A DNA stretch of 57,309 bases, taken from the NCBI GenBank assembly GCA_035389045.1, contig DAOORA010000022.1, forward strand, positions 1 through 57,309. The letters run 5' to 3'. A program made the position numbers and the translations under genes. The notes under the pieces were generated by a model. That model made no database searches. It was not told the DNA's origin and was given only the letters and a program-made list of their open reading frames with translations. This DNA is from Bacteroidales bacterium (GTDB lineage: Bacteria > Bacteroidota > Bacteroidia > Bacteroidales > CAIWKO01). Positions 1-57,309 of the stretch are shown in pieces (the stretch's first letter is position 1; each line of letters opens with the position of its first letter).

Positions 1-25
1 GTTTTCAACATGGGAAAACCCAAAA

Positions 26-2539
26 TTAACATTTAAGGCTGCAATGTGGGTTAATTTTCTGAGAAAGAGAACTTAGCATCAGGGACTTTTTATGTTTTAC
101 CGTTAAATCAATGCACGCCTCCTGTATCGAAAAATTGTCTATTAAAGCTCCCTTTGATGAATCATTTTCGGTAGCAACAATGTTGAAACGGAACTGAACC
201 CCGGGGCAACCGCTCAGGAAAGGAATATCCAATATGAATTTCGTACTCCTGTCGGCATCCCTGCCATTATAACCATTTCCCCAGGCAAATGTCGGGGCAA
301 AAGCAGGCTCGCTCAGGGCGAACAAAGCATCAGTTTCACCGGTATAAGTAACCACGTCTTTGCCATCGTCGCGGTCGTACACCATAGTGTTATACCAGCG
401 GTTATATGAAAACTCATTAGTGGTGCCAAGTATTGCCCATGTTGCGCCGCCGTCTTTTGAATAACTCATATTTATTAATCCATTTACCCACATCGACTGG
501 GACATCTTCATGTCAAACAAAACAACAGGATGTGGCGAAAGCGACAAGTTAAAAACCGGAGTATACAAATGCATACGGCTCATGGGGACATTACTACCGG
601 TATCATTAGAAATCCAGGCTTTGGTCCCTGAAAACACCGTGTCAAATAAAATTCCGTCCGGAAACCCCAGCTGCCATAAGTCTTTTCCTAATGACGAGTT
701 ATGGCGCCATCCATCAACTTGTGTTTCAAAATCGTTGAAATACGGAATGGTGAAAGGGGCTTTCTGATAAACAGTAAAACAACCGGTGTTGTTATATTCC
801 CTCATTTCATCCAGGATATCAGAAGTATCTAAAACATAAAATATATAATATTTTCCGGTTGTATTCACTGGTTTTAAATAAGCAAAATGCGTCCATATTT
901 TTTCCCCGCCGGCCAAAAGTGGTTCTGCTTTCGCTCCGAGAAAGATATCTCCGTTGTCAAAAATCGAATCATTTGACCAATAAAATGCTGTAACAGCAGA
1001 AGGAGCCTGGACAGTGCCGCTATTAACCAAATAATATTTCAGTGAATCGCTCGTGATTGCTGCAGCGGTGAACCGATCATCTTTATCTCTTTCGATACTT
1101 ATATCAGGTTTTGCGATTCCGATATAAACATCGTCAAAGATGATACCCTGTCCTCCGCCATATTCAAAAAGAAACCGGATACAATTCCTTGATGATAATG
1201 AATTTAAACTGATATTGACAAAATCCCATTCATCGTCCTGGCAAACAGGGACTGTGGCAAGATTGCAGCAACTGTAACCGCAATTATCGCTATAATGTGT
1301 CAGAAATGAACTCCCGTTATTTTTATACCAAAACCCCAATACCAGATTTCCCGTATCCGAAGTCAGATCAAAATAGGGTGTGGCAAGAAATTGCGAGCCC
1401 GATCCGGAGCCATAATAAGCAAACAAGGTGTTATTCCAGGCGTTTTTCCCTGAATGTGCACCGTCAATATGGAAATATAGCCCTTTACCCAAAGTCCATA
1501 TCTTGATTGGTGCAAGAGAGGGCGGGGTTGTGTTCCATGGCAGAATAAGGTTTTCAAGATCATCCACATAAGGTAGGTTATATATTGAATCACATTTCAA
1601 AACCGCATAACCCAAATTATCCGATTCGTTGTTTTCCCGTAAAACATTCAAGGCATCATGCTGATAAATAATATAATAAAAGCCTGCGTGTAAATTGGCG
1701 GGGGGGGATATGGTTTGAGACCAGTTGTTTATTTGTGGCTGAAAAAAGGTTGAGGATTTAGAGGTTAAATATATATCCGATGAATCAAGAATGGTATCAT
1801 TTGAAAGATAATATTTTGTCGTGTTGGTAATCCATGTTGAATATTCGTTATCAAAACCAATGGTTGTCGTCAGGACAAAACCGGGACAATGTTTTGTAAC
1901 AGAAATGGTATCACTATTAACCGCATAGAGATTTTGTTCATCTTTTGCAATACTGAAATTATCAATCATCCAGCCGGAACCATAGGGAATATTCTTATAA
2001 CGGAACCTGAATTTTATGCTGTCTTGTCCCTGAATAAGAGCCAACGTGATAAGCGAACGATCAAAATTTGCATAGACATTTCCGTAAAACCCGGTGTTTT
2101 GTTGCCAGTTTATTTTTTTTGTAGTTGTATAATTTAAAATTTGCCATGTGGCGCCATGATCAGTAGAGTATTCGACGAAAAAATGCGGGGCTGAAGGATT
2201 TCCTGTCTGACGCTTGTGATAGAATGACAATGTATATTCCTGTGTCGTATCTGAAAGATTAAAATAAGGAGTTTCCAGAACAAAATTTGAAGTATCATTC
2301 GTACCTCCATTTAAAATTGTAACCCAAACGTAAGGCGGAGTATATTGATCACAAAAATAAGGAATGCATGGAGCGCCTCTCTCCCAGTAGCTTACTCCCG
2401 ATAGGGAATAATGGTCCCAGCCAATCGTATCATCAGGATTGTCGAAGTTGTTTTGATAAGGAACTGTAAAAATCTGCCCGTTTACACTTATATGTAAACA
2501 TATAAATATCATAAAAAATAAAATACGAAATCTTCTCAT
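26..2539 (-). CDS. Secreted repeat protein with alternating jelly-roll (MAM/cleaved-adhesin-like) and CARDB-like domains; appears C-terminally truncated
   Basis: Sec signal ending in G-Q; repeated 'PY.NDFE..W', 'TP.FNLS' and 'YS.D.GATW' units; CARDB-like 'D..N...E..E.NN' motifs; ends just after a new 'DLTV' domain start with no T9SS CTD. Confidence 0.7.
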   Translation of the reverse strand: MRRFRILFFMIFICLHISVNGQIFTVPYQNNFDNPDDTIGWDHYSLSGVSYWERGAPCIPYFCDQYTPPYVWVTILNGGTNDTSNFVLETPYFNLSDTTQEYTLSFYHKRQTGNPSAPHFFVEYSTDHGATWQILNYTTTKKINWQQNTGFYGNVYANFDRSLITLALIQGQDSIKFRFRYKNIPYGSGWMIDNFSIAKDEQNLYAVNSDTISVTKHCPGFVLTTTIGFDNEYSTWITNTTKYYLSNDTILDSSDIYLTSKSSTFFQPQINNWSQTISPPANLHAGFYYIIYQHDALNVLRENNESDNLGYAVLKCDSIYNLPYVDDLENLILPWNTTPPSLAPIKIWTLGKGLYFHIDGAHSGKNAWNNTLFAYYGSGSGSQFLATPYFDLTSDTGNLVLGFWYKNNGSSFLTHYSDNCGYSCCNLATVPVCQDDEWDFVNISLNSLSSRNCIRFLFEYGGGQGIIFDDVYIGIAKPDISIERDKDDRFTAAAITSDSLKYYLVNSGTVQAPSAVTAFYWSNDSIFDNGDIFLGAKAEPLLAGGEKIWTHFAYLKPVNTTGKYYIFYVLDTSDILDEMREYNNTGCFTVYQKAPFTIPYFNDFETQVDGWRHNSSLGKDLWQLGFPDGILFDTVFSGTKAWISNDTGSNVPMSRMHLYTPVFNLSLSPHPVVLFDMKMSQSMWVNGLINMSYSKDGGATWAILGTTNEFSYNRWYNTMVYDRDDGKDVVTYTGETDALFALSEPAFAPTFAWGNGYNGRDADRSTKFILDIPFLSGCPGVQFRFNIVATENDSSKGALIDNFSIQEACIDLTVKHKKSLMLSSLSQKINPHCSLKC

Positions 2540-2580
2540 TAGTAAGATTATTTATCCGTCAAAATTATGATTTAATTTAA

Positions 2581-3349
2581 GGGCACCTCACAAAACTTCA
2601 AAAGAAGGTGTTTTCATTTTTTGAGGTGGTGATTGAGAAAAATGTTACTTTGAGTTTAGAAAAATGACAGCGTTTTCTTCAGACATACCATAGGAAATAA
2701 ACGTTAACAGGGGCAGCGCCCCGAGCTATTTGTAAGCATTGCTGCACCTTATAAAAGTAAGGTGCAGCGCACCGTAACATACTCTTTGCTATCCCATCAC
2801 AAAAAGATGTTCGGGCACGGTACTCATGGTAATTGTATTCGTCAGTAATGTGTACAAATGCCAGGTAACAATGCCTGTTTTTCCGGATGTGTAAACAAGA
2901 TGTATACATCATTGCGAATAGGTCTGCCATAATCAGGAGCACCATATTTTGGTACGCTGTACCTCATTGTTCAAACGTATCATGATTTTTACAAAGGATG
3001 CGGTGGTCTGCACCGGCCATTTGCGACGTCAAAAAAAACAATACCAAAGTGAAATTCCGGATAATCTATGCCTGCAGATTCCGCTGTGACGGATCTAACA
3101 CTGATGCAGAGCAATATCATACTTTGCCCTCCTGCTTATATTCAGACAGGGTTATTCCGATAGAAAAATGTGAGTTTAGGGCATCTCTAATTACCTTGAT
3201 CGGGCGCCTCTAAAAACAAAAAAGTTCGAGGCAGTCGAAGTTCTGAAAACCAAAATGTACTGAGCGTACATGCCAGTGCTGAACCTGCCGGACGCAAGGA
3301 TTTGAAGAATGAAGACGAACGAAGAATTTTGAAGTTTTAAGAGGTGCCC
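2581..3349. mobile_element. Composite of non-autonomous IS-end remnants bounded by GGGCACCTC...GAGGTGCCC inverted repeats; includes a ~150 bp MITE at 3202-3349
   Basis: GGGCACCTCACAAAACTTCAAAA at 2581 is an imperfect inverse of TTTTGAAGTTTTAAGAGGTGCCC ending 3349; an inner end GGGCGCCTCTAAAAAC lies at 3202; no transposase ORF. Confidence 0.6.
2704..3019. repeat. REP/REPIN-like cluster: two direct plus two inverted short hairpins
   Basis: GGGGC-AGC-GCCCC, GGTGC-AGC-GCACC, inverted GGTAC-GCT-GTACC and a degenerate GGTGGTCTGCACC; same arrangement at 17598-17897. Confidence 0.7.
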
Positions 3350-3361
3350 TATATTTATTTA

Positions 3362-3691
3362 ACTTAAGTTTCGCATGATTTTTTATCTCACGCAGCCGGA
3401 CACAGCGTGGCAATGAGGGTTGATACGAACCATTTTTTTGATGTTTAATTTATTTTTTCCTTCGTGTCCCTTTGTGAATTTCCTTCGTGCGACCTCGTGG
3501 TTAAGTTTTTTTCACCACTAAGGCGCACAAAGTGTTTGCACTAAGGCGCACAAAGGAGAATCTGCTCTGACTGACCGTAGTTTTGTTCTTTTTGACTATA
3601 TGTAAAAAAGTTGTTTCCCATAGTGTTAATCTCTTTACAATCCACTAATGATTGGTATTTATCAATTTATTTTTTTATGCGAAACTTCAGT
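3362..3691. mobile_element. 330 bp MITE with AC...GT termini (IS982-like) and a 6 bp target duplication
   Basis: TIRs ACTTAAGTTTCGCAT and ATGCGAAACTTCAGT (1 mismatch); flanked by TATTTA at 3356-3361 and 3692-3697. Confidence 0.7.
3459..3556. repeat. Solo hairpin repeat of the GxxExxY-flanking design
   Basis: (CTT[C/T]GTG)n-GTGGT, an AT-rich spacer, then ACCAC-(TAAGGCGCACAAAG)x2; same design as 47301-48156. Confidence 0.55.
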
Positions 3692-3782
3692 TATTTAATT
3701 GATAAACATTGAACAATTCAGCTCCACAAAAAAAGATTTATCCTATATTTTTGAATAAAATCCCTTCGATTGATTTTTTTTA

Positions 3783-3790
3783 TATTTTTG
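3783..3790 (+). promoter_or_regulatory. Bacteroidota -7 promoter element for tRNA-Thr
   Basis: TATTTTTG matches TAnnTTTG, 27 nt upstream of the tRNA. Confidence 0.55.
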
Positions 3791-3817
3791 CCCCGTTATT
3801 TTAATAAATAACATCAG

Positions 3818-3893
<76 letters not shown>

Positions 3894-4007
3894 GTTACAA
3901 ATCGCTGTTTTCATGCCTGCATCGGGCAGGGAATCCCTAAGTGGCTGATCATTAGCCAGGTTCAGAAATCCAAAGGGTTACAGCATATTTCTACGGAATT
4001 TTATTCC

Positions 4008-5420
4008 TTACTTTTTAACCACAAATTTCAGTGTCTGGTTTTGTGATCCATCCGCTATCACGACCAGAAAAATGGATGGTGTCGCTGTAGGAAGAACAAA
4101 GGAACTTTGGCTGCCTGTCATGCAGCTTAGTGATTTCCCGGCAATTTTGGCTCCCAGCAGATTGTATACATCTAAATTAAAATTATGGCTGCTTCCGGAA
4201 TTATAAAAAACAAGGGAATTATTGCCGGGATCATAATAAATACTATTCTGCATTTGTTTACCGGTCGATATTCCTGCTGATAACTCGTTGTAACGCGTCA
4301 TGAATTCTTCAAAATACATGGCCGCCACTTGTCCGTCGTGAATGATCAGGGTGTTTTCATCATAATCATCTTCGGCGGAGTTAGTCCAGTTATGCGAACC
4401 CGTGATCACCAGAGGGTCTGAATTCTGATCCGTGGCATCGGCCACACCGTATTTGTGATGAAACGAATTGGGAATGGTTTGATGCGACAATACCGGGATG
4501 CCGGCAGCCACAAGCGAAGAATACTCTGAACCGATGTAATAAATATTCTCTATGATACCCCTGACCGCCGCACCCGCATTGTGAACATCCACTACCGCAT
4601 CACCGATACCGTTATGAATAAATGTAAACATGGCAAAACAAAAATCGGTTACGGCTGAATGAACCGCCGTTTCAATATGTGAAGAAGTTCCGTCACTCGG
4701 TGAAAAATAAAGTTCCACCGTCTTACCACCTATGGTAAAGGTATGGGGTGTATTATCAGTTTTTGCAGCGCCAAACTTTGAATTTGAGATGTTGGGTGTA
4801 GTTCCCGCGGATCCCCACATCTCTTCAAACTCTGCAGTATATGCCAGTGCCAGCATTTTATCCTGTATAAAAACAACATTGTTGGGATCCACGGTGAGAT
4901 TGTCGGGAGTATGATTGGCAGAACCCGTGATCAGCCACGAACCGTTATCGCTGTCCCTGTCGATGATCACAAACTTGTTGTGCATCACATTGGTGCCGTC
5001 GTCCCTTTTAAGCAAAGGAACAGAAATATTCAGGTCCGACAGCGAAGAATTCAGGGCAGTGGTTTCAGAGATGAACCTGACCACCACACCTCTGGAATAA
5101 GCCTGATTTACAGCGTCAATGATAGCGTCGCTCCGGTTGTCATAAACACACATGTCGAGCGTGGTCTGTGCTTTATTGATATAAGCCACAATAGTATCTT
5201 CCATGTGTGGATTATACAGGCCATCCGCAAACGGAGAAATATTGTTGTCGACCGGATTGGTAAAATAAACACGGATAATGCCTGTAGATTCTGTATTAAA
5301 AGACTGGGAAATAAGTTGCCGAGGTAATAATAAATGTACAATACAAAGAAAAAATATACTGCCGGTTCTGCAACAAAACCCTGTTACATTCAGCGTTCCG
5401 GTAAAAACAGTTGGTATCAA
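4008..5420 (-). CDS. Phospholipase D-superfamily (PLDc/Nuc-like) protein with probable T9SS C-terminal domain
   Basis: Two HKD motifs (MHNKFVIID, HHKYGVAD) each followed by TGSxN; C-terminal 'VYNLLG...LKFVVKK'; exact start uncertain. Confidence 0.85.
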   Translation of the reverse strand: MIPTVFTGTLNVTGFCCRTGSIFFLCIVHLLLPRQLISQSFNTESTGIIRVYFTNPVDNNISPFADGLYNPHMEDTIVAYINKAQTTLDMCVYDNRSDAIIDAVNQAYSRGVVVRFISETTALNSSLSDLNISVPLLKRDDGTNVMHNKFVIIDRDSDNGSWLITGSANHTPDNLTVDPNNVVFIQDKMLALAYTAEFEEMWGSAGTTPNISNSKFGAAKTDNTPHTFTIGGKTVELYFSPSDGTSSHIETAVHSAVTDFCFAMFTFIHNGIGDAVVDVHNAGAAVRGIIENIYYIGSEYSSLVAAGIPVLSHQTIPNSFHHKYGVADATDQNSDPLVITGSHNWTNSAEDDYDENTLIIHDGQVAAMYFEEFMTRYNELSAGISTGKQMQNSIYYDPGNNSLVFYNSGSSHNFNLDVYNLLGAKIAGKSLSCMTGSQSSFVLPTATPSIFLVVIADGSQNQTLKFVVKK

Positions 5421-5425
5421 AGAAA

Positions 5426-6898
5426 TCAGCCCTTCAGGTTAATTTTTAATTTTTGCCCGGGTTTTAAAACATTCTGGTTTTGCAGGTTGTTCAGTTTTCT
5501 AATTTCATCCACGGTAGCTTTGTATTTGTTTGCAATACCCCACAGGGTGTCGCCTTTCTGGACGGTATGATATACGATCTTGCCGGATACCGGAGCTTTT
5601 TGTGTTACGGGTTTTGCATCCACCGTTTGAGTTTTATCCAACCGGGTTTGCTGAGTTTCCTGATTCTGAGACTTTACAGGGTTTTGTGACTGCTGCTGTG
5701 AATTTTTTGCTGCTGCGTTTGTTTTAGCGGCCATAACAGGGCTGGGCGATGTTTTTACGGCAGACATTTTTTTCAGTTGTGCCTGATATTGGGCTTCCTC
5801 GGGTGTTTTGTAACAATAAATGGCATCCTCATTGCTGATAAAATCGCCCATAAATTTCCTCGGCAGACATAAGACATAGGGTTTTTCTTTCGTGGCCGGA
5901 ATAATTCCTTTTTTATATGCCGGGTTCAGAAATTTAATGTCTTCTTCAGGAACACACAGATAAGATGCTATCTGACTGATATTAAAATCTTTGGTTATGG
6001 TTATCGTGTCCATATCGCAATGCATTACAGGCGGCTGAACCGGGTAGAGGTTGTGTTCGGTGGCGTAAGTCATCGTATATGAAGCACCGATAAAAGCCGG
6101 TACATAATTCTGTGTTTCCACCGGCAAAAACCGTTGAATCTTCCAATAGGTGATACGCTCGCTCGTATCGAGGTTGGCGGTACGTATGGCCCGGTTGATA
6201 CAGCCTGCGCCGGCATTATAAGCAGCAAGCACTATCGCCCAGTCGTGATAGATATTATAGAGATCCTTTAAATGCCTGCAGGCGGCTACCGTAGCCTTGT
6301 ATGGATCCAAACGGTCGTCAACATACGAGGTGACCTGCAGATCATACAATTTTCCGGTGGTAAGCATAAATTGCCATAAGCCGCTGGCTCCTGCACGTGA
6401 CTTTGCAACAGGATTCAGGGCTGACTCAATGATGGCAAGGTATTTTAATTCCAGTGGAAGGTCATATTTATCTAATTGTTCTTCAAATAAGGGAAAATAA
6501 ATCTCCGACATGCCAAGCATTCTGGAGGTAAGCTTACGCTTTTTTACCGAATAAACATCAATGTAGTTTCTTACCTGCTGGTTATATACATATTCAAAGG
6601 GCGAGTTGATCCCCATCGTTTGGATACGTTTACTGTAAACGCTGTCATCATAAACAGGAACCGAATCTGCGGGGAAATTATGAATGTTCAGTTTAGACAC
6701 ATCCGTGGTAAAATCAGCATTCGTAAAAAACGCCAGCGAGGCCAGGCTGTCAAGCTGGGCCACTACGGGATTGTCTTTTAAAAAATTTGAATCCGGCTGA
6801 TGTTGTGGTAAGGTAAAAAATACAGGAAAAGCTGACGCTGAAAAACAAAAAAACGACGATAAAACAAATAAAAAAATTCCTCTCTGGTACAAATTCAT
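5426..6898 (-). CDS. mltD: MltD-like lytic transglycosylase (SLT + LysM)
   Basis: LAIIESALNP, GASGLWQFM, LAAYNAG, ETQNYV; C-terminal LysM HTVQKGDTLWGIA. Confidence 0.9.
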   Translation of the reverse strand: MNLYQRGIFLFVLSSFFCFSASAFPVFFTLPQHQPDSNFLKDNPVVAQLDSLASLAFFTNADFTTDVSKLNIHNFPADSVPVYDDSVYSKRIQTMGINSPFEYVYNQQVRNYIDVYSVKKRKLTSRMLGMSEIYFPLFEEQLDKYDLPLELKYLAIIESALNPVAKSRAGASGLWQFMLTTGKLYDLQVTSYVDDRLDPYKATVAACRHLKDLYNIYHDWAIVLAAYNAGAGCINRAIRTANLDTSERITYWKIQRFLPVETQNYVPAFIGASYTMTYATEHNLYPVQPPVMHCDMDTITITKDFNISQIASYLCVPEEDIKFLNPAYKKGIIPATKEKPYVLCLPRKFMGDFISNEDAIYCYKTPEEAQYQAQLKKMSAVKTSPSPVMAAKTNAAAKNSQQQSQNPVKSQNQETQQTRLDKTQTVDAKPVTQKAPVSGKIVYHTVQKGDTLWGIANKYKATVDEIRKLNNLQNQNVLKPGQKLKINLKG

Positions 6899-7032
6899 TC
6901 GCTATAATATTGATTTAGTTAATATTATATGGTTATTTCACCATTTTCGTTTTACAAATAAACAAATTATATTTGAAAAACCAAAAGTTTTTTTTGCTTT
7001 TTTTGAAAAAAAACTTCAGAATGGGCTGTAAA

Positions 7033-7746
7033 TCAGAAAGGTGTTTTACAAAAATCAGAAAGGTACTTATCGGCAAATTCCCGGACACATCCCTGTCCAC
7101 CCCTGAGCGACAATATTATATTCACTTTTTCCCTTACCTGTTCTGCGGCATCGGCAGGACAGGCAGACAGCCCGACTTGGGTAATCACCGGAATATCATT
7201 AAGATCATCACCCAGGTAAGCCACATTTTTTAATGATATCCCCATCTCATCACACCATTTTTCAAGGATCTCCATTTTTTTCCAGGTTCCGATATATACT
7301 TTCTTTACGCCCAAAACATTTGCTCTGTGAGTTATGGTGTTATGCGTAAATCCCGAACTGAGAAAACCTACCTGGTAGCCGGCATTTATCAGGCTGATGA
7401 TCGCAAGTCCGTCTTTGGCATTGAACTTTTTGATCTCATCACCTGTTTCGGTATAGATTATTCCGCCGTCGGTCATCACCCCGTCGATGTCAAGAACCAG
7501 AAATTTGAAATCGAATGTTTTGACTACCTGTTCGACGATGGAGATATCTTCGGTCAGAAGTTTGTTCAGCGGATAATTCAAAAAACCGGAGATCTTTATA
7601 AGCTGTTCTGCATCAGGCAGGTTCTTCTTTGTCAGAAAATCATGGATATGGTTCTCTGCAATACCTGTCGCATCCGCCCACGTCCGGGCATCCATCTTTC
7701 GCTGAACGGACAGGTAGTTAAAGTTTTCTGAAAAAAAACACTTCAT
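7033..7746 (-). CDS. XRE-type HTH domain fused to a KdsC/YrbI-family HAD phosphatase
   Basis: N-terminal ~70 aa is HTH-like; DIDGVMTDG, KKFNAKDG, GDDLND, PADA and GGQGCVRE are KdsC motifs. Confidence 0.85.
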   Translation of the reverse strand: MKCFFSENFNYLSVQRKMDARTWADATGIAENHIHDFLTKKNLPDAEQLIKISGFLNYPLNKLLTEDISIVEQVVKTFDFKFLVLDIDGVMTDGGIIYTETGDEIKKFNAKDGLAIISLINAGYQVGFLSSGFTHNTITHRANVLGVKKVYIGTWKKMEILEKWCDEMGISLKNVAYLGDDLNDIPVITQVGLSACPADAAEQVREKVNIILSLRGGQGCVREFADKYLSDFCKTPF

Positions 7747-8741
7747 ATGATGGTGCGGTTAACAGCTTTTGCAATAGGTTTCAGGGTTTCGAACAATGCT
7801 GTGAATTGCTCATGGTTGAGTTGCTGTGAGGCATCCGAAAGCGCTGCAGCAGGATTGGGATGTACTTCTATCAGAAGGCCTTCAACACCCATGGCCATAC
7901 AGGCGCGGGCAAGGTCGGGAACGCCGTAAGCATATCCCATGGCATGGCTCGGGTCGAGGATCACAGGCAGGTTGGTGTTCTCTTTCAGATATGCCGCCCC
8001 GCAGAGATCTAAGGTAAAACGCGTCTTGGTTTCAAAAGTGCGTATCCCGCGTTCGCATAATATCACATTAGGATTACCGCCCGAAAGGATGAATTCGGCT
8101 GCCTGGACAAATTCCTGCAGGGTGGTTCCAAAACCCCGCTTGAGCAAAACGGGCTTTTGTGTTTTCCCGCATTTGCGCAATATTCCGTGGTCATACATCG
8201 ATTTGGCTCCGATCTGAATGACATCGGCATATTCAATTACGTCGTCAACATGAGTGGAGTCGCGTACTTCCGAAATTATGGTAAACCCATATTTCCGGCG
8301 GATATCGTCCAACAATTTCAGGCCATTGATGCCCAGCCCCTGAAACGTATAGGGCGAAGTTCTCGGTTTAAAACAACCGCCCCTGAGGGTTTTTAAGCCC
8401 ATCTGTCTGAGGAACCCGGCCGACTGATCGATCTGCTCTTCTGATTCTACCGAACAGGGGCCAATGGCAATCAGGACATTGCCGGAGTCTCCTCCGATGT
8501 AATTATCGCCGATCCTGACACTGCGCTTGCCATTGATATATTTTCTGCTTGCCAGCTGGATGTCGGAGTCGAAAACAAAGGATTCCGGGAAAAATTCCTT
8601 ATCGTCTTCCCCGGTCTTTTTCAAAGCCGACGGCGTGATCAGCACATTGTATTCGCTGGTTTTGAGAATGATAGCTTCGTATTTGGCAGCCAGCTGCTGC
8701 AACTTCTGCGGATCAAGATTTTTATCGGTATGGAGTATCAT
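7743..8741 (-). CDS. Type I-beta DAHP-synthase-like 3-deoxy-ulosonate phosphate synthase
   Basis: GPCSVE, GGCFKPRTSPY.FQGLG, QIGAKSM, LLKRG, CERGIRTFE, DPSHA, IEVHP, SDA. Confidence 0.9.
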   Translation of the reverse strand: MILHTDKNLDPQKLQQLAAKYEAIILKTSEYNVLITPSALKKTGEDDKEFFPESFVFDSDIQLASRKYINGKRSVRIGDNYIGGDSGNVLIAIGPCSVESEEQIDQSAGFLRQMGLKTLRGGCFKPRTSPYTFQGLGINGLKLLDDIRRKYGFTIISEVRDSTHVDDVIEYADVIQIGAKSMYDHGILRKCGKTQKPVLLKRGFGTTLQEFVQAAEFILSGGNPNVILCERGIRTFETKTRFTLDLCGAAYLKENTNLPVILDPSHAMGYAYGVPDLARACMAMGVEGLLIEVHPNPAAALSDASQQLNHEQFTALFETLKPIAKAVNRTII

Positions 8742-9745
8742 GATTCTCCCTGGATTAGATTATTAAATTTTATGGCGCCGGTGATTCGCTTCTGCCCGTC
8801 CACCACGGGTAAGAACAAGACGGGAAAGTTCAGGTTCTTGATGTAGGAAAGCACCTCTGCTACCGTTTCGTCTTCATAGATGTATGCAGGGTTGGTGTTG
8901 ATCATTTCGGAAACGTCGATATGGTTCAGATCGCTGATGTTTTTGATCAGGCCTTTACGGACATCGGCATTGGTGATGATGCCTAAAAGCAAACCGTCGT
9001 TGCCGGTAATGCTGGTAAACCCCATTTTATAGCGGTCGATGGACAATAATACGCGCTCAAAGGAAAGTTCATCTTCGTGTATCACAGGAATTTCGTCGTA
9101 TTCGAGCATGAAGTCGCAGATGCGGTAGTGCGAACTTACATCGTTGCTTTTTAGGTTCAGCATGGCCGAACCAATAAAAGAATTCTTAAAAAGGTACGAT
9201 CCGATCACGGCCGCATAAACACCCATGTTGCGCATGATGAACGACACTTCGGCATTGATGCCGCCATCAACATGTATCTTTTTTCCGGGGTATTTGCTTC
9301 TGAATTCCCTGATCTTTTTGAAATTCTGTTTGTTAAATTCCCCGCCGCTCATTCCCGGTGTGGTGGTCATAAACAAAATAAAACTGCAGCAATCCGCGTA
9401 CCGGTCAAAGGCCGAAATATCGGTATCGGAAGTAATGGCAAGGCCGGGTTCTGATTTTACAAAATCAGGGATCTGCAGACCATTTTTAAGATTCTCATAT
9501 TGAAAAGTTACATATTCGATCCGGTGTTTGGCAATCAGGTCGAAATATTTTTCGGGTTCCGGACTTATCAGGTGAAGATCGATGGGCGTTTTGCTCAGCA
9601 TGCGTATCTGTGCAATATCATCAAAAACCTTAGGATCGTCAAGGCAGTCGATATGAAAGAAATTAACATCATAGGCATCGAGTTCTTCAATAAGTTCGTT
9701 CAGGTTTTTTTCCTTATTGGAATATATGGATGCTGAAAATTTCAT
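8738..9745 (-). CDS. Divergent ribulose-phosphate 3-epimerase-like domain fused to a CBS pair
   Basis: HID..D, DLHL, LFM...PG..G, VDGGIN, GS.LF; C-terminal CBS pair (GIITNADVRK, LPVVD...TGAI). Confidence 0.85.
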   Translation of the reverse strand: MKFSASIYSNKEKNLNELIEELDAYDVNFFHIDCLDDPKVFDDIAQIRMLSKTPIDLHLISPEPEKYFDLIAKHRIEYVTFQYENLKNGLQIPDFVKSEPGLAITSDTDISAFDRYADCCSFILFMTTTPGMSGGEFNKQNFKKIREFRSKYPGKKIHVDGGINAEVSFIMRNMGVYAAVIGSYLFKNSFIGSAMLNLKSNDVSSHYRICDFMLEYDEIPVIHEDELSFERVLLSIDRYKMGFTSITGNDGLLLGIITNADVRKGLIKNISDLNHIDVSEMINTNPAYIYEDETVAEVLSYIKNLNFPVLFLPVVDGQKRITGAIKFNNLIQGES

Positions 9746-9766
9746 TATTCACTGCCAATATTTCCG

Positions 9767-9810
9767 CAAAACTACAAACTTTTGGTCACAAAACATTATT
9801 TTTACCTTTG
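9767..9810. promoter_or_regulatory. Divergent Bacteroidota promoters for the rpe operon (-) and the MazG-like gene (+)
   Basis: CAAAACTA at 9767-9774 reads TAGTTTTG on minus; TACCTTTG at 9803-9810 on plus; both fit TAnnTTTG. Confidence 0.55.
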
Positions 9811-9835
9811 CGTATTTCTTATAAAACAATCAATT

Positions 9836-10162
9836 ATGACGATAGAACAAGCCCAGCAGAAGGTGGACGAGTGGATACAGACCACCGGCGTACGTTATTT
9901 CAGCGAACTCACCAATATGGCCATACTGACGGAAGAAGTCGGCGAAGTAGCCCGCATCATCTCCCGTACATACGGCGAACAATCTTTTAAAGATTCCGAC
10001 AAAGAGAAAAACCTTGCCGACGAACTCGCCGATGTGATGTTTGTCGTCATCTGCCTGGCTAATCAGACAGGCATAAACCTTACAGATGCCCTGGCGAAAA
10101 ACCTTGAGAAGAAAAGCGGACGTGATGCGGAAAGGCATAAAAACAATAGTAAACTTCAGTAG
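9836..10162 (+). CDS. MazG-like nucleotide pyrophosphohydrolase (YpjD type)
   Basis: LTEEVGEVAR and LADELADV motifs; ATG at 9836 follows the promoter. Confidence 0.9.
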   Translation: MTIEQAQQKVDEWIQTTGVRYFSELTNMAILTEEVGEVARIISRTYGEQSFKDSDKEKNLADELADVMFVVICLANQTGINLTDALAKNLEKKSGRDAERHKNNSKLQ

Positions 10163-10304
10163 TATTGTTGTCCTTCCGATCTTTTGTTTTAATACGTAAT
10201 TTTTCTAACCAGACAGAACCCTGTTTATGATTGGTTAAAAAAAAATCTACTTAAAAAAACAAGTTTTGGCTACTTATTTTGGCGCATGGTGTCTTTTAGG
10301 ATAC

Positions 10305-10330
10305 AAAAAAGCCCCTATTTTAGGGGCTTT
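10305..10330 (-). terminator. Intrinsic terminator downstream of tRNA-Leu
   Basis: AAAAAA-GCCCCTA-TTT-TAGGGGC-TTT. Confidence 0.7.
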
Positions 10331-10344
10331 CAGCGATTCATACG

Positions 10345-10428
10345 TACCCGAGGCCGGAATCGAACCGGCACGAGATTGCTCTCATTGGTTTTTGAGACCA
10401 ACGCGTCTACCTATTCCGCCACTCGGGC
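10345..10428 (-). tRNA. tRNA-Leu(CAA)
   Basis: Minus strand GCCCGAGTGGCGGAATAGGTAGACGC; anticodon arm TTGGT-CTCAAAA-ACCAA; long variable arm; GGTTCGATTCC; CCA not encoded; TACATTTG promoter element at 10459-10466. Confidence 0.96.
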
Positions 10429-10626
10429 TTGCTTGTTTAAAGAACTTTTTGAGAACTGCAAATGTAGTCATTTTTTTTATGCAGCAAAATAAAAACCACA
10501 TACATGATTTTATAGGATCCCTCCTCCAATAATATTATTCTATCAACAAACCACAGTATTATTGCGTTTTGCAGTAGATATGTGTTAAAAATCATCAATA
10601 CCCGGCCAGGGGCACATAGCCAAATT

Positions 10627-11409
10627 TTAAAAACTTGCCTTGATGCCCAGATCACTGGCAAAAGAGCTTTTAACAACATCTTCCGGGGGAAAAGCATCAT
10701 AAAGGTAGCGAAGCCCTGCTACAAGCGCTATATGTTTACCCAATGCAAAACTTATAGCGCTTTGATGGGTAAGGCGGAAATCATTGAAAAAGTCTATCCT
10801 CGGCTGATAATACGTTATCGTACTTAATTCGCATACGTTTCCCGGCAACGACCAGGTAAGGGTAAAATAAGCAGAAAGTCTGTGGTGGTTGTGGATTTTC
10901 GGTATTGTTTCCGATGTTTCTTCATGTTCAAACATATAAAGTGTTCCGACGCTCGATTTGAGTTTGGGCTTGTTGGCAATCTTGAATCGCGGCCCGGTTC
11001 CGGCCAGTGCCCTCATTTTAAGCAACAGCACCGGGTTGCTCTGGTATTGCGTGAATACTTCCCAACGGAAAAATTTGTTGAATTTGCGGGTATACCTCAG
11101 ATGTGCAAAGCCGGCATTACTCAGTGTACTTGTGTTTGATTTGGATAATTCGTAACTGCCCAGGATCAGTAATACATCTTTCAGGCATTTGGACCTGAGT
11201 TGAACCGCCGCAGATATGTTCAGTTGCAGCAACTCTTTTTTGTTGTTTTGCTGATACTGAAATGATGCCGCAGCATGTCCTGCCAGCTTTATGCTGTCGT
11301 TCTGCATGCGTTGCAATTCCACATTTACTATTTGTGCCTGCAGATTTCCCGAGAAAATGAACGTCAGTAAGACTAAGCCTGCAAAACTTTTTATTATTCG
11401 TGTATTCAA
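10627..11409 (-). CDS. DUF481-like outer-membrane beta-barrel protein
   Basis: Signal peptide ending AQ-IVNVE, alternating amphipathic strands, C-terminal F. Confidence 0.7.
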   Translation of the reverse strand: MNTRIIKSFAGLVLLTFIFSGNLQAQIVNVELQRMQNDSIKLAGHAAASFQYQQNNKKELLQLNISAAVQLRSKCLKDVLLILGSYELSKSNTSTLSNAGFAHLRYTRKFNKFFRWEVFTQYQSNPVLLLKMRALAGTGPRFKIANKPKLKSSVGTLYMFEHEETSETIPKIHNHHRLSAYFTLTWSLPGNVCELSTITYYQPRIDFFNDFRLTHQSAISFALGKHIALVAGLRYLYDAFPPEDVVKSSFASDLGIKASF

Positions 11410-11496
11410 TTTTTTCTGATAACTAAAAGGTTTTTTGGGGTAAAATTATTGTTTTTTGTAAAGTTGTACGTTTTATTCTCAAGCATAATTGTATCT

Positions 11497-11530
11497 AAAA
11501 AAAGGCTGTCTCTTCTCAGAAACAGCCTTT
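11497..11530 (-). terminator. Intrinsic terminator (identical copy at 18235-18268)
   Basis: A7-GGCTGT-CTCTTCTCAGAA-ACAGCC-TTT. Confidence 0.7.
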
Positions 11531-11558
11531 CTCTTAGTAAGCCGGTTTTTTTACAATT

Positions 11559-14500
11559 TTAATGAATCAAACGGATCGTCTTATTTTGTGTTTTGTCAGT
11601 CCCTGTATATTCAAGCCTGAAAGTATACATCCCTGCAGGTAAACTCCCAGGTAAAAAAACAACTTCATGTCTTCCGCCGTTCCGTGTCTCGTTTATAATT
11701 TCTTGCACAAGTTCCCCGATCACATTATACACATCCATTTTGACCATTCCGTCTGCGGGGATGCTGTAAGTCAGGATTGCATCGCCGTCAAAGGGATTAG
11801 GATATCCGGTAAACTCAAAACCGGGTTCCGTGTTGTTCCCCTGAACAAATACCCTGGGCATCAGCAGGTAGGCATCTTCATTTTCCTGACCATACTGGTC
11901 GCCCATTACGCCTGTGCCCGACAATTCAAAATCAAGAGCGCCTTGTGTTGTGCTTTTGTAAGAGCGGAATCCCAAACGGATAATTTCATCATTGGCAGCC
12001 ACATCAAAATGATCCGTTGTGGCAAAGACCACGCGGATCACCCCGTCTTCATCGGTTACCAGTAAGTCATTATCTTCGGCTATGATCTCTTCCAGTGTCT
12101 GATTGATCTTTACAAAACCGTTCTTGTTACTTTCTTTTGACATGGATGCACTTACCAGGCTGAATGTTTCATCCGGGTAGTTTAATTCAAGGCCCAGGGC
12201 TGAAAAATCATTCATTTTTGTGCTGATGCGCAACGGAATTTCAAAATAGTCCGGATTTCCGGTAGTGACGTATTCATCAGAAACGGCTATGATATTTTCC
12301 GGCAGCGATTTGGCCATACCCCAGTTTATCAGGGAATCGCGGTATTTGCTGCTTGAGGCATTATAGTCGCCATAGCAGATCGTCTTCAGCGCAATATTCA
12401 GATTGCCTCCTGCCACTGTAACAGAGGTGTCAAGCGCCACCCAGTTTCCCCCCGGAAAATTTTTCTGAACGCTGTACGGCGAGCCGATCTTTGCCTTTAT
12501 CCTCGAAATATCAATGGCATTGATCGCCAAATTATTATCTGCATTGGCCGCCTTCCTGTATTTCGGATAAAAATTCCTGGACGGATCCATCGTAGTGTCT
12601 GACCCGATATAATACTTCATTATTGACACGTCAATAGCATCTACGGCATTTCCCCATTGCATGCTATCAACCGTGTATTTGTCATACGACAAAATGTATG
12701 CGCCATCAACAACATTTGTGAACTGATAATCTCCGAGCGCGTCGCTTGTATCACAGGCGATAACCGTTCCCGAAGGATAGTTCTTCAGTGTCACTATGAC
12801 ATTATCAATGTTGTATATCACAGAATTATAGGTCGGCGGATTGGGTGCGGGGCTGCCGTTATTGGCTTTTCCCAGGTAACGGGTCTTGCCGCTGATGGTA
12901 TATCCTCCTCCGCAATTGCTGATGGTAACTGTACGTATCACCTGTGGCGATGGCCCCCCGCAACCGTAGGCAAACACTCTGATATCCACTGTTCCATAAA
13001 AACCAATGGCCCATGTCATCTCACCGGTCAGGGAATCAATACTGCCGGCAGCTGGGTTGCTTATTGACCAGTGAAATCCGGAGTTGTTCATCGCTGTTGT
13101 CTGATAGACCGTTGTGGTGGTATCATTGTCAGGCGGACAGACAGGTTCCGTGCCTGATGATACGGTTATCGGCGTGGGCGTTGTTACCCACGGGATTACG
13201 GTTACGTTAAACACCGAAGTATTAATGGAGCCACAGGGATTACTGGTCACCGAACAATAGAAGCCGTTACTTGTGCTCATTATTCCCGGGTTGTAGGTAC
13301 TGTTGGTCGCTCCGTTAATTAATCCGGAGGATGTCCTGTGCCATTGATACGCATAAACCCCCGAACCTCCTGAAGCAGCAGCAGTAAATGTGCCCGGGCT
13401 GGATTTGTCGCATATCGGAGATGTGCCCCCGCTGGTGGATGCTATCAGATCGGAATAGACCGAAACATTTATTGTATCAGAATATATTGTGCCACAGGAA
13501 CCCGTGACAACACAATAAAATTCCGCACCTGAAATCATGTTTCCCGGATCATATGTGCTATCAGTTGCATTATTTATAATACTTGAAGGCGTTGTATACC
13601 ATTGATAGGAATAAATGCCGGTTCCTCCCGTCAGTGTTGCGGTAAAAACTCCGGGGCTTGAGCCATAACATACCGGTGATGTTCCTCCGGTAATACCGGC
13701 CGCAGCATTGTTAATAACGGTAACAGATTTTGTTGCTGTATTTACACAACCACCTGCCGTAGTCACAGCATAGGCAATAAGAGATGTTCCTGCTGATACC
13801 CCTGTCACCAGGCCTGTTGTCGGATCTATTGTTGCAATCCCCGGCACTGTGCTTGTCCATGCGCCGCTGCTGGTCGTGCTGGTCCATAGGTCTGTTGAGC
13901 CGGAACACAGTATGGTGTCGCCGGTGATGGTCTGAATTACAGGAGCCGTTATCGAAATAGTTTGCGTCGCAGTATTTACGCACCCTCCGGTTGTAGTCAC
14001 GGCATAGGCAATAAGAGATGTGCCTGCGGATACCCCCGTCACCTGGCCTGTTCCCGTATCTATTGCGGCAACACCCGGATTTCCGCTGGCCCAGATACCA
14101 CCAGCCGTGGTTGCAGACCATATATCCGTTAATCCGGCACATAACGGCGTGACTCCTGTTATGGCCTGTGCAACAGGAGCCATTATTGTCACCGTTTTTG
14201 TGGCGGTATTGGAACATCCGCCTATTGTCACAGAATACGTTATTCTTGATGTTCCTGCAGACACACCTGTAACCAGGCCCGTACCGGCATTTACTGCAGC
14301 AACTCCCGGTATTCCGCTATACCAGGTACCGCCGCTACTGGTACTGGCCCAGGGCGCTGTTGATCCGATACACAAGGGCGTTTGCCCTGTTATCGTTTGC
14401 GATGTCGGTATATTTACAGTTACGGTTCGGGTAGCTGTATTTACGCAAACACCTCCTGTGGTCACCGAATAGGTGATCAGGGACGTCCCCTGTGAAACAC

Positions 14501-17195
14501 CTGTGAGCAGGCCGGTACTTACATTTATCGACGCCACTCCGGGATTACTGCTGGTCCAGCTGCCGCCACCGCTGGTAGCTGACCACACTGCTGAATTTCC
14601 TGTACATAATGGATTTGTACCATAAATTGTCTGTGGAACAGGTAAAGATACAGTCACTGATTTTGAACTAACGGCAGCACAACCATCGGTGCTGGTAACC
14701 GTAAGCATATAGGTGCCACCGGCAGTAATATGAATACTTTGAGTGGTTGCGCCGGTAGACCACAAGTAGTTATAATAAATCGGGGCTGTTGACGGTACTA
14801 CCCATGCAGGAGTGTTGATCAAAATACCGCTGTTTGCAGGAGCGGCAGAATTCACAGAGCTTGCTCCGGCTCCTTCATTCAACCGGAAATAAGCCGTAAG
14901 CCCTGCCGAATTATAGGCGACTTCCGAATTCATTGAGGCCAGGATATCGACCTGTGCTTTGGCAGTGTCCCAAACCCGCACTTCATCAATAAGTCCAACA
15001 AAATTTTCAGCCATCATCATATAGTGGGTTCCGATGACTGCACCTCCGGGTTCGCCGGTATAAAGTCCGCTTTGTGCTGTTGTAACAGTATCGGGATTGC
15101 CATTGACAAAAATTTTCCGCACAGAACCATCATGGGTAATAGCAATATGGGACCATTGGTTTACGGGAACATCAAGGCTTCCTGTAAATTCACTGTAGCC
15201 ACCGCCGGCATCTTTCGAGCCATATAAAACCTTGCCATTCCTTATTTGAAGAAGGTATTGATGGTTGCCTTTAAAAAAAACATTTCTGTTACTGTTAATG
15301 TCAGTGGGATAAACCCATGCTTCCACCGTTAACTGACTAACATTCAAACCACTGTAATTCGGAATGGCAACATACCGTAAATTTCCGTCAAACGCCAGGG
15401 CATTGCCTCCGGACGCACAAATCAGGTTAACTGAACCGCCCGAGCAGAAGGAGGTCGGCCCGTCAGCGCTGATGGCGGGATTCGGAGTAAAAAGTGTTGT
15501 CAGTATTGCAGAATCGCTTTTCAGCGTATTACAGCCATCGGTCACAACACAGCGGAATAGATATCCGTTCATAGTTGAACCGGCAGTAATATTGAGTGTG
15601 CTGGTTTTAGTACCCGTATATGGTGCGCCTTCTGTGAGGTTTGTAAAAACATTTCCGCTGTCTGTGCTTCGCTGCCATTGATAATCGGAAACTCCGGTGC
15701 CTGTAATACCAAACTGCACAATGCTTCCGGAACATACGTTTTGCCGGTCAACGGGCTGTGATGACAGTGCCAGTAACGGTTTTAATTTTAAAACATAAGT
15801 ATCATATTGTCCTGATGAGGTAAGATTGCTGACGCCTGCACCGGGGTCAAAATCAACGGTTCCGGTAAAAACTCCCATGTTGAAAATATTCCCGGAAGGA
15901 TCCAAAGCCAGGGAATTGCCAATATCATTGGTAGCGCTGCCCATGCTTAATGCCCACACAAAATTGCCGGAAGCATTAAGTTTTGAGATAAAAATATCCC
16001 AGCTGCCTGATGAAGTAATATTAAAAGTGCCTGTACCGGGGTCAAAATCCGAAGTCTGAGCGAAATACCCCGTAGTATAAACATTATCAGAGCAGTCTAA
16101 GGCCAGAGAATACCCACGTTCACCTGAAGTCCCGCCCATCCTTTTAGCCCAAAGGAAGTTCCCATACGTATCCAGTTTTAATACATAAATATCTTCATTC
16201 CCTGCTGATGTAAGAGAATATGATCCCGGGCCGGGATTAAAGTCAACGGTCTGGCCAAAACATCCAGTTGAATAAACGTTTCCCGACAGGTCAACAGCTA
16301 TTGATTCGCCATAATCTCCTGATAATCCGCCGACTTTTTTTGCCCACAGAAAGTTTCCTGAAGAATCGAGTTTCGAAATAAAAATATCAGAATAAGCCGA
16401 CGCAGTAAGATAATAGCTTGTTAATGTGTCCGGATCAAAGTCTGCCGTGCCTTCAAAATACCCGGTTGTATAAACATTGCCTGACACATCAACAGCTAAT
16501 GAATTTCCATAATCACGCATAGAGCCTCCCAATCTTTTAGCCCATAGAAAGTTGCCATAAGTGTCCAGTTTTAAGACAAATACATCCAGGCTGTCTGATG
16601 TGAGGTTATAGGTTCCGGCGCCCGGATCAAAGTCTGCCGTACCCTGAAAGAATCCTGTGGTATAACTATTGCCGGAAGAGTCAATTGTTAATGACATTCC
16701 ATAAGCAGGCAAAGACTCCCCAATGTTAACAGCCCAAAGAAAATTGCCCGAAGAGTCCAGTTTTGAAATAAAAATATCGTAACCTCCCACCGAAGTCAGG
16801 TTAAAAGTGTCCGGACCCGGATCAAAGTCCCCTGTTCCGTAAAAATATCCTGTCGAATAAACGTTGCCGGATTTGTCAACCGCCACAGATGTCCCATAAT
16901 CCAGGTTCGTTCCACCCATTCTGACAGCCCAGCAGAAGTTGCCGGAAACATTCAACTTTGAAATATACACATCATTTATTCCGGCTGAAATCAGATTAAA
17001 TATCCCTGTGCCGGGATCAAAATCTGAAGTTCCGGAGAAATAGCCGCAAGTATAAACATTACCCGGCTGATCAACAATGATGGATTGTCCATGATCAACG
17101 GAACTACCCCCTAATTTTTTTGCCCATTCATAATCCTGAGCTGATGATTCTATACAAAGGATTATCAGTGTAAAGATAAAGATGATTTTTCTCAT
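11559..17195 (-). CDS. Large T9SS surface protein: SBBP beta-propeller repeats, Ig, LamG, Big_2-like repeats, dockerin/cohesin-like module, type A CTD
   Basis: ~7 repeats of 'D.SGNVYTTGYF.GT.DFDPG...D.FISKLD.SGN.LWA'; LamG TVEAWV/WSHIA/IDEVRVW; repeated 'W.S.NPGVA.I...TG.VTGVSAGT'; YPNPF...GMY CTD. Confidence 0.85.
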   Translation of the reverse strand: MRKIIFIFTLIILCIESSAQDYEWAKKLGGSSVDHGQSIIVDQPGNVYTCGYFSGTSDFDPGTGIFNLISAGINDVYISKLNVSGNFCWAVRMGGTNLDYGTSVAVDKSGNVYSTGYFYGTGDFDPGPDTFNLTSVGGYDIFISKLDSSGNFLWAVNIGESLPAYGMSLTIDSSGNSYTTGFFQGTADFDPGAGTYNLTSDSLDVFVLKLDTYGNFLWAKRLGGSMRDYGNSLAVDVSGNVYTTGYFEGTADFDPDTLTSYYLTASAYSDIFISKLDSSGNFLWAKKVGGLSGDYGESIAVDLSGNVYSTGCFGQTVDFNPGPGSYSLTSAGNEDIYVLKLDTYGNFLWAKRMGGTSGERGYSLALDCSDNVYTTGYFAQTSDFDPGTGTFNITSSGSWDIFISKLNASGNFVWALSMGSATNDIGNSLALDPSGNIFNMGVFTGTVDFDPGAGVSNLTSSGQYDTYVLKLKPLLALSSQPVDRQNVCSGSIVQFGITGTGVSDYQWQRSTDSGNVFTNLTEGAPYTGTKTSTLNITAGSTMNGYLFRCVVTDGCNTLKSDSAILTTLFTPNPAISADGPTSFCSGGSVNLICASGGNALAFDGNLRYVAIPNYSGLNVSQLTVEAWVYPTDINSNRNVFFKGNHQYLLQIRNGKVLYGSKDAGGGYSEFTGSLDVPVNQWSHIAITHDGSVRKIFVNGNPDTVTTAQSGLYTGEPGGAVIGTHYMMMAENFVGLIDEVRVWDTAKAQVDILASMNSEVAYNSAGLTAYFRLNEGAGASSVNSAAPANSGILINTPAWVVPSTAPIYYNYLWSTGATTQSIHITAGGTYMLTVTSTDGCAAVSSKSVTVSLPVPQTIYGTNPLCTGNSAVWSATSGGGSWTSSNPGVASINVSTGLLTGVSQGTSLITYSVTTGGVCVNTATRTVTVNIPTSQTITGQTPLCIGSTAPWASTSSGGTWYSGIPGVAAVNAGTGLVTGVSAGTSRITYSVTIGGCSNTATKTVTIMAPVAQAITGVTPLCAGLTDIWSATTAGGIWASGNPGVAAIDTGTGQVTGVSAGTSLIAYAVTTTGGCVNTATQTISITAPVIQTITGDTILCSGSTDLWTSTTSSGAWTSTVPGIATIDPTTGLVTGVSAGTSLIAYAVTTAGGCVNTATKSVTVINNAAAGITGGTSPVCYGSSPGVFTATLTGGTGIYSYQWYTTPSSIINNATDSTYDPGNMISGAEFYCVVTGSCGTIYSDTINVSVYSDLIASTSGGTSPICDKSSPGTFTAAASGGSGVYAYQWHRTSSGLINGATNSTYNPGIMSTSNGFYCSVTSNPCGSINTSVFNVTVIPWVTTPTPITVSSGTEPVCPPDNDTTTTVYQTTAMNNSGFHWSISNPAAGSIDSLTGEMTWAIGFYGTVDIRVFAYGCGGPSPQVIRTVTISNCGGGYTISGKTRYLGKANNGSPAPNPPTYNSVIYNIDNVIVTLKNYPSGTVIACDTSDALGDYQFTNVVDGAYILSYDKYTVDSMQWGNAVDAIDVSIMKYYIGSDTTMDPSRNFYPKYRKAANADNNLAINAIDISRIKAKIGSPYSVQKNFPGGNWVALDTSVTVAGGNLNIALKTICYGDYNASSSKYRDSLINWGMAKSLPENIIAVSDEYVTTGNPDYFEIPLRISTKMNDFSALGLELNYPDETFSLVSASMSKESNKNGFVKINQTLEEIIAEDNDLLVTDEDGVIRVVFATTDHFDVAANDEIIRLGFRSYKSTTQGALDFELSGTGVMGDQYGQENEDAYLLMPRVFVQGNNTEPGFEFTGYPNPFDGDAILTYSIPADGMVKMDVYNVIGELVQEIINETRNGGRHEVVFLPGSLPAGMYTFRLEYTGTDKTQNKTIRLIH

Positions 17196-17597
17196 ATTTT
17201 ATTCAGAAATGTTTTCAAACGGAGAAACAATTTGCTGCCGGGTATTCCAATTCTGCTTTAAAAGTCATTATAAAACAGGATATCACGTTAGCCGATGATG
17301 AATCCTGCCGGATAAATACCCATAAATTTAACAAAACGATTTGTCTGAAGAAGTGTAAATAATAGTAATTTCATATGCTAACAAATTTATAGACAATCTT
17401 GTTCTTGACAAAGCATTATTAATTTACGAAGATAACAAAAAACACTAAATTTTCTAAGAAATTAACAATATTATGGTGAATGAGAAGCTTCACTTTCAGG
17501 CAATTTCTTTTTTTGATGTGCTGGTAGAAAAAATAACTACTCAAAGTCATCAGAAAATTACATATTTTCTTTTAAACACTACTTTTAGAAAAAGACT

Positions 17598-17897
17598 TTA
17601 ACAGGGGCAGCGCCCCGAAATATTTGTAAGAAGTGGCACCCATCAAAAAAGTAAGGTGCAGAGCACCGTAATATATAGTCAACCACTCAAAAAATAATTA
17701 GAAATCATATTTTTTTCAATGTGTTTTTTGTCAAATTCCCTGTATCAAAACATCTCTTTTTTACGGGTGAAAACAAGATGAATATAGCATTACCTGCAGG
17801 AATTGGACATAACCGGGATTTTAATATTACGGTACGCTGTACCTTGCTTTTCGCACTTATTATTATTTTATAAATGTTACGGTGCTCTGCACCGGTC
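17598..17897. repeat. REP/REPIN-like cluster, second copy
   Basis: TTAACAGGGGCAGCGCCCCGA...TATTTGTAAG...AAAAGTAAGGTGCAGAGCACCGTAA, then inverted GGTACGCTGTACCT and GGTGCTCTGCACCGG. Confidence 0.7.
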
Positions 17898-18234
17898 ACT
17901 TTTAACTTTAGTATTGGCAGCTCTGCAAAAATCTTTTCATCTAAAATTAAGGAATATGAGTGTTCAAACCTGCCAAGCCGGTCTGCAGGACTAACAATTC
18001 AAATTTTGCCTAAAAGCAGACGACTTAGAAAATATTCCCGACTTGTTGTCGGGAATACATTTTCTTAGAAGTTTGCACATTAAAATTTTTGAGATAAAAC
18101 ATCAACCAATAACAATATTAGGAAAAGATGCTAGGGTTGCGTATTGGAAGCTCTTGAATACATAATCCGGGTTTTATTGACATCATTAATTATTATTGGC
18201 ACCTCCAAAAATGATTTAGCCCACTTTCATCGGA

Positions 18235-18268
18235 AAAAAAAGGCTGTCTCTTCTCAGAAACAGCCTTT
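18235..18268 (-). terminator. Intrinsic terminator (duplicate of 11497-11530)
   Basis: Same hairpin as the first copy. Confidence 0.7.
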
Positions 18269-18296
18269 CTCTTAGTATGCCGGTTTTTTTACAATT

Positions 18297-21047
18297 TTAA
18301 TGAATCAAACGGATCGTCTTATTTTGCGTTTTGTCAGTCCCTGTAAATTCAAGCCTGAAAGTATACATCCCTGCAGGTAAACTCCCAGGTGAAAAAACAA
18401 CTTCATGTCTTCCGCCGTTCCGTGTCTCGTTTATAAGTTCTTGCACAAGTTCCCCGATCGCATTATACACATCAATTTTGACCATTCCGTCTGCGGGGAT
18501 GCGGTATGTCAGGATTGCATCGCCGCCAAAGGGATTAGGATATCCGGTAAACTCAAAACCGGGTTCTGTGTTGTTTCCCAGAACAAATACCCTGGGCATC
18601 AACAGGTAGGCATCTTCATTTTCTTGACCATACTGGTCGCCCATCACGCCTGTGCCCGACAGTTCAAAATCAAGAGCGCCTTGCACTGATCCTCGGTGAG
18701 AGCGGAAGCCCAGGCGGATAATTTCATCATTGGCAGCAACATCAAAATGATCCGTTGTTGCAAATACCACGCGGATCACCCCGTCTTCATCGGTGACCAG
18801 TAAGTCATTATCCTCAGCTATGATCTCTTCCAATGTCGGATTGATCTTTACATAACCGTTCTTGTTACTTCCTTTTGACATGGATGCACTTACCAGGCTG
18901 AATGTTTCAACCGGGTAGTTTAATTCAAGGCCCAGGGCTGAAAAATCATTCATTTTAGTGCTGATGCGCAACGGAATTTCAAAATAGTCCGGAGTGCCGG
19001 TAGTAATGTACTCATCAGAAACGGCTATGATATTTTCCGGCAGCGATTTGGCCATACCCCAGTTTATCAGGGAATCGCGGTATTTGCTGCTTGAGGCATT
19101 ATAGTCGCCATAGCAGATCGTCTTCAGCGCAATATTCAGATTGCCTCCTGCCACTGTAACAGAGGTGTCAAGCGCCACCCAGTTTCCTTTCGGAAAATTC
19201 TTCGTAACATTGTATGGCGCCCCGATCTTGGCTTTTGTCCTCGAAATATCGATAGCATTGATCGACGTATTATTGTCTACATTGGCCGCCTTCCGGTATT
19301 TCGGATAGAAATTTCTTGACGGGTCTATGGTTGTGTCGCATCCGATGTAATATTTCATTATGGCCACGTCAATGGCGTCCACAGCATTTCCCCATTGCAT
19401 GGTGTCAACCGTGTATTTATCATACGACAAAATGTAAGTGCCATTAGTGACATTTGTGAACTGATAAACGCCGAGGGCGTCGCTGGTATCCCGTGCTACC
19501 TCGGTTCCGGAAGGATAATTCTTAAGTATCACAATAACATTATCAATATTATAAATCACTGAGTTATAGGTCGGCGGATTGGGTGCGGGGGTACCGTTAT
19601 TGGCTTTCCCAAGATAACGTGTCTTGCCGCTGATATTATATCCGATACCGGTAACCGTGACGGTAACAACATCAGTAGCGGTACAACCACTGTTGTTGAC
19701 AGATAATGTATATGTTGTAGTAACCGTTGGTGATGCCAGGGGCTGGGCGAGGGTTGTATCGTTTAAGCCTGCAGAAGGAATCCATGTTATAACTCCCGGG
19801 CCATTGCCTGAATTGCCGATTTGTACCGGTGTGCCGGAGTAAGTAACATTAGGTCCGGCTTCTGCTACGGGTATAACATTAACCGTGGCGGTAGCAGCAT
19901 TTGTCGTTACAGAACCACCTTCATTGGTAACAATACACTGGTACTGACATCCGTTGATCAGCAGGGTGACGCCCGAAATGGTCAGGGTGTTGGTCGTTGT
20001 GCCTGAGTATGTGCCATTATTCGATAAATTTTGCCATCCGCTTCCGCAGTTTTCCTGCCACTGATAGGTCAGGCCCATTCCGGTAGCAAACAAATTAAAG
20101 ATCATGCTCCCACCCACACAGGCAATAGCAGGTCCGGGATGCTTGACTATTACCGGGGGAGGGTAAGTTCTGACAATAAAGCGGGATGCAGAAGAAGAAA
20201 AATTGGTAATGCCTGTTGACAAATGATACCAGTCTGTAGCGGGTAAATTGTTGACAGATCCGGGTATTCCTGAGACAGGCGACCATGTGCCGCCTACATT
20301 ATGCCATATTAGAGCGGCTGAGTTAACAAATGATGTCCCCTGATCTTGTGTGTTCCATCCCAGATTTAATGAGGCCGTTGTTCCTCCGGTCACATTCTCA
20401 TTGATCACCCATGTTTTTTGAACACAGGTCGGATCGCTCCCTGTGGTGGGATTCACACCTTTTTCAACTCTTACAGCAAAAGTGTCCGTTGTGCCGGTAT
20501 AATTTAAAATAGCCGGCTTATAACTGTTCAGTGTATCTCCAACCGGGAATAAAAAACCGGTGGCTGTCGGGAGCGATTTTTTTATCAGACTGCCTGTACC
20601 GTTGGTTACTACAAACCGGGAATTATCCGCATTTATAACATTTGCATTAGGTAATAACGAAAGGTTATAATTTGAAATAAGGATTTTATTTGCGTTTAGG
20701 ACAAGCGAATCCGCAACAGATGAATGTACTGAAATCGTTTTATTTCCGGTTCCTGTAATGATCAGGTTATTGAATACCGTTGAACTCGTACCGCCGATAT
20801 CCTGTGCCGCCCCGTTGAGAGAAACACTGCTCACTGATCCGGAAGCAAAAGAAGCGTTGTTCACAAAATTACCTGAAACATATAGATCTCCGTTATTCTG
20901 AACACTGCCTCCTGCATCATTGGTAAAAAAAGATCCGCAGACGACAAAAGCCCCCGGATTTATTTTTATGTAGGCCTTGTTGGTTATTTGCCCGAGGGCC
21001 AGGCCTCCCGATATGATTAAGATTAAAAAAAACAATGATCTTTTCAT
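18297..21047 (-). CDS. T9SS surface protein with beta-rich N-terminus and Ig domains; shares its C-terminal ~445 aa with the 1878 aa protein
   Basis: Signal peptide; 'LTYQWQ...YSGTTTNTLTI' Ig domain; C-terminus near-identical from ISGKTRYLGKANNG to KTIRLIH. Confidence 0.85.
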   Translation of the reverse strand: MKRSLFFLILIISGGLALGQITNKAYIKINPGAFVVCGSFFTNDAGGSVQNNGDLYVSGNFVNNASFASGSVSSVSLNGAAQDIGGTSSTVFNNLIITGTGNKTISVHSSVADSLVLNANKILISNYNLSLLPNANVINADNSRFVVTNGTGSLIKKSLPTATGFLFPVGDTLNSYKPAILNYTGTTDTFAVRVEKGVNPTTGSDPTCVQKTWVINENVTGGTTASLNLGWNTQDQGTSFVNSAALIWHNVGGTWSPVSGIPGSVNNLPATDWYHLSTGITNFSSSASRFIVRTYPPPVIVKHPGPAIACVGGSMIFNLFATGMGLTYQWQENCGSGWQNLSNNGTYSGTTTNTLTISGVTLLINGCQYQCIVTNEGGSVTTNAATATVNVIPVAEAGPNVTYSGTPVQIGNSGNGPGVITWIPSAGLNDTTLAQPLASPTVTTTYTLSVNNSGCTATDVVTVTVTGIGYNISGKTRYLGKANNGTPAPNPPTYNSVIYNIDNVIVILKNYPSGTEVARDTSDALGVYQFTNVTNGTYILSYDKYTVDTMQWGNAVDAIDVAIMKYYIGCDTTIDPSRNFYPKYRKAANVDNNTSINAIDISRTKAKIGAPYNVTKNFPKGNWVALDTSVTVAGGNLNIALKTICYGDYNASSSKYRDSLINWGMAKSLPENIIAVSDEYITTGTPDYFEIPLRISTKMNDFSALGLELNYPVETFSLVSASMSKGSNKNGYVKINPTLEEIIAEDNDLLVTDEDGVIRVVFATTDHFDVAANDEIIRLGFRSHRGSVQGALDFELSGTGVMGDQYGQENEDAYLLMPRVFVLGNNTEPGFEFTGYPNPFGGDAILTYRIPADGMVKIDVYNAIGELVQELINETRNGGRHEVVFSPGSLPAGMYTFRLEFTGTDKTQNKTIRLIH

Positions 21048-21088
21048 GACCTGAATTATTTAAGGTTCATAGATTTTTTACCAATTTT

Positions 21089-23846
21089 TTAGTCTTTAAC
21101 TTTGATCAATGATTTCAATTCGTCGATCTGTTGTTGCAGATCTTTGATCTTTGTCTGCTGTTCCTGAATTAATTTTTGCTGCTCCTGTGCGGCCTTTACC
21201 AAAGGAACAACAAAATCAGAGTAGGTAAGGCCGTAAAGATCATTATCATGTTTTGGTTTTTTCACACCACTGAAATCGTACCCGCATTCTTTGGCGGCTT
21301 GTTCAACCTCCTGGGCAATAAACCCGCTGAACGTTATCTTTTCAATATCATATTTTCCATCATATTCACTCTTATCCTTTTTATTCAGAATTTTATCCTG
21401 TTTGTCCTTATCAATATTAAAAGTGACGGGGCGTAATTTCATAATAAAATCCAAACCGGACACATCTTCTTTAACATTGTTCTTTACCCTGCCGTCTGAT
21501 AATGTTGACCATCCTACTTGTCCACCGATTTGAGTCACTGCTGTATTTCCAACCCTGACATAATTTGTAGCGGTCGCCGTTGCGCCATTGCCCAAAGCCA
21601 TTGCGTTGTTGTAAGTTCCTCCTGAACTAAAATCAGCATCATAGCCTAAAAATGTACAATAAGTATAGGTTGGCCCGCTCACTCCGGCACCGGCAGCCCA
21701 GCCAACAGCCGTATTATAACCGCCCTTGTTCTGATACAATGAATAATATCCAACGCTGGTATTTCCTATCGCTGATGTTGCATTTTGCAATGCCCAGTAA
21801 CCGATGGCAATATTTTGAGAACCAGTGGTATTGGTATAAAGCGCTCTTGTTCCCAATGCAACATTATCGTAACCGTTGATGTTTGCAACAAGAGCTTCTT
21901 GTCCAACCGCAATATTATTGTATCCCGTAGTGTTTGCCTGTCCGCTGTTGGCACCCAAAAAAACATTGTAATTATTCGTGTGGTCATCATTTTCTCCTGC
22001 CAAATTGCCAATAAATACAGAATAACCTGTATTAATAGGTTTTATTTGTCCTTTGGTCGTTATTCTGAACCGTTCCATATTATTGGTTCTGATCGTGAAT
22101 TCCTGGGCATCGGTGGTTCCAATGAAATTTGTGGAGGGATTTGTTCCTGCATTGCCTGTCAGTGACCAATAGTTTCCGGTGCCACCCGCAGGCGCCTGCC
22201 ATGTGGCGTTACCAATGGCGTCAGAAGTGAGTACATAACCCGCAGCAGGGGTTCCGGCCCCTGTCAGTCTGACGGAACCCGTGGTGTGAAGCTGGGCGGC
22301 AGGCGCCGTTGTACCTATCCCCACACTGCCGGAGCTGGTAATAGTTACAGCTCCTGCTGCCGGCGCATAATTCCATCCTAACTGTATGGTCTGATCTATT
22401 GAGTTAACCACATAGTTTCCGATGGCCAGAGCATCTATTCCGGAAACCTGATTATATAACCCGAACGCGTGGCCACCCGTAGAAGAAGTAATATCATTAC
22501 AAACACCAATCGCAGTGCTGAAAACTGTTGATGAACTTGTTGAATTATCATAACCCAGAACTGTATTACCTCTGCCTCCGAAAATATCACTAGAGCCTCC
22601 TATAGCAACATTGGCACCCCACGATCCCGTTGGCACCACGACGGTATTACTATGGCCTATATTGGCCGTTCTTCCTTCAACATGTAAAACAGCATCGGGT
22701 GTTGAGGTTCCAATGCCTACATTGCCAGTGCTTAATACACGAATTCTCTCTGTGTTGCTTGTCCTTACAACAAAATCCTGGGCATCGGTGGTTCCTATGA
22801 AATTAGTGGAGGGGTTTGTGCCCGCGTTGCCCAACAGCAACCATTCGTCTCCTCCTGAAACTTGCGGATTCTGCCAGGTGGCATTGCCGCTGGCATCAGA
22901 AGTAAGAACCCGTCCCACGGCCGGAATACCTGCACCTGAAAAGGTAACAGATCCTGTGGTATGTAACTGAGAAACCGGAGCCGTGGTTCCTATTCCGACA
23001 TTCCCATCACTGGTAAGGGTCATGAGTCCGGGGGCGTCAGAATTGTTCCACCCTATTTGTATGGTCTGATCGATAGAATTAACAACCCTGTTGCCAATAG
23101 CAAAGGCATCCAATCCTGAAACCTGATTATATAGCCCGAACGCATGACCACCCGTAGAAGAAGTAATATCATTAACAACACCAACCGCAGTGCTGAAAAC
23201 TGTTGATGAACTTGTTGAATTATCATAACCCAGAACGGTATTACCTCTGCCTCCGAAAATATCACTAGAGCCTCCTATAGCAACATTGGCACCATATTGT
23301 GCAGTCGGAAAAATCACGGTGTTATATTGTCCGATGTTGGCCGTTCTGCCTGAAACATGTAACACAGCATCAGGAGTTGAGGTTCCTATGCCGACATCGC
23401 CGGTGCTTAATACACGAATTTCTTTCTGTATTGCTTGTTCTTACAACAAAATCCTGAGTATCGGTGGTGCCAATAAAATTGGTCGCGGGATTTGTTCCTG
23501 CATTGCCCAGAAGCGCCCAGTCGTTACTTATTCCGGCGCCCGTCATAAAACGTACCCAAGCGGACCCGTTCCAGAAATAGTATCCCGGTGTCACATCATT
23601 TTGGGTTGCCGTATTGTATACCAGCAAACTGACCGCCGGAGACGTAACCGGTGCGGCAACAGTTGTAGAAGTAAGCGCCAGCCGGGGAATAAGAAGTCCC
23701 GATGTTAAACTTGAAACGTCTAACATCGCACTGGGATCCGCTGCACTACCGGTACTATTTATGGCAACATTTTGCTGAGCCTGAATGCCTGTAAATGCAA
23801 ACACAAAAAATAAACTGAAAAGTAGAAATGTTTTTTTCATAGTCAT
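21089..23846 (-). pseudogene. Secreted trimeric fibre/adhesin-like protein with a Peptidase_S74 chaperone domain, split by a +1 frameshift at ~23420
   Basis: ORFs 23370-23846 and 21089-23365 fuse to ~918 aa if one base is removed; YadA-like N.A.G repeats; 'GNVGIGT..P' repeats; SDGRVKNN...LRPVTF plus coiled coil. Confidence 0.8.
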
Positions 23847-24249
23847 ATGTTTTGATTTTGGGGTTCTGTGTTTTTATATTCCAGACATAAATCAGAACCC
23901 ATTTAAATTTATGCCTAAAATTTAGACAATAATACAAATAAACTTTCAGATTCTTTCAATATACAGTATCTTTTTTGTAGAAATCATCAACTTCGAAATT
24001 TTATTTCATTAACGATGCATGAACCGATCTTAAAAAAATCCAGGAGTATAGGGTTGTTTTTATTAAATGAACCCCAATCTCCTTGCAAAGAAATTTAAAA
24101 AATAATAGAATTATCCAACGATCTAAATATAATGTATTATAAATCAACGCATTTTTATCTTTGCGGAAAAATATTGTTATATTTCTTATTTATTCCCGGT
24201 TATCCGCTATTATTATGTAATTTTGGGCGCTGTAAAAAGTATAAATAAA

Positions 24250-25854
24250 ATGAGGAACATCCGACTATCTGTATATCTGCCTGTTTTTTTCGCCCTAACA
24301 CTTATTGCCGGTATCCTGACGGGGAAATATCTTTTTCCCGGATATCAAAAAGGGATTTCCCTTTTTAATTTCACCCGTTACGACAAGTTTAACGATGTAA
24401 TGAATTATATCGAAACCGATTACGTGGACACCATTAACAAAAAAGACCTGATCGAGAAAGCTGTTACCGGGCTTCTTGAGAGCCTTGACCCCCATTCAGC
24501 ATACATCAGTGCAGAAGATTTCAACGAAGCTAACGATCCTTTGGTTGGCAACTTTGATGGCATAGGCGTCCAGTTCCGGGTAATTAGGGATACTATCGTG
24601 GTTATCAACACAGTAGCAGGAGGCCCTTCGGAAAAACAAGGAATACTTGCGGGAGACCGCATTGTGAAAATTGACGGGAAAAATGTGGCCAGCATCAACA
24701 TCCCTGATGCCGAAGTGATGAAAAAATTAAAAGGCAGGCGCGGAACAACTGTTAATGTGGGTATATACCGGAGAGACGAGCACAAAATGTTTAATTTCAC
24801 TATTACAAGGGGGGTAATCCCGACTTATTCGGTAGATATTGCATATATGGTTGACAGACAAACAGGGTACATCAAACTAAGTAAGTTTTCTGCATCTACA
24901 GCCGATGAAGTTCATGATGCGATTGCTTCGCTGAAGATTCAGGGAATGACACAGCTGATCTTCGATGTGCGGGGCAACGGAGGTGGCTACCTTGAAGCGG
25001 CTATCCATATCGCCGACGAGTTTTTGCCCGAAAACAAACTCATCGTTTATACAGAAGGGTCGCATCGTTCCAAACAAAACTATTATTCAAAAAACAGCGG
25101 ATTGTTCGAGTCCGATAAACTGGTCATTCTTATTGATGAATTTTCAGCGTCAGCCAGCGAAATACTCTCCGGCGCCATACAGGACAATGACCGCGGGCTG
25201 ATCATCGGGAGGCGATCCTTCGGCAAAGGCCTCGTTCAGGAGCAGATCCCGCTGAATGACGGCTCGGCTGTCCGGCTTACGGTGGCACGGTATCATACGC
25301 CGACCGGCCGCTGCATTCAAAAGCCTTACAGTTCCGGTATAGAAGAATATTATATAGAATTCTATAAACGTCTTCAGGATGAAAACGCAGAAGCTGCCGA
25401 CAGCATGAACTTTACCGATACCGTGAGGTATAAAACCCCGAAAGGTAAAGTGGTGTATGGTGGCGGCGGAATTATGCCGGATATTTACATCTCCTACCAA
25501 AGCGAATATGTTTCACAGTATTATCGAAAAGTAATAAACAAAGGGCTGGTATACGAATTTGCTTTTGATTATGCCGACAAAAACAGGAAATACCTGAAAC
25601 GTTATAACAATGCAAAAGAATTTATTTCCGGGTTCAATATATCAAATGATTTATTTGATGAATTCACCGATTATGCTGAAAAAAAAGGTATTAAAAAAGA
25701 CGCGGAGGGGATCCGGCCGGCAGAAAATAGCCTGAAAGTCCTGATAAAAGGCGCTATAGGACGTAATATCTTCGACGACCCTGCCTTTTATCCGGTTATT
25801 TTGACGGAAGATATCATCTTTAAAAAGGCGTTAGAAGTAATGAAAAAGAAGTAA
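24250..25854 (+). CDS. S41A C-terminal processing protease (PDZ)
   Basis: LDPHSAY, FDGIGVQF, DVRGNGGG, SASASEI, GRRSFGKGLVQ. Confidence 0.92.
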   Translation: MRNIRLSVYLPVFFALTLIAGILTGKYLFPGYQKGISLFNFTRYDKFNDVMNYIETDYVDTINKKDLIEKAVTGLLESLDPHSAYISAEDFNEANDPLVGNFDGIGVQFRVIRDTIVVINTVAGGPSEKQGILAGDRIVKIDGKNVASINIPDAEVMKKLKGRRGTTVNVGIYRRDEHKMFNFTITRGVIPTYSVDIAYMVDRQTGYIKLSKFSASTADEVHDAIASLKIQGMTQLIFDVRGNGGGYLEAAIHIADEFLPENKLIVYTEGSHRSKQNYYSKNSGLFESDKLVILIDEFSASASEILSGAIQDNDRGLIIGRRSFGKGLVQEQIPLNDGSAVRLTVARYHTPTGRCIQKPYSSGIEEYYIEFYKRLQDENAEAADSMNFTDTVRYKTPKGKVVYGGGGIMPDIYISYQSEYVSQYYRKVINKGLVYEFAFDYADKNRKYLKRYNNAKEFISGFNISNDLFDEFTDYAEKKGIKKDAEGIRPAENSLKVLIKGAIGRNIFDDPAFYPVILTEDIIFKKALEVMKKK

Positions 25855-25908
25855 TTCTTTTCTAAAAAGAAAAAACATAATAATTTTACATCAGTTTTTC
25901 TGTGATCC

Positions 25909-26304
25909 ATGTTTGATTTTTTGACCAAAGATTTTATTTTTAAATTCTTCAAATTCGGGGTTGTCGGTCTTTCGGGAGTTATGGTTGATTTTGGCACTAC
26001 CTTCGTATGTAAAGAACTTATAAAGATACCCAAATACATTTCGAATGCGATAGGCTTTACGGTTGCAGCAACCTGGAACTATTTTTTTAACCGTATCTGG
26101 ACATTTCAAAGCCAGGACCCCCAAATTACATTCGAATTTTTACGATTTTTCGCTGTGTCATTAGCCGGCCTTGGCATTAACACACTTATATTATGGATAC
26201 TGGTGAGTAAACATAAGAAAAACTTTTACGTTTCAAAACTCTTTGCCATTGGCACAGTAATGATTTGGAATTTCCTGATGAATCTGTGGGTTACCTTTCA
26301 TTAA
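25909..26304 (+). CDS. GtrA-family membrane protein
   Basis: KFGVVG..G..VD, WNYFFNRIWTF, four hydrophobic segments. Confidence 0.88.
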   Translation: MFDFLTKDFIFKFFKFGVVGLSGVMVDFGTTFVCKELIKIPKYISNAIGFTVAATWNYFFNRIWTFQSQDPQITFEFLRFFAVSLAGLGINTLILWILVSKHKKNFYVSKLFAIGTVMIWNFLMNLWVTFH

Positions 26305-26357
26305 ATTATTTTTTTTCTGATTGTCCACGGTAATATCATTGTTATTTCCGGGATTTA

Positions 26358-28973
26358 TTAAAAAATATCTTTTATTGTATCCTCTTCCTCATCCCAGATA
26401 ACATTAAAATCATAACTTTCTTTTGGTTTTTTAACGTTTGTTTTGTTGACGGCAGAGTCTTTTTTAAACCACCCGAATTCACGGTTAAGAATTTCTTTCA
26501 GTGTTTCTTTCTCCTTAGTGAGACTGGTTTTTATATTTGTTTTATATCCTTCTTTATCAAGGGTGTGATAAACCGGATTATCCACGGTGCCGGTAATGCG
26601 GAAAAAATATTTTTCTTTATGTAATCCGTCATCTGTGATCTGCCCGATGTCTTCCACCTGACCGTCCTGTTTTTCTCCGCTGCCGCGCAGTTGCGATATC
26701 AGCACATTAAGATGATAGTCTATTTGCTGATCAAAACCATGTGTTCCGTTTACTTTAAAATCGATGGCGCTGCTGTTGATCTCCATTTCAGGAATATAGA
26801 TCACCTGATCTTTGATTTCAATAATGTTTGTAAGTGTTTCAAACGTAACATTTTTCAGATTGCGGTTTTTCAGATATTTCGATAATCCGCTCAGGGGCTC
26901 ATAGTCAATCAGTGCACCATTTTCTATTGCAATATCTGCCTTGGCATAAATAGTGGGTTTTTCCACTACAAATGTATTCGACCACAATGAAGCAATCTGA
27001 ACATCAGCGGTAAGCGTACCCCTGAGATTTTTATCCTGCAGGCTGGTTTGTCCGAAATTATCCATTTCGCCGAACAGCTGACGGATGTCAACCCTTTTTA
27101 CAGAGGCATCACAGCTGATCAGTAGTTTGTCTGGGGATGTTCCGTCTATCAATCCTGAAAATTTTATCTTTCCGTTCATAGCTGAAAGCGAAATGTCCTT
27201 CACCACAAATTGCTTGTTTTTCAAGGTCACGGTACCTGTGATATTTGCCGCGGTGAATTTATTGAATGAAAACTTCCCGACGTCAAGAGCCAGCCTGAAA
27301 TCAATGTGATCCGGAAGCGTCATCCTGTAAATGGTGTCTTTTTTAGTAGAAGAATACTTAAGTATTTCTCCCAGATCAAAATTCCGGGATGTAACATTGG
27401 CATCAATCATCAGATCCTGATTATTTATAAAGAGATAAGGGATAATATTTTTGAATTTTCCTTTCAGCAAAAAATCTGACGACATATAATTGCCTCCGAA
27501 GTCTCCGGTTTCGATGTCGTTATTATTAAAAATGAAGGTTCCGTTAAGGTTTGAAAACGTATGTCCGCTCCCTCTTAATACTATTTCTGCATTTTGTATT
27601 TCTATTGTCCCTGCCGAATTGCTTGCAATAAAATCGTTTACGGTAAAACCATCCGGACTTTCAACAACCCCCTTAATAGTTGTCTGCATTTTAATTTTGC
27701 CTGTTGCCGACTCAACGGTATCTGTCTTAATAAAACGGAAAACATCCTTCAGGTCAAGTTCCGCAGACAGGTTAAGGTCTAAATGGGGCTTGCTGAAATT
27801 TGTTATGGTAATGTTTCCGGAGATGGTGCCATCGTTAAGCCGTGAATTAAAACCACGTACAGATAGTCTTGCCGTTGCCGCTTGGTGTCCTTCGCCATTG
27901 GTATAATCCGCATTAAAATTAACACGGCTCAGGGTGATGTCGTTTTGTTTTTGTGTGATATTGCCATCTTTCATTCCGAAAGACACAGAAAAAAGAGGAT
28001 TTGTTTTTGCTCCCGCATATCCTTTTATTATTGCCTTTAAACTAAAATCCCCCCTGAATTCATAATCGCTGAAATAGGTTTTATATTGTGGCGGCAGTTC
28101 ATTGATAAGAGATTGTATTTTCATTTTTTTTCCGGTAATGACAAGATCCAAGAGGGTAAGGCTTTCTGCATAAGAGATTTTTCCGGTAATATCAAAGAGC
28201 AATCTGCCTATGCTGATGCCGCCTTCTTTAAATGATACATAATCCTCGTCCGTATTTACATAAAGCGTCACGTCCACATCGGCGTTTTTATTGGCAAGAT
28301 AGGTTTCCCTGCCTTGTTTTATCTGGTATACAAACAAGTTGCCGTCAATATTCAGGGAGTAATCCCGGTCAGAAAATTTTCCCTTTAAAATAATATCCCC
28401 GGCGAAGACCTTAAAATCCTGATAAAGCCCATAATCAACATAGCTGATACCAATGTCGTCCAGTATTATTTTCTGAAGATCGAGTGAGAATTCCGATTTT
28501 GCTGTATCTGCCGAAGGCTTCCAGAAGTGATAATTGTCAGAACGATCCCGGTAAATTTTAATGTTCACATTACCCTCCTCGGCTTCGATTTTTTTTATTC
28601 TGTATTTTCCAAACAGAATATCAAATATGCTGAATTGCAGGCTGAGCGAAGATGTTTCGAGAAGATTTCCTTTATGTTTTTTTTCTTTGATGGCATCAAG
28701 AACTTTAACATTGTTGAAACTTACAGAGGCGTAAGGAAATTTTTTAAAAAGAGAAAACTGTATGTCTTTTTCAATATCCTGAACGACAATCTCTGTATTA
28801 AGACGTTTGTTTAGTTCATTAATGATGATATGTTTAACAGTATCTTCATAGAAATATCCTATGAAAACGCCGGCAGCGCCCAACACAGACAGAACAATCA
28901 ACAGGCTTACAGCCGTCTTCTTCAGACGGTGCCGGAGCCGGGAGTTTTTAAATCCTGATGACAATTTATTCAA
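26358..28973 (-). CDS. AsmA-like protein
   Basis: N-terminal TM anchor, 'FSLFKKFPYASV', long beta-rich body, C-terminal 'G.H.FD..IDY...F.ITGT..NP'. Confidence 0.8.
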   Translation of the reverse strand: MNKLSSGFKNSRLRHRLKKTAVSLLIVLSVLGAAGVFIGYFYEDTVKHIIINELNKRLNTEIVVQDIEKDIQFSLFKKFPYASVSFNNVKVLDAIKEKKHKGNLLETSSLSLQFSIFDILFGKYRIKKIEAEEGNVNIKIYRDRSDNYHFWKPSADTAKSEFSLDLQKIILDDIGISYVDYGLYQDFKVFAGDIILKGKFSDRDYSLNIDGNLFVYQIKQGRETYLANKNADVDVTLYVNTDEDYVSFKEGGISIGRLLFDITGKISYAESLTLLDLVITGKKMKIQSLINELPPQYKTYFSDYEFRGDFSLKAIIKGYAGAKTNPLFSVSFGMKDGNITQKQNDITLSRVNFNADYTNGEGHQAATARLSVRGFNSRLNDGTISGNITITNFSKPHLDLNLSAELDLKDVFRFIKTDTVESATGKIKMQTTIKGVVESPDGFTVNDFIASNSAGTIEIQNAEIVLRGSGHTFSNLNGTFIFNNNDIETGDFGGNYMSSDFLLKGKFKNIIPYLFINNQDLMIDANVTSRNFDLGEILKYSSTKKDTIYRMTLPDHIDFRLALDVGKFSFNKFTAANITGTVTLKNKQFVVKDISLSAMNGKIKFSGLIDGTSPDKLLISCDASVKRVDIRQLFGEMDNFGQTSLQDKNLRGTLTADVQIASLWSNTFVVEKPTIYAKADIAIENGALIDYEPLSGLSKYLKNRNLKNVTFETLTNIIEIKDQVIYIPEMEINSSAIDFKVNGTHGFDQQIDYHLNVLISQLRGSGEKQDGQVEDIGQITDDGLHKEKYFFRITGTVDNPVYHTLDKEGYKTNIKTSLTKEKETLKEILNREFGWFKKDSAVNKTNVKKPKESYDFNVIWDEEEDTIKDIF

Positions 28974-29060
28974 AATATTTCTTTTATTGCTACAAAAATA
29001 ATACTTGTATACGTTTCAAAACGCTAAAAAATCATCATTTAGTACACATATCCATGATCA

Positions 29061-29238
29061 GGGCCCCCATAAACCTGTCTGAACGAAACCCTTTTTGAAG
29101 TTGAAATGCCTCCGCAATATGGAGTTTACCGGGGATGATATGTTTTGCTTAATGTGCCTGCACACACATGCCAGTGTCGAACGCAAGGGTTTGAAAAACG
29201 AAGACGAACGAAAAAATTGGAAGTTTTTTGAGGTGCCC
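29061..29238. mobile_element. ~180 bp MITE related to 3202-3349
   Basis: GGGC...GAGGTGCCC ends; shares ACATGCCAGTG..ACGCAAGG.TTTGAA.AA.GAAGACGAACGAA..GAAGTTTT with 3202-3349; flanks TGATCA/TAATCA. Confidence 0.65.
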
Positions 29239-29518
29239 TAATCACAACAGATTACAGATGCTATAAAATAAACCAATCAATATTTTGTCAAAGTGCCACA
29301 AATTTTATAATTTAGCTGCTGCATTTAAAATAATATTTTAATAACCGCGTTATAACCCGTACGCTCAAAACAATTACTGTTGCAACTGTTTCTATTTCTG
29401 ATACATAATTTTGATTTTGCTTATTTTAATTAAATTGTTAATAACCCGGAACAGATAAAATCAAATAATTTCAACATATTATATAATTTTGAAAACTTTA
29501 TTTTTTGATAAAAAACCT

Positions 29519-30553
29519 ATGAAAAACTTTGTTTTTTCTTTGGTATTGGTGCTGTGTGTTGTATTTTCCACCTTTTCACAGAACAAAGCTCAGGTAGAAA
29601 ATGAAACGAAATCATCTTTTGTAGTTATTACTTCTGATGCTGCTCCGGTTGGTTATGGTTTTTTTGTCGCCAGAGATCTTCTGGTCACCACCATTAACAC
29701 GATAGGCAAATATAAAAGCGCACAAATATTGCTGAACAACGGAAAATATTACAACGTTTTGGGATATACTTCTTCGGACCCCGAAAACGACCTGGTACTT
29801 CTGAAAACAGATTTAGACAGTGCTTCTTTTGTTTCTATTAACTCACAATATCCGTCAACAGGGCAAAACGTATTTCTGGTTGATCTGAATTCAAAAAACG
29901 ATCTGGGACTGGTGGAGGCAACCATAAAGGATATCAAAGATTTCGGAGAAGTGAAATTGCTGTCCGTGGAAGCTCAGAATCAGGTTAAAGTAAGCGGTCT
30001 TCCTGTTTTTGAGGAGTCCGGCCATGTTATTGGCGTGTCGATTTTGCCGCTTCTTGAAGATCCCGGGCTGAATTTTGCCATACCGGCTGAAAAGATTGAA
30101 AACCTTCTGGCCAACCAGCATGAAATAAAAAAGATTTTTTTGCTGATGCCGGCTTTTGAAGATATAAAAGGGCGCTCCCTGGCTAATATGGATAAAAGCG
30201 TTGCCTTAAAAGAATTTCTCGATTCGGGAATATCCCGTTATGAACAAAAGGACTATAAAGGAGCTATTGAAAAATTTAATATTGCCCTGCGCATAAGTCC
30301 TACCGATGTCGACGCTCTTGTTTTCAGAGGCCAATCCAAATACATGCTGATGCAATATAAAGATGCTATGGAGGATTTTAATAAAGCTATCGTTCTGCAA
30401 CCTGAATTTGCCGAAGCATACGACCTCCGCGGACTCTGCAAAGCCGAACTGGGCGATATGGATGGCGCATGTGAGGACTGGACACTCTCGTTCGAAAAAG
30501 GCTATGACCCCGCCTTTAAACTACTAAAATATTTCTGTGATCTGGAAGAATAA
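29519..30553 (+). CDS. Secreted trypsin-like domain plus TPR protein, probably catalytically inactive
   Basis: GYGFFV, DLVLL, SGLPVF...G.VIGV, NFAIP; TPR repeats; His of TNxHV absent (TTINTI). Confidence 0.75.
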   Translation: MKNFVFSLVLVLCVVFSTFSQNKAQVENETKSSFVVITSDAAPVGYGFFVARDLLVTTINTIGKYKSAQILLNNGKYYNVLGYTSSDPENDLVLLKTDLDSASFVSINSQYPSTGQNVFLVDLNSKNDLGLVEATIKDIKDFGEVKLLSVEAQNQVKVSGLPVFEESGHVIGVSILPLLEDPGLNFAIPAEKIENLLANQHEIKKIFLLMPAFEDIKGRSLANMDKSVALKEFLDSGISRYEQKDYKGAIEKFNIALRISPTDVDALVFRGQSKYMLMQYKDAMEDFNKAIVLQPEFAEAYDLRGLCKAELGDMDGACEDWTLSFEKGYDPAFKLLKYFCDLEE

Positions 30554-30622
30554 AATAAGCCTGTAATTTAATCGTTTCAGTAGATATCTGTTTATTTCGA
30601 ACTATTTAAGAAAAACGAGGTC

Positions 30623-32344
30623 GTGGTTTTCAAACGTTTGTCTGTTTTTATTTTTCTGACACTTTTTTACATAACCATCGTCTGCTCACAAAAAGTCCTT
30701 CCCCGGGATTATTTTATTCCGCCCCTTGATATAAAACCTGTTATAACCGGCACTTTCGGGGAAATACGTCCCGACCATTTTCATTCGGGTATTGATTTTG
30801 CTACTCAGAATAAAATTAATTCAAATGTATATTGTGTTGCCGACGGCTATGTATCCCGCATTAAAGTTTCGGCTACCGGATATGGAAATGTGATTTATGT
30901 GACGCATTCAAACGGTTTTGTTTCCGTGTATGCACACCTCAATGAATTTAATGTTGTGGTTGCAGATTATATCAGAAACAAACAATATGAAAAAAAATCT
31001 TTTGAAATAGAAATTTTTCCCAACCCTGAGTTATTTAAATTCAAAAAAGGCGATATCATAGGTTATTCAGGCAATTCAGGATCTTCATCCGGTCCGCACC
31101 TGCATTTTGAGATACGCAACGAAAAAACGGAACGGCCATTAAATCCTTTACTTGCAGGGTTTTCGGTTTATGACAAAACATGCCCGGACATATCGGGAAT
31201 ATGTTTTTATCCGGTTTCTGCAAACAGTAAAGTGAATCAGGATAAACAGAAATGTTACCTCAGCACTGTTAAAAAAAACAACATATATAGTCTTAAAACC
31301 ATTGATACACTTACACTTTCCGGCGGTATCGCTTTTGGCGTTGAAGCTGCCGACAGGCACAACACCGCCGAAAATTCAGGCATATATTCGCTGGAAATAT
31401 TCGTTGATGATAATTTGTTTTTTAAAATATCCTTCGATTCCATCGATTTTGATGAAGGACGCTATATAAATACGTTGACAGATTATCCCGAATACGTTAC
31501 AAGCAGAAAAAAAATCATCCAGACTCATTTAACCCGTGGAAATCGTTTGAATATATACTCTGCTGTTGAACACCGGGGCGTTTATTTTTTCACAGACACC
31601 TTGTTGCACAATATTAAATTTGTTGCTTCTGATTTTTACAAAAACAGCACAGCGGTCAATGTCGTTGTTAAATCTGAAGCGCCGCAGGAAGAAAAAAACA
31701 ATGCCGACCCTGATCTGCCCCTGTTCAGATACGGACTCAAAAATCATTTCGAAAAGGATAATATCATCCTTGATATCCCTGCTGATGCACTGTATGATTC
31801 TGTTTTTTTTGAGTATGCATCCATTAAACGCACCAGGTATACCTATTCGGCCATCCATCGTATCCATAATAAAACAACCCCCCTGCACAAGGCTGTCGTG
31901 CTCAGGATCAAACCCGATACCATCGTACGGGAGAGTCTGTTACCGAAACTCACACTGGCAGATGTAACACAAAACGCATTTACATTTATAAAAAGTAACT
32001 GGGAAAACGGGTACCTTTCGGCAAATGTGCGCAAATTCGGCAGCTATGCCATTATTGCCGACACAACCCCTCCGGTTATTACCCCCCCGATAAACTATAA
32101 CAACAAGCAAATCAGTTTTACGGAAATACTGTCTTTCAGGATCACCGACAATTTTTCCGGTATTGATACCTATACCCTGATCATTAACGATAAGTGGGCG
32201 CTGGCAGAATATGATGCAAAAAACAACCTGTTATATTATAAGGTCGACAAATCACATTTTAATAAAGGGAATAATACCATTAACCTTGTTGTTACCGACC
32301 ATCTCAATAATAAAAGCTCATACAATGCCATAATGCTGAATTAA
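30623..32344 (+). CDS. M23 family metallopeptidase
   Basis: HFHSGID, YAHL and GPHLHFEIR motifs. Confidence 0.9.
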   Translation: MVFKRLSVFIFLTLFYITIVCSQKVLPRDYFIPPLDIKPVITGTFGEIRPDHFHSGIDFATQNKINSNVYCVADGYVSRIKVSATGYGNVIYVTHSNGFVSVYAHLNEFNVVVADYIRNKQYEKKSFEIEIFPNPELFKFKKGDIIGYSGNSGSSSGPHLHFEIRNEKTERPLNPLLAGFSVYDKTCPDISGICFYPVSANSKVNQDKQKCYLSTVKKNNIYSLKTIDTLTLSGGIAFGVEAADRHNTAENSGIYSLEIFVDDNLFFKISFDSIDFDEGRYINTLTDYPEYVTSRKKIIQTHLTRGNRLNIYSAVEHRGVYFFTDTLLHNIKFVASDFYKNSTAVNVVVKSEAPQEEKNNADPDLPLFRYGLKNHFEKDNIILDIPADALYDSVFFEYASIKRTRYTYSAIHRIHNKTTPLHKAVVLRIKPDTIVRESLLPKLTLADVTQNAFTFIKSNWENGYLSANVRKFGSYAIIADTTPPVITPPINYNNKQISFTEILSFRITDNFSGIDTYTLIINDKWALAEYDAKNNLLYYKVDKSHFNKGNNTINLVVTDHLNNKSSYNAIMLN

Positions 32345-32406
32345 TTTTGGTTTGATTATTGCAAACAGCTTGCATTAAAAATATAATTTTACTCAAATTT
32401 TAAAAC

Positions 32407-32952
32407 ATGAAAAAAGTTGTCTTGATATCAGGCCTGATTTTCTTCACCGGATTGTCCGGGAGCATTGTGTTGTCGCAGGTAGCCGATATCCCGGTGGATG
32501 AAGACACCAAACTGATCACTTATAAAGAAGTGGTGGAGCAGCAAGGTGATAAAAGCAAGTTGTACAATACGGCCATTGCCTGGATAAATGCCAACTATAA
32601 AAATCCCAATGAAGTCACAACCATAAGGGAGCCGGAAAACGGCAAACTTGTCCTGAATCACCGTTTCAAACTTTACAACGTAGATAAAAAAGGCCTGAAA
32701 ACAGATGCCGGCGTAATTAACTATACATTGAAACTTGAATTTAAACCCAATAAATACCGTTATATTTTCACCGATTTTTCTCTTCAGGCTGTGTCAAAAT
32801 TTCCACTGGAACGCTGGCTTGACAAAAACGACCCGCAGTACACCCCTGCATGTGAAAATTACCTTTTCCAGGTAGATTCCACGGTCAATGGAATTATTGA
32901 CCGGCTGAAAGAATCCATGGTTCCTAAGGTTGAGAAACCAGACGAATGGTAG
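32407..32952 (+). CDS. DUF4468-like secreted protein
   Basis: Signal peptide; 'ITY.EVV...K..LY..A..W' and 'FK..KYRY...DF' pattern. Confidence 0.65.
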   Translation: MKKVVLISGLIFFTGLSGSIVLSQVADIPVDEDTKLITYKEVVEQQGDKSKLYNTAIAWINANYKNPNEVTTIREPENGKLVLNHRFKLYNVDKKGLKTDAGVINYTLKLEFKPNKYRYIFTDFSLQAVSKFPLERWLDKNDPQYTPACENYLFQVDSTVNGIIDRLKESMVPKVEKPDEW

Positions 32953-33043
32953 AGTGGTAAGTGTCGGGGTGACTGGCACATTAATGGCCTGTGCGCAGTC
33001 ACCCCGACACGTTCAGGACGAAACTTCAGTTTATAACATACAG

Positions 33044-33069
33044 GCGGATACAACATCCGCTTTTTTTTT
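33044..33069 (+). terminator. Intrinsic terminator
   Basis: GCGGAT-ACAAC-ATCCGC followed by a T9 run. Confidence 0.75.
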
Positions 33070-33091
33070 ATCTTTGTGCAAATAAATAATT

Positions 33092-34114
33092 ATGAATACA
33101 ATTTCCGACTTCATCTGTAACATTCCCAAAGCAGAGCTGCATTTGCATATTGAAGGCACTTTTGAGCCGGAACAACTGTTTGAGATCGCTGCCCGGAATT
33201 ATATCACTATCGAATACAAAAGTATTGAAGAACTGCGAAGCGCTTATAAATTCAACAACCTGCAGGAGTTTCTTGATATCTATTATACCGGCGCTTATGT
33301 ACTTCAGACTGAAAAAGATTTTTACGAGCTGACCATGGCCTACCTGAAAAAAGCTGCAGAACAGAACATTGTACATACGGAAATCTTTTTCGATCCGCAA
33401 ACGCACCTGCATAACGGAGTTCCTTTTCCGGTGTTTTTCAAAGGCATATATGATGCAATCACTGATGCCAAAAAACGATATTCTATAAACACAGGGATCA
33501 TCATGTGTTTTCTACGCCATCTGAGCGAAGAGTCGGCTTTTCAGACACTGGAAATTGCTTTGCCCTATAAAGATAAAATTCTTGGTGTGGGGCTTGATTC
33601 TTCTGAGGTGGGCAACCCTCCTGAAAAATTCACCAGGGTTTTTCAAAAAGCCCGCGAATATGGGTTTCTGACCGTGGCTCATGCCGGGGAAGAAGGTCCC
33701 TCCGCCTACATCAGTGAAGCATTGGATCTATTAAAAATTGCCCGTATTGATCATGGGAACAACTCGAAAGACAATGATCAGCTGATGGATGAGATCGCCC
33801 TGAAAAAAATCCCGCTGACCATGTGTCCGCTGTCTAATCTTAAACTGGCCGTGGTAAAAGACCTGAAAGATCATCCGTTAAAAAAATTCCTGGACAAAAA
33901 AATTCCCGTTACGGTCAATTCCGACGATCCCGCCTATTTCGGAGGTTATCTCAACGAAAACCTGATCGCCATCCAGCAGGCGCTGAACCTTACTTCTGAT
34001 GATATCATCACGCTGGTAAAAAATTCTTTCGAGGCTTCGTTCATTGACAAACAACAGAAAGAAAAATATTTGTCAATGGTTGATAATTTTGTTGCTGAAT
34101 ACGTAAATAATTAA
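33092..34114 (+). CDS. add: Adenine/adenosine deaminase
   Basis: PKAELHLHIEG, HAGEE, RIDHG, CPLSN, NSDDP. Confidence 0.92.
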   Translation: MNTISDFICNIPKAELHLHIEGTFEPEQLFEIAARNYITIEYKSIEELRSAYKFNNLQEFLDIYYTGAYVLQTEKDFYELTMAYLKKAAEQNIVHTEIFFDPQTHLHNGVPFPVFFKGIYDAITDAKKRYSINTGIIMCFLRHLSEESAFQTLEIALPYKDKILGVGLDSSEVGNPPEKFTRVFQKAREYGFLTVAHAGEEGPSAYISEALDLLKIARIDHGNNSKDNDQLMDEIALKKIPLTMCPLSNLKLAVVKDLKDHPLKKFLDKKIPVTVNSDDPAYFGGYLNENLIAIQQALNLTSDDIITLVKNSFEASFIDKQQKEKYLSMVDNFVAEYVNN

Positions 34115-34118
34115 AACC

Positions 34119-35171
34119 CTGCCCGGTAAAAAACACATAAAAATCCTCGAACCCGGAGAAATAGCAGATTTTGTCAAATGCAATAATGAAGCAGCTTTCC
34201 GTTCGGGGCAACTATATGAATGGGTATGGAAAAAACGCGCTGTTTCTTTTGATGAAATGACCAACATTCCTGCCTCTTTCAGGGAAAAGCTGAACAAGGT
34301 TTTTTTATGTAATTCCATAGTTTCTTTTAACGAATATGTTTCACAGGACGGAACACGTAAATATGCTTTTTATTTATCCGATGGTGCTGTCATTGAAAGC
34401 GTGCTGATCCCTTCCGGTACAAGGGTTACAGCATGTGTTTCATCCCAGGTGGGCTGCCCGCTGAACTGTAGGTTTTGCGCCACCGGACAGCTCGGTTTTA
34501 CCAGGAATCTGGACGCAGCTGAAATACACGATCAGATCATAATGCTGATGAATCTGACCCGAAAGAATTATCAGACGGAACTTGACAATATCGTTGCTAT
34601 GGGCATGGGAGAGCCCCTGCTCAATTATGAAAACACACGGTCTGCGCTGGACAAGATATCCTCAAAGGATCTGCTGAATTTTTCCCCGCAGCGCATAACG
34701 GTATCTACCTCAGGAATCACCGAAGGTATAAAACAAATGGCCGATGAAAATTCGCCGTACCATCTGGCAGTATCACTACATTCGGCTATTGAAAGCAAAC
34801 GACAATCCATGATGCCGGTGGCCAAAAAATACCTGCTCAGAAACCTGATAGAATCATTGAAATACTATCATAACAAAACCCGGAACAGGATTACTATCGA
34901 ATACATATTGTTCGACAAGATCAACGACAGTATGGAAGATGCCCGGGCTTTGGCTGAATTTTGCAGAAATTTCCCTGTAAAAATCAACGTCATTCCTTAC
35001 AATTCCGTTTCAGACGCCACATTCCACAAAAGCAAGCCGGAAGCGGTAAGTTTTTTTGTTGATTTTCTGAAAAATAAAAATATTATTGTACATTTACGAA
35101 CCAGTAAAGGCGGAGATATTATGGCTGCCTGCGGGCAACTGGCACTGAACCAAAAATCAAATGAATTATGA
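34119..35171 (+). CDS. rlmN: Dual-specificity rRNA/tRNA methyltransferase RlmN (probable CTG start)
   Basis: CVSSQVGCPLNCRFCATG, MGMGEP, IMAACGQL; conserved N-terminus (FR..QLYEW.W...SFDEMTN) is in frame upstream of ATG 34257. Confidence 0.9.
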   Translation: MPGKKHIKILEPGEIADFVKCNNEAAFRSGQLYEWVWKKRAVSFDEMTNIPASFREKLNKVFLCNSIVSFNEYVSQDGTRKYAFYLSDGAVIESVLIPSGTRVTACVSSQVGCPLNCRFCATGQLGFTRNLDAAEIHDQIIMLMNLTRKNYQTELDNIVAMGMGEPLLNYENTRSALDKISSKDLLNFSPQRITVSTSGITEGIKQMADENSPYHLAVSLHSAIESKRQSMMPVAKKYLLRNLIESLKYYHNKTRNRITIEYILFDKINDSMEDARALAEFCRNFPVKINVIPYNSVSDATFHKSKPEAVSFFVDFLKNKNIIVHLRTSKGGDIMAACGQLALNQKSNEL

Positions 35172-35704
35172 AAGCTGAAATTACTATGCAGGATGTTATG
35201 GATTCCATCAGGAATGTGCCTGATTTTCCTAAGCCGGGGATATTATTTAAAGATATTACCACTGCCCTGAAAAATCCTGATATTTACCAATACATCTTTG
35301 AAAAAACCTATGAATATTATAAAGATTCCGGGATCACCAAGGTAGTCGGTATTGAATCACGCGGATTCATACTCGGCGGTGCGCTGGCCGCCAGGCTTAA
35401 CGCTGGCTTTGTTCCTATTCGTAAGCCGGGGAAGCTGCCTGCAGCGACGTATTCAAAATCGTATTCACTTGAATATGGCGAAAACATATTACATATCCAT
35501 CAGGACGCTCTGGACAAAGACGATATCGTATTGTTACACGACGACGTACTTGCAACCGGGGGTTCGGCAAGAGCAGCTATTGACCTTATACGGCTTTTTC
35601 AGGTAAAAAATCTGAAAATAAATTTTATCTGTGAACTCGGTTTTTTAAACGGCAAATCTAATATATATGACGATATAGACATTTTTTCTTTAATCAGTTT
35701 TTGA
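35168..35704 (+). CDS. apt: Adenine phosphoribosyltransferase
   Basis: PDFPKPGILFKDIT, ESRGF, RKPGKLP, DDVLATGGS. Confidence 0.95.
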   Translation: MKAEITMQDVMDSIRNVPDFPKPGILFKDITTALKNPDIYQYIFEKTYEYYKDSGITKVVGIESRGFILGGALAARLNAGFVPIRKPGKLPAATYSKSYSLEYGENILHIHQDALDKDDIVLLHDDVLATGGSARAAIDLIRLFQVKNLKINFICELGFLNGKSNIYDDIDIFSLISF

Positions 35705-35779
35705 TCGTAAGTACATAATTATTAGTAAAATACTTGCTTTCTAAATAAAAATTATATATCTTTGTTTAAAATAAGATAT

Positions 35780-36079
35780 ATGCTGAAAATAGAAAAAATC
35801 AATCTCGACAAATTAGATTATGCAGTCGACAAATTAAGAGCGTTAGCACATCCTATGAGAGTTGCTATTCTTCAGATGCTTTATGCGAACAAAAAAATGA
35901 ATGTTACCGAAATCTACAAAAAACTGCAAATTGAACAGGCATCTGCATCTCACCATTTAAGCATTCTGAAGATAAGAGGTATTCTTGAATCACGCAGGGA
36001 CGGGAAAAAAACCTTTTATGCGATAAAAGAAAGCGCCGTGTCAAAAATTATAGAATGTATTGAGCTTTGCGAAGACTAA
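35780..36079 (+). CDS. ArsR/SmtB family transcriptional regulator
   Basis: LRALAHPMR..IL, ASHHLSILK, RRDGK; TATCTTTG promoter element just upstream. Confidence 0.9.
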   Translation: MLKIEKINLDKLDYAVDKLRALAHPMRVAILQMLYANKKMNVTEIYKKLQIEQASASHHLSILKIRGILESRRDGKKTFYAIKESAVSKIIECIELCED

Positions 36080-36098
36080 ACTGACTACACTGCTTTTT

Positions 36099-36728
36099 CT
36101 ACTTACGTCCAAAATCTGCCGGGATCTCACCCCAGGACCCGGTATGCCATTTTAGTATCCTGTTTGAAAATGCATTATCTGCCAACCATTTTTCTGCACG
36201 GGACAACAGCGTAAAAAGTTCTTCATTACGGTCAGTTCTGACCAGTTTAGTGTTTGCCATTTTGTCTTTCACCCATTTTATCGCGGTATGGCTGTCGCTG
36301 TATACGGGCAATTCAGAGTTTTTTTGTTTTAGTAATGCAAGGGCATGAACAATAGCCAGAAATTCTCCTATGTTGTTGGTTGCATCCTGAAAAGGCCCCT
36401 GAAAAAAGAGCTGCTCACCGGTAGCGGTATAAACGCCCCTGTATTCCATTATTTTCGTTTTGGTATTCCAGGCTGCATCAACACTTATCGTATTTTTTTC
36501 CGGTTTTCCGGTACCCGTAGTTTTGGCGGACTTACTTTTCTGCTTATTCTTATTATAAATATATTTCGCCGGATCTCCCGCAAAGGCCGACATGGCTGAT
36601 TCGGCATTATCAAAGGCCTTATATACAGCCCCTTCAAACTTATCAACCTGTTCCAGGCATTCTTCCCAGGTCTTGTATATACCGGGGTTTTTGCCTTTCC
36701 ACACTACATAAACTTTTCGTTTTTTCAT
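36099..36728 (-). CDS. rnhA: Ribonuclease HI with N-terminal viroplasmin/hybrid-binding domain
   Basis: YVVWKG..PGIY.TW.EC; VDAA, TNNIGEFLA, YSDS, WGEIPADFGRK. Confidence 0.9.
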   Translation of the reverse strand: MKKRKVYVVWKGKNPGIYKTWEECLEQVDKFEGAVYKAFDNAESAMSAFAGDPAKYIYNKNKQKSKSAKTTGTGKPEKNTISVDAAWNTKTKIMEYRGVYTATGEQLFFQGPFQDATNNIGEFLAIVHALALLKQKNSELPVYSDSHTAIKWVKDKMANTKLVRTDRNEELFTLLSRAEKWLADNAFSNRILKWHTGSWGEIPADFGRK

Positions 36729-36955
36729 TATTTGACAGCTTCTGATCACATTTAGAAATTGTTTTGATTTTATCTTTTAATATCTTTATGCGTCTTTTTT
36801 GCTGCAACTTCGTTAGATTTTTCGACATAGGGTAAACTATGTCTGCAAAATCTGCCTTGTTTCGCTAAAAAATCCATCATAAATCTTATTTAATATAAAA
36901 TCAAAACAGTTTCTTAAAAAAACAATGTAAATTTACTTTAAAAATCAAAACAAAA

Positions 36956-37441
36956 ATGAGCAGAAATAAATACCTGATAGTGTTGTTATTGCTAATGTTT
37001 ACCTCATGCGGCCACAACAAGATTTTCGAAAAACATATCAAAATTGAAAATTATTTATGGAAACGCGATAACATAATTAAATTTGAAGTGCCTGTAGAAG
37101 ATACAATAAGCCTATATGATGTAACTATTGCCATCAGGCACACATCCTATTATGCGTATGCCAATATCCGTGTGAACATGATGATCTCCTATCCATCGGG
37201 GGATACCCGTACCAAAGATTTCAATATCTTTGTCAGGGATACCGACGGTAGTTTTAAAGGCGACGGCGCCGGCGATCTCTGGGACATCACCTATCCGGCC
37301 CTTCAGGGCATCAGCCTGCCATTCAAAGGGACTTATATTTTCGAAGTCCAGAACATAATGCCGCTTATCGAAACGGATGATATCATGGATGTAGGATTAA
37401 TAGTGCGAAAATCGAAAAAACAGATTGATAAAGATCAATAA
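36956..37441 (+). CDS. gldH: Gliding motility lipoprotein GldH
   Basis: Lipobox FTSC; W...I.F; IRH...Y.Y.N; G...GDG.G; DVGLIV. Confidence 0.85.
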   Translation: MSRNKYLIVLLLLMFTSCGHNKIFEKHIKIENYLWKRDNIIKFEVPVEDTISLYDVTIAIRHTSYYAYANIRVNMMISYPSGDTRTKDFNIFVRDTDGSFKGDGAGDLWDITYPALQGISLPFKGTYIFEVQNIMPLIETDDIMDVGLIVRKSKKQIDKDQ

Positions 37442-39233
37442 TCATATTATTACTATTTTAAAAACGCTTCCCGATAAGCCCGGAGTATATCAGTTTTATA
37501 ACAACGCCGGAATCATTATCTATGTGGGTAAGGCCAAAAGCCTGAAAAAAAGAGTCCGCAGTTATTTTAAAGAAGAGGCGCAGCAAACGGGCAAGGTCAG
37601 TGTGCTCGTAAAAAAAATTGCCGATATAAAATATATTGTTGTTGATAACGAATACGAGGCGCTGCTGCTCGAAAATAACCTGATCAAAAAATACCTTCCG
37701 CGCTATAATGTGCTGCTGAAAGACGATAAAACCTATCCCTGGATATGTATAAAAAACGAACATTTTCCAAGGGTTTTTCCGACACGCCATATCGTAAAAG
37801 ACGGCTCGGAGTATTTCGGCCCCTATGCCTCCGTGCGCATGATGAACACGCTCCTCGACCTGGTTACGCAGATATTCCGGCTTCGGTCCTGTACGTACAA
37901 TCTTTCGGACGAAAATATCCAACGCCGTAAGTACAAGGTCTGTCTCAAATATCATATCGGCAATTGCAAAGGCCCCTGCGAAGGATTTGAAAGTGAAGAA
38001 GAATACAACGAAACGATAGGCCACATCCGGGAGATCATCAGGGGTAATATCAATGCCGTTCAACAGCGGCTTAAAACACTGATGAACAGCTTTGCCCGGG
38101 AGTACGAATTTGAAAAAGCACAAATCATAAAAGAAAAAATTGAATTACTGCAGAATTACCAGAGCAAATCAACGGTGGTGAACCCTTCCATCAGCAATGT
38201 GGATGTGTTCAGCATCATCGAAGACGATGACACGGCTTATGTCAATTTTTTGAAAGTGGTCGACGGGGCCATCGTACAGGCACATACGGTTGAACTCCGC
38301 AAGCATCTTGATGAAACACCCGGACAGTTGCTTGAATTTGCCATTACCGATCTTCGGGAACGTTTAAAAAGTAATTCCCGGAAAATCATCGTTCCTGTTT
38401 CTCTGAGTATAGATTTCCCCGGAATAAAAATTACCGTACCCCGCAAAGGCGATAAAAAAAAGCTGCTTGACCTTTCGGTAAACAATGCCAGATACTACCG
38501 GCTTGACAAAGAAAAACAAAAGGAACTTATCGATCCCGACCGGCATGTAAACCGGATCATGGACCAGGCCATGAATGATCTGCATCTTAATGAACGCCCC
38601 AACCATATCGAATGTTTTGACAACTCAAATATACAGGGCAGTTTCCCTGTGGCGGCCATGGTGGTCTTCAAAAATGCACGACCTGAAAAAAACGAATACC
38701 GTCACTACAACATTAAAACCGTAGAAGGCCCTGATGACTTTGCCTCCATGGAGGAAGTCGTGTTCCGCAGATATAAACGACTTCTTGAGGAAAACAAACC
38801 ATTACCGAAACTTATCGTGATCGACGGTGGCAAAGGACAGTTAAGCGCTGCGGTCAACAGTCTTGAAAAACTTGAACTCAGAGGAAAAATCGCCATTATC
38901 GGTATCGCCAAAAAGCTCGAGGAAATTTATTTCCCGGGAGATTCTTTTCCTCTGTATCTGGATAAAAAATCAGAAACATTAAAACTCATACAACAGTTGC
39001 GCGACGAAGCACACCGTTTCGGTATCACCCACCACCGCCAAAAACGGCAGAAAACCCTGTCAAAATCCATTTTGACGGATATTGACGGCATCGGTTATGA
39101 AACCGCACAGAAACTATTACGTAAGTTTAAATCAGTAGAAAACATTAAAAAAACATTATACGATGATTTAAAAGCCGTGGTTGGCCATCAGAAAGCAGAA
39201 CTATTAATATCCTACTTCAAAAAAAGACCTTAA
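37425..39233 (+). CDS. uvrC: Excinuclease ABC subunit C
   Basis: LP..PGVYQF...IYVGKAK, IECFDNSN, IDGGKGQ, LRDEAHRF, HhH tail. Confidence 0.96.
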   Translation: MIKINNHIITILKTLPDKPGVYQFYNNAGIIIYVGKAKSLKKRVRSYFKEEAQQTGKVSVLVKKIADIKYIVVDNEYEALLLENNLIKKYLPRYNVLLKDDKTYPWICIKNEHFPRVFPTRHIVKDGSEYFGPYASVRMMNTLLDLVTQIFRLRSCTYNLSDENIQRRKYKVCLKYHIGNCKGPCEGFESEEEYNETIGHIREIIRGNINAVQQRLKTLMNSFAREYEFEKAQIIKEKIELLQNYQSKSTVVNPSISNVDVFSIIEDDDTAYVNFLKVVDGAIVQAHTVELRKHLDETPGQLLEFAITDLRERLKSNSRKIIVPVSLSIDFPGIKITVPRKGDKKKLLDLSVNNARYYRLDKEKQKELIDPDRHVNRIMDQAMNDLHLNERPNHIECFDNSNIQGSFPVAAMVVFKNARPEKNEYRHYNIKTVEGPDDFASMEEVVFRRYKRLLEENKPLPKLIVIDGGKGQLSAAVNSLEKLELRGKIAIIGIAKKLEEIYFPGDSFPLYLDKKSETLKLIQQLRDEAHRFGITHHRQKRQKTLSKSILTDIDGIGYETAQKLLRKFKSVENIKKTLYDDLKAVVGHQKAELLISYFKKRP

Positions 39234-39290
39234 CTTTGTTATAAAAAAAATCTGTATTTATTTTGTATAACCATTTTTTAAACACCCGTT

Positions 39291-40538
39291 ATGAAAAAAA
39301 TTCATTTTGTTTTAATCACAGGCGTATTCGTCATGGCAGCCTTAGTTGCCTGCAAATCCTCTAAGAAAAAAATGGACAACAACTCAGGCACCTCCACAGA
39401 AAACACAACGCCGGTCAACATCACTGAAAGCAATAATTTATTTGCGCTCGATCTTTATAAAAAGATTGGTGATAAACCGGAAAATCTTTTTTATTCACCG
39501 TACAGCATTTCTACGGCCCTGGCCATGACTTACACCGGTGCGCGCGGAAAAACTGAAAAAGAAATGAGCACGGTGATGCACTTTCCAGCAAACAGCGAGG
39601 TGTTTTATAGTAAATATAACGAATCTCTTAAAGATATCGGTGGCTTGAGCGACGGAAGCGCCAACACCATTTATAATGCAAATTCTATCTGGGCTCAGAA
39701 GAATTTTAAATTCTCTGAAGAATTTCTGAACGTGATAAAAAACAGTTTTAATTCGTCGGTCAATCTGGTTGATTTCATAAATGAAACCGAAAAAAGCCGT
39801 GTACAGATCAATAAATGGGTGGATGGACAGACCCACGAAAAGATCAAAGACCTGATACAGCCCGGACTTATTGACTACCTGACAAGACTGGTGCTGGTCA
39901 ATGCCATTTATTTTAAAGCTAACTGGGATACGGCATTTGACGAAAAACTGACTCAAAAACTGGATTTTCATGTTGACGAAACAACAGCAGTACCCTGTAA
40001 TTTCATGGTTGCTGATCACAAATACAACTTTTACGAACAGGAAGACGGACTCAAAGCCATTGAAATACCTTATTCGAAAGGGAAATTGTCAATGCTGATC
40101 ATCTTACCCAAAGACAACGCGGGTTTTAACACACTGAAAAAGAACCTGACGCCCGATCTTTATAAAAAAATCATCGCCGGACTGACTGCCAAAAAGGTAA
40201 AACTGTTTCTTCCAAAGTTTAAGACCACATCGGAATTTGAATTAAGCGACATGCTCAAGCAGATGGGTATGCCTCTTGCATTTTCCGACAAGGCAGATTT
40301 TTCGGGCATGACCGGCGCCAAAGATCTAAAGATAAGCAAGGTCATTCATAAGGCTTTTGTTGAGGTGAATGAATCCGGAACCGAAGCCGCCGCCGCTACT
40401 GCCGTGGTGATGCGCATAAAGTCCATGCCGATGAAACAGCCGGAATTCAAAGCCGACCATCCGTTTATGTTTTTCATCAAGGAAAACAAAAACAACAGCA
40501 TCCTGTTTGCAGGAAATATTTACAACCCGACCAAATAA
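39291..40538 (+). CDS. Serpin lipoprotein
   Basis: Lipobox LVAC; SPYSI, LVNAIYFK; hinge EVNESGTEAAAAT; FKADHPF. Confidence 0.93.
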   Translation: MKKIHFVLITGVFVMAALVACKSSKKKMDNNSGTSTENTTPVNITESNNLFALDLYKKIGDKPENLFYSPYSISTALAMTYTGARGKTEKEMSTVMHFPANSEVFYSKYNESLKDIGGLSDGSANTIYNANSIWAQKNFKFSEEFLNVIKNSFNSSVNLVDFINETEKSRVQINKWVDGQTHEKIKDLIQPGLIDYLTRLVLVNAIYFKANWDTAFDEKLTQKLDFHVDETTAVPCNFMVADHKYNFYEQEDGLKAIEIPYSKGKLSMLIILPKDNAGFNTLKKNLTPDLYKKIIAGLTAKKVKLFLPKFKTTSEFELSDMLKQMGMPLAFSDKADFSGMTGAKDLKISKVIHKAFVEVNESGTEAAAATAVVMRIKSMPMKQPEFKADHPFMFFIKENKNNSILFAGNIYNPTK

Positions 40539-40542
40539 TAAA

Positions 40543-41442
40543 ATGCCGGATTTTAAATTAATAAAAACCTCAGGGTGGAAAGATTACGAACTTATCGATA
40601 CCGGCAACTTTGAAAAGTTAGAACGTTTTGGCGACTTCATACTTTCGCGCCCCGAACCACAGGCCTGCTGGAACAAATCACTGCCTGAGCACGAATGGCA
40701 AAAACAGGCTCATGCAAAATTTGTTAAGTCCTCCGTAAAAGAAAGCCATAGCGAAAAAGGACAATGGCAGATACTGAAAAAAATGAACGAACAGTGGTTT
40801 GCCGGTTATTCTTACAAAGCCATGAGTTTAAGGTTTCGCCTGGGGCTGACGGCCTTCAAACATCTTGGATTGTTTCCCGAACAGGCCGATAACTGGAATT
40901 ATATTTTCGATGTTGCTACTGAATTAAAAAATATTCATCCCCGGGTTCTGAACCTTTTTGCTTATACCGGAGGCGCATCTCTTGCGGCCAGGTCCACCGG
41001 AGCCGATGTGGTGCATGTTGATTCGGTGAGGCAGGTGGTCAGCTGGTCGCGTGAAAACATGGAAGCCAGCGGATTGGACGGCATACGCTGGATTGTGGAT
41101 GATGCCATGAAGTTCGTAAAACGTGAGGTGCGGCGCGGAAACAAATACCACGGGATCATACTTGACCCACCGGCTTACGGCCGCGGACCGGACGGGGAAA
41201 AATGGGTACTTGAAGAAGAAATCAACGAACTGATAAAATGTTGTTCCATACTGCTCGAAGAACAAAACTCTTTTCTGGTTTTGAACCTTTATTCTATGGG
41301 GTTTTCAGCCCTGGTTGCTGATAACCTTATGGGCTCGTATTTTACGAACATTAAAAATAAAGAACTTGGCGAGCTTTATATTCCGGATAACTTTGGGAAA
41401 AACCTTCCGCTGGGGACTTTTTACAGGATGAAGACTTCTTGA
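40543..41442 (+). CDS. Class I SAM-dependent methyltransferase (RlmI/RlmK-like, YwbD type)
   Basis: G.FPEQ..NW, VLNLFAYTGG, ILDPPAYGRG. Confidence 0.85.
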   Translation: MPDFKLIKTSGWKDYELIDTGNFEKLERFGDFILSRPEPQACWNKSLPEHEWQKQAHAKFVKSSVKESHSEKGQWQILKKMNEQWFAGYSYKAMSLRFRLGLTAFKHLGLFPEQADNWNYIFDVATELKNIHPRVLNLFAYTGGASLAARSTGADVVHVDSVRQVVSWSRENMEASGLDGIRWIVDDAMKFVKREVRRGNKYHGIILDPPAYGRGPDGEKWVLEEEINELIKCCSILLEEQNSFLVLNLYSMGFSALVADNLMGSYFTNIKNKELGELYIPDNFGKNLPLGTFYRMKTS

Positions 41443-41700
41443 ATCCTTACTTTCCGGTAAAAATAAATTGAAATTCATGGAAGGCACACAGGCACAACAT
41501 TTTGAAATGTTATGTCTTTACCTGTTATGATTTTGTACGGAAGCTTTTTTGTCATAATGCCGATAGGGTAAATGTTGCAGTACAATTCATCGGACTGATA
41601 CAGATAGCATATCGGTATTGAACCCTCTACGGGTTTCATTTCTGTATATTTTTCAAAAAAAATCTTCTCAAATTTTGATTTGGCAATCCCCCAAAAGAAT

Positions 41701-43776
41701 TTATTCAATTATTATTATTTTTGTAATTATTTCCTCCCCTCCTATAATTCTGATAAAATACATTCCCGCCGTTATGTTGCTTAAATTGATTTTCATGGAT
41801 ACTGTAACGGGATCTTTTATTATCTCCTCAAAGATGTTTTCTCCGTTTATATTAAGAACCTGAACAGACATTGTATTCTTTAAATTAGTTAAATAAAATG
41901 TGCCATCGGATGGATTGGGGAAAATTGCAGTGCATGAATTATTTACTTCACTGATGCCTATATTGGTTGATGGGGAATATTCCCAAAAATCATTTTTATA
42001 AATTGTATCGAGCCCGGAACCTAAATAACCTTTATTTCCAATAGTAAAACCCAAAGCATCTGTACGCCCACCTCCATTAAAATCTGCTTTTTGTTCCCAG
42101 GTATCAGAAACCGGGTTGTATTCCCAGAAATCTTTCAATACATCTGAATTGTTTTGCCTGCCTGTACCGATATAACCCCTGTTTAAAATAGAAAAACCAA
42201 CAGCCCCCGTTCTTCCCGCTACACCGCAATCTGCCTTTTGTGTCCAATTGCCGGTGGCAGGATCATATTCCCAGAAATCCTTTAATCTTGTAGTGCCAGG
42301 GGCATAACCGGTTCCAATATAACCTTTGTTCCCAATGCTAAAACCAACAGCATAACTTCTTGCCACACCACTAAAATCATTTTTTCTAACCCACAGATTG
42401 GTGACAGGATCATATTCCCAAAAATCTGATCCACCGCTTCCTGTGCCAATATATCCTTTATTTCCAATATTAAATCCGACGGCACCCTTTCGTTGAATAC
42501 CTTCAAAATGCGCTTTTTCTGTCCATGTATTTAAAGCGGGATCGTATTCCCAAAAATCAGACTTATTACCAATATTATCGGCGCCTGTTCCTAAATACCC
42601 TTTACTCCCGATACTAAAACCTACTGCCCATTGTCTTGCGGTTCCTGCAAAATCAGCTTTTTGAGTCCAAACATTAGTGATCGGGTCAAATTCCCAAAAG
42701 TCCTTTTTAAATTTGATCCCATCATAACCGGTACCGATATAACCTTTATTTCCAATACTGAAACCTACTGCCCGGACACGGCCAATTGTACCAAAACCGG
42801 TTTTAAGAGTCCATGCATTGACCAATGTATCGCACTCCCATATGTCATTTATAATATTATAAGAACTGTCGGCGCCAAGTCCTATATATCCTTTATTGTT
42901 AACACTAAATCCAACCGACCGATATCGTTTACTTCCCTCAAAATCCATTTTTTGAATCCAGACATCAGTAATTGGGTTGTATTCCCAAAAATCATTACGT
43001 TCATCACTGCTCCCGTTAAGACCCGTTCCCAAAAAGCCCTTATTACCTATATTAAAACCCGCAGCATAATACCTGCTGTCTCCGGCAAAGTCATTCTTAC
43101 GCGTCCAGGTATCAGAAACAGGATCATATTCCCAAAAATCCTTAAAATAATCCCAATTATCGGTTCCTGTTCCAACATAAGCTTTGGCCCCAATACTAAA
43201 ACCGGTTGCAGCGTATCGCGGAACTCCGCCGAAGTTCGCCTTTTGAGCCCACGAATCAGTTGAGGGATCATACTCCCAAAAATCTTTTTTATAATTTGTA
43301 CCATCGAATCCGGTTCCTATGTAACCTTTATTTCCTATGCTAAATCCAACGGCACTCTGCCGGGGAGTTCCTCCGAAATTTGCTTTTTGAGTCCAAATAT
43401 TTGTTGCCGGATCGTATTCCCAAAAATCAGCTGTAAAACCGGAGGCATCATAACCGGTTCCGATATATGCTTTACTTCCAATACTAAAACCTACGGCAAC
43501 CGTTCTGGGACTGCCGCCGAAACTGGCTTTTTGAGTCCAGACATTGGTTGCCGGATCGTATTCCCAAAAGTCATTTCTTCTTGATTCGCCATCAAAACCA
43601 CTACCTACATAGCATTTATTACCGATAGTAATACTTACAGCACTGACTCTTGGATTCGCCCCATTTGGCATAGTACATCCGATATCACTTTTCTGTACCC
43701 ATGTATCCTGATTTTGAGAATACAAAAACAGGGAACAAAAATGTATAATTGTGATTAAAATTGTGATTTTTTTCAT
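41701..43776 (-). CDS. Kelch-repeat protein (about 12 repeats) with T9SS type A CTD
   Basis: Repeated 'AVGFSIG.KGYIGTG...DFWEYDP.T..W.QKA.F.G..R'; IFPNPS...GMYFI...KIII. Confidence 0.9.
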   Translation of the reverse strand: MKKITILITIIHFCSLFLYSQNQDTWVQKSDIGCTMPNGANPRVSAVSITIGNKCYVGSGFDGESRRNDFWEYDPATNVWTQKASFGGSPRTVAVGFSIGSKAYIGTGYDASGFTADFWEYDPATNIWTQKANFGGTPRQSAVGFSIGNKGYIGTGFDGTNYKKDFWEYDPSTDSWAQKANFGGVPRYAATGFSIGAKAYVGTGTDNWDYFKDFWEYDPVSDTWTRKNDFAGDSRYYAAGFNIGNKGFLGTGLNGSSDERNDFWEYNPITDVWIQKMDFEGSKRYRSVGFSVNNKGYIGLGADSSYNIINDIWECDTLVNAWTLKTGFGTIGRVRAVGFSIGNKGYIGTGYDGIKFKKDFWEFDPITNVWTQKADFAGTARQWAVGFSIGSKGYLGTGADNIGNKSDFWEYDPALNTWTEKAHFEGIQRKGAVGFNIGNKGYIGTGSGGSDFWEYDPVTNLWVRKNDFSGVARSYAVGFSIGNKGYIGTGYAPGTTRLKDFWEYDPATGNWTQKADCGVAGRTGAVGFSILNRGYIGTGRQNNSDVLKDFWEYNPVSDTWEQKADFNGGGRTDALGFTIGNKGYLGSGLDTIYKNDFWEYSPSTNIGISEVNNSCTAIFPNPSDGTFYLTNLKNTMSVQVLNINGENIFEEIIKDPVTVSMKINLSNITAGMYFIRIIGGEEIITKIIIIE

Positions 43777-44133
43777 CTAAAGGACTTTTAACTTTTTTAA
43801 TTCTTCAATTGTTATGCCGGGGGGCATCTCACCGTTTTTAATTTTTATTATGATGCGGTTGGCCACTTTTTTTGCATCCGCTTTGGTCTTGAAACCATTG
43901 TTACCAGGATATCCGGGGATAGTTGGCTGGTGAATTCGTAACTGTTTTTCAAAATATATATCATATCCCCAGGTCATATTTGCTGAGGGAATGATAGTGT
44001 AAGAAATGCCGGAATTTTTTTTGGTATTTTTCTTAGGATGATTTGCTTCCGTTTGTGAATACGTTTTGAATGCAGAAAAGATAATTATAACAGAAATGAG
44101 CTTTATTAACCCTGAATTTTTAATCATAGTCAT
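43777..44133 (-). CDS. DUF4907-like protein
   Basis: WGYDI...IHQPTIPG..GN.GF....DA.KVA...P.IT..EL. Confidence 0.75.
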   Translation of the reverse strand: MTMIKNSGLIKLISVIIIFSAFKTYSQTEANHPKKNTKKNSGISYTIIPSANMTWGYDIYFEKQLRIHQPTIPGYPGNNGFKTKADAKKVANRIIIKIKNGEMPPGITIEELKKLKVL

Positions 44134-44307
44134 ACTATATTATGCTTTTGTAAATCTTTTATAAATGTATTTTTTATAATAGTGGTTGGTATTTATATTG
44201 GGGTCTTTCTGAGCGGCCATTTTTGAAAAAAATCTTTCCTTTTACGATAAATTTATATTTTTCAAGATTAGTTAAAGAATTGTTGTTTCTTCATTTTTCT
44301 GCATTTT

Positions 44308-45498
44308 TCATCCAAAAAGTTTTGCTTTGCCAAAACGCCAGCCGATTCTGAAACCTAATTGTACCGATAAGAATATTCCCCCGTCTTTGAGCTTTAATGG
44401 CGGATCATAATAATCTTTAACAGAGCCCTCATGAAGATATAAAATATCTTCGCTTCGGCTGACGACACCGCCCCGGTACATCATGCCTATTGAAAAAAAC
44501 GCATCGAACAAAAACTTTTTTATCTGAGGGGTTTGTACACCAATGATTGCATTAAGATTAACAGCAGCGCTTTTTTCGCTTTGAATCGCATAAAAAGACA
44601 CGTGGTAATAATCCGAACCATCAGCATCCAAAAAGATCAATTTGTCGGTATAATAATAGTAGTGAAACCCAAGCTGCGGGCCGAAATACAGGTGTTTCTT
44701 TTTCGAAAGAAAAAATTTCGGAATAACTTCCAGGGAGAATCCTTTACGATAAAGATAAGATTGATCAAACATGGTAATGTGTCTTCCCCTGATATTTGTG
44801 AGTGTAGTCAGGAAATAAGCAAAGTCATAACGGCTGGCATCAGGTTTTGCATACCATATCCCGACTCCCATATCGAGACAAAGATTTCTTTTTATGGGCA
44901 GTTCAAAATTCAGATTGATTTCGTTTACAAGATCCCGGACCAAGTTGGTTTTTATTCCGTAATGCATGGGGCATGTGTCAAGAGCCGCAAACATATTTTT
45001 TCTGCGTTGTATCTTTTTATCCATATCGGCAGCATATTTTTCTGCAGAAACATGTTTATAAAGCGGATCGTAATGTTCCTTTGCCTCAACGATAATTTCT
45101 GTTTTGGATAGTTTTTCGAATTCCAGATAGCTCATAACACTGAAGTACGGGCGGCTGTCTGATTGTTCCGCAGCAATCATCATTTGTTTTTCAGAAAGCA
45201 TTATAGCAGCCGGCCCGGACAATACCAGACTTTTTATATCGGCAGGAAAAACAGTATCTGCTCCAACCAGCAAAAAACCGGCAGTAATTTTCGAAATTTT
45301 TGATTTGTGGGAAATATCATTACGGTCAACCCATGCAAAAACATTTCCTTTTTTAAATATTATGTATTTGCTTATCTTGCCCGGTACGGGTGTTGATGCC
45401 TGAAAAACCACAACCGTGTCTTCATTTTTGAACGGCTGGGCCATTGAAAGAGACGTGAAAAATAACATCAATAACAGGAAAAGGATACTCTTTTTCAT
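44308..45498 (-). CDS. Hypothetical secreted protein with C-terminal beta-barrel-like region
   Basis: Signal peptide ending MAQ; aromatic alternating strands ending GFRIGWRF. Confidence 0.6.
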   Translation of the reverse strand: MKKSILFLLLMLFFTSLSMAQPFKNEDTVVVFQASTPVPGKISKYIIFKKGNVFAWVDRNDISHKSKISKITAGFLLVGADTVFPADIKSLVLSGPAAIMLSEKQMMIAAEQSDSRPYFSVMSYLEFEKLSKTEIIVEAKEHYDPLYKHVSAEKYAADMDKKIQRRKNMFAALDTCPMHYGIKTNLVRDLVNEINLNFELPIKRNLCLDMGVGIWYAKPDASRYDFAYFLTTLTNIRGRHITMFDQSYLYRKGFSLEVIPKFFLSKKKHLYFGPQLGFHYYYYTDKLIFLDADGSDYYHVSFYAIQSEKSAAVNLNAIIGVQTPQIKKFLFDAFFSIGMMYRGGVVSRSEDILYLHEGSVKDYYDPPLKLKDGGIFLSVQLGFRIGWRFGKAKLFG

Positions 45499-45687
45499 TA
45501 TAACCATCGTTTTTGCACTCTGTTTGGTATAGAACAATTAAATGAATTAAACTATTTCAACTGATAAAATTAATCATAATATTAAACATCCATTTTTTTA
45601 CAAATAAAAAACATTCATTTGGATTAATATTCACAAAAAAGTTTTATGTTTGAATATCAAAAATTTTAACCTTAAAATAAATAGATC

Positions 45688-47298
45688 ATGGCAGATTTTA
45701 TTTATGAAAAACCTTTTCAGATTGAGAAGGACTTAACCCAATACCGGTTGCTTACAAAAGATTATGTAAGCGTCATAGAGGCAGGCGGAAGAAAAATACT
45801 CAAAGTGGATCCGAAAGGCCTGGAACTCCTTGCAAAAGAAGCGATCTATGATCTTTCATTTTTTCTCAGGGCTTCACATCTTGAAAAACTTGCCCTGATA
45901 CTTGATGATCCTGACGCAACAGACAACGACAGCTTTGTGGCATACAACATGCTTAATAACACGGTTATTTCTGCTAAGGGAGAACTCCCGTGGTGCCAGG
46001 ATACAGGAACGGCTATCGTGATAGGTAAAAAAGGCGAGCAGGTCTGGACCGGCGGCCATGATGCAGAGTATCTCTCAAAAGGAATATTTACAACTTATCA
46101 GGAAAAAAATCTCAGGTATTCACAGGTGGTCCCGTATACGATGTTTGAAGAAAAAAACAGCGGAACCAATATGCCTGCCCAGATAGACATCTATGCTACA
46201 GAAGGCGATACTTATCAGTTTCTTTTCATCACCAAGGGTGGCGGGTCTGCAAATAAAACCTTTCTCTACCAGCAGACCAAGTCGCTGTTAAATGAAGAAT
46301 CGCTGATAAAATTTGTAAAAGAAAAGATCAAAGAACTTGGCACTTCTGCCTGTCCGCCTTATCATCTGGCATTTGTCATTGGCGGCACCTCTGCTGAAGC
46401 TAACCTCAAAGCCGTTAAAGAAGCTTCTGCAGGATATTATGACCAGCTTCCTATTACGGGCAATGCCAGCGGACGTGCATTCCGTGATATAGAATGGGAA
46501 AAGAAAATTGAGGAACTGTGCCGGGAATATGGCGTGGGCGCACAGTTTGGCGGTAAATACTTTGTTCATGATGTCAGGGTTATCCGTATGCCCCGCCATG
46601 CTGCTTCATGCCCGGTGGGAATGGGCGTAAGCTGTAGCGCCGACAGGAATATAAAAGCGTATATTAACGAAAACGGGATCTACCTTGAAGAACTTGAAAA
46701 GAATCCTGAACGTTTTATGCCGGCGAAAGCGCCGGAGCTGGAAAAAGCTGTTGAGATCAACCTCGACAGGCCGATAAAAGAGGTGCTTGCCGAGCTGACA
46801 AAATACCCGGTCAAAACGAGGTTGAGCCTGACGGGAACACTCATCGTTGCCAGAGATATTGCCCATGCACAGATCAAAAAACTTCTTGACCAAGGTAAAC
46901 CCATGCCGGAATACTTCAAAAACCACCCCATCTATTATGCCGGGCCGGCAAAAATCCCTGCAGGAATGCCTTCGGGAAGTTTCGGACCGACAACAGCAGG
47001 ACGTATGGACTCTTATGTAGACCTGTTTCAGAGCATGGGTGGTTCACTGATTATGTTAGCCAAAGGGAACAGGAACAGATCAGTGATCGAAGCCTGTAAA
47101 AAATATGGAGGTTTCTACCTGGGTTCTATTGGCGGGCCGGCTGCGATACTTGCGGCAGAAAATATCAAATCGGTCGAAGTGGTCGATTTTGAAGATCTGG
47201 GAATGGAAGCCGTCAGAAAGATACGGGTAGAAAACATGCCTGCGTTCATTTTGACTGATGATAAGGGAAATGATTTCTTTGATGAATACAATAAATAA
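45688..47298 (+). CDS. fumA: Class I Fe-S fumarate hydratase
   Basis: [39 protein letters not shown]. Confidence 0.95.
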
Positions 47299-47387
47299 AA
47301 CTATTGTGCCCTATGTGCCTATGTGGTAAAAAATAGGGACTCATTATCACCACATAGACACAATAGACACATAGACACACATAGAAA

Positions 47388-47566
47388 ATGACAAAAAAAA
47401 GAAATTGACGAACTGACTTATGTTACCGGTATTTTCATCCCAATTATTGACTTATTTGAAGCTGCTTGAAAAGCCCAAGGGTATTCTTATCAACTTCAAT
47501 TGTACAAATATTTTCAAAGAAGGACAAAAAACTTTTGTAAACGAATATTATGCTTTGCTTGATTAA
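47388..47566 (+). pseudogene. Internally deleted, frameshifted GxxExxY gene copy
   Basis: Same 5' and 3' ends as 47661-48065; A8 instead of A7 after ATGAC; about 227 bp missing internally. Confidence 0.88.
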
Positions 47567-47660
47567 TAATTACCTATTGTGCCCTATGTGCCTATGTGGT
47601 AAAGAAAAGGCGTTTATTTTCACCACATAGACACAACAGACACGTAGACACACATAGAAA

Positions 47661-48065
47661 ATGACAAAAAAAGAAATTGACGAACTGACTTATATAATAA
47701 TTGGATGTGCCATTGAGGTTCATAAACAATTAGGTCCAGGACTACTTGAGTCGGTTTATGAAAAATGTTTCATACAGGAATTATTATCTCAAAATTTAAA
47801 AGTTCAATCTCAGATAAGCATACCATTACACTATAAGGGCGTTAATATTGACTGTGAGCTCCGATTAGATGTCCTTGTAGATGATGCTATCGTTGTTGAA
47901 TTAAAAGCCGTTGATGTATTGTTACCGGTATTTTCCGCTCAAATATTAACCTATCTAAAACTTCTTGAAAAGCCCAAGGGTATTCTTATCAACTTCAATT
48001 GTACAAATATTTTCAAAGAAGGACAAAAAACTTTTGTAAACGAATATTATGCTTTGCTTGATTAA
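47661..48065 (+). CDS. GxxExxY protein (PD-(D/E)XK nuclease-like)
   Basis: LGPGLLESVYE and RLDVLVDD.IVVELKAV, Q.LTYL, G.LINF. Confidence 0.93.
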   Translation: MTKKEIDELTYIIIGCAIEVHKQLGPGLLESVYEKCFIQELLSQNLKVQSQISIPLHYKGVNIDCELRLDVLVDDAIVVELKAVDVLLPVFSAQILTYLKLLEKPKGILINFNCTNIFKEGQKTFVNEYYALLD

Positions 48066-48163
48066 TAATTACCTATTGTGCCCTATGTGCCTGTGTGGTA
48101 AAGAAAAGGCGTTTATTTTCACCACATAGACACAACAGACACATAGACACACATAGTTGAATT

Positions 48164-48616
48164 ATGAGGGTTGTTGTTCAGAGAGTTAGTGAGGCGTCGG
48201 TATTGATAAATAATACGGAGAAGAGAAGTATTGGCTTGGGCTTGCTTGTTTTGCTTGGCATTGAGGAGGCAGACTCGGATGAGGATATTGAATGGCTTTG
48301 CGGAAAAATTGCACGCTTGCGTATCTTTAACGATGAGCAGGGTATAATGAATCTTTCCGTCTGTGATGTGGCGGGCGAAGTGATGGTGATCAGTCAGTTT
48401 ACGCTTCATGCCAGTACCAAAAAAGGTAATCGCCCGTCGTACATCCGTGCTGCAAAACCGGAAATTGCCATCCCGTTGTACGAAAAATTCCTTCAACGCA
48501 TGAAGGCCGAAACAAACGGCAATGTGGTCAGCGGGGAATTCGGGTCTTATATGCAGGTAGGCCTTGTTAATGATGGCCCGGTAACGATAATGATTGATAC
48601 GAAGGAGAAAGAATAA
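48164..48616 (+). CDS. dtd: D-aminoacyl-tRNA deacylase
   Basis: MRVVVQRV, SQFTL, KKGNRPS, NDGPVT. Confidence 0.96.
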   Translation: MRVVVQRVSEASVLINNTEKRSIGLGLLVLLGIEEADSDEDIEWLCGKIARLRIFNDEQGIMNLSVCDVAGEVMVISQFTLHASTKKGNRPSYIRAAKPEIAIPLYEKFLQRMKAETNGNVVSGEFGSYMQVGLVNDGPVTIMIDTKEKE

Positions 48617-48711
48617 GGCGCATTATTGTTTTCTTTTATCCCAGATTCTAACGCTTCGAGAAAGTAGTATAATACATCTACCTAATAATAATGTATTTTT
48701 TTAAATTCTGT

Positions 48712-48930
48712 GTTCATTTCTTTTGCTTATCCAAAAGAAACGAACCAAAGAAAATGATAGCCCAGACAATGCTTCTGCCCGCTCTCAGAAAATATTGAAA
48801 ATCTATTCAAAGTAGTCCCGACCAGCAATGCTGCGTCGGGAAACCCATCCGTTGGCGTGGCCTTTGAAGATTTTCTGATATTTTCTGATTCACGCCATCG
48901 CCGGCCCGCTGACTGGGCGGGCCAATGCAC
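48712..48930. repeat. Highly structured ~220 bp intergenic element (MITE-like or ncRNA)
   Basis: Stems GTTCATTTCTTTTG/CAAAAGAAACGAAC, TCAGAAAATAT/ATATTTTCTGA, TCCCGAC/GTCGGGA and GGCCCGC/GCGGGCC. Confidence 0.55.
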
Positions 48931-49067
48931 GTTGTTTCTACGAAACAATAAAAGGTTCGACAAGGTGCCGGACATTTCAACAATATTGTTAATCTGTTGA
49001 AATGCTGTTGTTTATAATAAGTCAGATGGATTTAGGTATTAGTATTATTCTATTACGAAATTTGCGG

Positions 49068-50138
49068 TTATCGATTTGCACTATCCACATCGACAAGTTT
49101 ATATGCTTTATTCCCCATTTTGAGTGCTGCAGCATAGTCGATCTGGTGTTTTCCGCTGGGATTACCTGCTTTAACAAAAGCATCATCACAGGCACAGGCA
49201 TTGTCCACCATGTCGTGGCTGGCTTTTTCGATGGCGACAATATCCATTGATACGAGGATGCCAATATCCTCAAGGAATGGTTTGGGTGCAAAACTTGCAC
49301 AATCGCATGACCTTGAAATATTGGCAAGAACATTTATATAGATCATTTTTTTCTGCCCGATCAATACCCTGGCATACTCGACCAGGTGTTCCAGAAAAAC
49401 GATTTCCTGGGCAGAGCCCCTGGCCACAGAAAAAGACTGCACGGGACAGGTGCTGATACATTTACCGCATCCGATACACTTACTCCTGTCAATGGTCAGG
49501 GGATCGAGCGTAATGGCCCCTGCAGGACATTCTTTTACACAAGCCCCGCATTTCATACATTTGTCCGGATGAGTTGTCGGGACATCATTAGCGTGTAAGG
49601 CTCTCTTGCCTTCTACAGAAGCCAGCCCCATGCTTACATTTTTAATGGCACCTCCGAAGCCCGCACTGCCATGGCCTTTGAAATGCGAACATATCACGTA
49701 AGTATCGTAATTAAAAAAATGCGATCCGGTCAGAATCTTTTTATAATGTTTAGTGTTAATATCCAGTGCAGTATCTTTTTCTGAATCTAAAATATCAATA
49801 GGGGCATAGGTAAATCCATGTTCTTTGGCTAATTTTATATGAGATTCCGTATATCGTCTTTTGCTTACGTATAACACATTGGTTTCAACCAGTGTGGCAT
49901 TGAGTTTCTGAACCAGCGGTTTCATCAGTTCCGGAGACAGATAGTTTTTGTTGCCTTCCTCGCCAAAATGCACCTTAAACGCAATATTACCATTGGCTTC
50001 GGCTTCCACATATGAAAAAACTTTTAACAGGCCTTCGGGGCTGATGTCTTTCGTAAAGTATACAATGGAGCTATCGGACTGTCCAAAAACCCTTGTAATA
50101 AATAAGATTCCAATAAAAAAAAGAGTAATTTTTTTCAC
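49068..50138 (-). CDS. DUF362 protein with a 2x[4Fe-4S] ferredoxin domain
   Basis: KVHFGE.GN, SHFKGH..AGFGGAIKN..MG, CMKCGACVKECP, CIGCGKCISTCP, CDC; GTG start at 50138 inferred. Confidence 0.85.
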   Translation of the reverse strand: MKKITLFFIGILFITRVFGQSDSSIVYFTKDISPEGLLKVFSYVEAEANGNIAFKVHFGEEGNKNYLSPELMKPLVQKLNATLVETNVLYVSKRRYTESHIKLAKEHGFTYAPIDILDSEKDTALDINTKHYKKILTGSHFFNYDTYVICSHFKGHGSAGFGGAIKNVSMGLASVEGKRALHANDVPTTHPDKCMKCGACVKECPAGAITLDPLTIDRSKCIGCGKCISTCPVQSFSVARGSAQEIVFLEHLVEYARVLIGQKKMIYINVLANISRSCDCASFAPKPFLEDIGILVSMDIVAIEKASHDMVDNACACDDAFVKAGNPSGKHQIDYAAALKMGNKAYKLVDVDSANR

Positions 50139-50211
50139 CTGTAACGTATATATAAATTTATCCGGCAAATTTAGCAGATTTCTAACATTCAACGGTTATA
50201 TCCCACATCTG

Positions 50212-52587
50212 TCATTTCTGTTTCTTATCAATGATTTCGAAATTCAGCGACAGCCGCTGGCCTTTTTGGTCTACCAGGGTGATTTTGTGGTTGCCGGCAC
50301 AGGGGGCAAGCCCCATCTGATGAAAATCACGGGTAATTCCAATAAAGGCATCATCAAGGTACCAGAATATTTTTGTTCCCGTTATCCGGTGAGCTGCTTT
50401 AAACACCACTTTTTCCCGTTCGCCGTTAAGGTCAACAGGCAAATAAATACGGCTGTTGTTTTTCGGGTAGATCATATCGATGCCGGCGGTCTCATTTTCG
50501 TGAGGCAGGCAGTCTTCGCGGTAGGGCGGCAGCATTTTATAGAACGGGTTTTTCGATTTATAAAAATATTCCATAACAGGAGGCAGCACAAACCATTTCT
50601 GAAACTGCATATTGGATACCGATTCACATTCACTGTTCACCCTCCATTGTCCGCCGGCATCCAGTTGTATCATCTGATGGTAAGGACATCCGGGCGTTTT
50701 TGTTCCGTTTTTCGGCACCCATACTGTATCCGCGAGTTCACACACCGATATTGCCCTGAAGCCGCTGTGCCTGCACACCGCCATTTGAATCATGTCATCG
50801 TATGGCGCATAAAACCATCCTTGTGGTTTCAACGACTTAAAGACTTCGAACATTACCGGTGCGGCATAGGTCAGGCCTGTCATTCCCGGGCGGCCTTCCC
50901 CGTCGGAATTCCCCACCCATACGGCAACTACATAGTCAGGATTTACACCTATGGCCCACGCATCACGGCTTCCATAACTGGTGCCTGTTTTCCATGCTAT
51001 CTTCGCCGAAGAAGAATATTGCTGCCACTCCATGTCCTCATCCGGCCTGGAAACTTCGTTCATGGCTTCGAAAGTAAACCAGATGGAGGATGCGTTCAAT
51101 ACGGAATTTTTATCTCTACCCTGGCTTTTCTTTTCCTGTTCTTTATAAATGTACCCGGCAGGATGAAAATCGTTTTTATCGTAAAGTGAATTATAATTTT
51201 GATAATGATTGAGTGTCCGCGCCATGCTGGCATAAGCCCCGGCCATATCCCACAGGCTGGCTTCGGCTCCACCCAGTATGATTGCCAGCCCGTAATGCGA
51301 CGGAGGCTTGTTTAGGGTAGTCAGACCAACCTTTTTCAACATATAACTGAACCGGCTGATACCGTATGATTGCAACATCTTGACCGCTGGCACGTTGAGC
51401 GAACGCGACAAAGCTCTTTTGGCAGAAACGGCCCCGTCATAGGTCAAGCTGTAGTTTTCCGGGACAAATCCTCCAAGCTGAATGGGTATGTCCGGCACAA
51501 GGGCATTGGGCAGCAACTGCCCGTCGTTGAGCATAGCCGCGTACAAAAAAGGTTTCAGGATACTGCCGGTACTCCTCGGAGAAGTGATAACATCAACATT
51601 ACATCCATATTCGGGATGCCCTGTTGCAGAGGTATTTCCCACATAGGCAAGCACATTTCCTGATTCCACCTCCAGAACCAGCACGGCTGCATTATTCACC
51701 TGGTTGGCCTTATGTTTCTCATGATAGCGTTCCACCACAGAAGAAACCATTTCCTGTAAATATACGTCGACAGTGGTTTTTACCCGCTTACCTCTGTGCC
51801 CTTCTTTTACAGCCCTGTCGAGCAGATGCATGGCTGTCTGCGGCAAAGGATAAGGTTTTCCCGGAAGGGGTTCGTTACGGGCAAGCTGTAGCTGTTCCTG
51901 TGTAATATATTTATTCAGATATAATTTCACTAAAAGTGAATTGCGTTTATGTTTTAGCTTTTCCTGATTTTTCCCGGGAAATATCAGCGCCGGACTGTTC
52001 GGCAACACCGCTAATGTTGCTGCTTCGGCCCATGACAACTGATCTGCATTTTTTCCAAAGTACCGCCATGCCGCAGCATCAATACCGACGACATTGCTTC
52101 CAAAAGGAGCATTGGCAGAATAATGCGCGAGAATTTCCTGCTTGCTGTAAGTTAGTTCAAGCCTTACAGCGAGAAAGGCCTCTATAATTTTCTCAAAAAC
52201 AGTACGGGCTTTTCCTTTTCTCGAAAGGCGTATCACCTGCATGGTTATTGTACTCCCTCCACTTACAATTTTTCCTGCTTTAACATCCTTGTATGCAGCT
52301 TTGGCCATAGAAACAGGATTCAGGCCGTTATGAACATAAAAAAAACGGTCTTCGAATAGTACCAATGCTTTTTGAAATTTTTCCGGCACCTTATCATTCG
52401 GAGGGAAACGCCATTGTCCGTCTGAGGCAATTCGTGCACCCAGTAAAACACCATGACAATCTTCCATAACCGACGATGCGGGATCCTCAAAGAGCGGCCG
52501 GGGAAGCGAAAACCCAAAAAAAACAACAAATAAAATTACCAGTATAAAACATAAATTCTTTTTACGAAATATTAATATATTTTTCAC
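50212..52587 (-). CDS. pbpC: Penicillin-binding protein 1C
   Basis: EDRFF.H.G, SGGSTITMQ, GSILKPF, SLN, KTGTS and the PBP1C C-terminal domain. Confidence 0.93.
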   Translation of the reverse strand: MKNILIFRKKNLCFILVILFVVFFGFSLPRPLFEDPASSVMEDCHGVLLGARIASDGQWRFPPNDKVPEKFQKALVLFEDRFFYVHNGLNPVSMAKAAYKDVKAGKIVSGGSTITMQVIRLSRKGKARTVFEKIIEAFLAVRLELTYSKQEILAHYSANAPFGSNVVGIDAAAWRYFGKNADQLSWAEAATLAVLPNSPALIFPGKNQEKLKHKRNSLLVKLYLNKYITQEQLQLARNEPLPGKPYPLPQTAMHLLDRAVKEGHRGKRVKTTVDVYLQEMVSSVVERYHEKHKANQVNNAAVLVLEVESGNVLAYVGNTSATGHPEYGCNVDVITSPRSTGSILKPFLYAAMLNDGQLLPNALVPDIPIQLGGFVPENYSLTYDGAVSAKRALSRSLNVPAVKMLQSYGISRFSYMLKKVGLTTLNKPPSHYGLAIILGGAEASLWDMAGAYASMARTLNHYQNYNSLYDKNDFHPAGYIYKEQEKKSQGRDKNSVLNASSIWFTFEAMNEVSRPDEDMEWQQYSSSAKIAWKTGTSYGSRDAWAIGVNPDYVVAVWVGNSDGEGRPGMTGLTYAAPVMFEVFKSLKPQGWFYAPYDDMIQMAVCRHSGFRAISVCELADTVWVPKNGTKTPGCPYHQMIQLDAGGQWRVNSECESVSNMQFQKWFVLPPVMEYFYKSKNPFYKMLPPYREDCLPHENETAGIDMIYPKNNSRIYLPVDLNGEREKVVFKAAHRITGTKIFWYLDDAFIGITRDFHQMGLAPCAGNHKITLVDQKGQRLSLNFEIIDKKQK

Positions 52588-52774
52588 AAATGATAAAGTA
52601 ATTATGTATTTGTGGTCTTATACCAAGTCTTAACGTTGAAATTCCGTTATAAAATTAATCAATACCTGATACATAAGAATAAAACCCCGGAAAATCAAAA
52701 TATATATAACTTTTTTTTAGTCAGTTACGTATTAATATTGTATTTTTTTTATCTTTGTTTAAATTAACTATAAA

Positions 52775-55426
52775 ATGCGTAAGTTTTTAACGTTTCTTTT
52801 TTCGACCTTACTGTCCTTCAGCTTTTTGTTTATTGCACAAAAGGCAAACGCACAACTTACTGTTGTTGAAGGAACTGCGCTCGGGCTGACACCTTTGGGG
52901 CTGGTTCAGCAGGTACTGGTAGGAAATGGAGTTACGGTGAGCAACGGGACATTCAATGGCACTGCCGCCAATATTTCATCCACCATGATCGGAAGATTTA
53001 ACGCCAGCGGTGCTGCTGCCACTCAGTTGGGATATAACTCGGGCATCATTATCACGTCAGGGCAAGCCTCACTTGCCATCGGACCAAATAATTCGGGAAG
53101 TTCCGGCTCCGGTGCATCTACCGGAAGTGATCCTGATCTGCAGGCGCTGGTGCCTTCACATACGGTTTATGACAAGGCCATTTTAGAATTTGATTTCATA
53201 CCCATAGCCGACACCATTAAATTTCAATATGTCTTTGGTTCGGAGGAGTTTGATGAATATTGCAATTCAAGTTATAATGATGTCTTCGGCTTTTTTGTTA
53301 GCGGCCCGGGTATTTCAGGCCCATTTTCAAATGGTGCTATCAACATTGCGCGTATGCCGAATAACCCCTCAAATTATGTAACCATAAACAATGTCTGCAA
53401 TGCCGGTGCTACGTATTCATGGTCAAACGCCGGCGGAACCTATTATCAGTACGACCGGCTTACCAAAGTATATACGGCCTGGACACTTGTCATTCCCTGC
53501 CAGACTTATCATTTAAAAATTGCTATCGGAGATTGCGGCGACAGTTCTTTTGATTCCGGTGTTTTCATAAAGGCAAACAGTTTTTCTGCTTACGGCGTCA
53601 CAGTTTCATCGTATTTTTCTGTTCCCGGTGCGGGAGATAATGCCGTGGAGGCATGCAGTGACGGATACCTCTGTTTCAGGCTTTCCAGCCCGGCAGCAGC
53701 TCCTTACACTATTCCTTTTACTATATCGGGCACGGCTACCAACGGAGTGGATTATACGTATATTCCCAACAATGTCACCGTTCCTGCCGGACAGGATTCC
53801 GTGGCCGTTGTGATACATCCTATCGTTGATGGTGTTGCTGAAGGCACTGAAACGGTGGTTTTCAATGTTCAGACTGTTGTCTGCGGCAGCGGGTCAAGCG
53901 TTACGGTAAACATCATTGATAACTCCATATTGTCGGCGGTTTCTTCCAATGACACGCTCATATGTGGCGATCCGGCCACTATCTGGGTAGATGCCACCGG
54001 AGGAATAGAACCTTATACCTATATATGGGATAACGGTGCCGGGGATTCGGCCAGTTCCGTTGTCAATCCGGCGCAAACAACCACTTATTCCTGTACGGTC
54101 ACTGATGTTTGCAGTGTCACTGCCACGGAAAGCGTTACCATCACCGTGGGCTTGCTTACTGCTGATGCCGGGCCTAATGATACGATCTGTATCGGGCAGC
54201 CTGCCTACCTGAATGCAAGCGGAGGAGCTTCTTATCTTTGGAATACGGGTGAAACCACTGCATCTATTTCGATATCACCTTCCACTACAACATCTTATTA
54301 TGTGACTGTTTACGACATGTGTGATGCCGTAGACTCTGCAGTGGTGGTGGTGAACCCGTTGCCAACCGTATCTGCTACCGCCAACCCCCAGACCTTTTAC
54401 GACGGGCAAACAAGCATCATCTGCGGCTCGGGAGGAAGTTTTTATTCCTGGACGGCAAACCCGCCGGATCCCTCATTGAATGGTCAGGCCACCCTCACAT
54501 GTCCTGTTGTTGCGCCACACGTCCCGACAACCTATATGGTAGCAGTGACCGACTCTAATGGCTGCCAGAACTATACTTCGGTGAGCGTAAACGTTTTGCC
54601 TATTTATCCGGTGGTTAATTTTACCGGTGAACCTGTGTCCGGCTGCGAACCTTTGACGGTTCATTTTACCGATCATTCAACGATGGTTGCCATTGGAGCA
54701 ACCTATTTCTGGGAGTTCGGGAACGGATTGTTTTCTTATGAACAAAACCCCCTTGCCTATTACGATACCCCCGGAACCTATGATGTAAAACTTACCGTTA
54801 CCAATCCTGTAAACCTCAGGGCATCCCTTATCCTGCAGGACTATATCACCGTGTATCCGAAACCGGACGCCATATTTTCGACCTCCCCTCAAAATTCAAC
54901 TGATATTACAGATCCAACATTCCACTTTTTTGATCACTCGCTGGGTATGCTGAATCACTGGCGCTGGGATTTCGGTGATGGTTTATACGATACGCTCCCA
55001 AACACTCATCATTGTTATTCCAACAATGATCCTTATTACCAATTCCCTGAACTGGAAGACACCGGAACCTACCTGGTTACGCTGGCTGTTACTACCATTC
55101 ATGGGTGTACCGACACCACTTCAAAATTTATTACCGTTGAACCGGCACAGCATCTTTATGTTCCTAATGCATTCACTCCCAACAATGATCCGGTAAATGA
55201 AAGGTTTTGCATTATGGGATACGGAGTCATTGAAGATAATTATAAATTAACGATTTATAACCGATGGGGGCAACTGGTATATGAAACAACGAACTTATCC
55301 GATTGCTGGGATGGCAATTATAAGGATAAACCTGCCGAAACGGAAACCTATGTCTATATAATAAGTTATATGGATTCGCGGTTTGTCCGCTATATGATGA
55401 AAGGAACTGTCACTGTTTTCAGATAA
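52775..55426 (+). CDS. Choice-of-anchor L / Calx-beta / PKD protein with gliding-motility-associated (type B T9SS) CTD
   Basis: LEFDF, YVFGSEE, YNDVFGFF, DSGVFI; PKD W.FG.G; PNAFTPNND..N, IYNRWG, WDG. Confidence 0.88.
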   Translation: MRKFLTFLFSTLLSFSFLFIAQKANAQLTVVEGTALGLTPLGLVQQVLVGNGVTVSNGTFNGTAANISSTMIGRFNASGAAATQLGYNSGIIITSGQASLAIGPNNSGSSGSGASTGSDPDLQALVPSHTVYDKAILEFDFIPIADTIKFQYVFGSEEFDEYCNSSYNDVFGFFVSGPGISGPFSNGAINIARMPNNPSNYVTINNVCNAGATYSWSNAGGTYYQYDRLTKVYTAWTLVIPCQTYHLKIAIGDCGDSSFDSGVFIKANSFSAYGVTVSSYFSVPGAGDNAVEACSDGYLCFRLSSPAAAPYTIPFTISGTATNGVDYTYIPNNVTVPAGQDSVAVVIHPIVDGVAEGTETVVFNVQTVVCGSGSSVTVNIIDNSILSAVSSNDTLICGDPATIWVDATGGIEPYTYIWDNGAGDSASSVVNPAQTTTYSCTVTDVCSVTATESVTITVGLLTADAGPNDTICIGQPAYLNASGGASYLWNTGETTASISISPSTTTSYYVTVYDMCDAVDSAVVVVNPLPTVSATANPQTFYDGQTSIICGSGGSFYSWTANPPDPSLNGQATLTCPVVAPHVPTTYMVAVTDSNGCQNYTSVSVNVLPIYPVVNFTGEPVSGCEPLTVHFTDHSTMVAIGATYFWEFGNGLFSYEQNPLAYYDTPGTYDVKLTVTNPVNLRASLILQDYITVYPKPDAIFSTSPQNSTDITDPTFHFFDHSLGMLNHWRWDFGDGLYDTLPNTHHCYSNNDPYYQFPELEDTGTYLVTLAVTTIHGCTDTTSKFITVEPAQHLYVPNAFTPNNDPVNERFCIMGYGVIEDNYKLTIYNRWGQLVYETTNLSDCWDGNYKDKPAETETYVYIISYMDSRFVRYMMKGTVTVFR

Positions 55427-55659
55427 GAAATTCTTTCTCCCTTACAACATTTTATTTGGGATTTTTTTGATGAATGCAATTATCCCAATATAAGCATCAG
55501 GAGTGCGCGAACGAATGCTTTGGCTGTCCGCCAGGTGGTGGACGACCCGGTAAATGTTTTTCTGACATTGGGGTTATGATCAATTTACTTTGTTGGTTCT
55601 GCAAGAGAAATTTTCTATTGCGGAATTGGGATTATATTCTATTTTTGCAAAAATTTTAA

Positions 55660-56685
<1,026 letters not shown>

Positions 56686-56692
56686 AAATTAC

Positions 56693-56720
56693 AAAAGAGG
56701 CAATGAGCCTCTTTTTTTTT
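56693..56720 (+). terminator. Intrinsic terminator of gap
   Basis: AAAAGAGGC-AATGA-GCCTCTTTTTTTTT. Confidence 0.8.
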
Positions 56721-56894
56721 GATTTTCTTCTTCCTGGCGGTTATATGCCATCGTTATTAAAATTGCCGGATTTTTTCATATTGCGAATACACAGTCACAA
56801 AATTCAGGAAAAAAATGAAATATTTTTTGTGCTAAATTTGTGCATATAAAAAAACAAGGGTTTCGGCAAATGTGCTGAAACCCCTTGTCATTAT

Positions 56895-56958
56895 TGGTGG
56901 GACGTACAGGATTCGTCCCGATCCCGATGGCTATCGGGGCTATCGGGACAGTGATCTC
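56895..56958 (-). pseudogene. tRNA 3'-half (Val-like) interrupted by a nested palindrome
   Basis: Minus strand GAGATCACTG-[TCCCGATAGCCCCGATAGCCATCGGGATCGGGA]-CGAATCCTGTACGTCCCACCA; Val identity is from recall only, since no anticodon is present. Confidence 0.7.
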
Positions 56959-56965
56959 AAATATA

Positions 56966-57256
56966 TTATTTTTCGGAATACTTTTCAATGAGTTTTTTGG
57001 AGATATCCTGGTGTTTTTTTAAATTTTCAATATATACTATGCTTTTCATGTTTTTGATATGCTTCTCAATTTTTCTTGCAATACTAATATCATCGCATGG
57101 TATTAAAAAGTATAGCGCCCAATCATTTGCCCTTTTTGTGTAACTATTTTTGAAAAACCCTGTATTATGCTGATCTATGCGAACATCAAGATTTTGCGTT
57201 TCCCCAACATAATATCTGTTGGCAGAGATACTGTATAGTATGTAAACATAATGCAT
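56966..57256 (-). CDS. Small stand-alone GIY-YIG nuclease
   Basis: HYVYILYS...YYVGET..L..RI.QHN.G...YT...W...A..IE..IK. Confidence 0.92.
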   Translation of the reverse strand: MHYVYILYSISANRYYVGETQNLDVRIDQHNTGFFKNSYTKRANDWALYFLIPCDDISIARKIEKHIKNMKSIVYIENLKKHQDISKKLIEKYSEK

Positions 57257-57309
57257 GGATCAATCGGAAAAGTTGAGGAGTTATTTTTTTAAGCATAAAT
57301 ATTTGATAA

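What the first reader, a model, noticed from the sequence alone, without database searches (positions are those of the whole stretch)
7033..9745. Kdo-like three-gene operon predicted to make a 7-carbon 3-deoxy-ulosonate (possible route to a D-lyxo/Dha-type sugar)
Seen: Rpe-CBS, DAHPS-like and HTH-KdsC genes overlap by ATGA at both junctions and share a TAnnTTTG promoter. No other shikimate genes are nearby. The synthase has KPRTS. The epimerase departs from Rpe consensus (TFQYE for TxHxE; MTTTPGMSGG for MSVxPGFGGQ). Known: Kdo is made by KdsD (isomerase+CBS), KdsA and KdsC. KPR(T/S) marks tetrose-4-P (DAHP) synthases, whereas KANR(S/T) marks pentose-5-P (Kdo8P) synthases. EC 5.1.3.1 enzymes can interconvert erythrose-4-P and threose-4-P. 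Dephosphorylating DAHP would not serve the shikimate pathway. Inference: this is a parallel pathway, E4P to threose-4-P, plus PEP to 3-deoxy-D-lyxo-heptulosonate-7-P, then the free sugar for a surface glycan. That is the backbone of Dha, whose biosynthesis is not established to my knowledge.
Basis: partly seen in the sequence, partly recalled or inferred. Interest (0 to 1): 0.85.

Follow-up and report, generated by a model that had tools for sequence, protein, structure and literature searches.

The report
Alternative three-gene Kdo pathway operon
Three overlapping genes that databases label as a pentose epimerase, an aromatic-pathway synthase and a sugar phosphatase appear to stand in for the two missing standard enzymes that make Kdo, the essential sugar acid linking lipid A to the rest of lipopolysaccharide.

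Summary
The three minus-strand genes are real: Rpe-barrel+CBS pair, a type I-beta DAHP-synthase relative ("SYN"), and HTH+KdsC-type phosphatase, with ATGA overlaps at both junctions. The trio is kept in this order in 71 of the best 80 related loci, in Bacteroidota and Gammaproteobacteria.

This genome has kdsB, waaA, a second kdsC and a normal rpe. It has no kdsA, no SIS-type kdsD and no other DAHP synthase.

- Of 41 Bacteroidales genomes, 25 carry the trio: 0 of 25 have KdsA or KdsD. Of the 16 without it, 15 have KdsA and 14 have KdsD.
- Of 41 gammaproteobacterial genomes, KdsA is in 0 of 9 trio genomes versus 29 of 32 others.
- In gammaproteobacteria the trio sits in the kdsD slot, between the Ca/Na antiporter gene and kdsC-lptCAB.

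So the trio replaces KdsD/KdsA. KdsB and the ordinary KdsC are unchanged in trio genomes, so I favour Kdo itself as the product (about 0.55).

In this genus SYN is also the only candidate DAHP synthase. No paper describing this was found. The scan flagged the same module in six other genomes.

The parts
9767..9774 (-). TAGTTTTG, a Bacteroidota-type -7 box candidate, 22 nt upstream of the Rpe-CBS ATG
   Evidence: It is the only minus-strand match in or just upstream of the trio, but the motif count in the window equals chance.
9146..9745 (-). Rpe-CBS gene, N-terminal ribulose-phosphate-binding barrel (residues 1-200). The Rpe-type His/Asp/His/Asp set is kept (H31, D33, H58, D160) and the loop after the second strand is shortened.
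8738..9133 (-). Rpe-CBS gene, C-terminal CBS pair (residues ~205-335) plus stop. Its best NCBIfam matches for this part are the CBS region of KpsF/KdsD/GutQ.
   Evidence: TIGR00393 model positions 157-267, E 5.6e-8; in the orthologue of L048 E 1.6e-13
8517..8741 (-). SYN gene, N-terminal extra domain (residues 1-75). It corresponds in position to the regulatory domain of Thermotoga-type DAHP synthases but is not recognised by Pfam here.
   Evidence: (the NF006421 alignment spans 1-330 in the L048 orthologue)
7743..8516 (-). SYN gene, catalytic barrel of the DAHPS/KDO8PS family. KPRTS (8355-8369) and the Cys/His/Glu/Asp metal ligands are kept. Clade-specific QIGAKSMYDH (8187-8216) and DPSHAMGYAYGV (7920-7955) are present.
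7537..7746 (-). Phosphatase gene, N-terminal XRE-type helix-turn-helix domain (residues 1-70). Present in most Bacteroidota orthologues, absent in gammaproteobacterial ones.
7033..7509 (-). Phosphatase gene, KdsC-type HAD domain (residues ~80-237) plus stop. The DxDG, GDD..D and Lys motifs are kept. It lacks the C-terminal tail seen in the two ordinary KdsC proteins aligned.

Best explanation
The operon is a self-contained replacement for the first steps of Kdo synthesis in organisms that have lost kdsD and kdsA.

Proposed mechanism:
1. Rpe-CBS supplies the aldose phosphate. Most likely this is arabinose-5-P, made by a metal-assisted two-base 2-epimerisation of ribose-5-P. That is the aldose analogue of the 3-epimerisation that Rpe and AlsE perform on ketoses. 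The step would be regulated through a KdsD-like CBS pair.
2. SYN, a distinct clade derived from type I-beta DAHP synthase, condenses the aldose phosphate with PEP to give Kdo-8-P.
3. The linked KdsC-type phosphatase releases Kdo.
4. The ordinary KdsB and WaaA then use it for LPS.

In this genus SYN is also the only DAHPS-family enzyme, so it probably still makes DAHP from erythrose-4-P for the shikimate pathway and acts as a dual-purpose synthase.

Shown: gene anatomy, conservation of the trio, mutual exclusion with kdsA/kdsD, position in the kdsD slot, the SYN clade signature, and unchanged KdsB and KdsC.

Inferred: every substrate and product, the epimerase chemistry, and the dual role of SYN.
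For: 1. The own genome (96.3% complete) lacks the standard early enzymes but keeps the later ones.
- PF00793 has one match, SYN.
- No type II DAHPS was found.
- TIGR00393 matches only CBS parts, with no SIS domain.
- Present: kdsB, waaA, a second kdsC, an ordinary rpe, aroB and aroC.

2. Bacteroidales set of 41 genomes.
- Rpe-CBS is in 25.
- SIS-type KdsD is in 0 of those 25 and in 14 of the other 16.
- KdsA is in 0 of 25 and in 15 of 16. All 15 were confirmed as KDO8P synthase equivalogs above cut-off.

3. Gammaproteobacterial set of 41 genomes.
- Rpe-CBS is in 9.
- KdsA above cut-off is in 0 of 9 versus 29 of 32.
- KdsD is in 1 of 9 versus 30 of 32. The single exception lies on a 2.7-kb contig that duplicates the same locus.

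4. Three further 100%-complete Bacteroidota genomes with the trio, one of them closed, lack both enzymes, while 3 control genomes have KdsD.

5. Synteny. L127 reads Ca/Na antiporter - [trio, inverted] - kdsC - lptC - lptB - rpoN. L126 reads antiporter - kdsD - kdsC - lptC. L048 is the same with kdsB added, and in L037 the trio is followed by a heptosyltransferase-like gene and kdsB.

6. The CBS pair matches the KdsD/KpsF CBS region best.

7. SYN forms a clade of 86 sequences with support 1.0. Its active-site changes are absent from the other I-beta representatives listed.

8. A natural SYN-HAD fusion of 521 aa exists.

9. KdsB is not altered in trio genomes. Model scores span the same range. 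Of 55 columns conserved in non-trio genomes, 45 are kept in both trio groups. No column carries a residue shared by both trio groups and rare elsewhere.

10. The ordinary KdsC is intact in 24 of 25 trio genomes, with scores of 117-142 bits versus 114-146 bits in non-trio genomes.

11. All 18 genomes of this genus have only SYN as a PF00793 member. Chorismate synthase is present in 15 of 15 tested.
Against: - By every family signature SYN is a DAHP synthase, not a Kdo8P synthase. KPRTS is kept, the barrel is about 55-60% identical to solved archaeal and Thermotoga DAHP synthases (my reading of the alignments printed), NF006421 is above cut-off and the KDO8PS models are far below.
- It lacks the longer loop after the metal-binding His that Kdo8P synthases use for arabinose-5-P (recalled from the literature, not tested).
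- No Rpe-family enzyme is known to make an aldose phosphate. All known arabinose-5-P isomerases are SIS-fold (recalled).
- Two KdsC-type phosphatases per genome are not explained if both act on Kdo-8-P.
- The KdsB argument is weak. E. coli KdsB is known to tolerate changes at C8 (recalled), so an unchanged KdsB does not exclude a shorter sugar.
- No enzyme assay or LPS composition exists for any trio-bearing organism that I could find.
Confidence: 0.55

Rival explanations
1. Rpe-CBS 2-epimerises erythrose-4-P to D-threose-4-P. SYN condenses it with PEP to 3-deoxy-D-lyxo-heptulosonate-7-P, and the linked phosphatase frees the sugar. This 7-carbon sugar has the same configuration at C4, C5 and C6 as Kdo (my derivation from the sugar names). 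It would take the place of Kdo in LPS and could be oxidised to Dha.
For: - KPRTS and all other DAHPS-type features of the aldose site are kept in 80 of 80 SYN sequences aligned.
- Erythrose-4-P is ribulose-5-P minus C1, so it fits an Rpe site with the same phosphate-to-reacting-carbon spacing (inference).
- The Rpe metal and base residues are kept.
- The trio carries its own phosphatase, distinct from the ordinary KdsC: no C-terminal tail and a better match to the KDN-9-P phosphatase model.
- SYN must still accept a tetrose phosphate in the genus where it is the only DAHPS.
- The Dha route is unknown (passages).
Against: - An essential, near-universal LPS sugar would have had to be swapped in hundreds of species without visible change in KdsB.
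- The ordinary KdsC is kept intact although it would have no substrate.
- No LPS with a 7-carbon ulosonate at the lipid A position is known to me (recalled).
- No paper on a tetrose-phosphate epimerase activity of Rpe was found.
- SYN differs from true DAHP synthases in three loops near the active site. That is more change than a C2 epimer of the same-length substrate would seem to need (inference).
Confidence: 0.2
2. The trio makes another ulosonate, or two products. For example, it could make a C8 epimer from a different pentose phosphate, or Kdo-8-P plus a second sugar phosphate. In that case the two KdsC-type phosphatases would each have their own substrate.
For: - Two KdsC-family genes are present in 24 of 25 trio genomes, against one in 13 of 16 non-trio genomes.
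- The trio phosphatase is a separate subfamily.
- The SYN active-site loops are remodelled.
Against: - No second cytidylyltransferase is present in this genome: PF02348 has one match.
- This adds an assumption without any direct evidence.
Confidence: 0.1
3. SYN is simply the housekeeping DAHP synthase, placed with two accessory genes. Kdo in these organisms would then come from unidentified enzymes or be taken up.
For: - NCBIfam places SYN in a DAHPS subfamily above cut-off.
- Its closest non-trio relatives sit at the end of trp operons.
- It is the only DAHPS in this genus.
Against: - Most trio genomes outside this genus keep a separate DAHPS, either a DAHPS-chorismate mutase fusion or an AroG type. 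They do not need SYN for aromatic synthesis.
- Both kdsA and kdsD are missing exactly where the trio is present, in two phyla.
- The trio occupies the kdsD slot.
- SYN is fused to the phosphatase in one natural protein.
Confidence: 0.07

Closest known systems
Canonical CMP-Kdo pathway: KdsD (SIS + CBS pair), KdsA, KdsC, KdsB
   Same: - Same logic and order: a sugar-phosphate converting enzyme with a C-terminal CBS pair, then a PEP-dependent aldolase of the PF00793 family, then a KdsC-family HAD phosphatase.
- In gammaproteobacteria it occupies the same chromosomal place as kdsD, next to kdsC-lptCAB.
- The downstream enzymes KdsB and WaaA are present and ordinary.
   Different: - The first enzyme has an Rpe-type barrel instead of a SIS domain.
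- The synthase belongs to the DAHPS I-beta branch, not the KdsA branch: it has KPRTS rather than KANRS, and TIGR01362 scores 113 bits against a cut-off of 314.
- The phosphatase lacks the C-terminal tail seen in the ordinary KdsC proteins aligned and often carries an HTH domain.
Type I-beta DAHP synthases with an N-terminal regulatory domain (Thermotoga maritima type, PDB 1RZM) and the unregulated archaeal forms (Pyrococcus furiosus 1ZCO, Aeropyrum pernix 1VS1)
   Same: - Best solved relatives, at 249-267 bits.
- KPRTS, the Cys/His/Glu/Asp metal site and the PEP-binding Lys/Arg residues are kept.
- Same length and two-domain layout.
- The P. furiosus enzyme is reported to accept 5-carbon aldose phosphates, arabinose-5-P among them, with poor Km (recalled, not read here).
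   Different: - In the GARN motif Arg becomes Lys and Asn becomes Ser or Ala. The following QNF becomes YDH.
- The loop after the metal-binding His reads GYAYGV instead of G(R/K)R..V.
- These states are conserved in SYN. Among the 150 representatives listed they occur only in SYN-type sequences; the Lys also appears in one divergent outlier, P0022.
- Genomic context is LPS, not trp or aro.
Ribulose-5-phosphate 3-epimerase (Rpe) and D-allulose-6-phosphate 3-epimerase (AlsE)
   Same: - PF00834 barrel.
- The His-x-Asp, His and Asp metal and acid/base residues and the phosphate-binding Gly-rich loops are kept.
   Different: - Scores 83 bits against the 212.6-bit cut-off of the rpe equivalog.
- Has a six-residue shorter loop after the catalytic Asp. 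It reads Gln for His in TxHxE and MSGG for FGGQ.
- Is fused to a CBS pair.
- An ordinary rpe exists elsewhere in the genome.
KdsC / KDN-9-P phosphatase family (C0-type HAD phosphatases; E. coli KdsC, Bacteroides thetaiotaomicron BT1713)
   Same: - TIGR01670 is above cut-off.
- Catalytic Asp pair, Lys and GDD..D motifs are invariant.
   Different: - Below the cut-off of both equivalogs: KdsC NF007019 at 127 bits against 208, and the KDN-9-P phosphatase model at 139 bits against 180.
- No C-terminal tail.
- N-terminal HTH domain in most Bacteroidota copies.
- Co-exists with an ordinary KdsC.

Membership tests
DAHP synthase, type I-beta | Curated family score (NCBIfam NF006421 / TIGR01361) | tested here: met
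   361 bits against a cut-off of 335, and 320 bits against 268
DAHP synthase, type I-beta | KPR(T/S) motif on the aldose-binding loop, and Cys/His/Glu/Asp metal ligands | tested here: met
   KPRTS at residues 125-129. C96, H266, E292 and D303 were mapped through the alignment to 1ZCO. Ligand identities are recalled.
DAHP synthase, type I-beta | GARN motif (the Arg binds the PEP phosphate; role recalled from the E. coli enzyme) | tested here: not met
   SYN reads GAKS, and Lys is conserved across the SYN clade. Every non-SYN representative in which the motif was found has Arg, except the divergent outlier P0022.
DAHP synthase, type I-beta | Catalyses erythrose-4-P + PEP to DAHP for the shikimate pathway | not testable with these tools
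   Indirect only. It is the sole PF00793 member in 18 of 18 genomes of this genus, which keep chorismate synthase (15 of 15 tested).
Kdo-8-P synthase (KdsA) | Curated family score (TIGR01362 / NF003543) | tested here: not met
   113 bits against 314, and 120 bits against 242
Kdo-8-P synthase (KdsA) | KANRS motif and extended loop after the His ligand (recalled) | tested here: not met
   The motif is KPRTS, and the loop has the same length as in DAHP synthases
Kdo-8-P synthase (KdsA) | Works as the cell's Kdo-8-P source | tested here: inconclusive
   Phyletic complementarity and synteny support it. No assay is available.
Ribulose-phosphate 3-epimerase (EC 5.1.3.1) | Curated equivalog score TIGR01163 | tested here: not met
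   83 bits against 212.6. The ordinary rpe of the genome scores 242 bits on PF00834, against 92 bits for this one.
Ribulose-phosphate 3-epimerase (EC 5.1.3.1) | His/Asp/His/Asp metal site with two catalytic Asp residues (residue roles recalled from the Streptococcus pyogenes enzyme) | tested here: met
   H31, D33, H58 and D160 are invariant in 6 of 6 orthologues and align with 2FLI
Arabinose-5-P isomerase KdsD/KpsF/GutQ | SIS catalytic domain | tested here: not met
   TIGR00393 matches only model positions 157-267, the CBS part
Arabinose-5-P isomerase KdsD/KpsF/GutQ | C-terminal CBS pair | tested here: met
   E 5.6e-8 here and 1.6e-13 in L048. It is the best CBS-region match in NCBIfam.
KdsC-type phosphatase (YrbI family) | TIGR01670 score and HAD catalytic motifs | tested here: met
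   136 bits against 107. D86, D88, K157, D180 and D184 are invariant in 35 of 35 sequences.
KdsC-type phosphatase (YrbI family) | Equivalog score for Kdo-8-P phosphatase (NF007019), and the C-terminal tail | tested here: not met
   127 bits against 208. The ordinary KdsC of L048, L126 and L127 scores 210-224 bits. The tail is absent in the alignment.

The most novel reading that the evidence does not exclude
Hundreds of Bacteroidota and some sulfur-oxidising Gammaproteobacteria build their LPS not on Kdo but on its 7-carbon homologue, 3-deoxy-D-lyxo-heptulosonate. It would be made from erythrose-4-P by a tetrose-phosphate 2-epimerase (Rpe-CBS) and a DAHPS-derived synthase. This would be the first enzymatic route to the Dha carbon skeleton.
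Probability: 0.2. Interest if true: 0.95.

Novelty: new variant of a known kind. Interest (0 to 1): 0.8.

Why it matters
- Kdo synthesis through KdsD and KdsA is treated as near-universal and essential in Gram-negative bacteria, and both enzymes are antibiotic targets. Here whole lineages lack both and carry a different pair of enzymes in the same chromosomal slot.
- Databases call the first enzyme 'ribulose-phosphate 3-epimerase' or 'CBS domain-containing protein'. By NCBI's family models the synthase would be named a DAHP synthase. Metabolic reconstructions of these organisms therefore show a false gap in LPS synthesis and a false extra shikimate enzyme.
- For enzymology it offers a second, independent shift of a DAHP synthase towards an LPS sugar. 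It also offers a possible new reaction for the Rpe fold.
- In this genus it offers a single synthase that may feed both aromatic amino acids and LPS.
- One carrier is a cultured, non-pathogenic isolate, Thiohalophilus thiocyanatoxydans DSM 16326 (title of the record behind L037). The question can therefore be tested directly.

Tried and rejected
- **Promoter motif.** TAnnTTTG is not enriched in the window (61 found versus 63 +/- 7 expected). Its presence upstream is compatible with a promoter but proves nothing.
- **Terminator.** An AT-rich hairpin after the last stop folds no better than shuffles (z -0.67). The consensus scan gave nothing at the operon end.
- **Expression.** Three activated-sludge metatranscriptome runs from 3 studies hold identical short contigs over parts of all three genes. 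They are contigs, none bridges a gene junction by 31 letters, and DNA carry-over cannot be excluded. I make no claim of transcription.
- **G365.** This genome has the trio plus KdsD. I first considered it evidence that SYN uses arabinose-5-P, then rejected that. The kdsD lies on a 2.7-kb contig that duplicates the antiporter-kdsC-lptC locus already present with the trio, so it is probably from another strain or mis-binned.
- **KdsB sugar contacts.** The one open paper searched by terms (PMC3149649; passages only) gave no residue-level contacts for C7/C8 of Kdo in those passages. I used a blind column comparison instead.
- **Literature.** Searches for a tetrose-phosphate epimerase, an Rpe-CBS arabinose-5-P enzyme or genomes lacking kdsA/kdsD returned 0 papers. 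One further search returned 15 papers, and none looked relevant from its title or the start of its abstract in the listing. For some searches I saw listings only.
- **The 292-aa chorismate-mutase protein of this genome.** Its N-terminal 200 residues show no similarity to the DAHPS part of the fused enzyme of sister genera.
- **Earlier notes.** The look-up near this place gave nothing.
- **Not run.** Structure prediction, fold search and complex prediction. They return no ligand-level detail that would separate the two product hypotheses.


Full report
**Observation.** Three ORFs lie head to tail on the minus strand: 9745..8738 (335 aa), 8741..7743 (332 aa) and 7746..7033 (237 aa). Both junctions are ATGA overlaps.
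- The first protein has a Ribul_P_3_epim barrel plus a CBS region. It reaches only 83 bits on the rpe equivalog, whose cut-off is 212.6.
- The second is a PF00793 enzyme. It passes the NCBIfam DAHP-synthase subfamily NF006421 (361 bits against 335) and fails the Kdo-8-P synthase models (113-120 bits against 242-314).
- The third passes the KdsC subfamily TIGR01670 (136 bits against 107) and has a weak HTH_3 match at its N-terminus.
- A TAGTTTTG box lies 22 nt upstream of the first ATG. The motif is no commoner in the window than in shuffles, so I give it little weight.
- Of the 37 non-overlapping ORFs of at least 100 aa, 36 were scanned against Pfam and none outside the trio is a shikimate or LPS gene. 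The 1878-aa ORF was not scanned.

I searched the window's own assembly (96.3% complete, 135 contigs).
- The synthase is the only PF00793 member.
- There is no type II DAHP synthase.
- The KpsF/KdsD model finds only CBS regions, with no SIS domain.
- Present elsewhere are an ordinary rpe (242 bits against 92 bits for the trio copy), a second short KdsC, kdsB, waaA, aroB and aroC.

So the later Kdo steps and the shikimate pathway are present, but kdsD, kdsA and any separate DAHP synthase are not.

**This is a pattern, not an assembly gap.** I examined 41 genomes of the same order, including this one.
- Rpe-CBS (E below 1e-100) is in 25: all 23 of this family plus G031 and G035.
- SIS-type KdsD is in 0 of these 25 and in 14 of the other 16.
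- A roughly 270-aa PF00793 gene is in 0 of 25 and in 15 of the other 16. I fetched all 15. Each scores above a Kdo-8-P synthase equivalog cut-off, including one truncated copy.
- One genome (G028) lacks KdsA, KdsD, the trio and KdsB.
- G019's apparent 271-aa gene is the trio synthase cut by a contig end and followed by the HTH-phosphatase.

In a phylum-wide draw of 300 further genomes, only 3 carry Rpe-CBS. These three are 100% complete and one is closed. All three have SYN next to it, have no KdsA-sized gene and have no KdsD, while three control genomes do have KdsD.

- In the best 80 loci, SYN lies directly downstream in 78. In the other 2 the contig ends.
- A KdsC-type gene follows in 71. 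Of the 9 without it, 7 end at a contig edge and 2 (L084, L088) have DNA but no hit.
- Thirteen of the 80 are Gammaproteobacteria by record title. They include the cultured Thiohalophilus thiocyanatoxydans DSM 16326 (L037).

Among 41 genomes around that isolate:
- Rpe-CBS is in 9.
- KdsA above cut-off is in 0 of 9 and in 29 of 32.
- KdsD is in 1 of 9 and in 30 of 32.
- Five gammaproteobacterial trio genomes keep an AroG-type DAHP synthase (about 283-332 bits) beside SYN and have no KdsD.

**Synteny.** In L048 the order is ptsN, hpf, rpoN, lptB, lptA, lptC, kdsC (217 bits, above the E. coli-type equivalog cut-off) and kdsB on one strand. The trio runs divergently from there, followed by the Ca/Na antiporter gene and mlaA. 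In L037 the trio is followed by a heptosyltransferase-like gene and kdsB.

The single 'exception', G365, is instructive. Its 45-kb contig reads antiporter - [phosphatase, SYN, Rpe-CBS on the other strand] - kdsC - lptC - lptB - rpoN. A separate 2.7-kb contig reads antiporter - kdsD - kdsC - lptC. These are two versions of one locus, so the small contig probably belongs to another strain. Together they show the trio sitting exactly where kdsD sits. The standard order yrbG-kdsD-kdsC-lptCAB-rpoN is recalled from E. coli.

**What the proteins are.**

*SYN.*
- It is about 55-60% identical over the barrel to solved DAHP synthases of A. pernix, P. furiosus and T. maritima (my reading of the alignments).
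- Its nearest non-trio relatives in these genomes sit at the end of trp operons.
- Eighty trio-linked SYN sequences share features that none of the 4 trp-linked copies has. Among the 150 representatives of the 50%-identity library, only SYN-type ones have them; P0022 is a partial exception, described in the tree bullet below. The GARN motif reads GAK(S/A). The next residues read MYDH instead of (M)QNF. The loop after the metal-binding His reads AMGYAYGV instead of G(R/K)R..V. KPRTS and the four metal ligands are kept.
- In a tree of 202 sequences, the Lys-type sequences form one clade of 86 with support 1.0. One divergent representative (P0022), which has the Lys but not the loop motif, falls outside it. 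The 13 gammaproteobacterial sequences form a clade (support 1.0) nested among Bacteroidota. This suggests transfer of the cassette between phyla, on a midpoint root only.
- One representative (P0002, 521 aa) is a natural SYN-HAD fusion.

*Rpe-CBS.*
- It keeps the His-x-Asp, His and Asp of the Rpe metal and acid/base site (roles recalled) and the phosphate loops.
- It has a loop six residues shorter after the catalytic Asp.
- Its CBS part matches KpsF/KdsD/GutQ models best.

*The phosphatase.*
- It keeps all HAD catalytic residues.
- It lacks the C-terminal tail seen in the two ordinary KdsC proteins aligned.
- It matches the KDN-9-P phosphatase model slightly better than the KdsC equivalog.
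- It carries a real XRE-type HTH in most Bacteroidota: 17 of 30 long forms match HTH_3.

**Which sugar?** Two readings fit a replacement.

(a) *Kdo itself.* Rpe-CBS would have to deliver arabinose-5-P. The chemically simplest way for an Rpe-type site with two opposed bases is 2-epimerisation of ribose-5-P. Ribose-5-P and arabinose-5-P are allulose-6-P and fructose-6-P minus C1, that is, the AlsE substrate pair shortened by one carbon (my inference).

The product, 3-deoxy-D-lyxo-heptulosonate, has the Kdo configuration at C4-C6 (my derivation).

Enzyme signatures favour (b): KPRTS is kept. The rest of the system favours (a).
- KdsB scores are the same in trio and non-trio genomes: 211-235 versus 189-246 bits in Bacteroidales (two truncated trio copies left out), and 293-308 versus 249-309 bits in gammaproteobacteria.
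- In an alignment of 58 KdsB proteins, 11 and 12 come from trio genomes and 14 and 21 from non-trio genomes. Of 55 columns conserved in non-trio genomes, 45 are kept in both trio groups. The other 10 differ in one lineage only. No column has a residue shared by both trio groups and rare elsewhere.
- The ordinary KdsC is intact in 24 of 25 trio genomes, with the same score range as elsewhere.
- Non-orthologous displacement that keeps the metabolite needs no change in KdsB, WaaA or the LPS transport machinery.

Against (a): no DAHPS-type enzyme is known to serve as a Kdo-8-P synthase in vivo. Also, the KdsB test is weak, because KdsB tolerates C8-modified Kdo (recalled). I put (a) at about 0.55 and (b) at about 0.2. 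Neither reading explains why two KdsC-type phosphatases are kept.

**A dual-purpose synthase in this genus.**
- All 18 genomes of the genus have SYN as their only PF00793 gene. Chorismate synthase is present in 15 of 15 tested.
- Sister genera keep a DAHPS-chorismate mutase fusion. In this genome, tblastn with two such fusions finds only SYN and a separate CM_2 domain. That domain lies in a 292-aa ORF whose N-terminal 200 residues match nothing.
- So SYN probably still turns over erythrose-4-P here. This fits its retained KPRTS and applies under either product hypothesis.

**Known or new?**
- Sources name the first protein 'ribulose-phosphate 3-epimerase', 'CBS domain-containing protein' or 'hypothetical protein' (1672 relatives at E up to 1e-20).
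- Full-text searches for the pathway, for genomes lacking kdsA/kdsD, or for a tetrose-phosphate epimerase found nothing relevant.
- Dha synthesis is still listed as unknown in two reviews (passages read: PMC3355719, PMC12168206).
- The scan has noted the same module in six other genomes and called it an undescribed Kdo-like pathway. I saw those notes after forming my reading. As far as the short texts show, they do not mention the absence of kdsA/kdsD.

**Verdict.** This is a Kdo-type pathway built from different enzymes, but it replaces the canonical one rather than running beside it. The 7-carbon product remains a minority possibility. I class it as a new variant of a known kind of system, with high interest.

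Noticed in passing
own genome G000:C24:39187-40062 (L002:472-1350, minus strand), just downstream of the ordinary rpe: A 292-aa ORF has a chorismate mutase type II domain at residues 208-280. Its N-terminal 200 residues match no Pfam family and do not match the DAHPS part of the DAHPS-CM fusion of sister genera. It may be what remains of, or replaces, that fusion in this genus.
   Followed up: partly
L126 and L127 (genome G365): One MAG holds two versions of the same locus, antiporter-kdsD-kdsC-lptC and antiporter-[trio]-kdsC-lptC-lptB-rpoN. Either two strains are in the bin or a contig is mis-binned. It is a natural 'before and after' pair.
   Followed up: yes
protein P0002 (521 aa, from the 50%-identity library): A natural fusion of a SYN-type synthase with a HAD (KdsC-like) domain.
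   Followed up: partly
genome G028 (2.2 Mb, 100% complete, same order): It lacks KdsA, KdsD, the trio and KdsB, but has a KdsC-family hit and a DAHPS-CM-type gene. It may make no Kdo at all.
   Followed up: no
genomes G027 (C1:16280-16735) and G030 (C128:26838-27290): A KdsC-family domain lies inside open frames of 383-386 aa, so these are probably fusions with another enzyme.
   Followed up: no
L017:6066-7082, L018:6176-7183, L101:3506-4516, L102:3066-4223: The closest non-trio relatives of SYN are two-domain DAHP synthases placed as the last gene of trp operons in several Bacteroidota.
   Followed up: partly
window 9782-10162 (+) and 10344-10428 (-): A small MazG-type pyrophosphohydrolase is transcribed divergently from the trio, and a tRNA-Leu(CAA) gene follows it. 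A second tRNA, Thr(CGT), lies at 3818-3893.
   Followed up: no
window 39291-40538 (+): A full-length serpin (PF00079, E 2.6e-120) is present in this Bacteroidales genome.
   Followed up: no
window 11559-17195 (-), 18297-23365 (-): A 1878-aa ORF with many short internal repeats (not scanned) is followed by a 916-aa ORF with no Pfam match and a 758-aa ORF with an endosialidase-chaperone (Peptidase_S74) domain. Several other proteins in the window carry type IX secretion sorting domains.
   Followed up: no
genome G010, contig C38: In this same-genus genome kdsB (11856-12566) lies only about 2.3 kb upstream of the trio (14865-17550). In the window's genome kdsB is on another contig.
   Followed up: no
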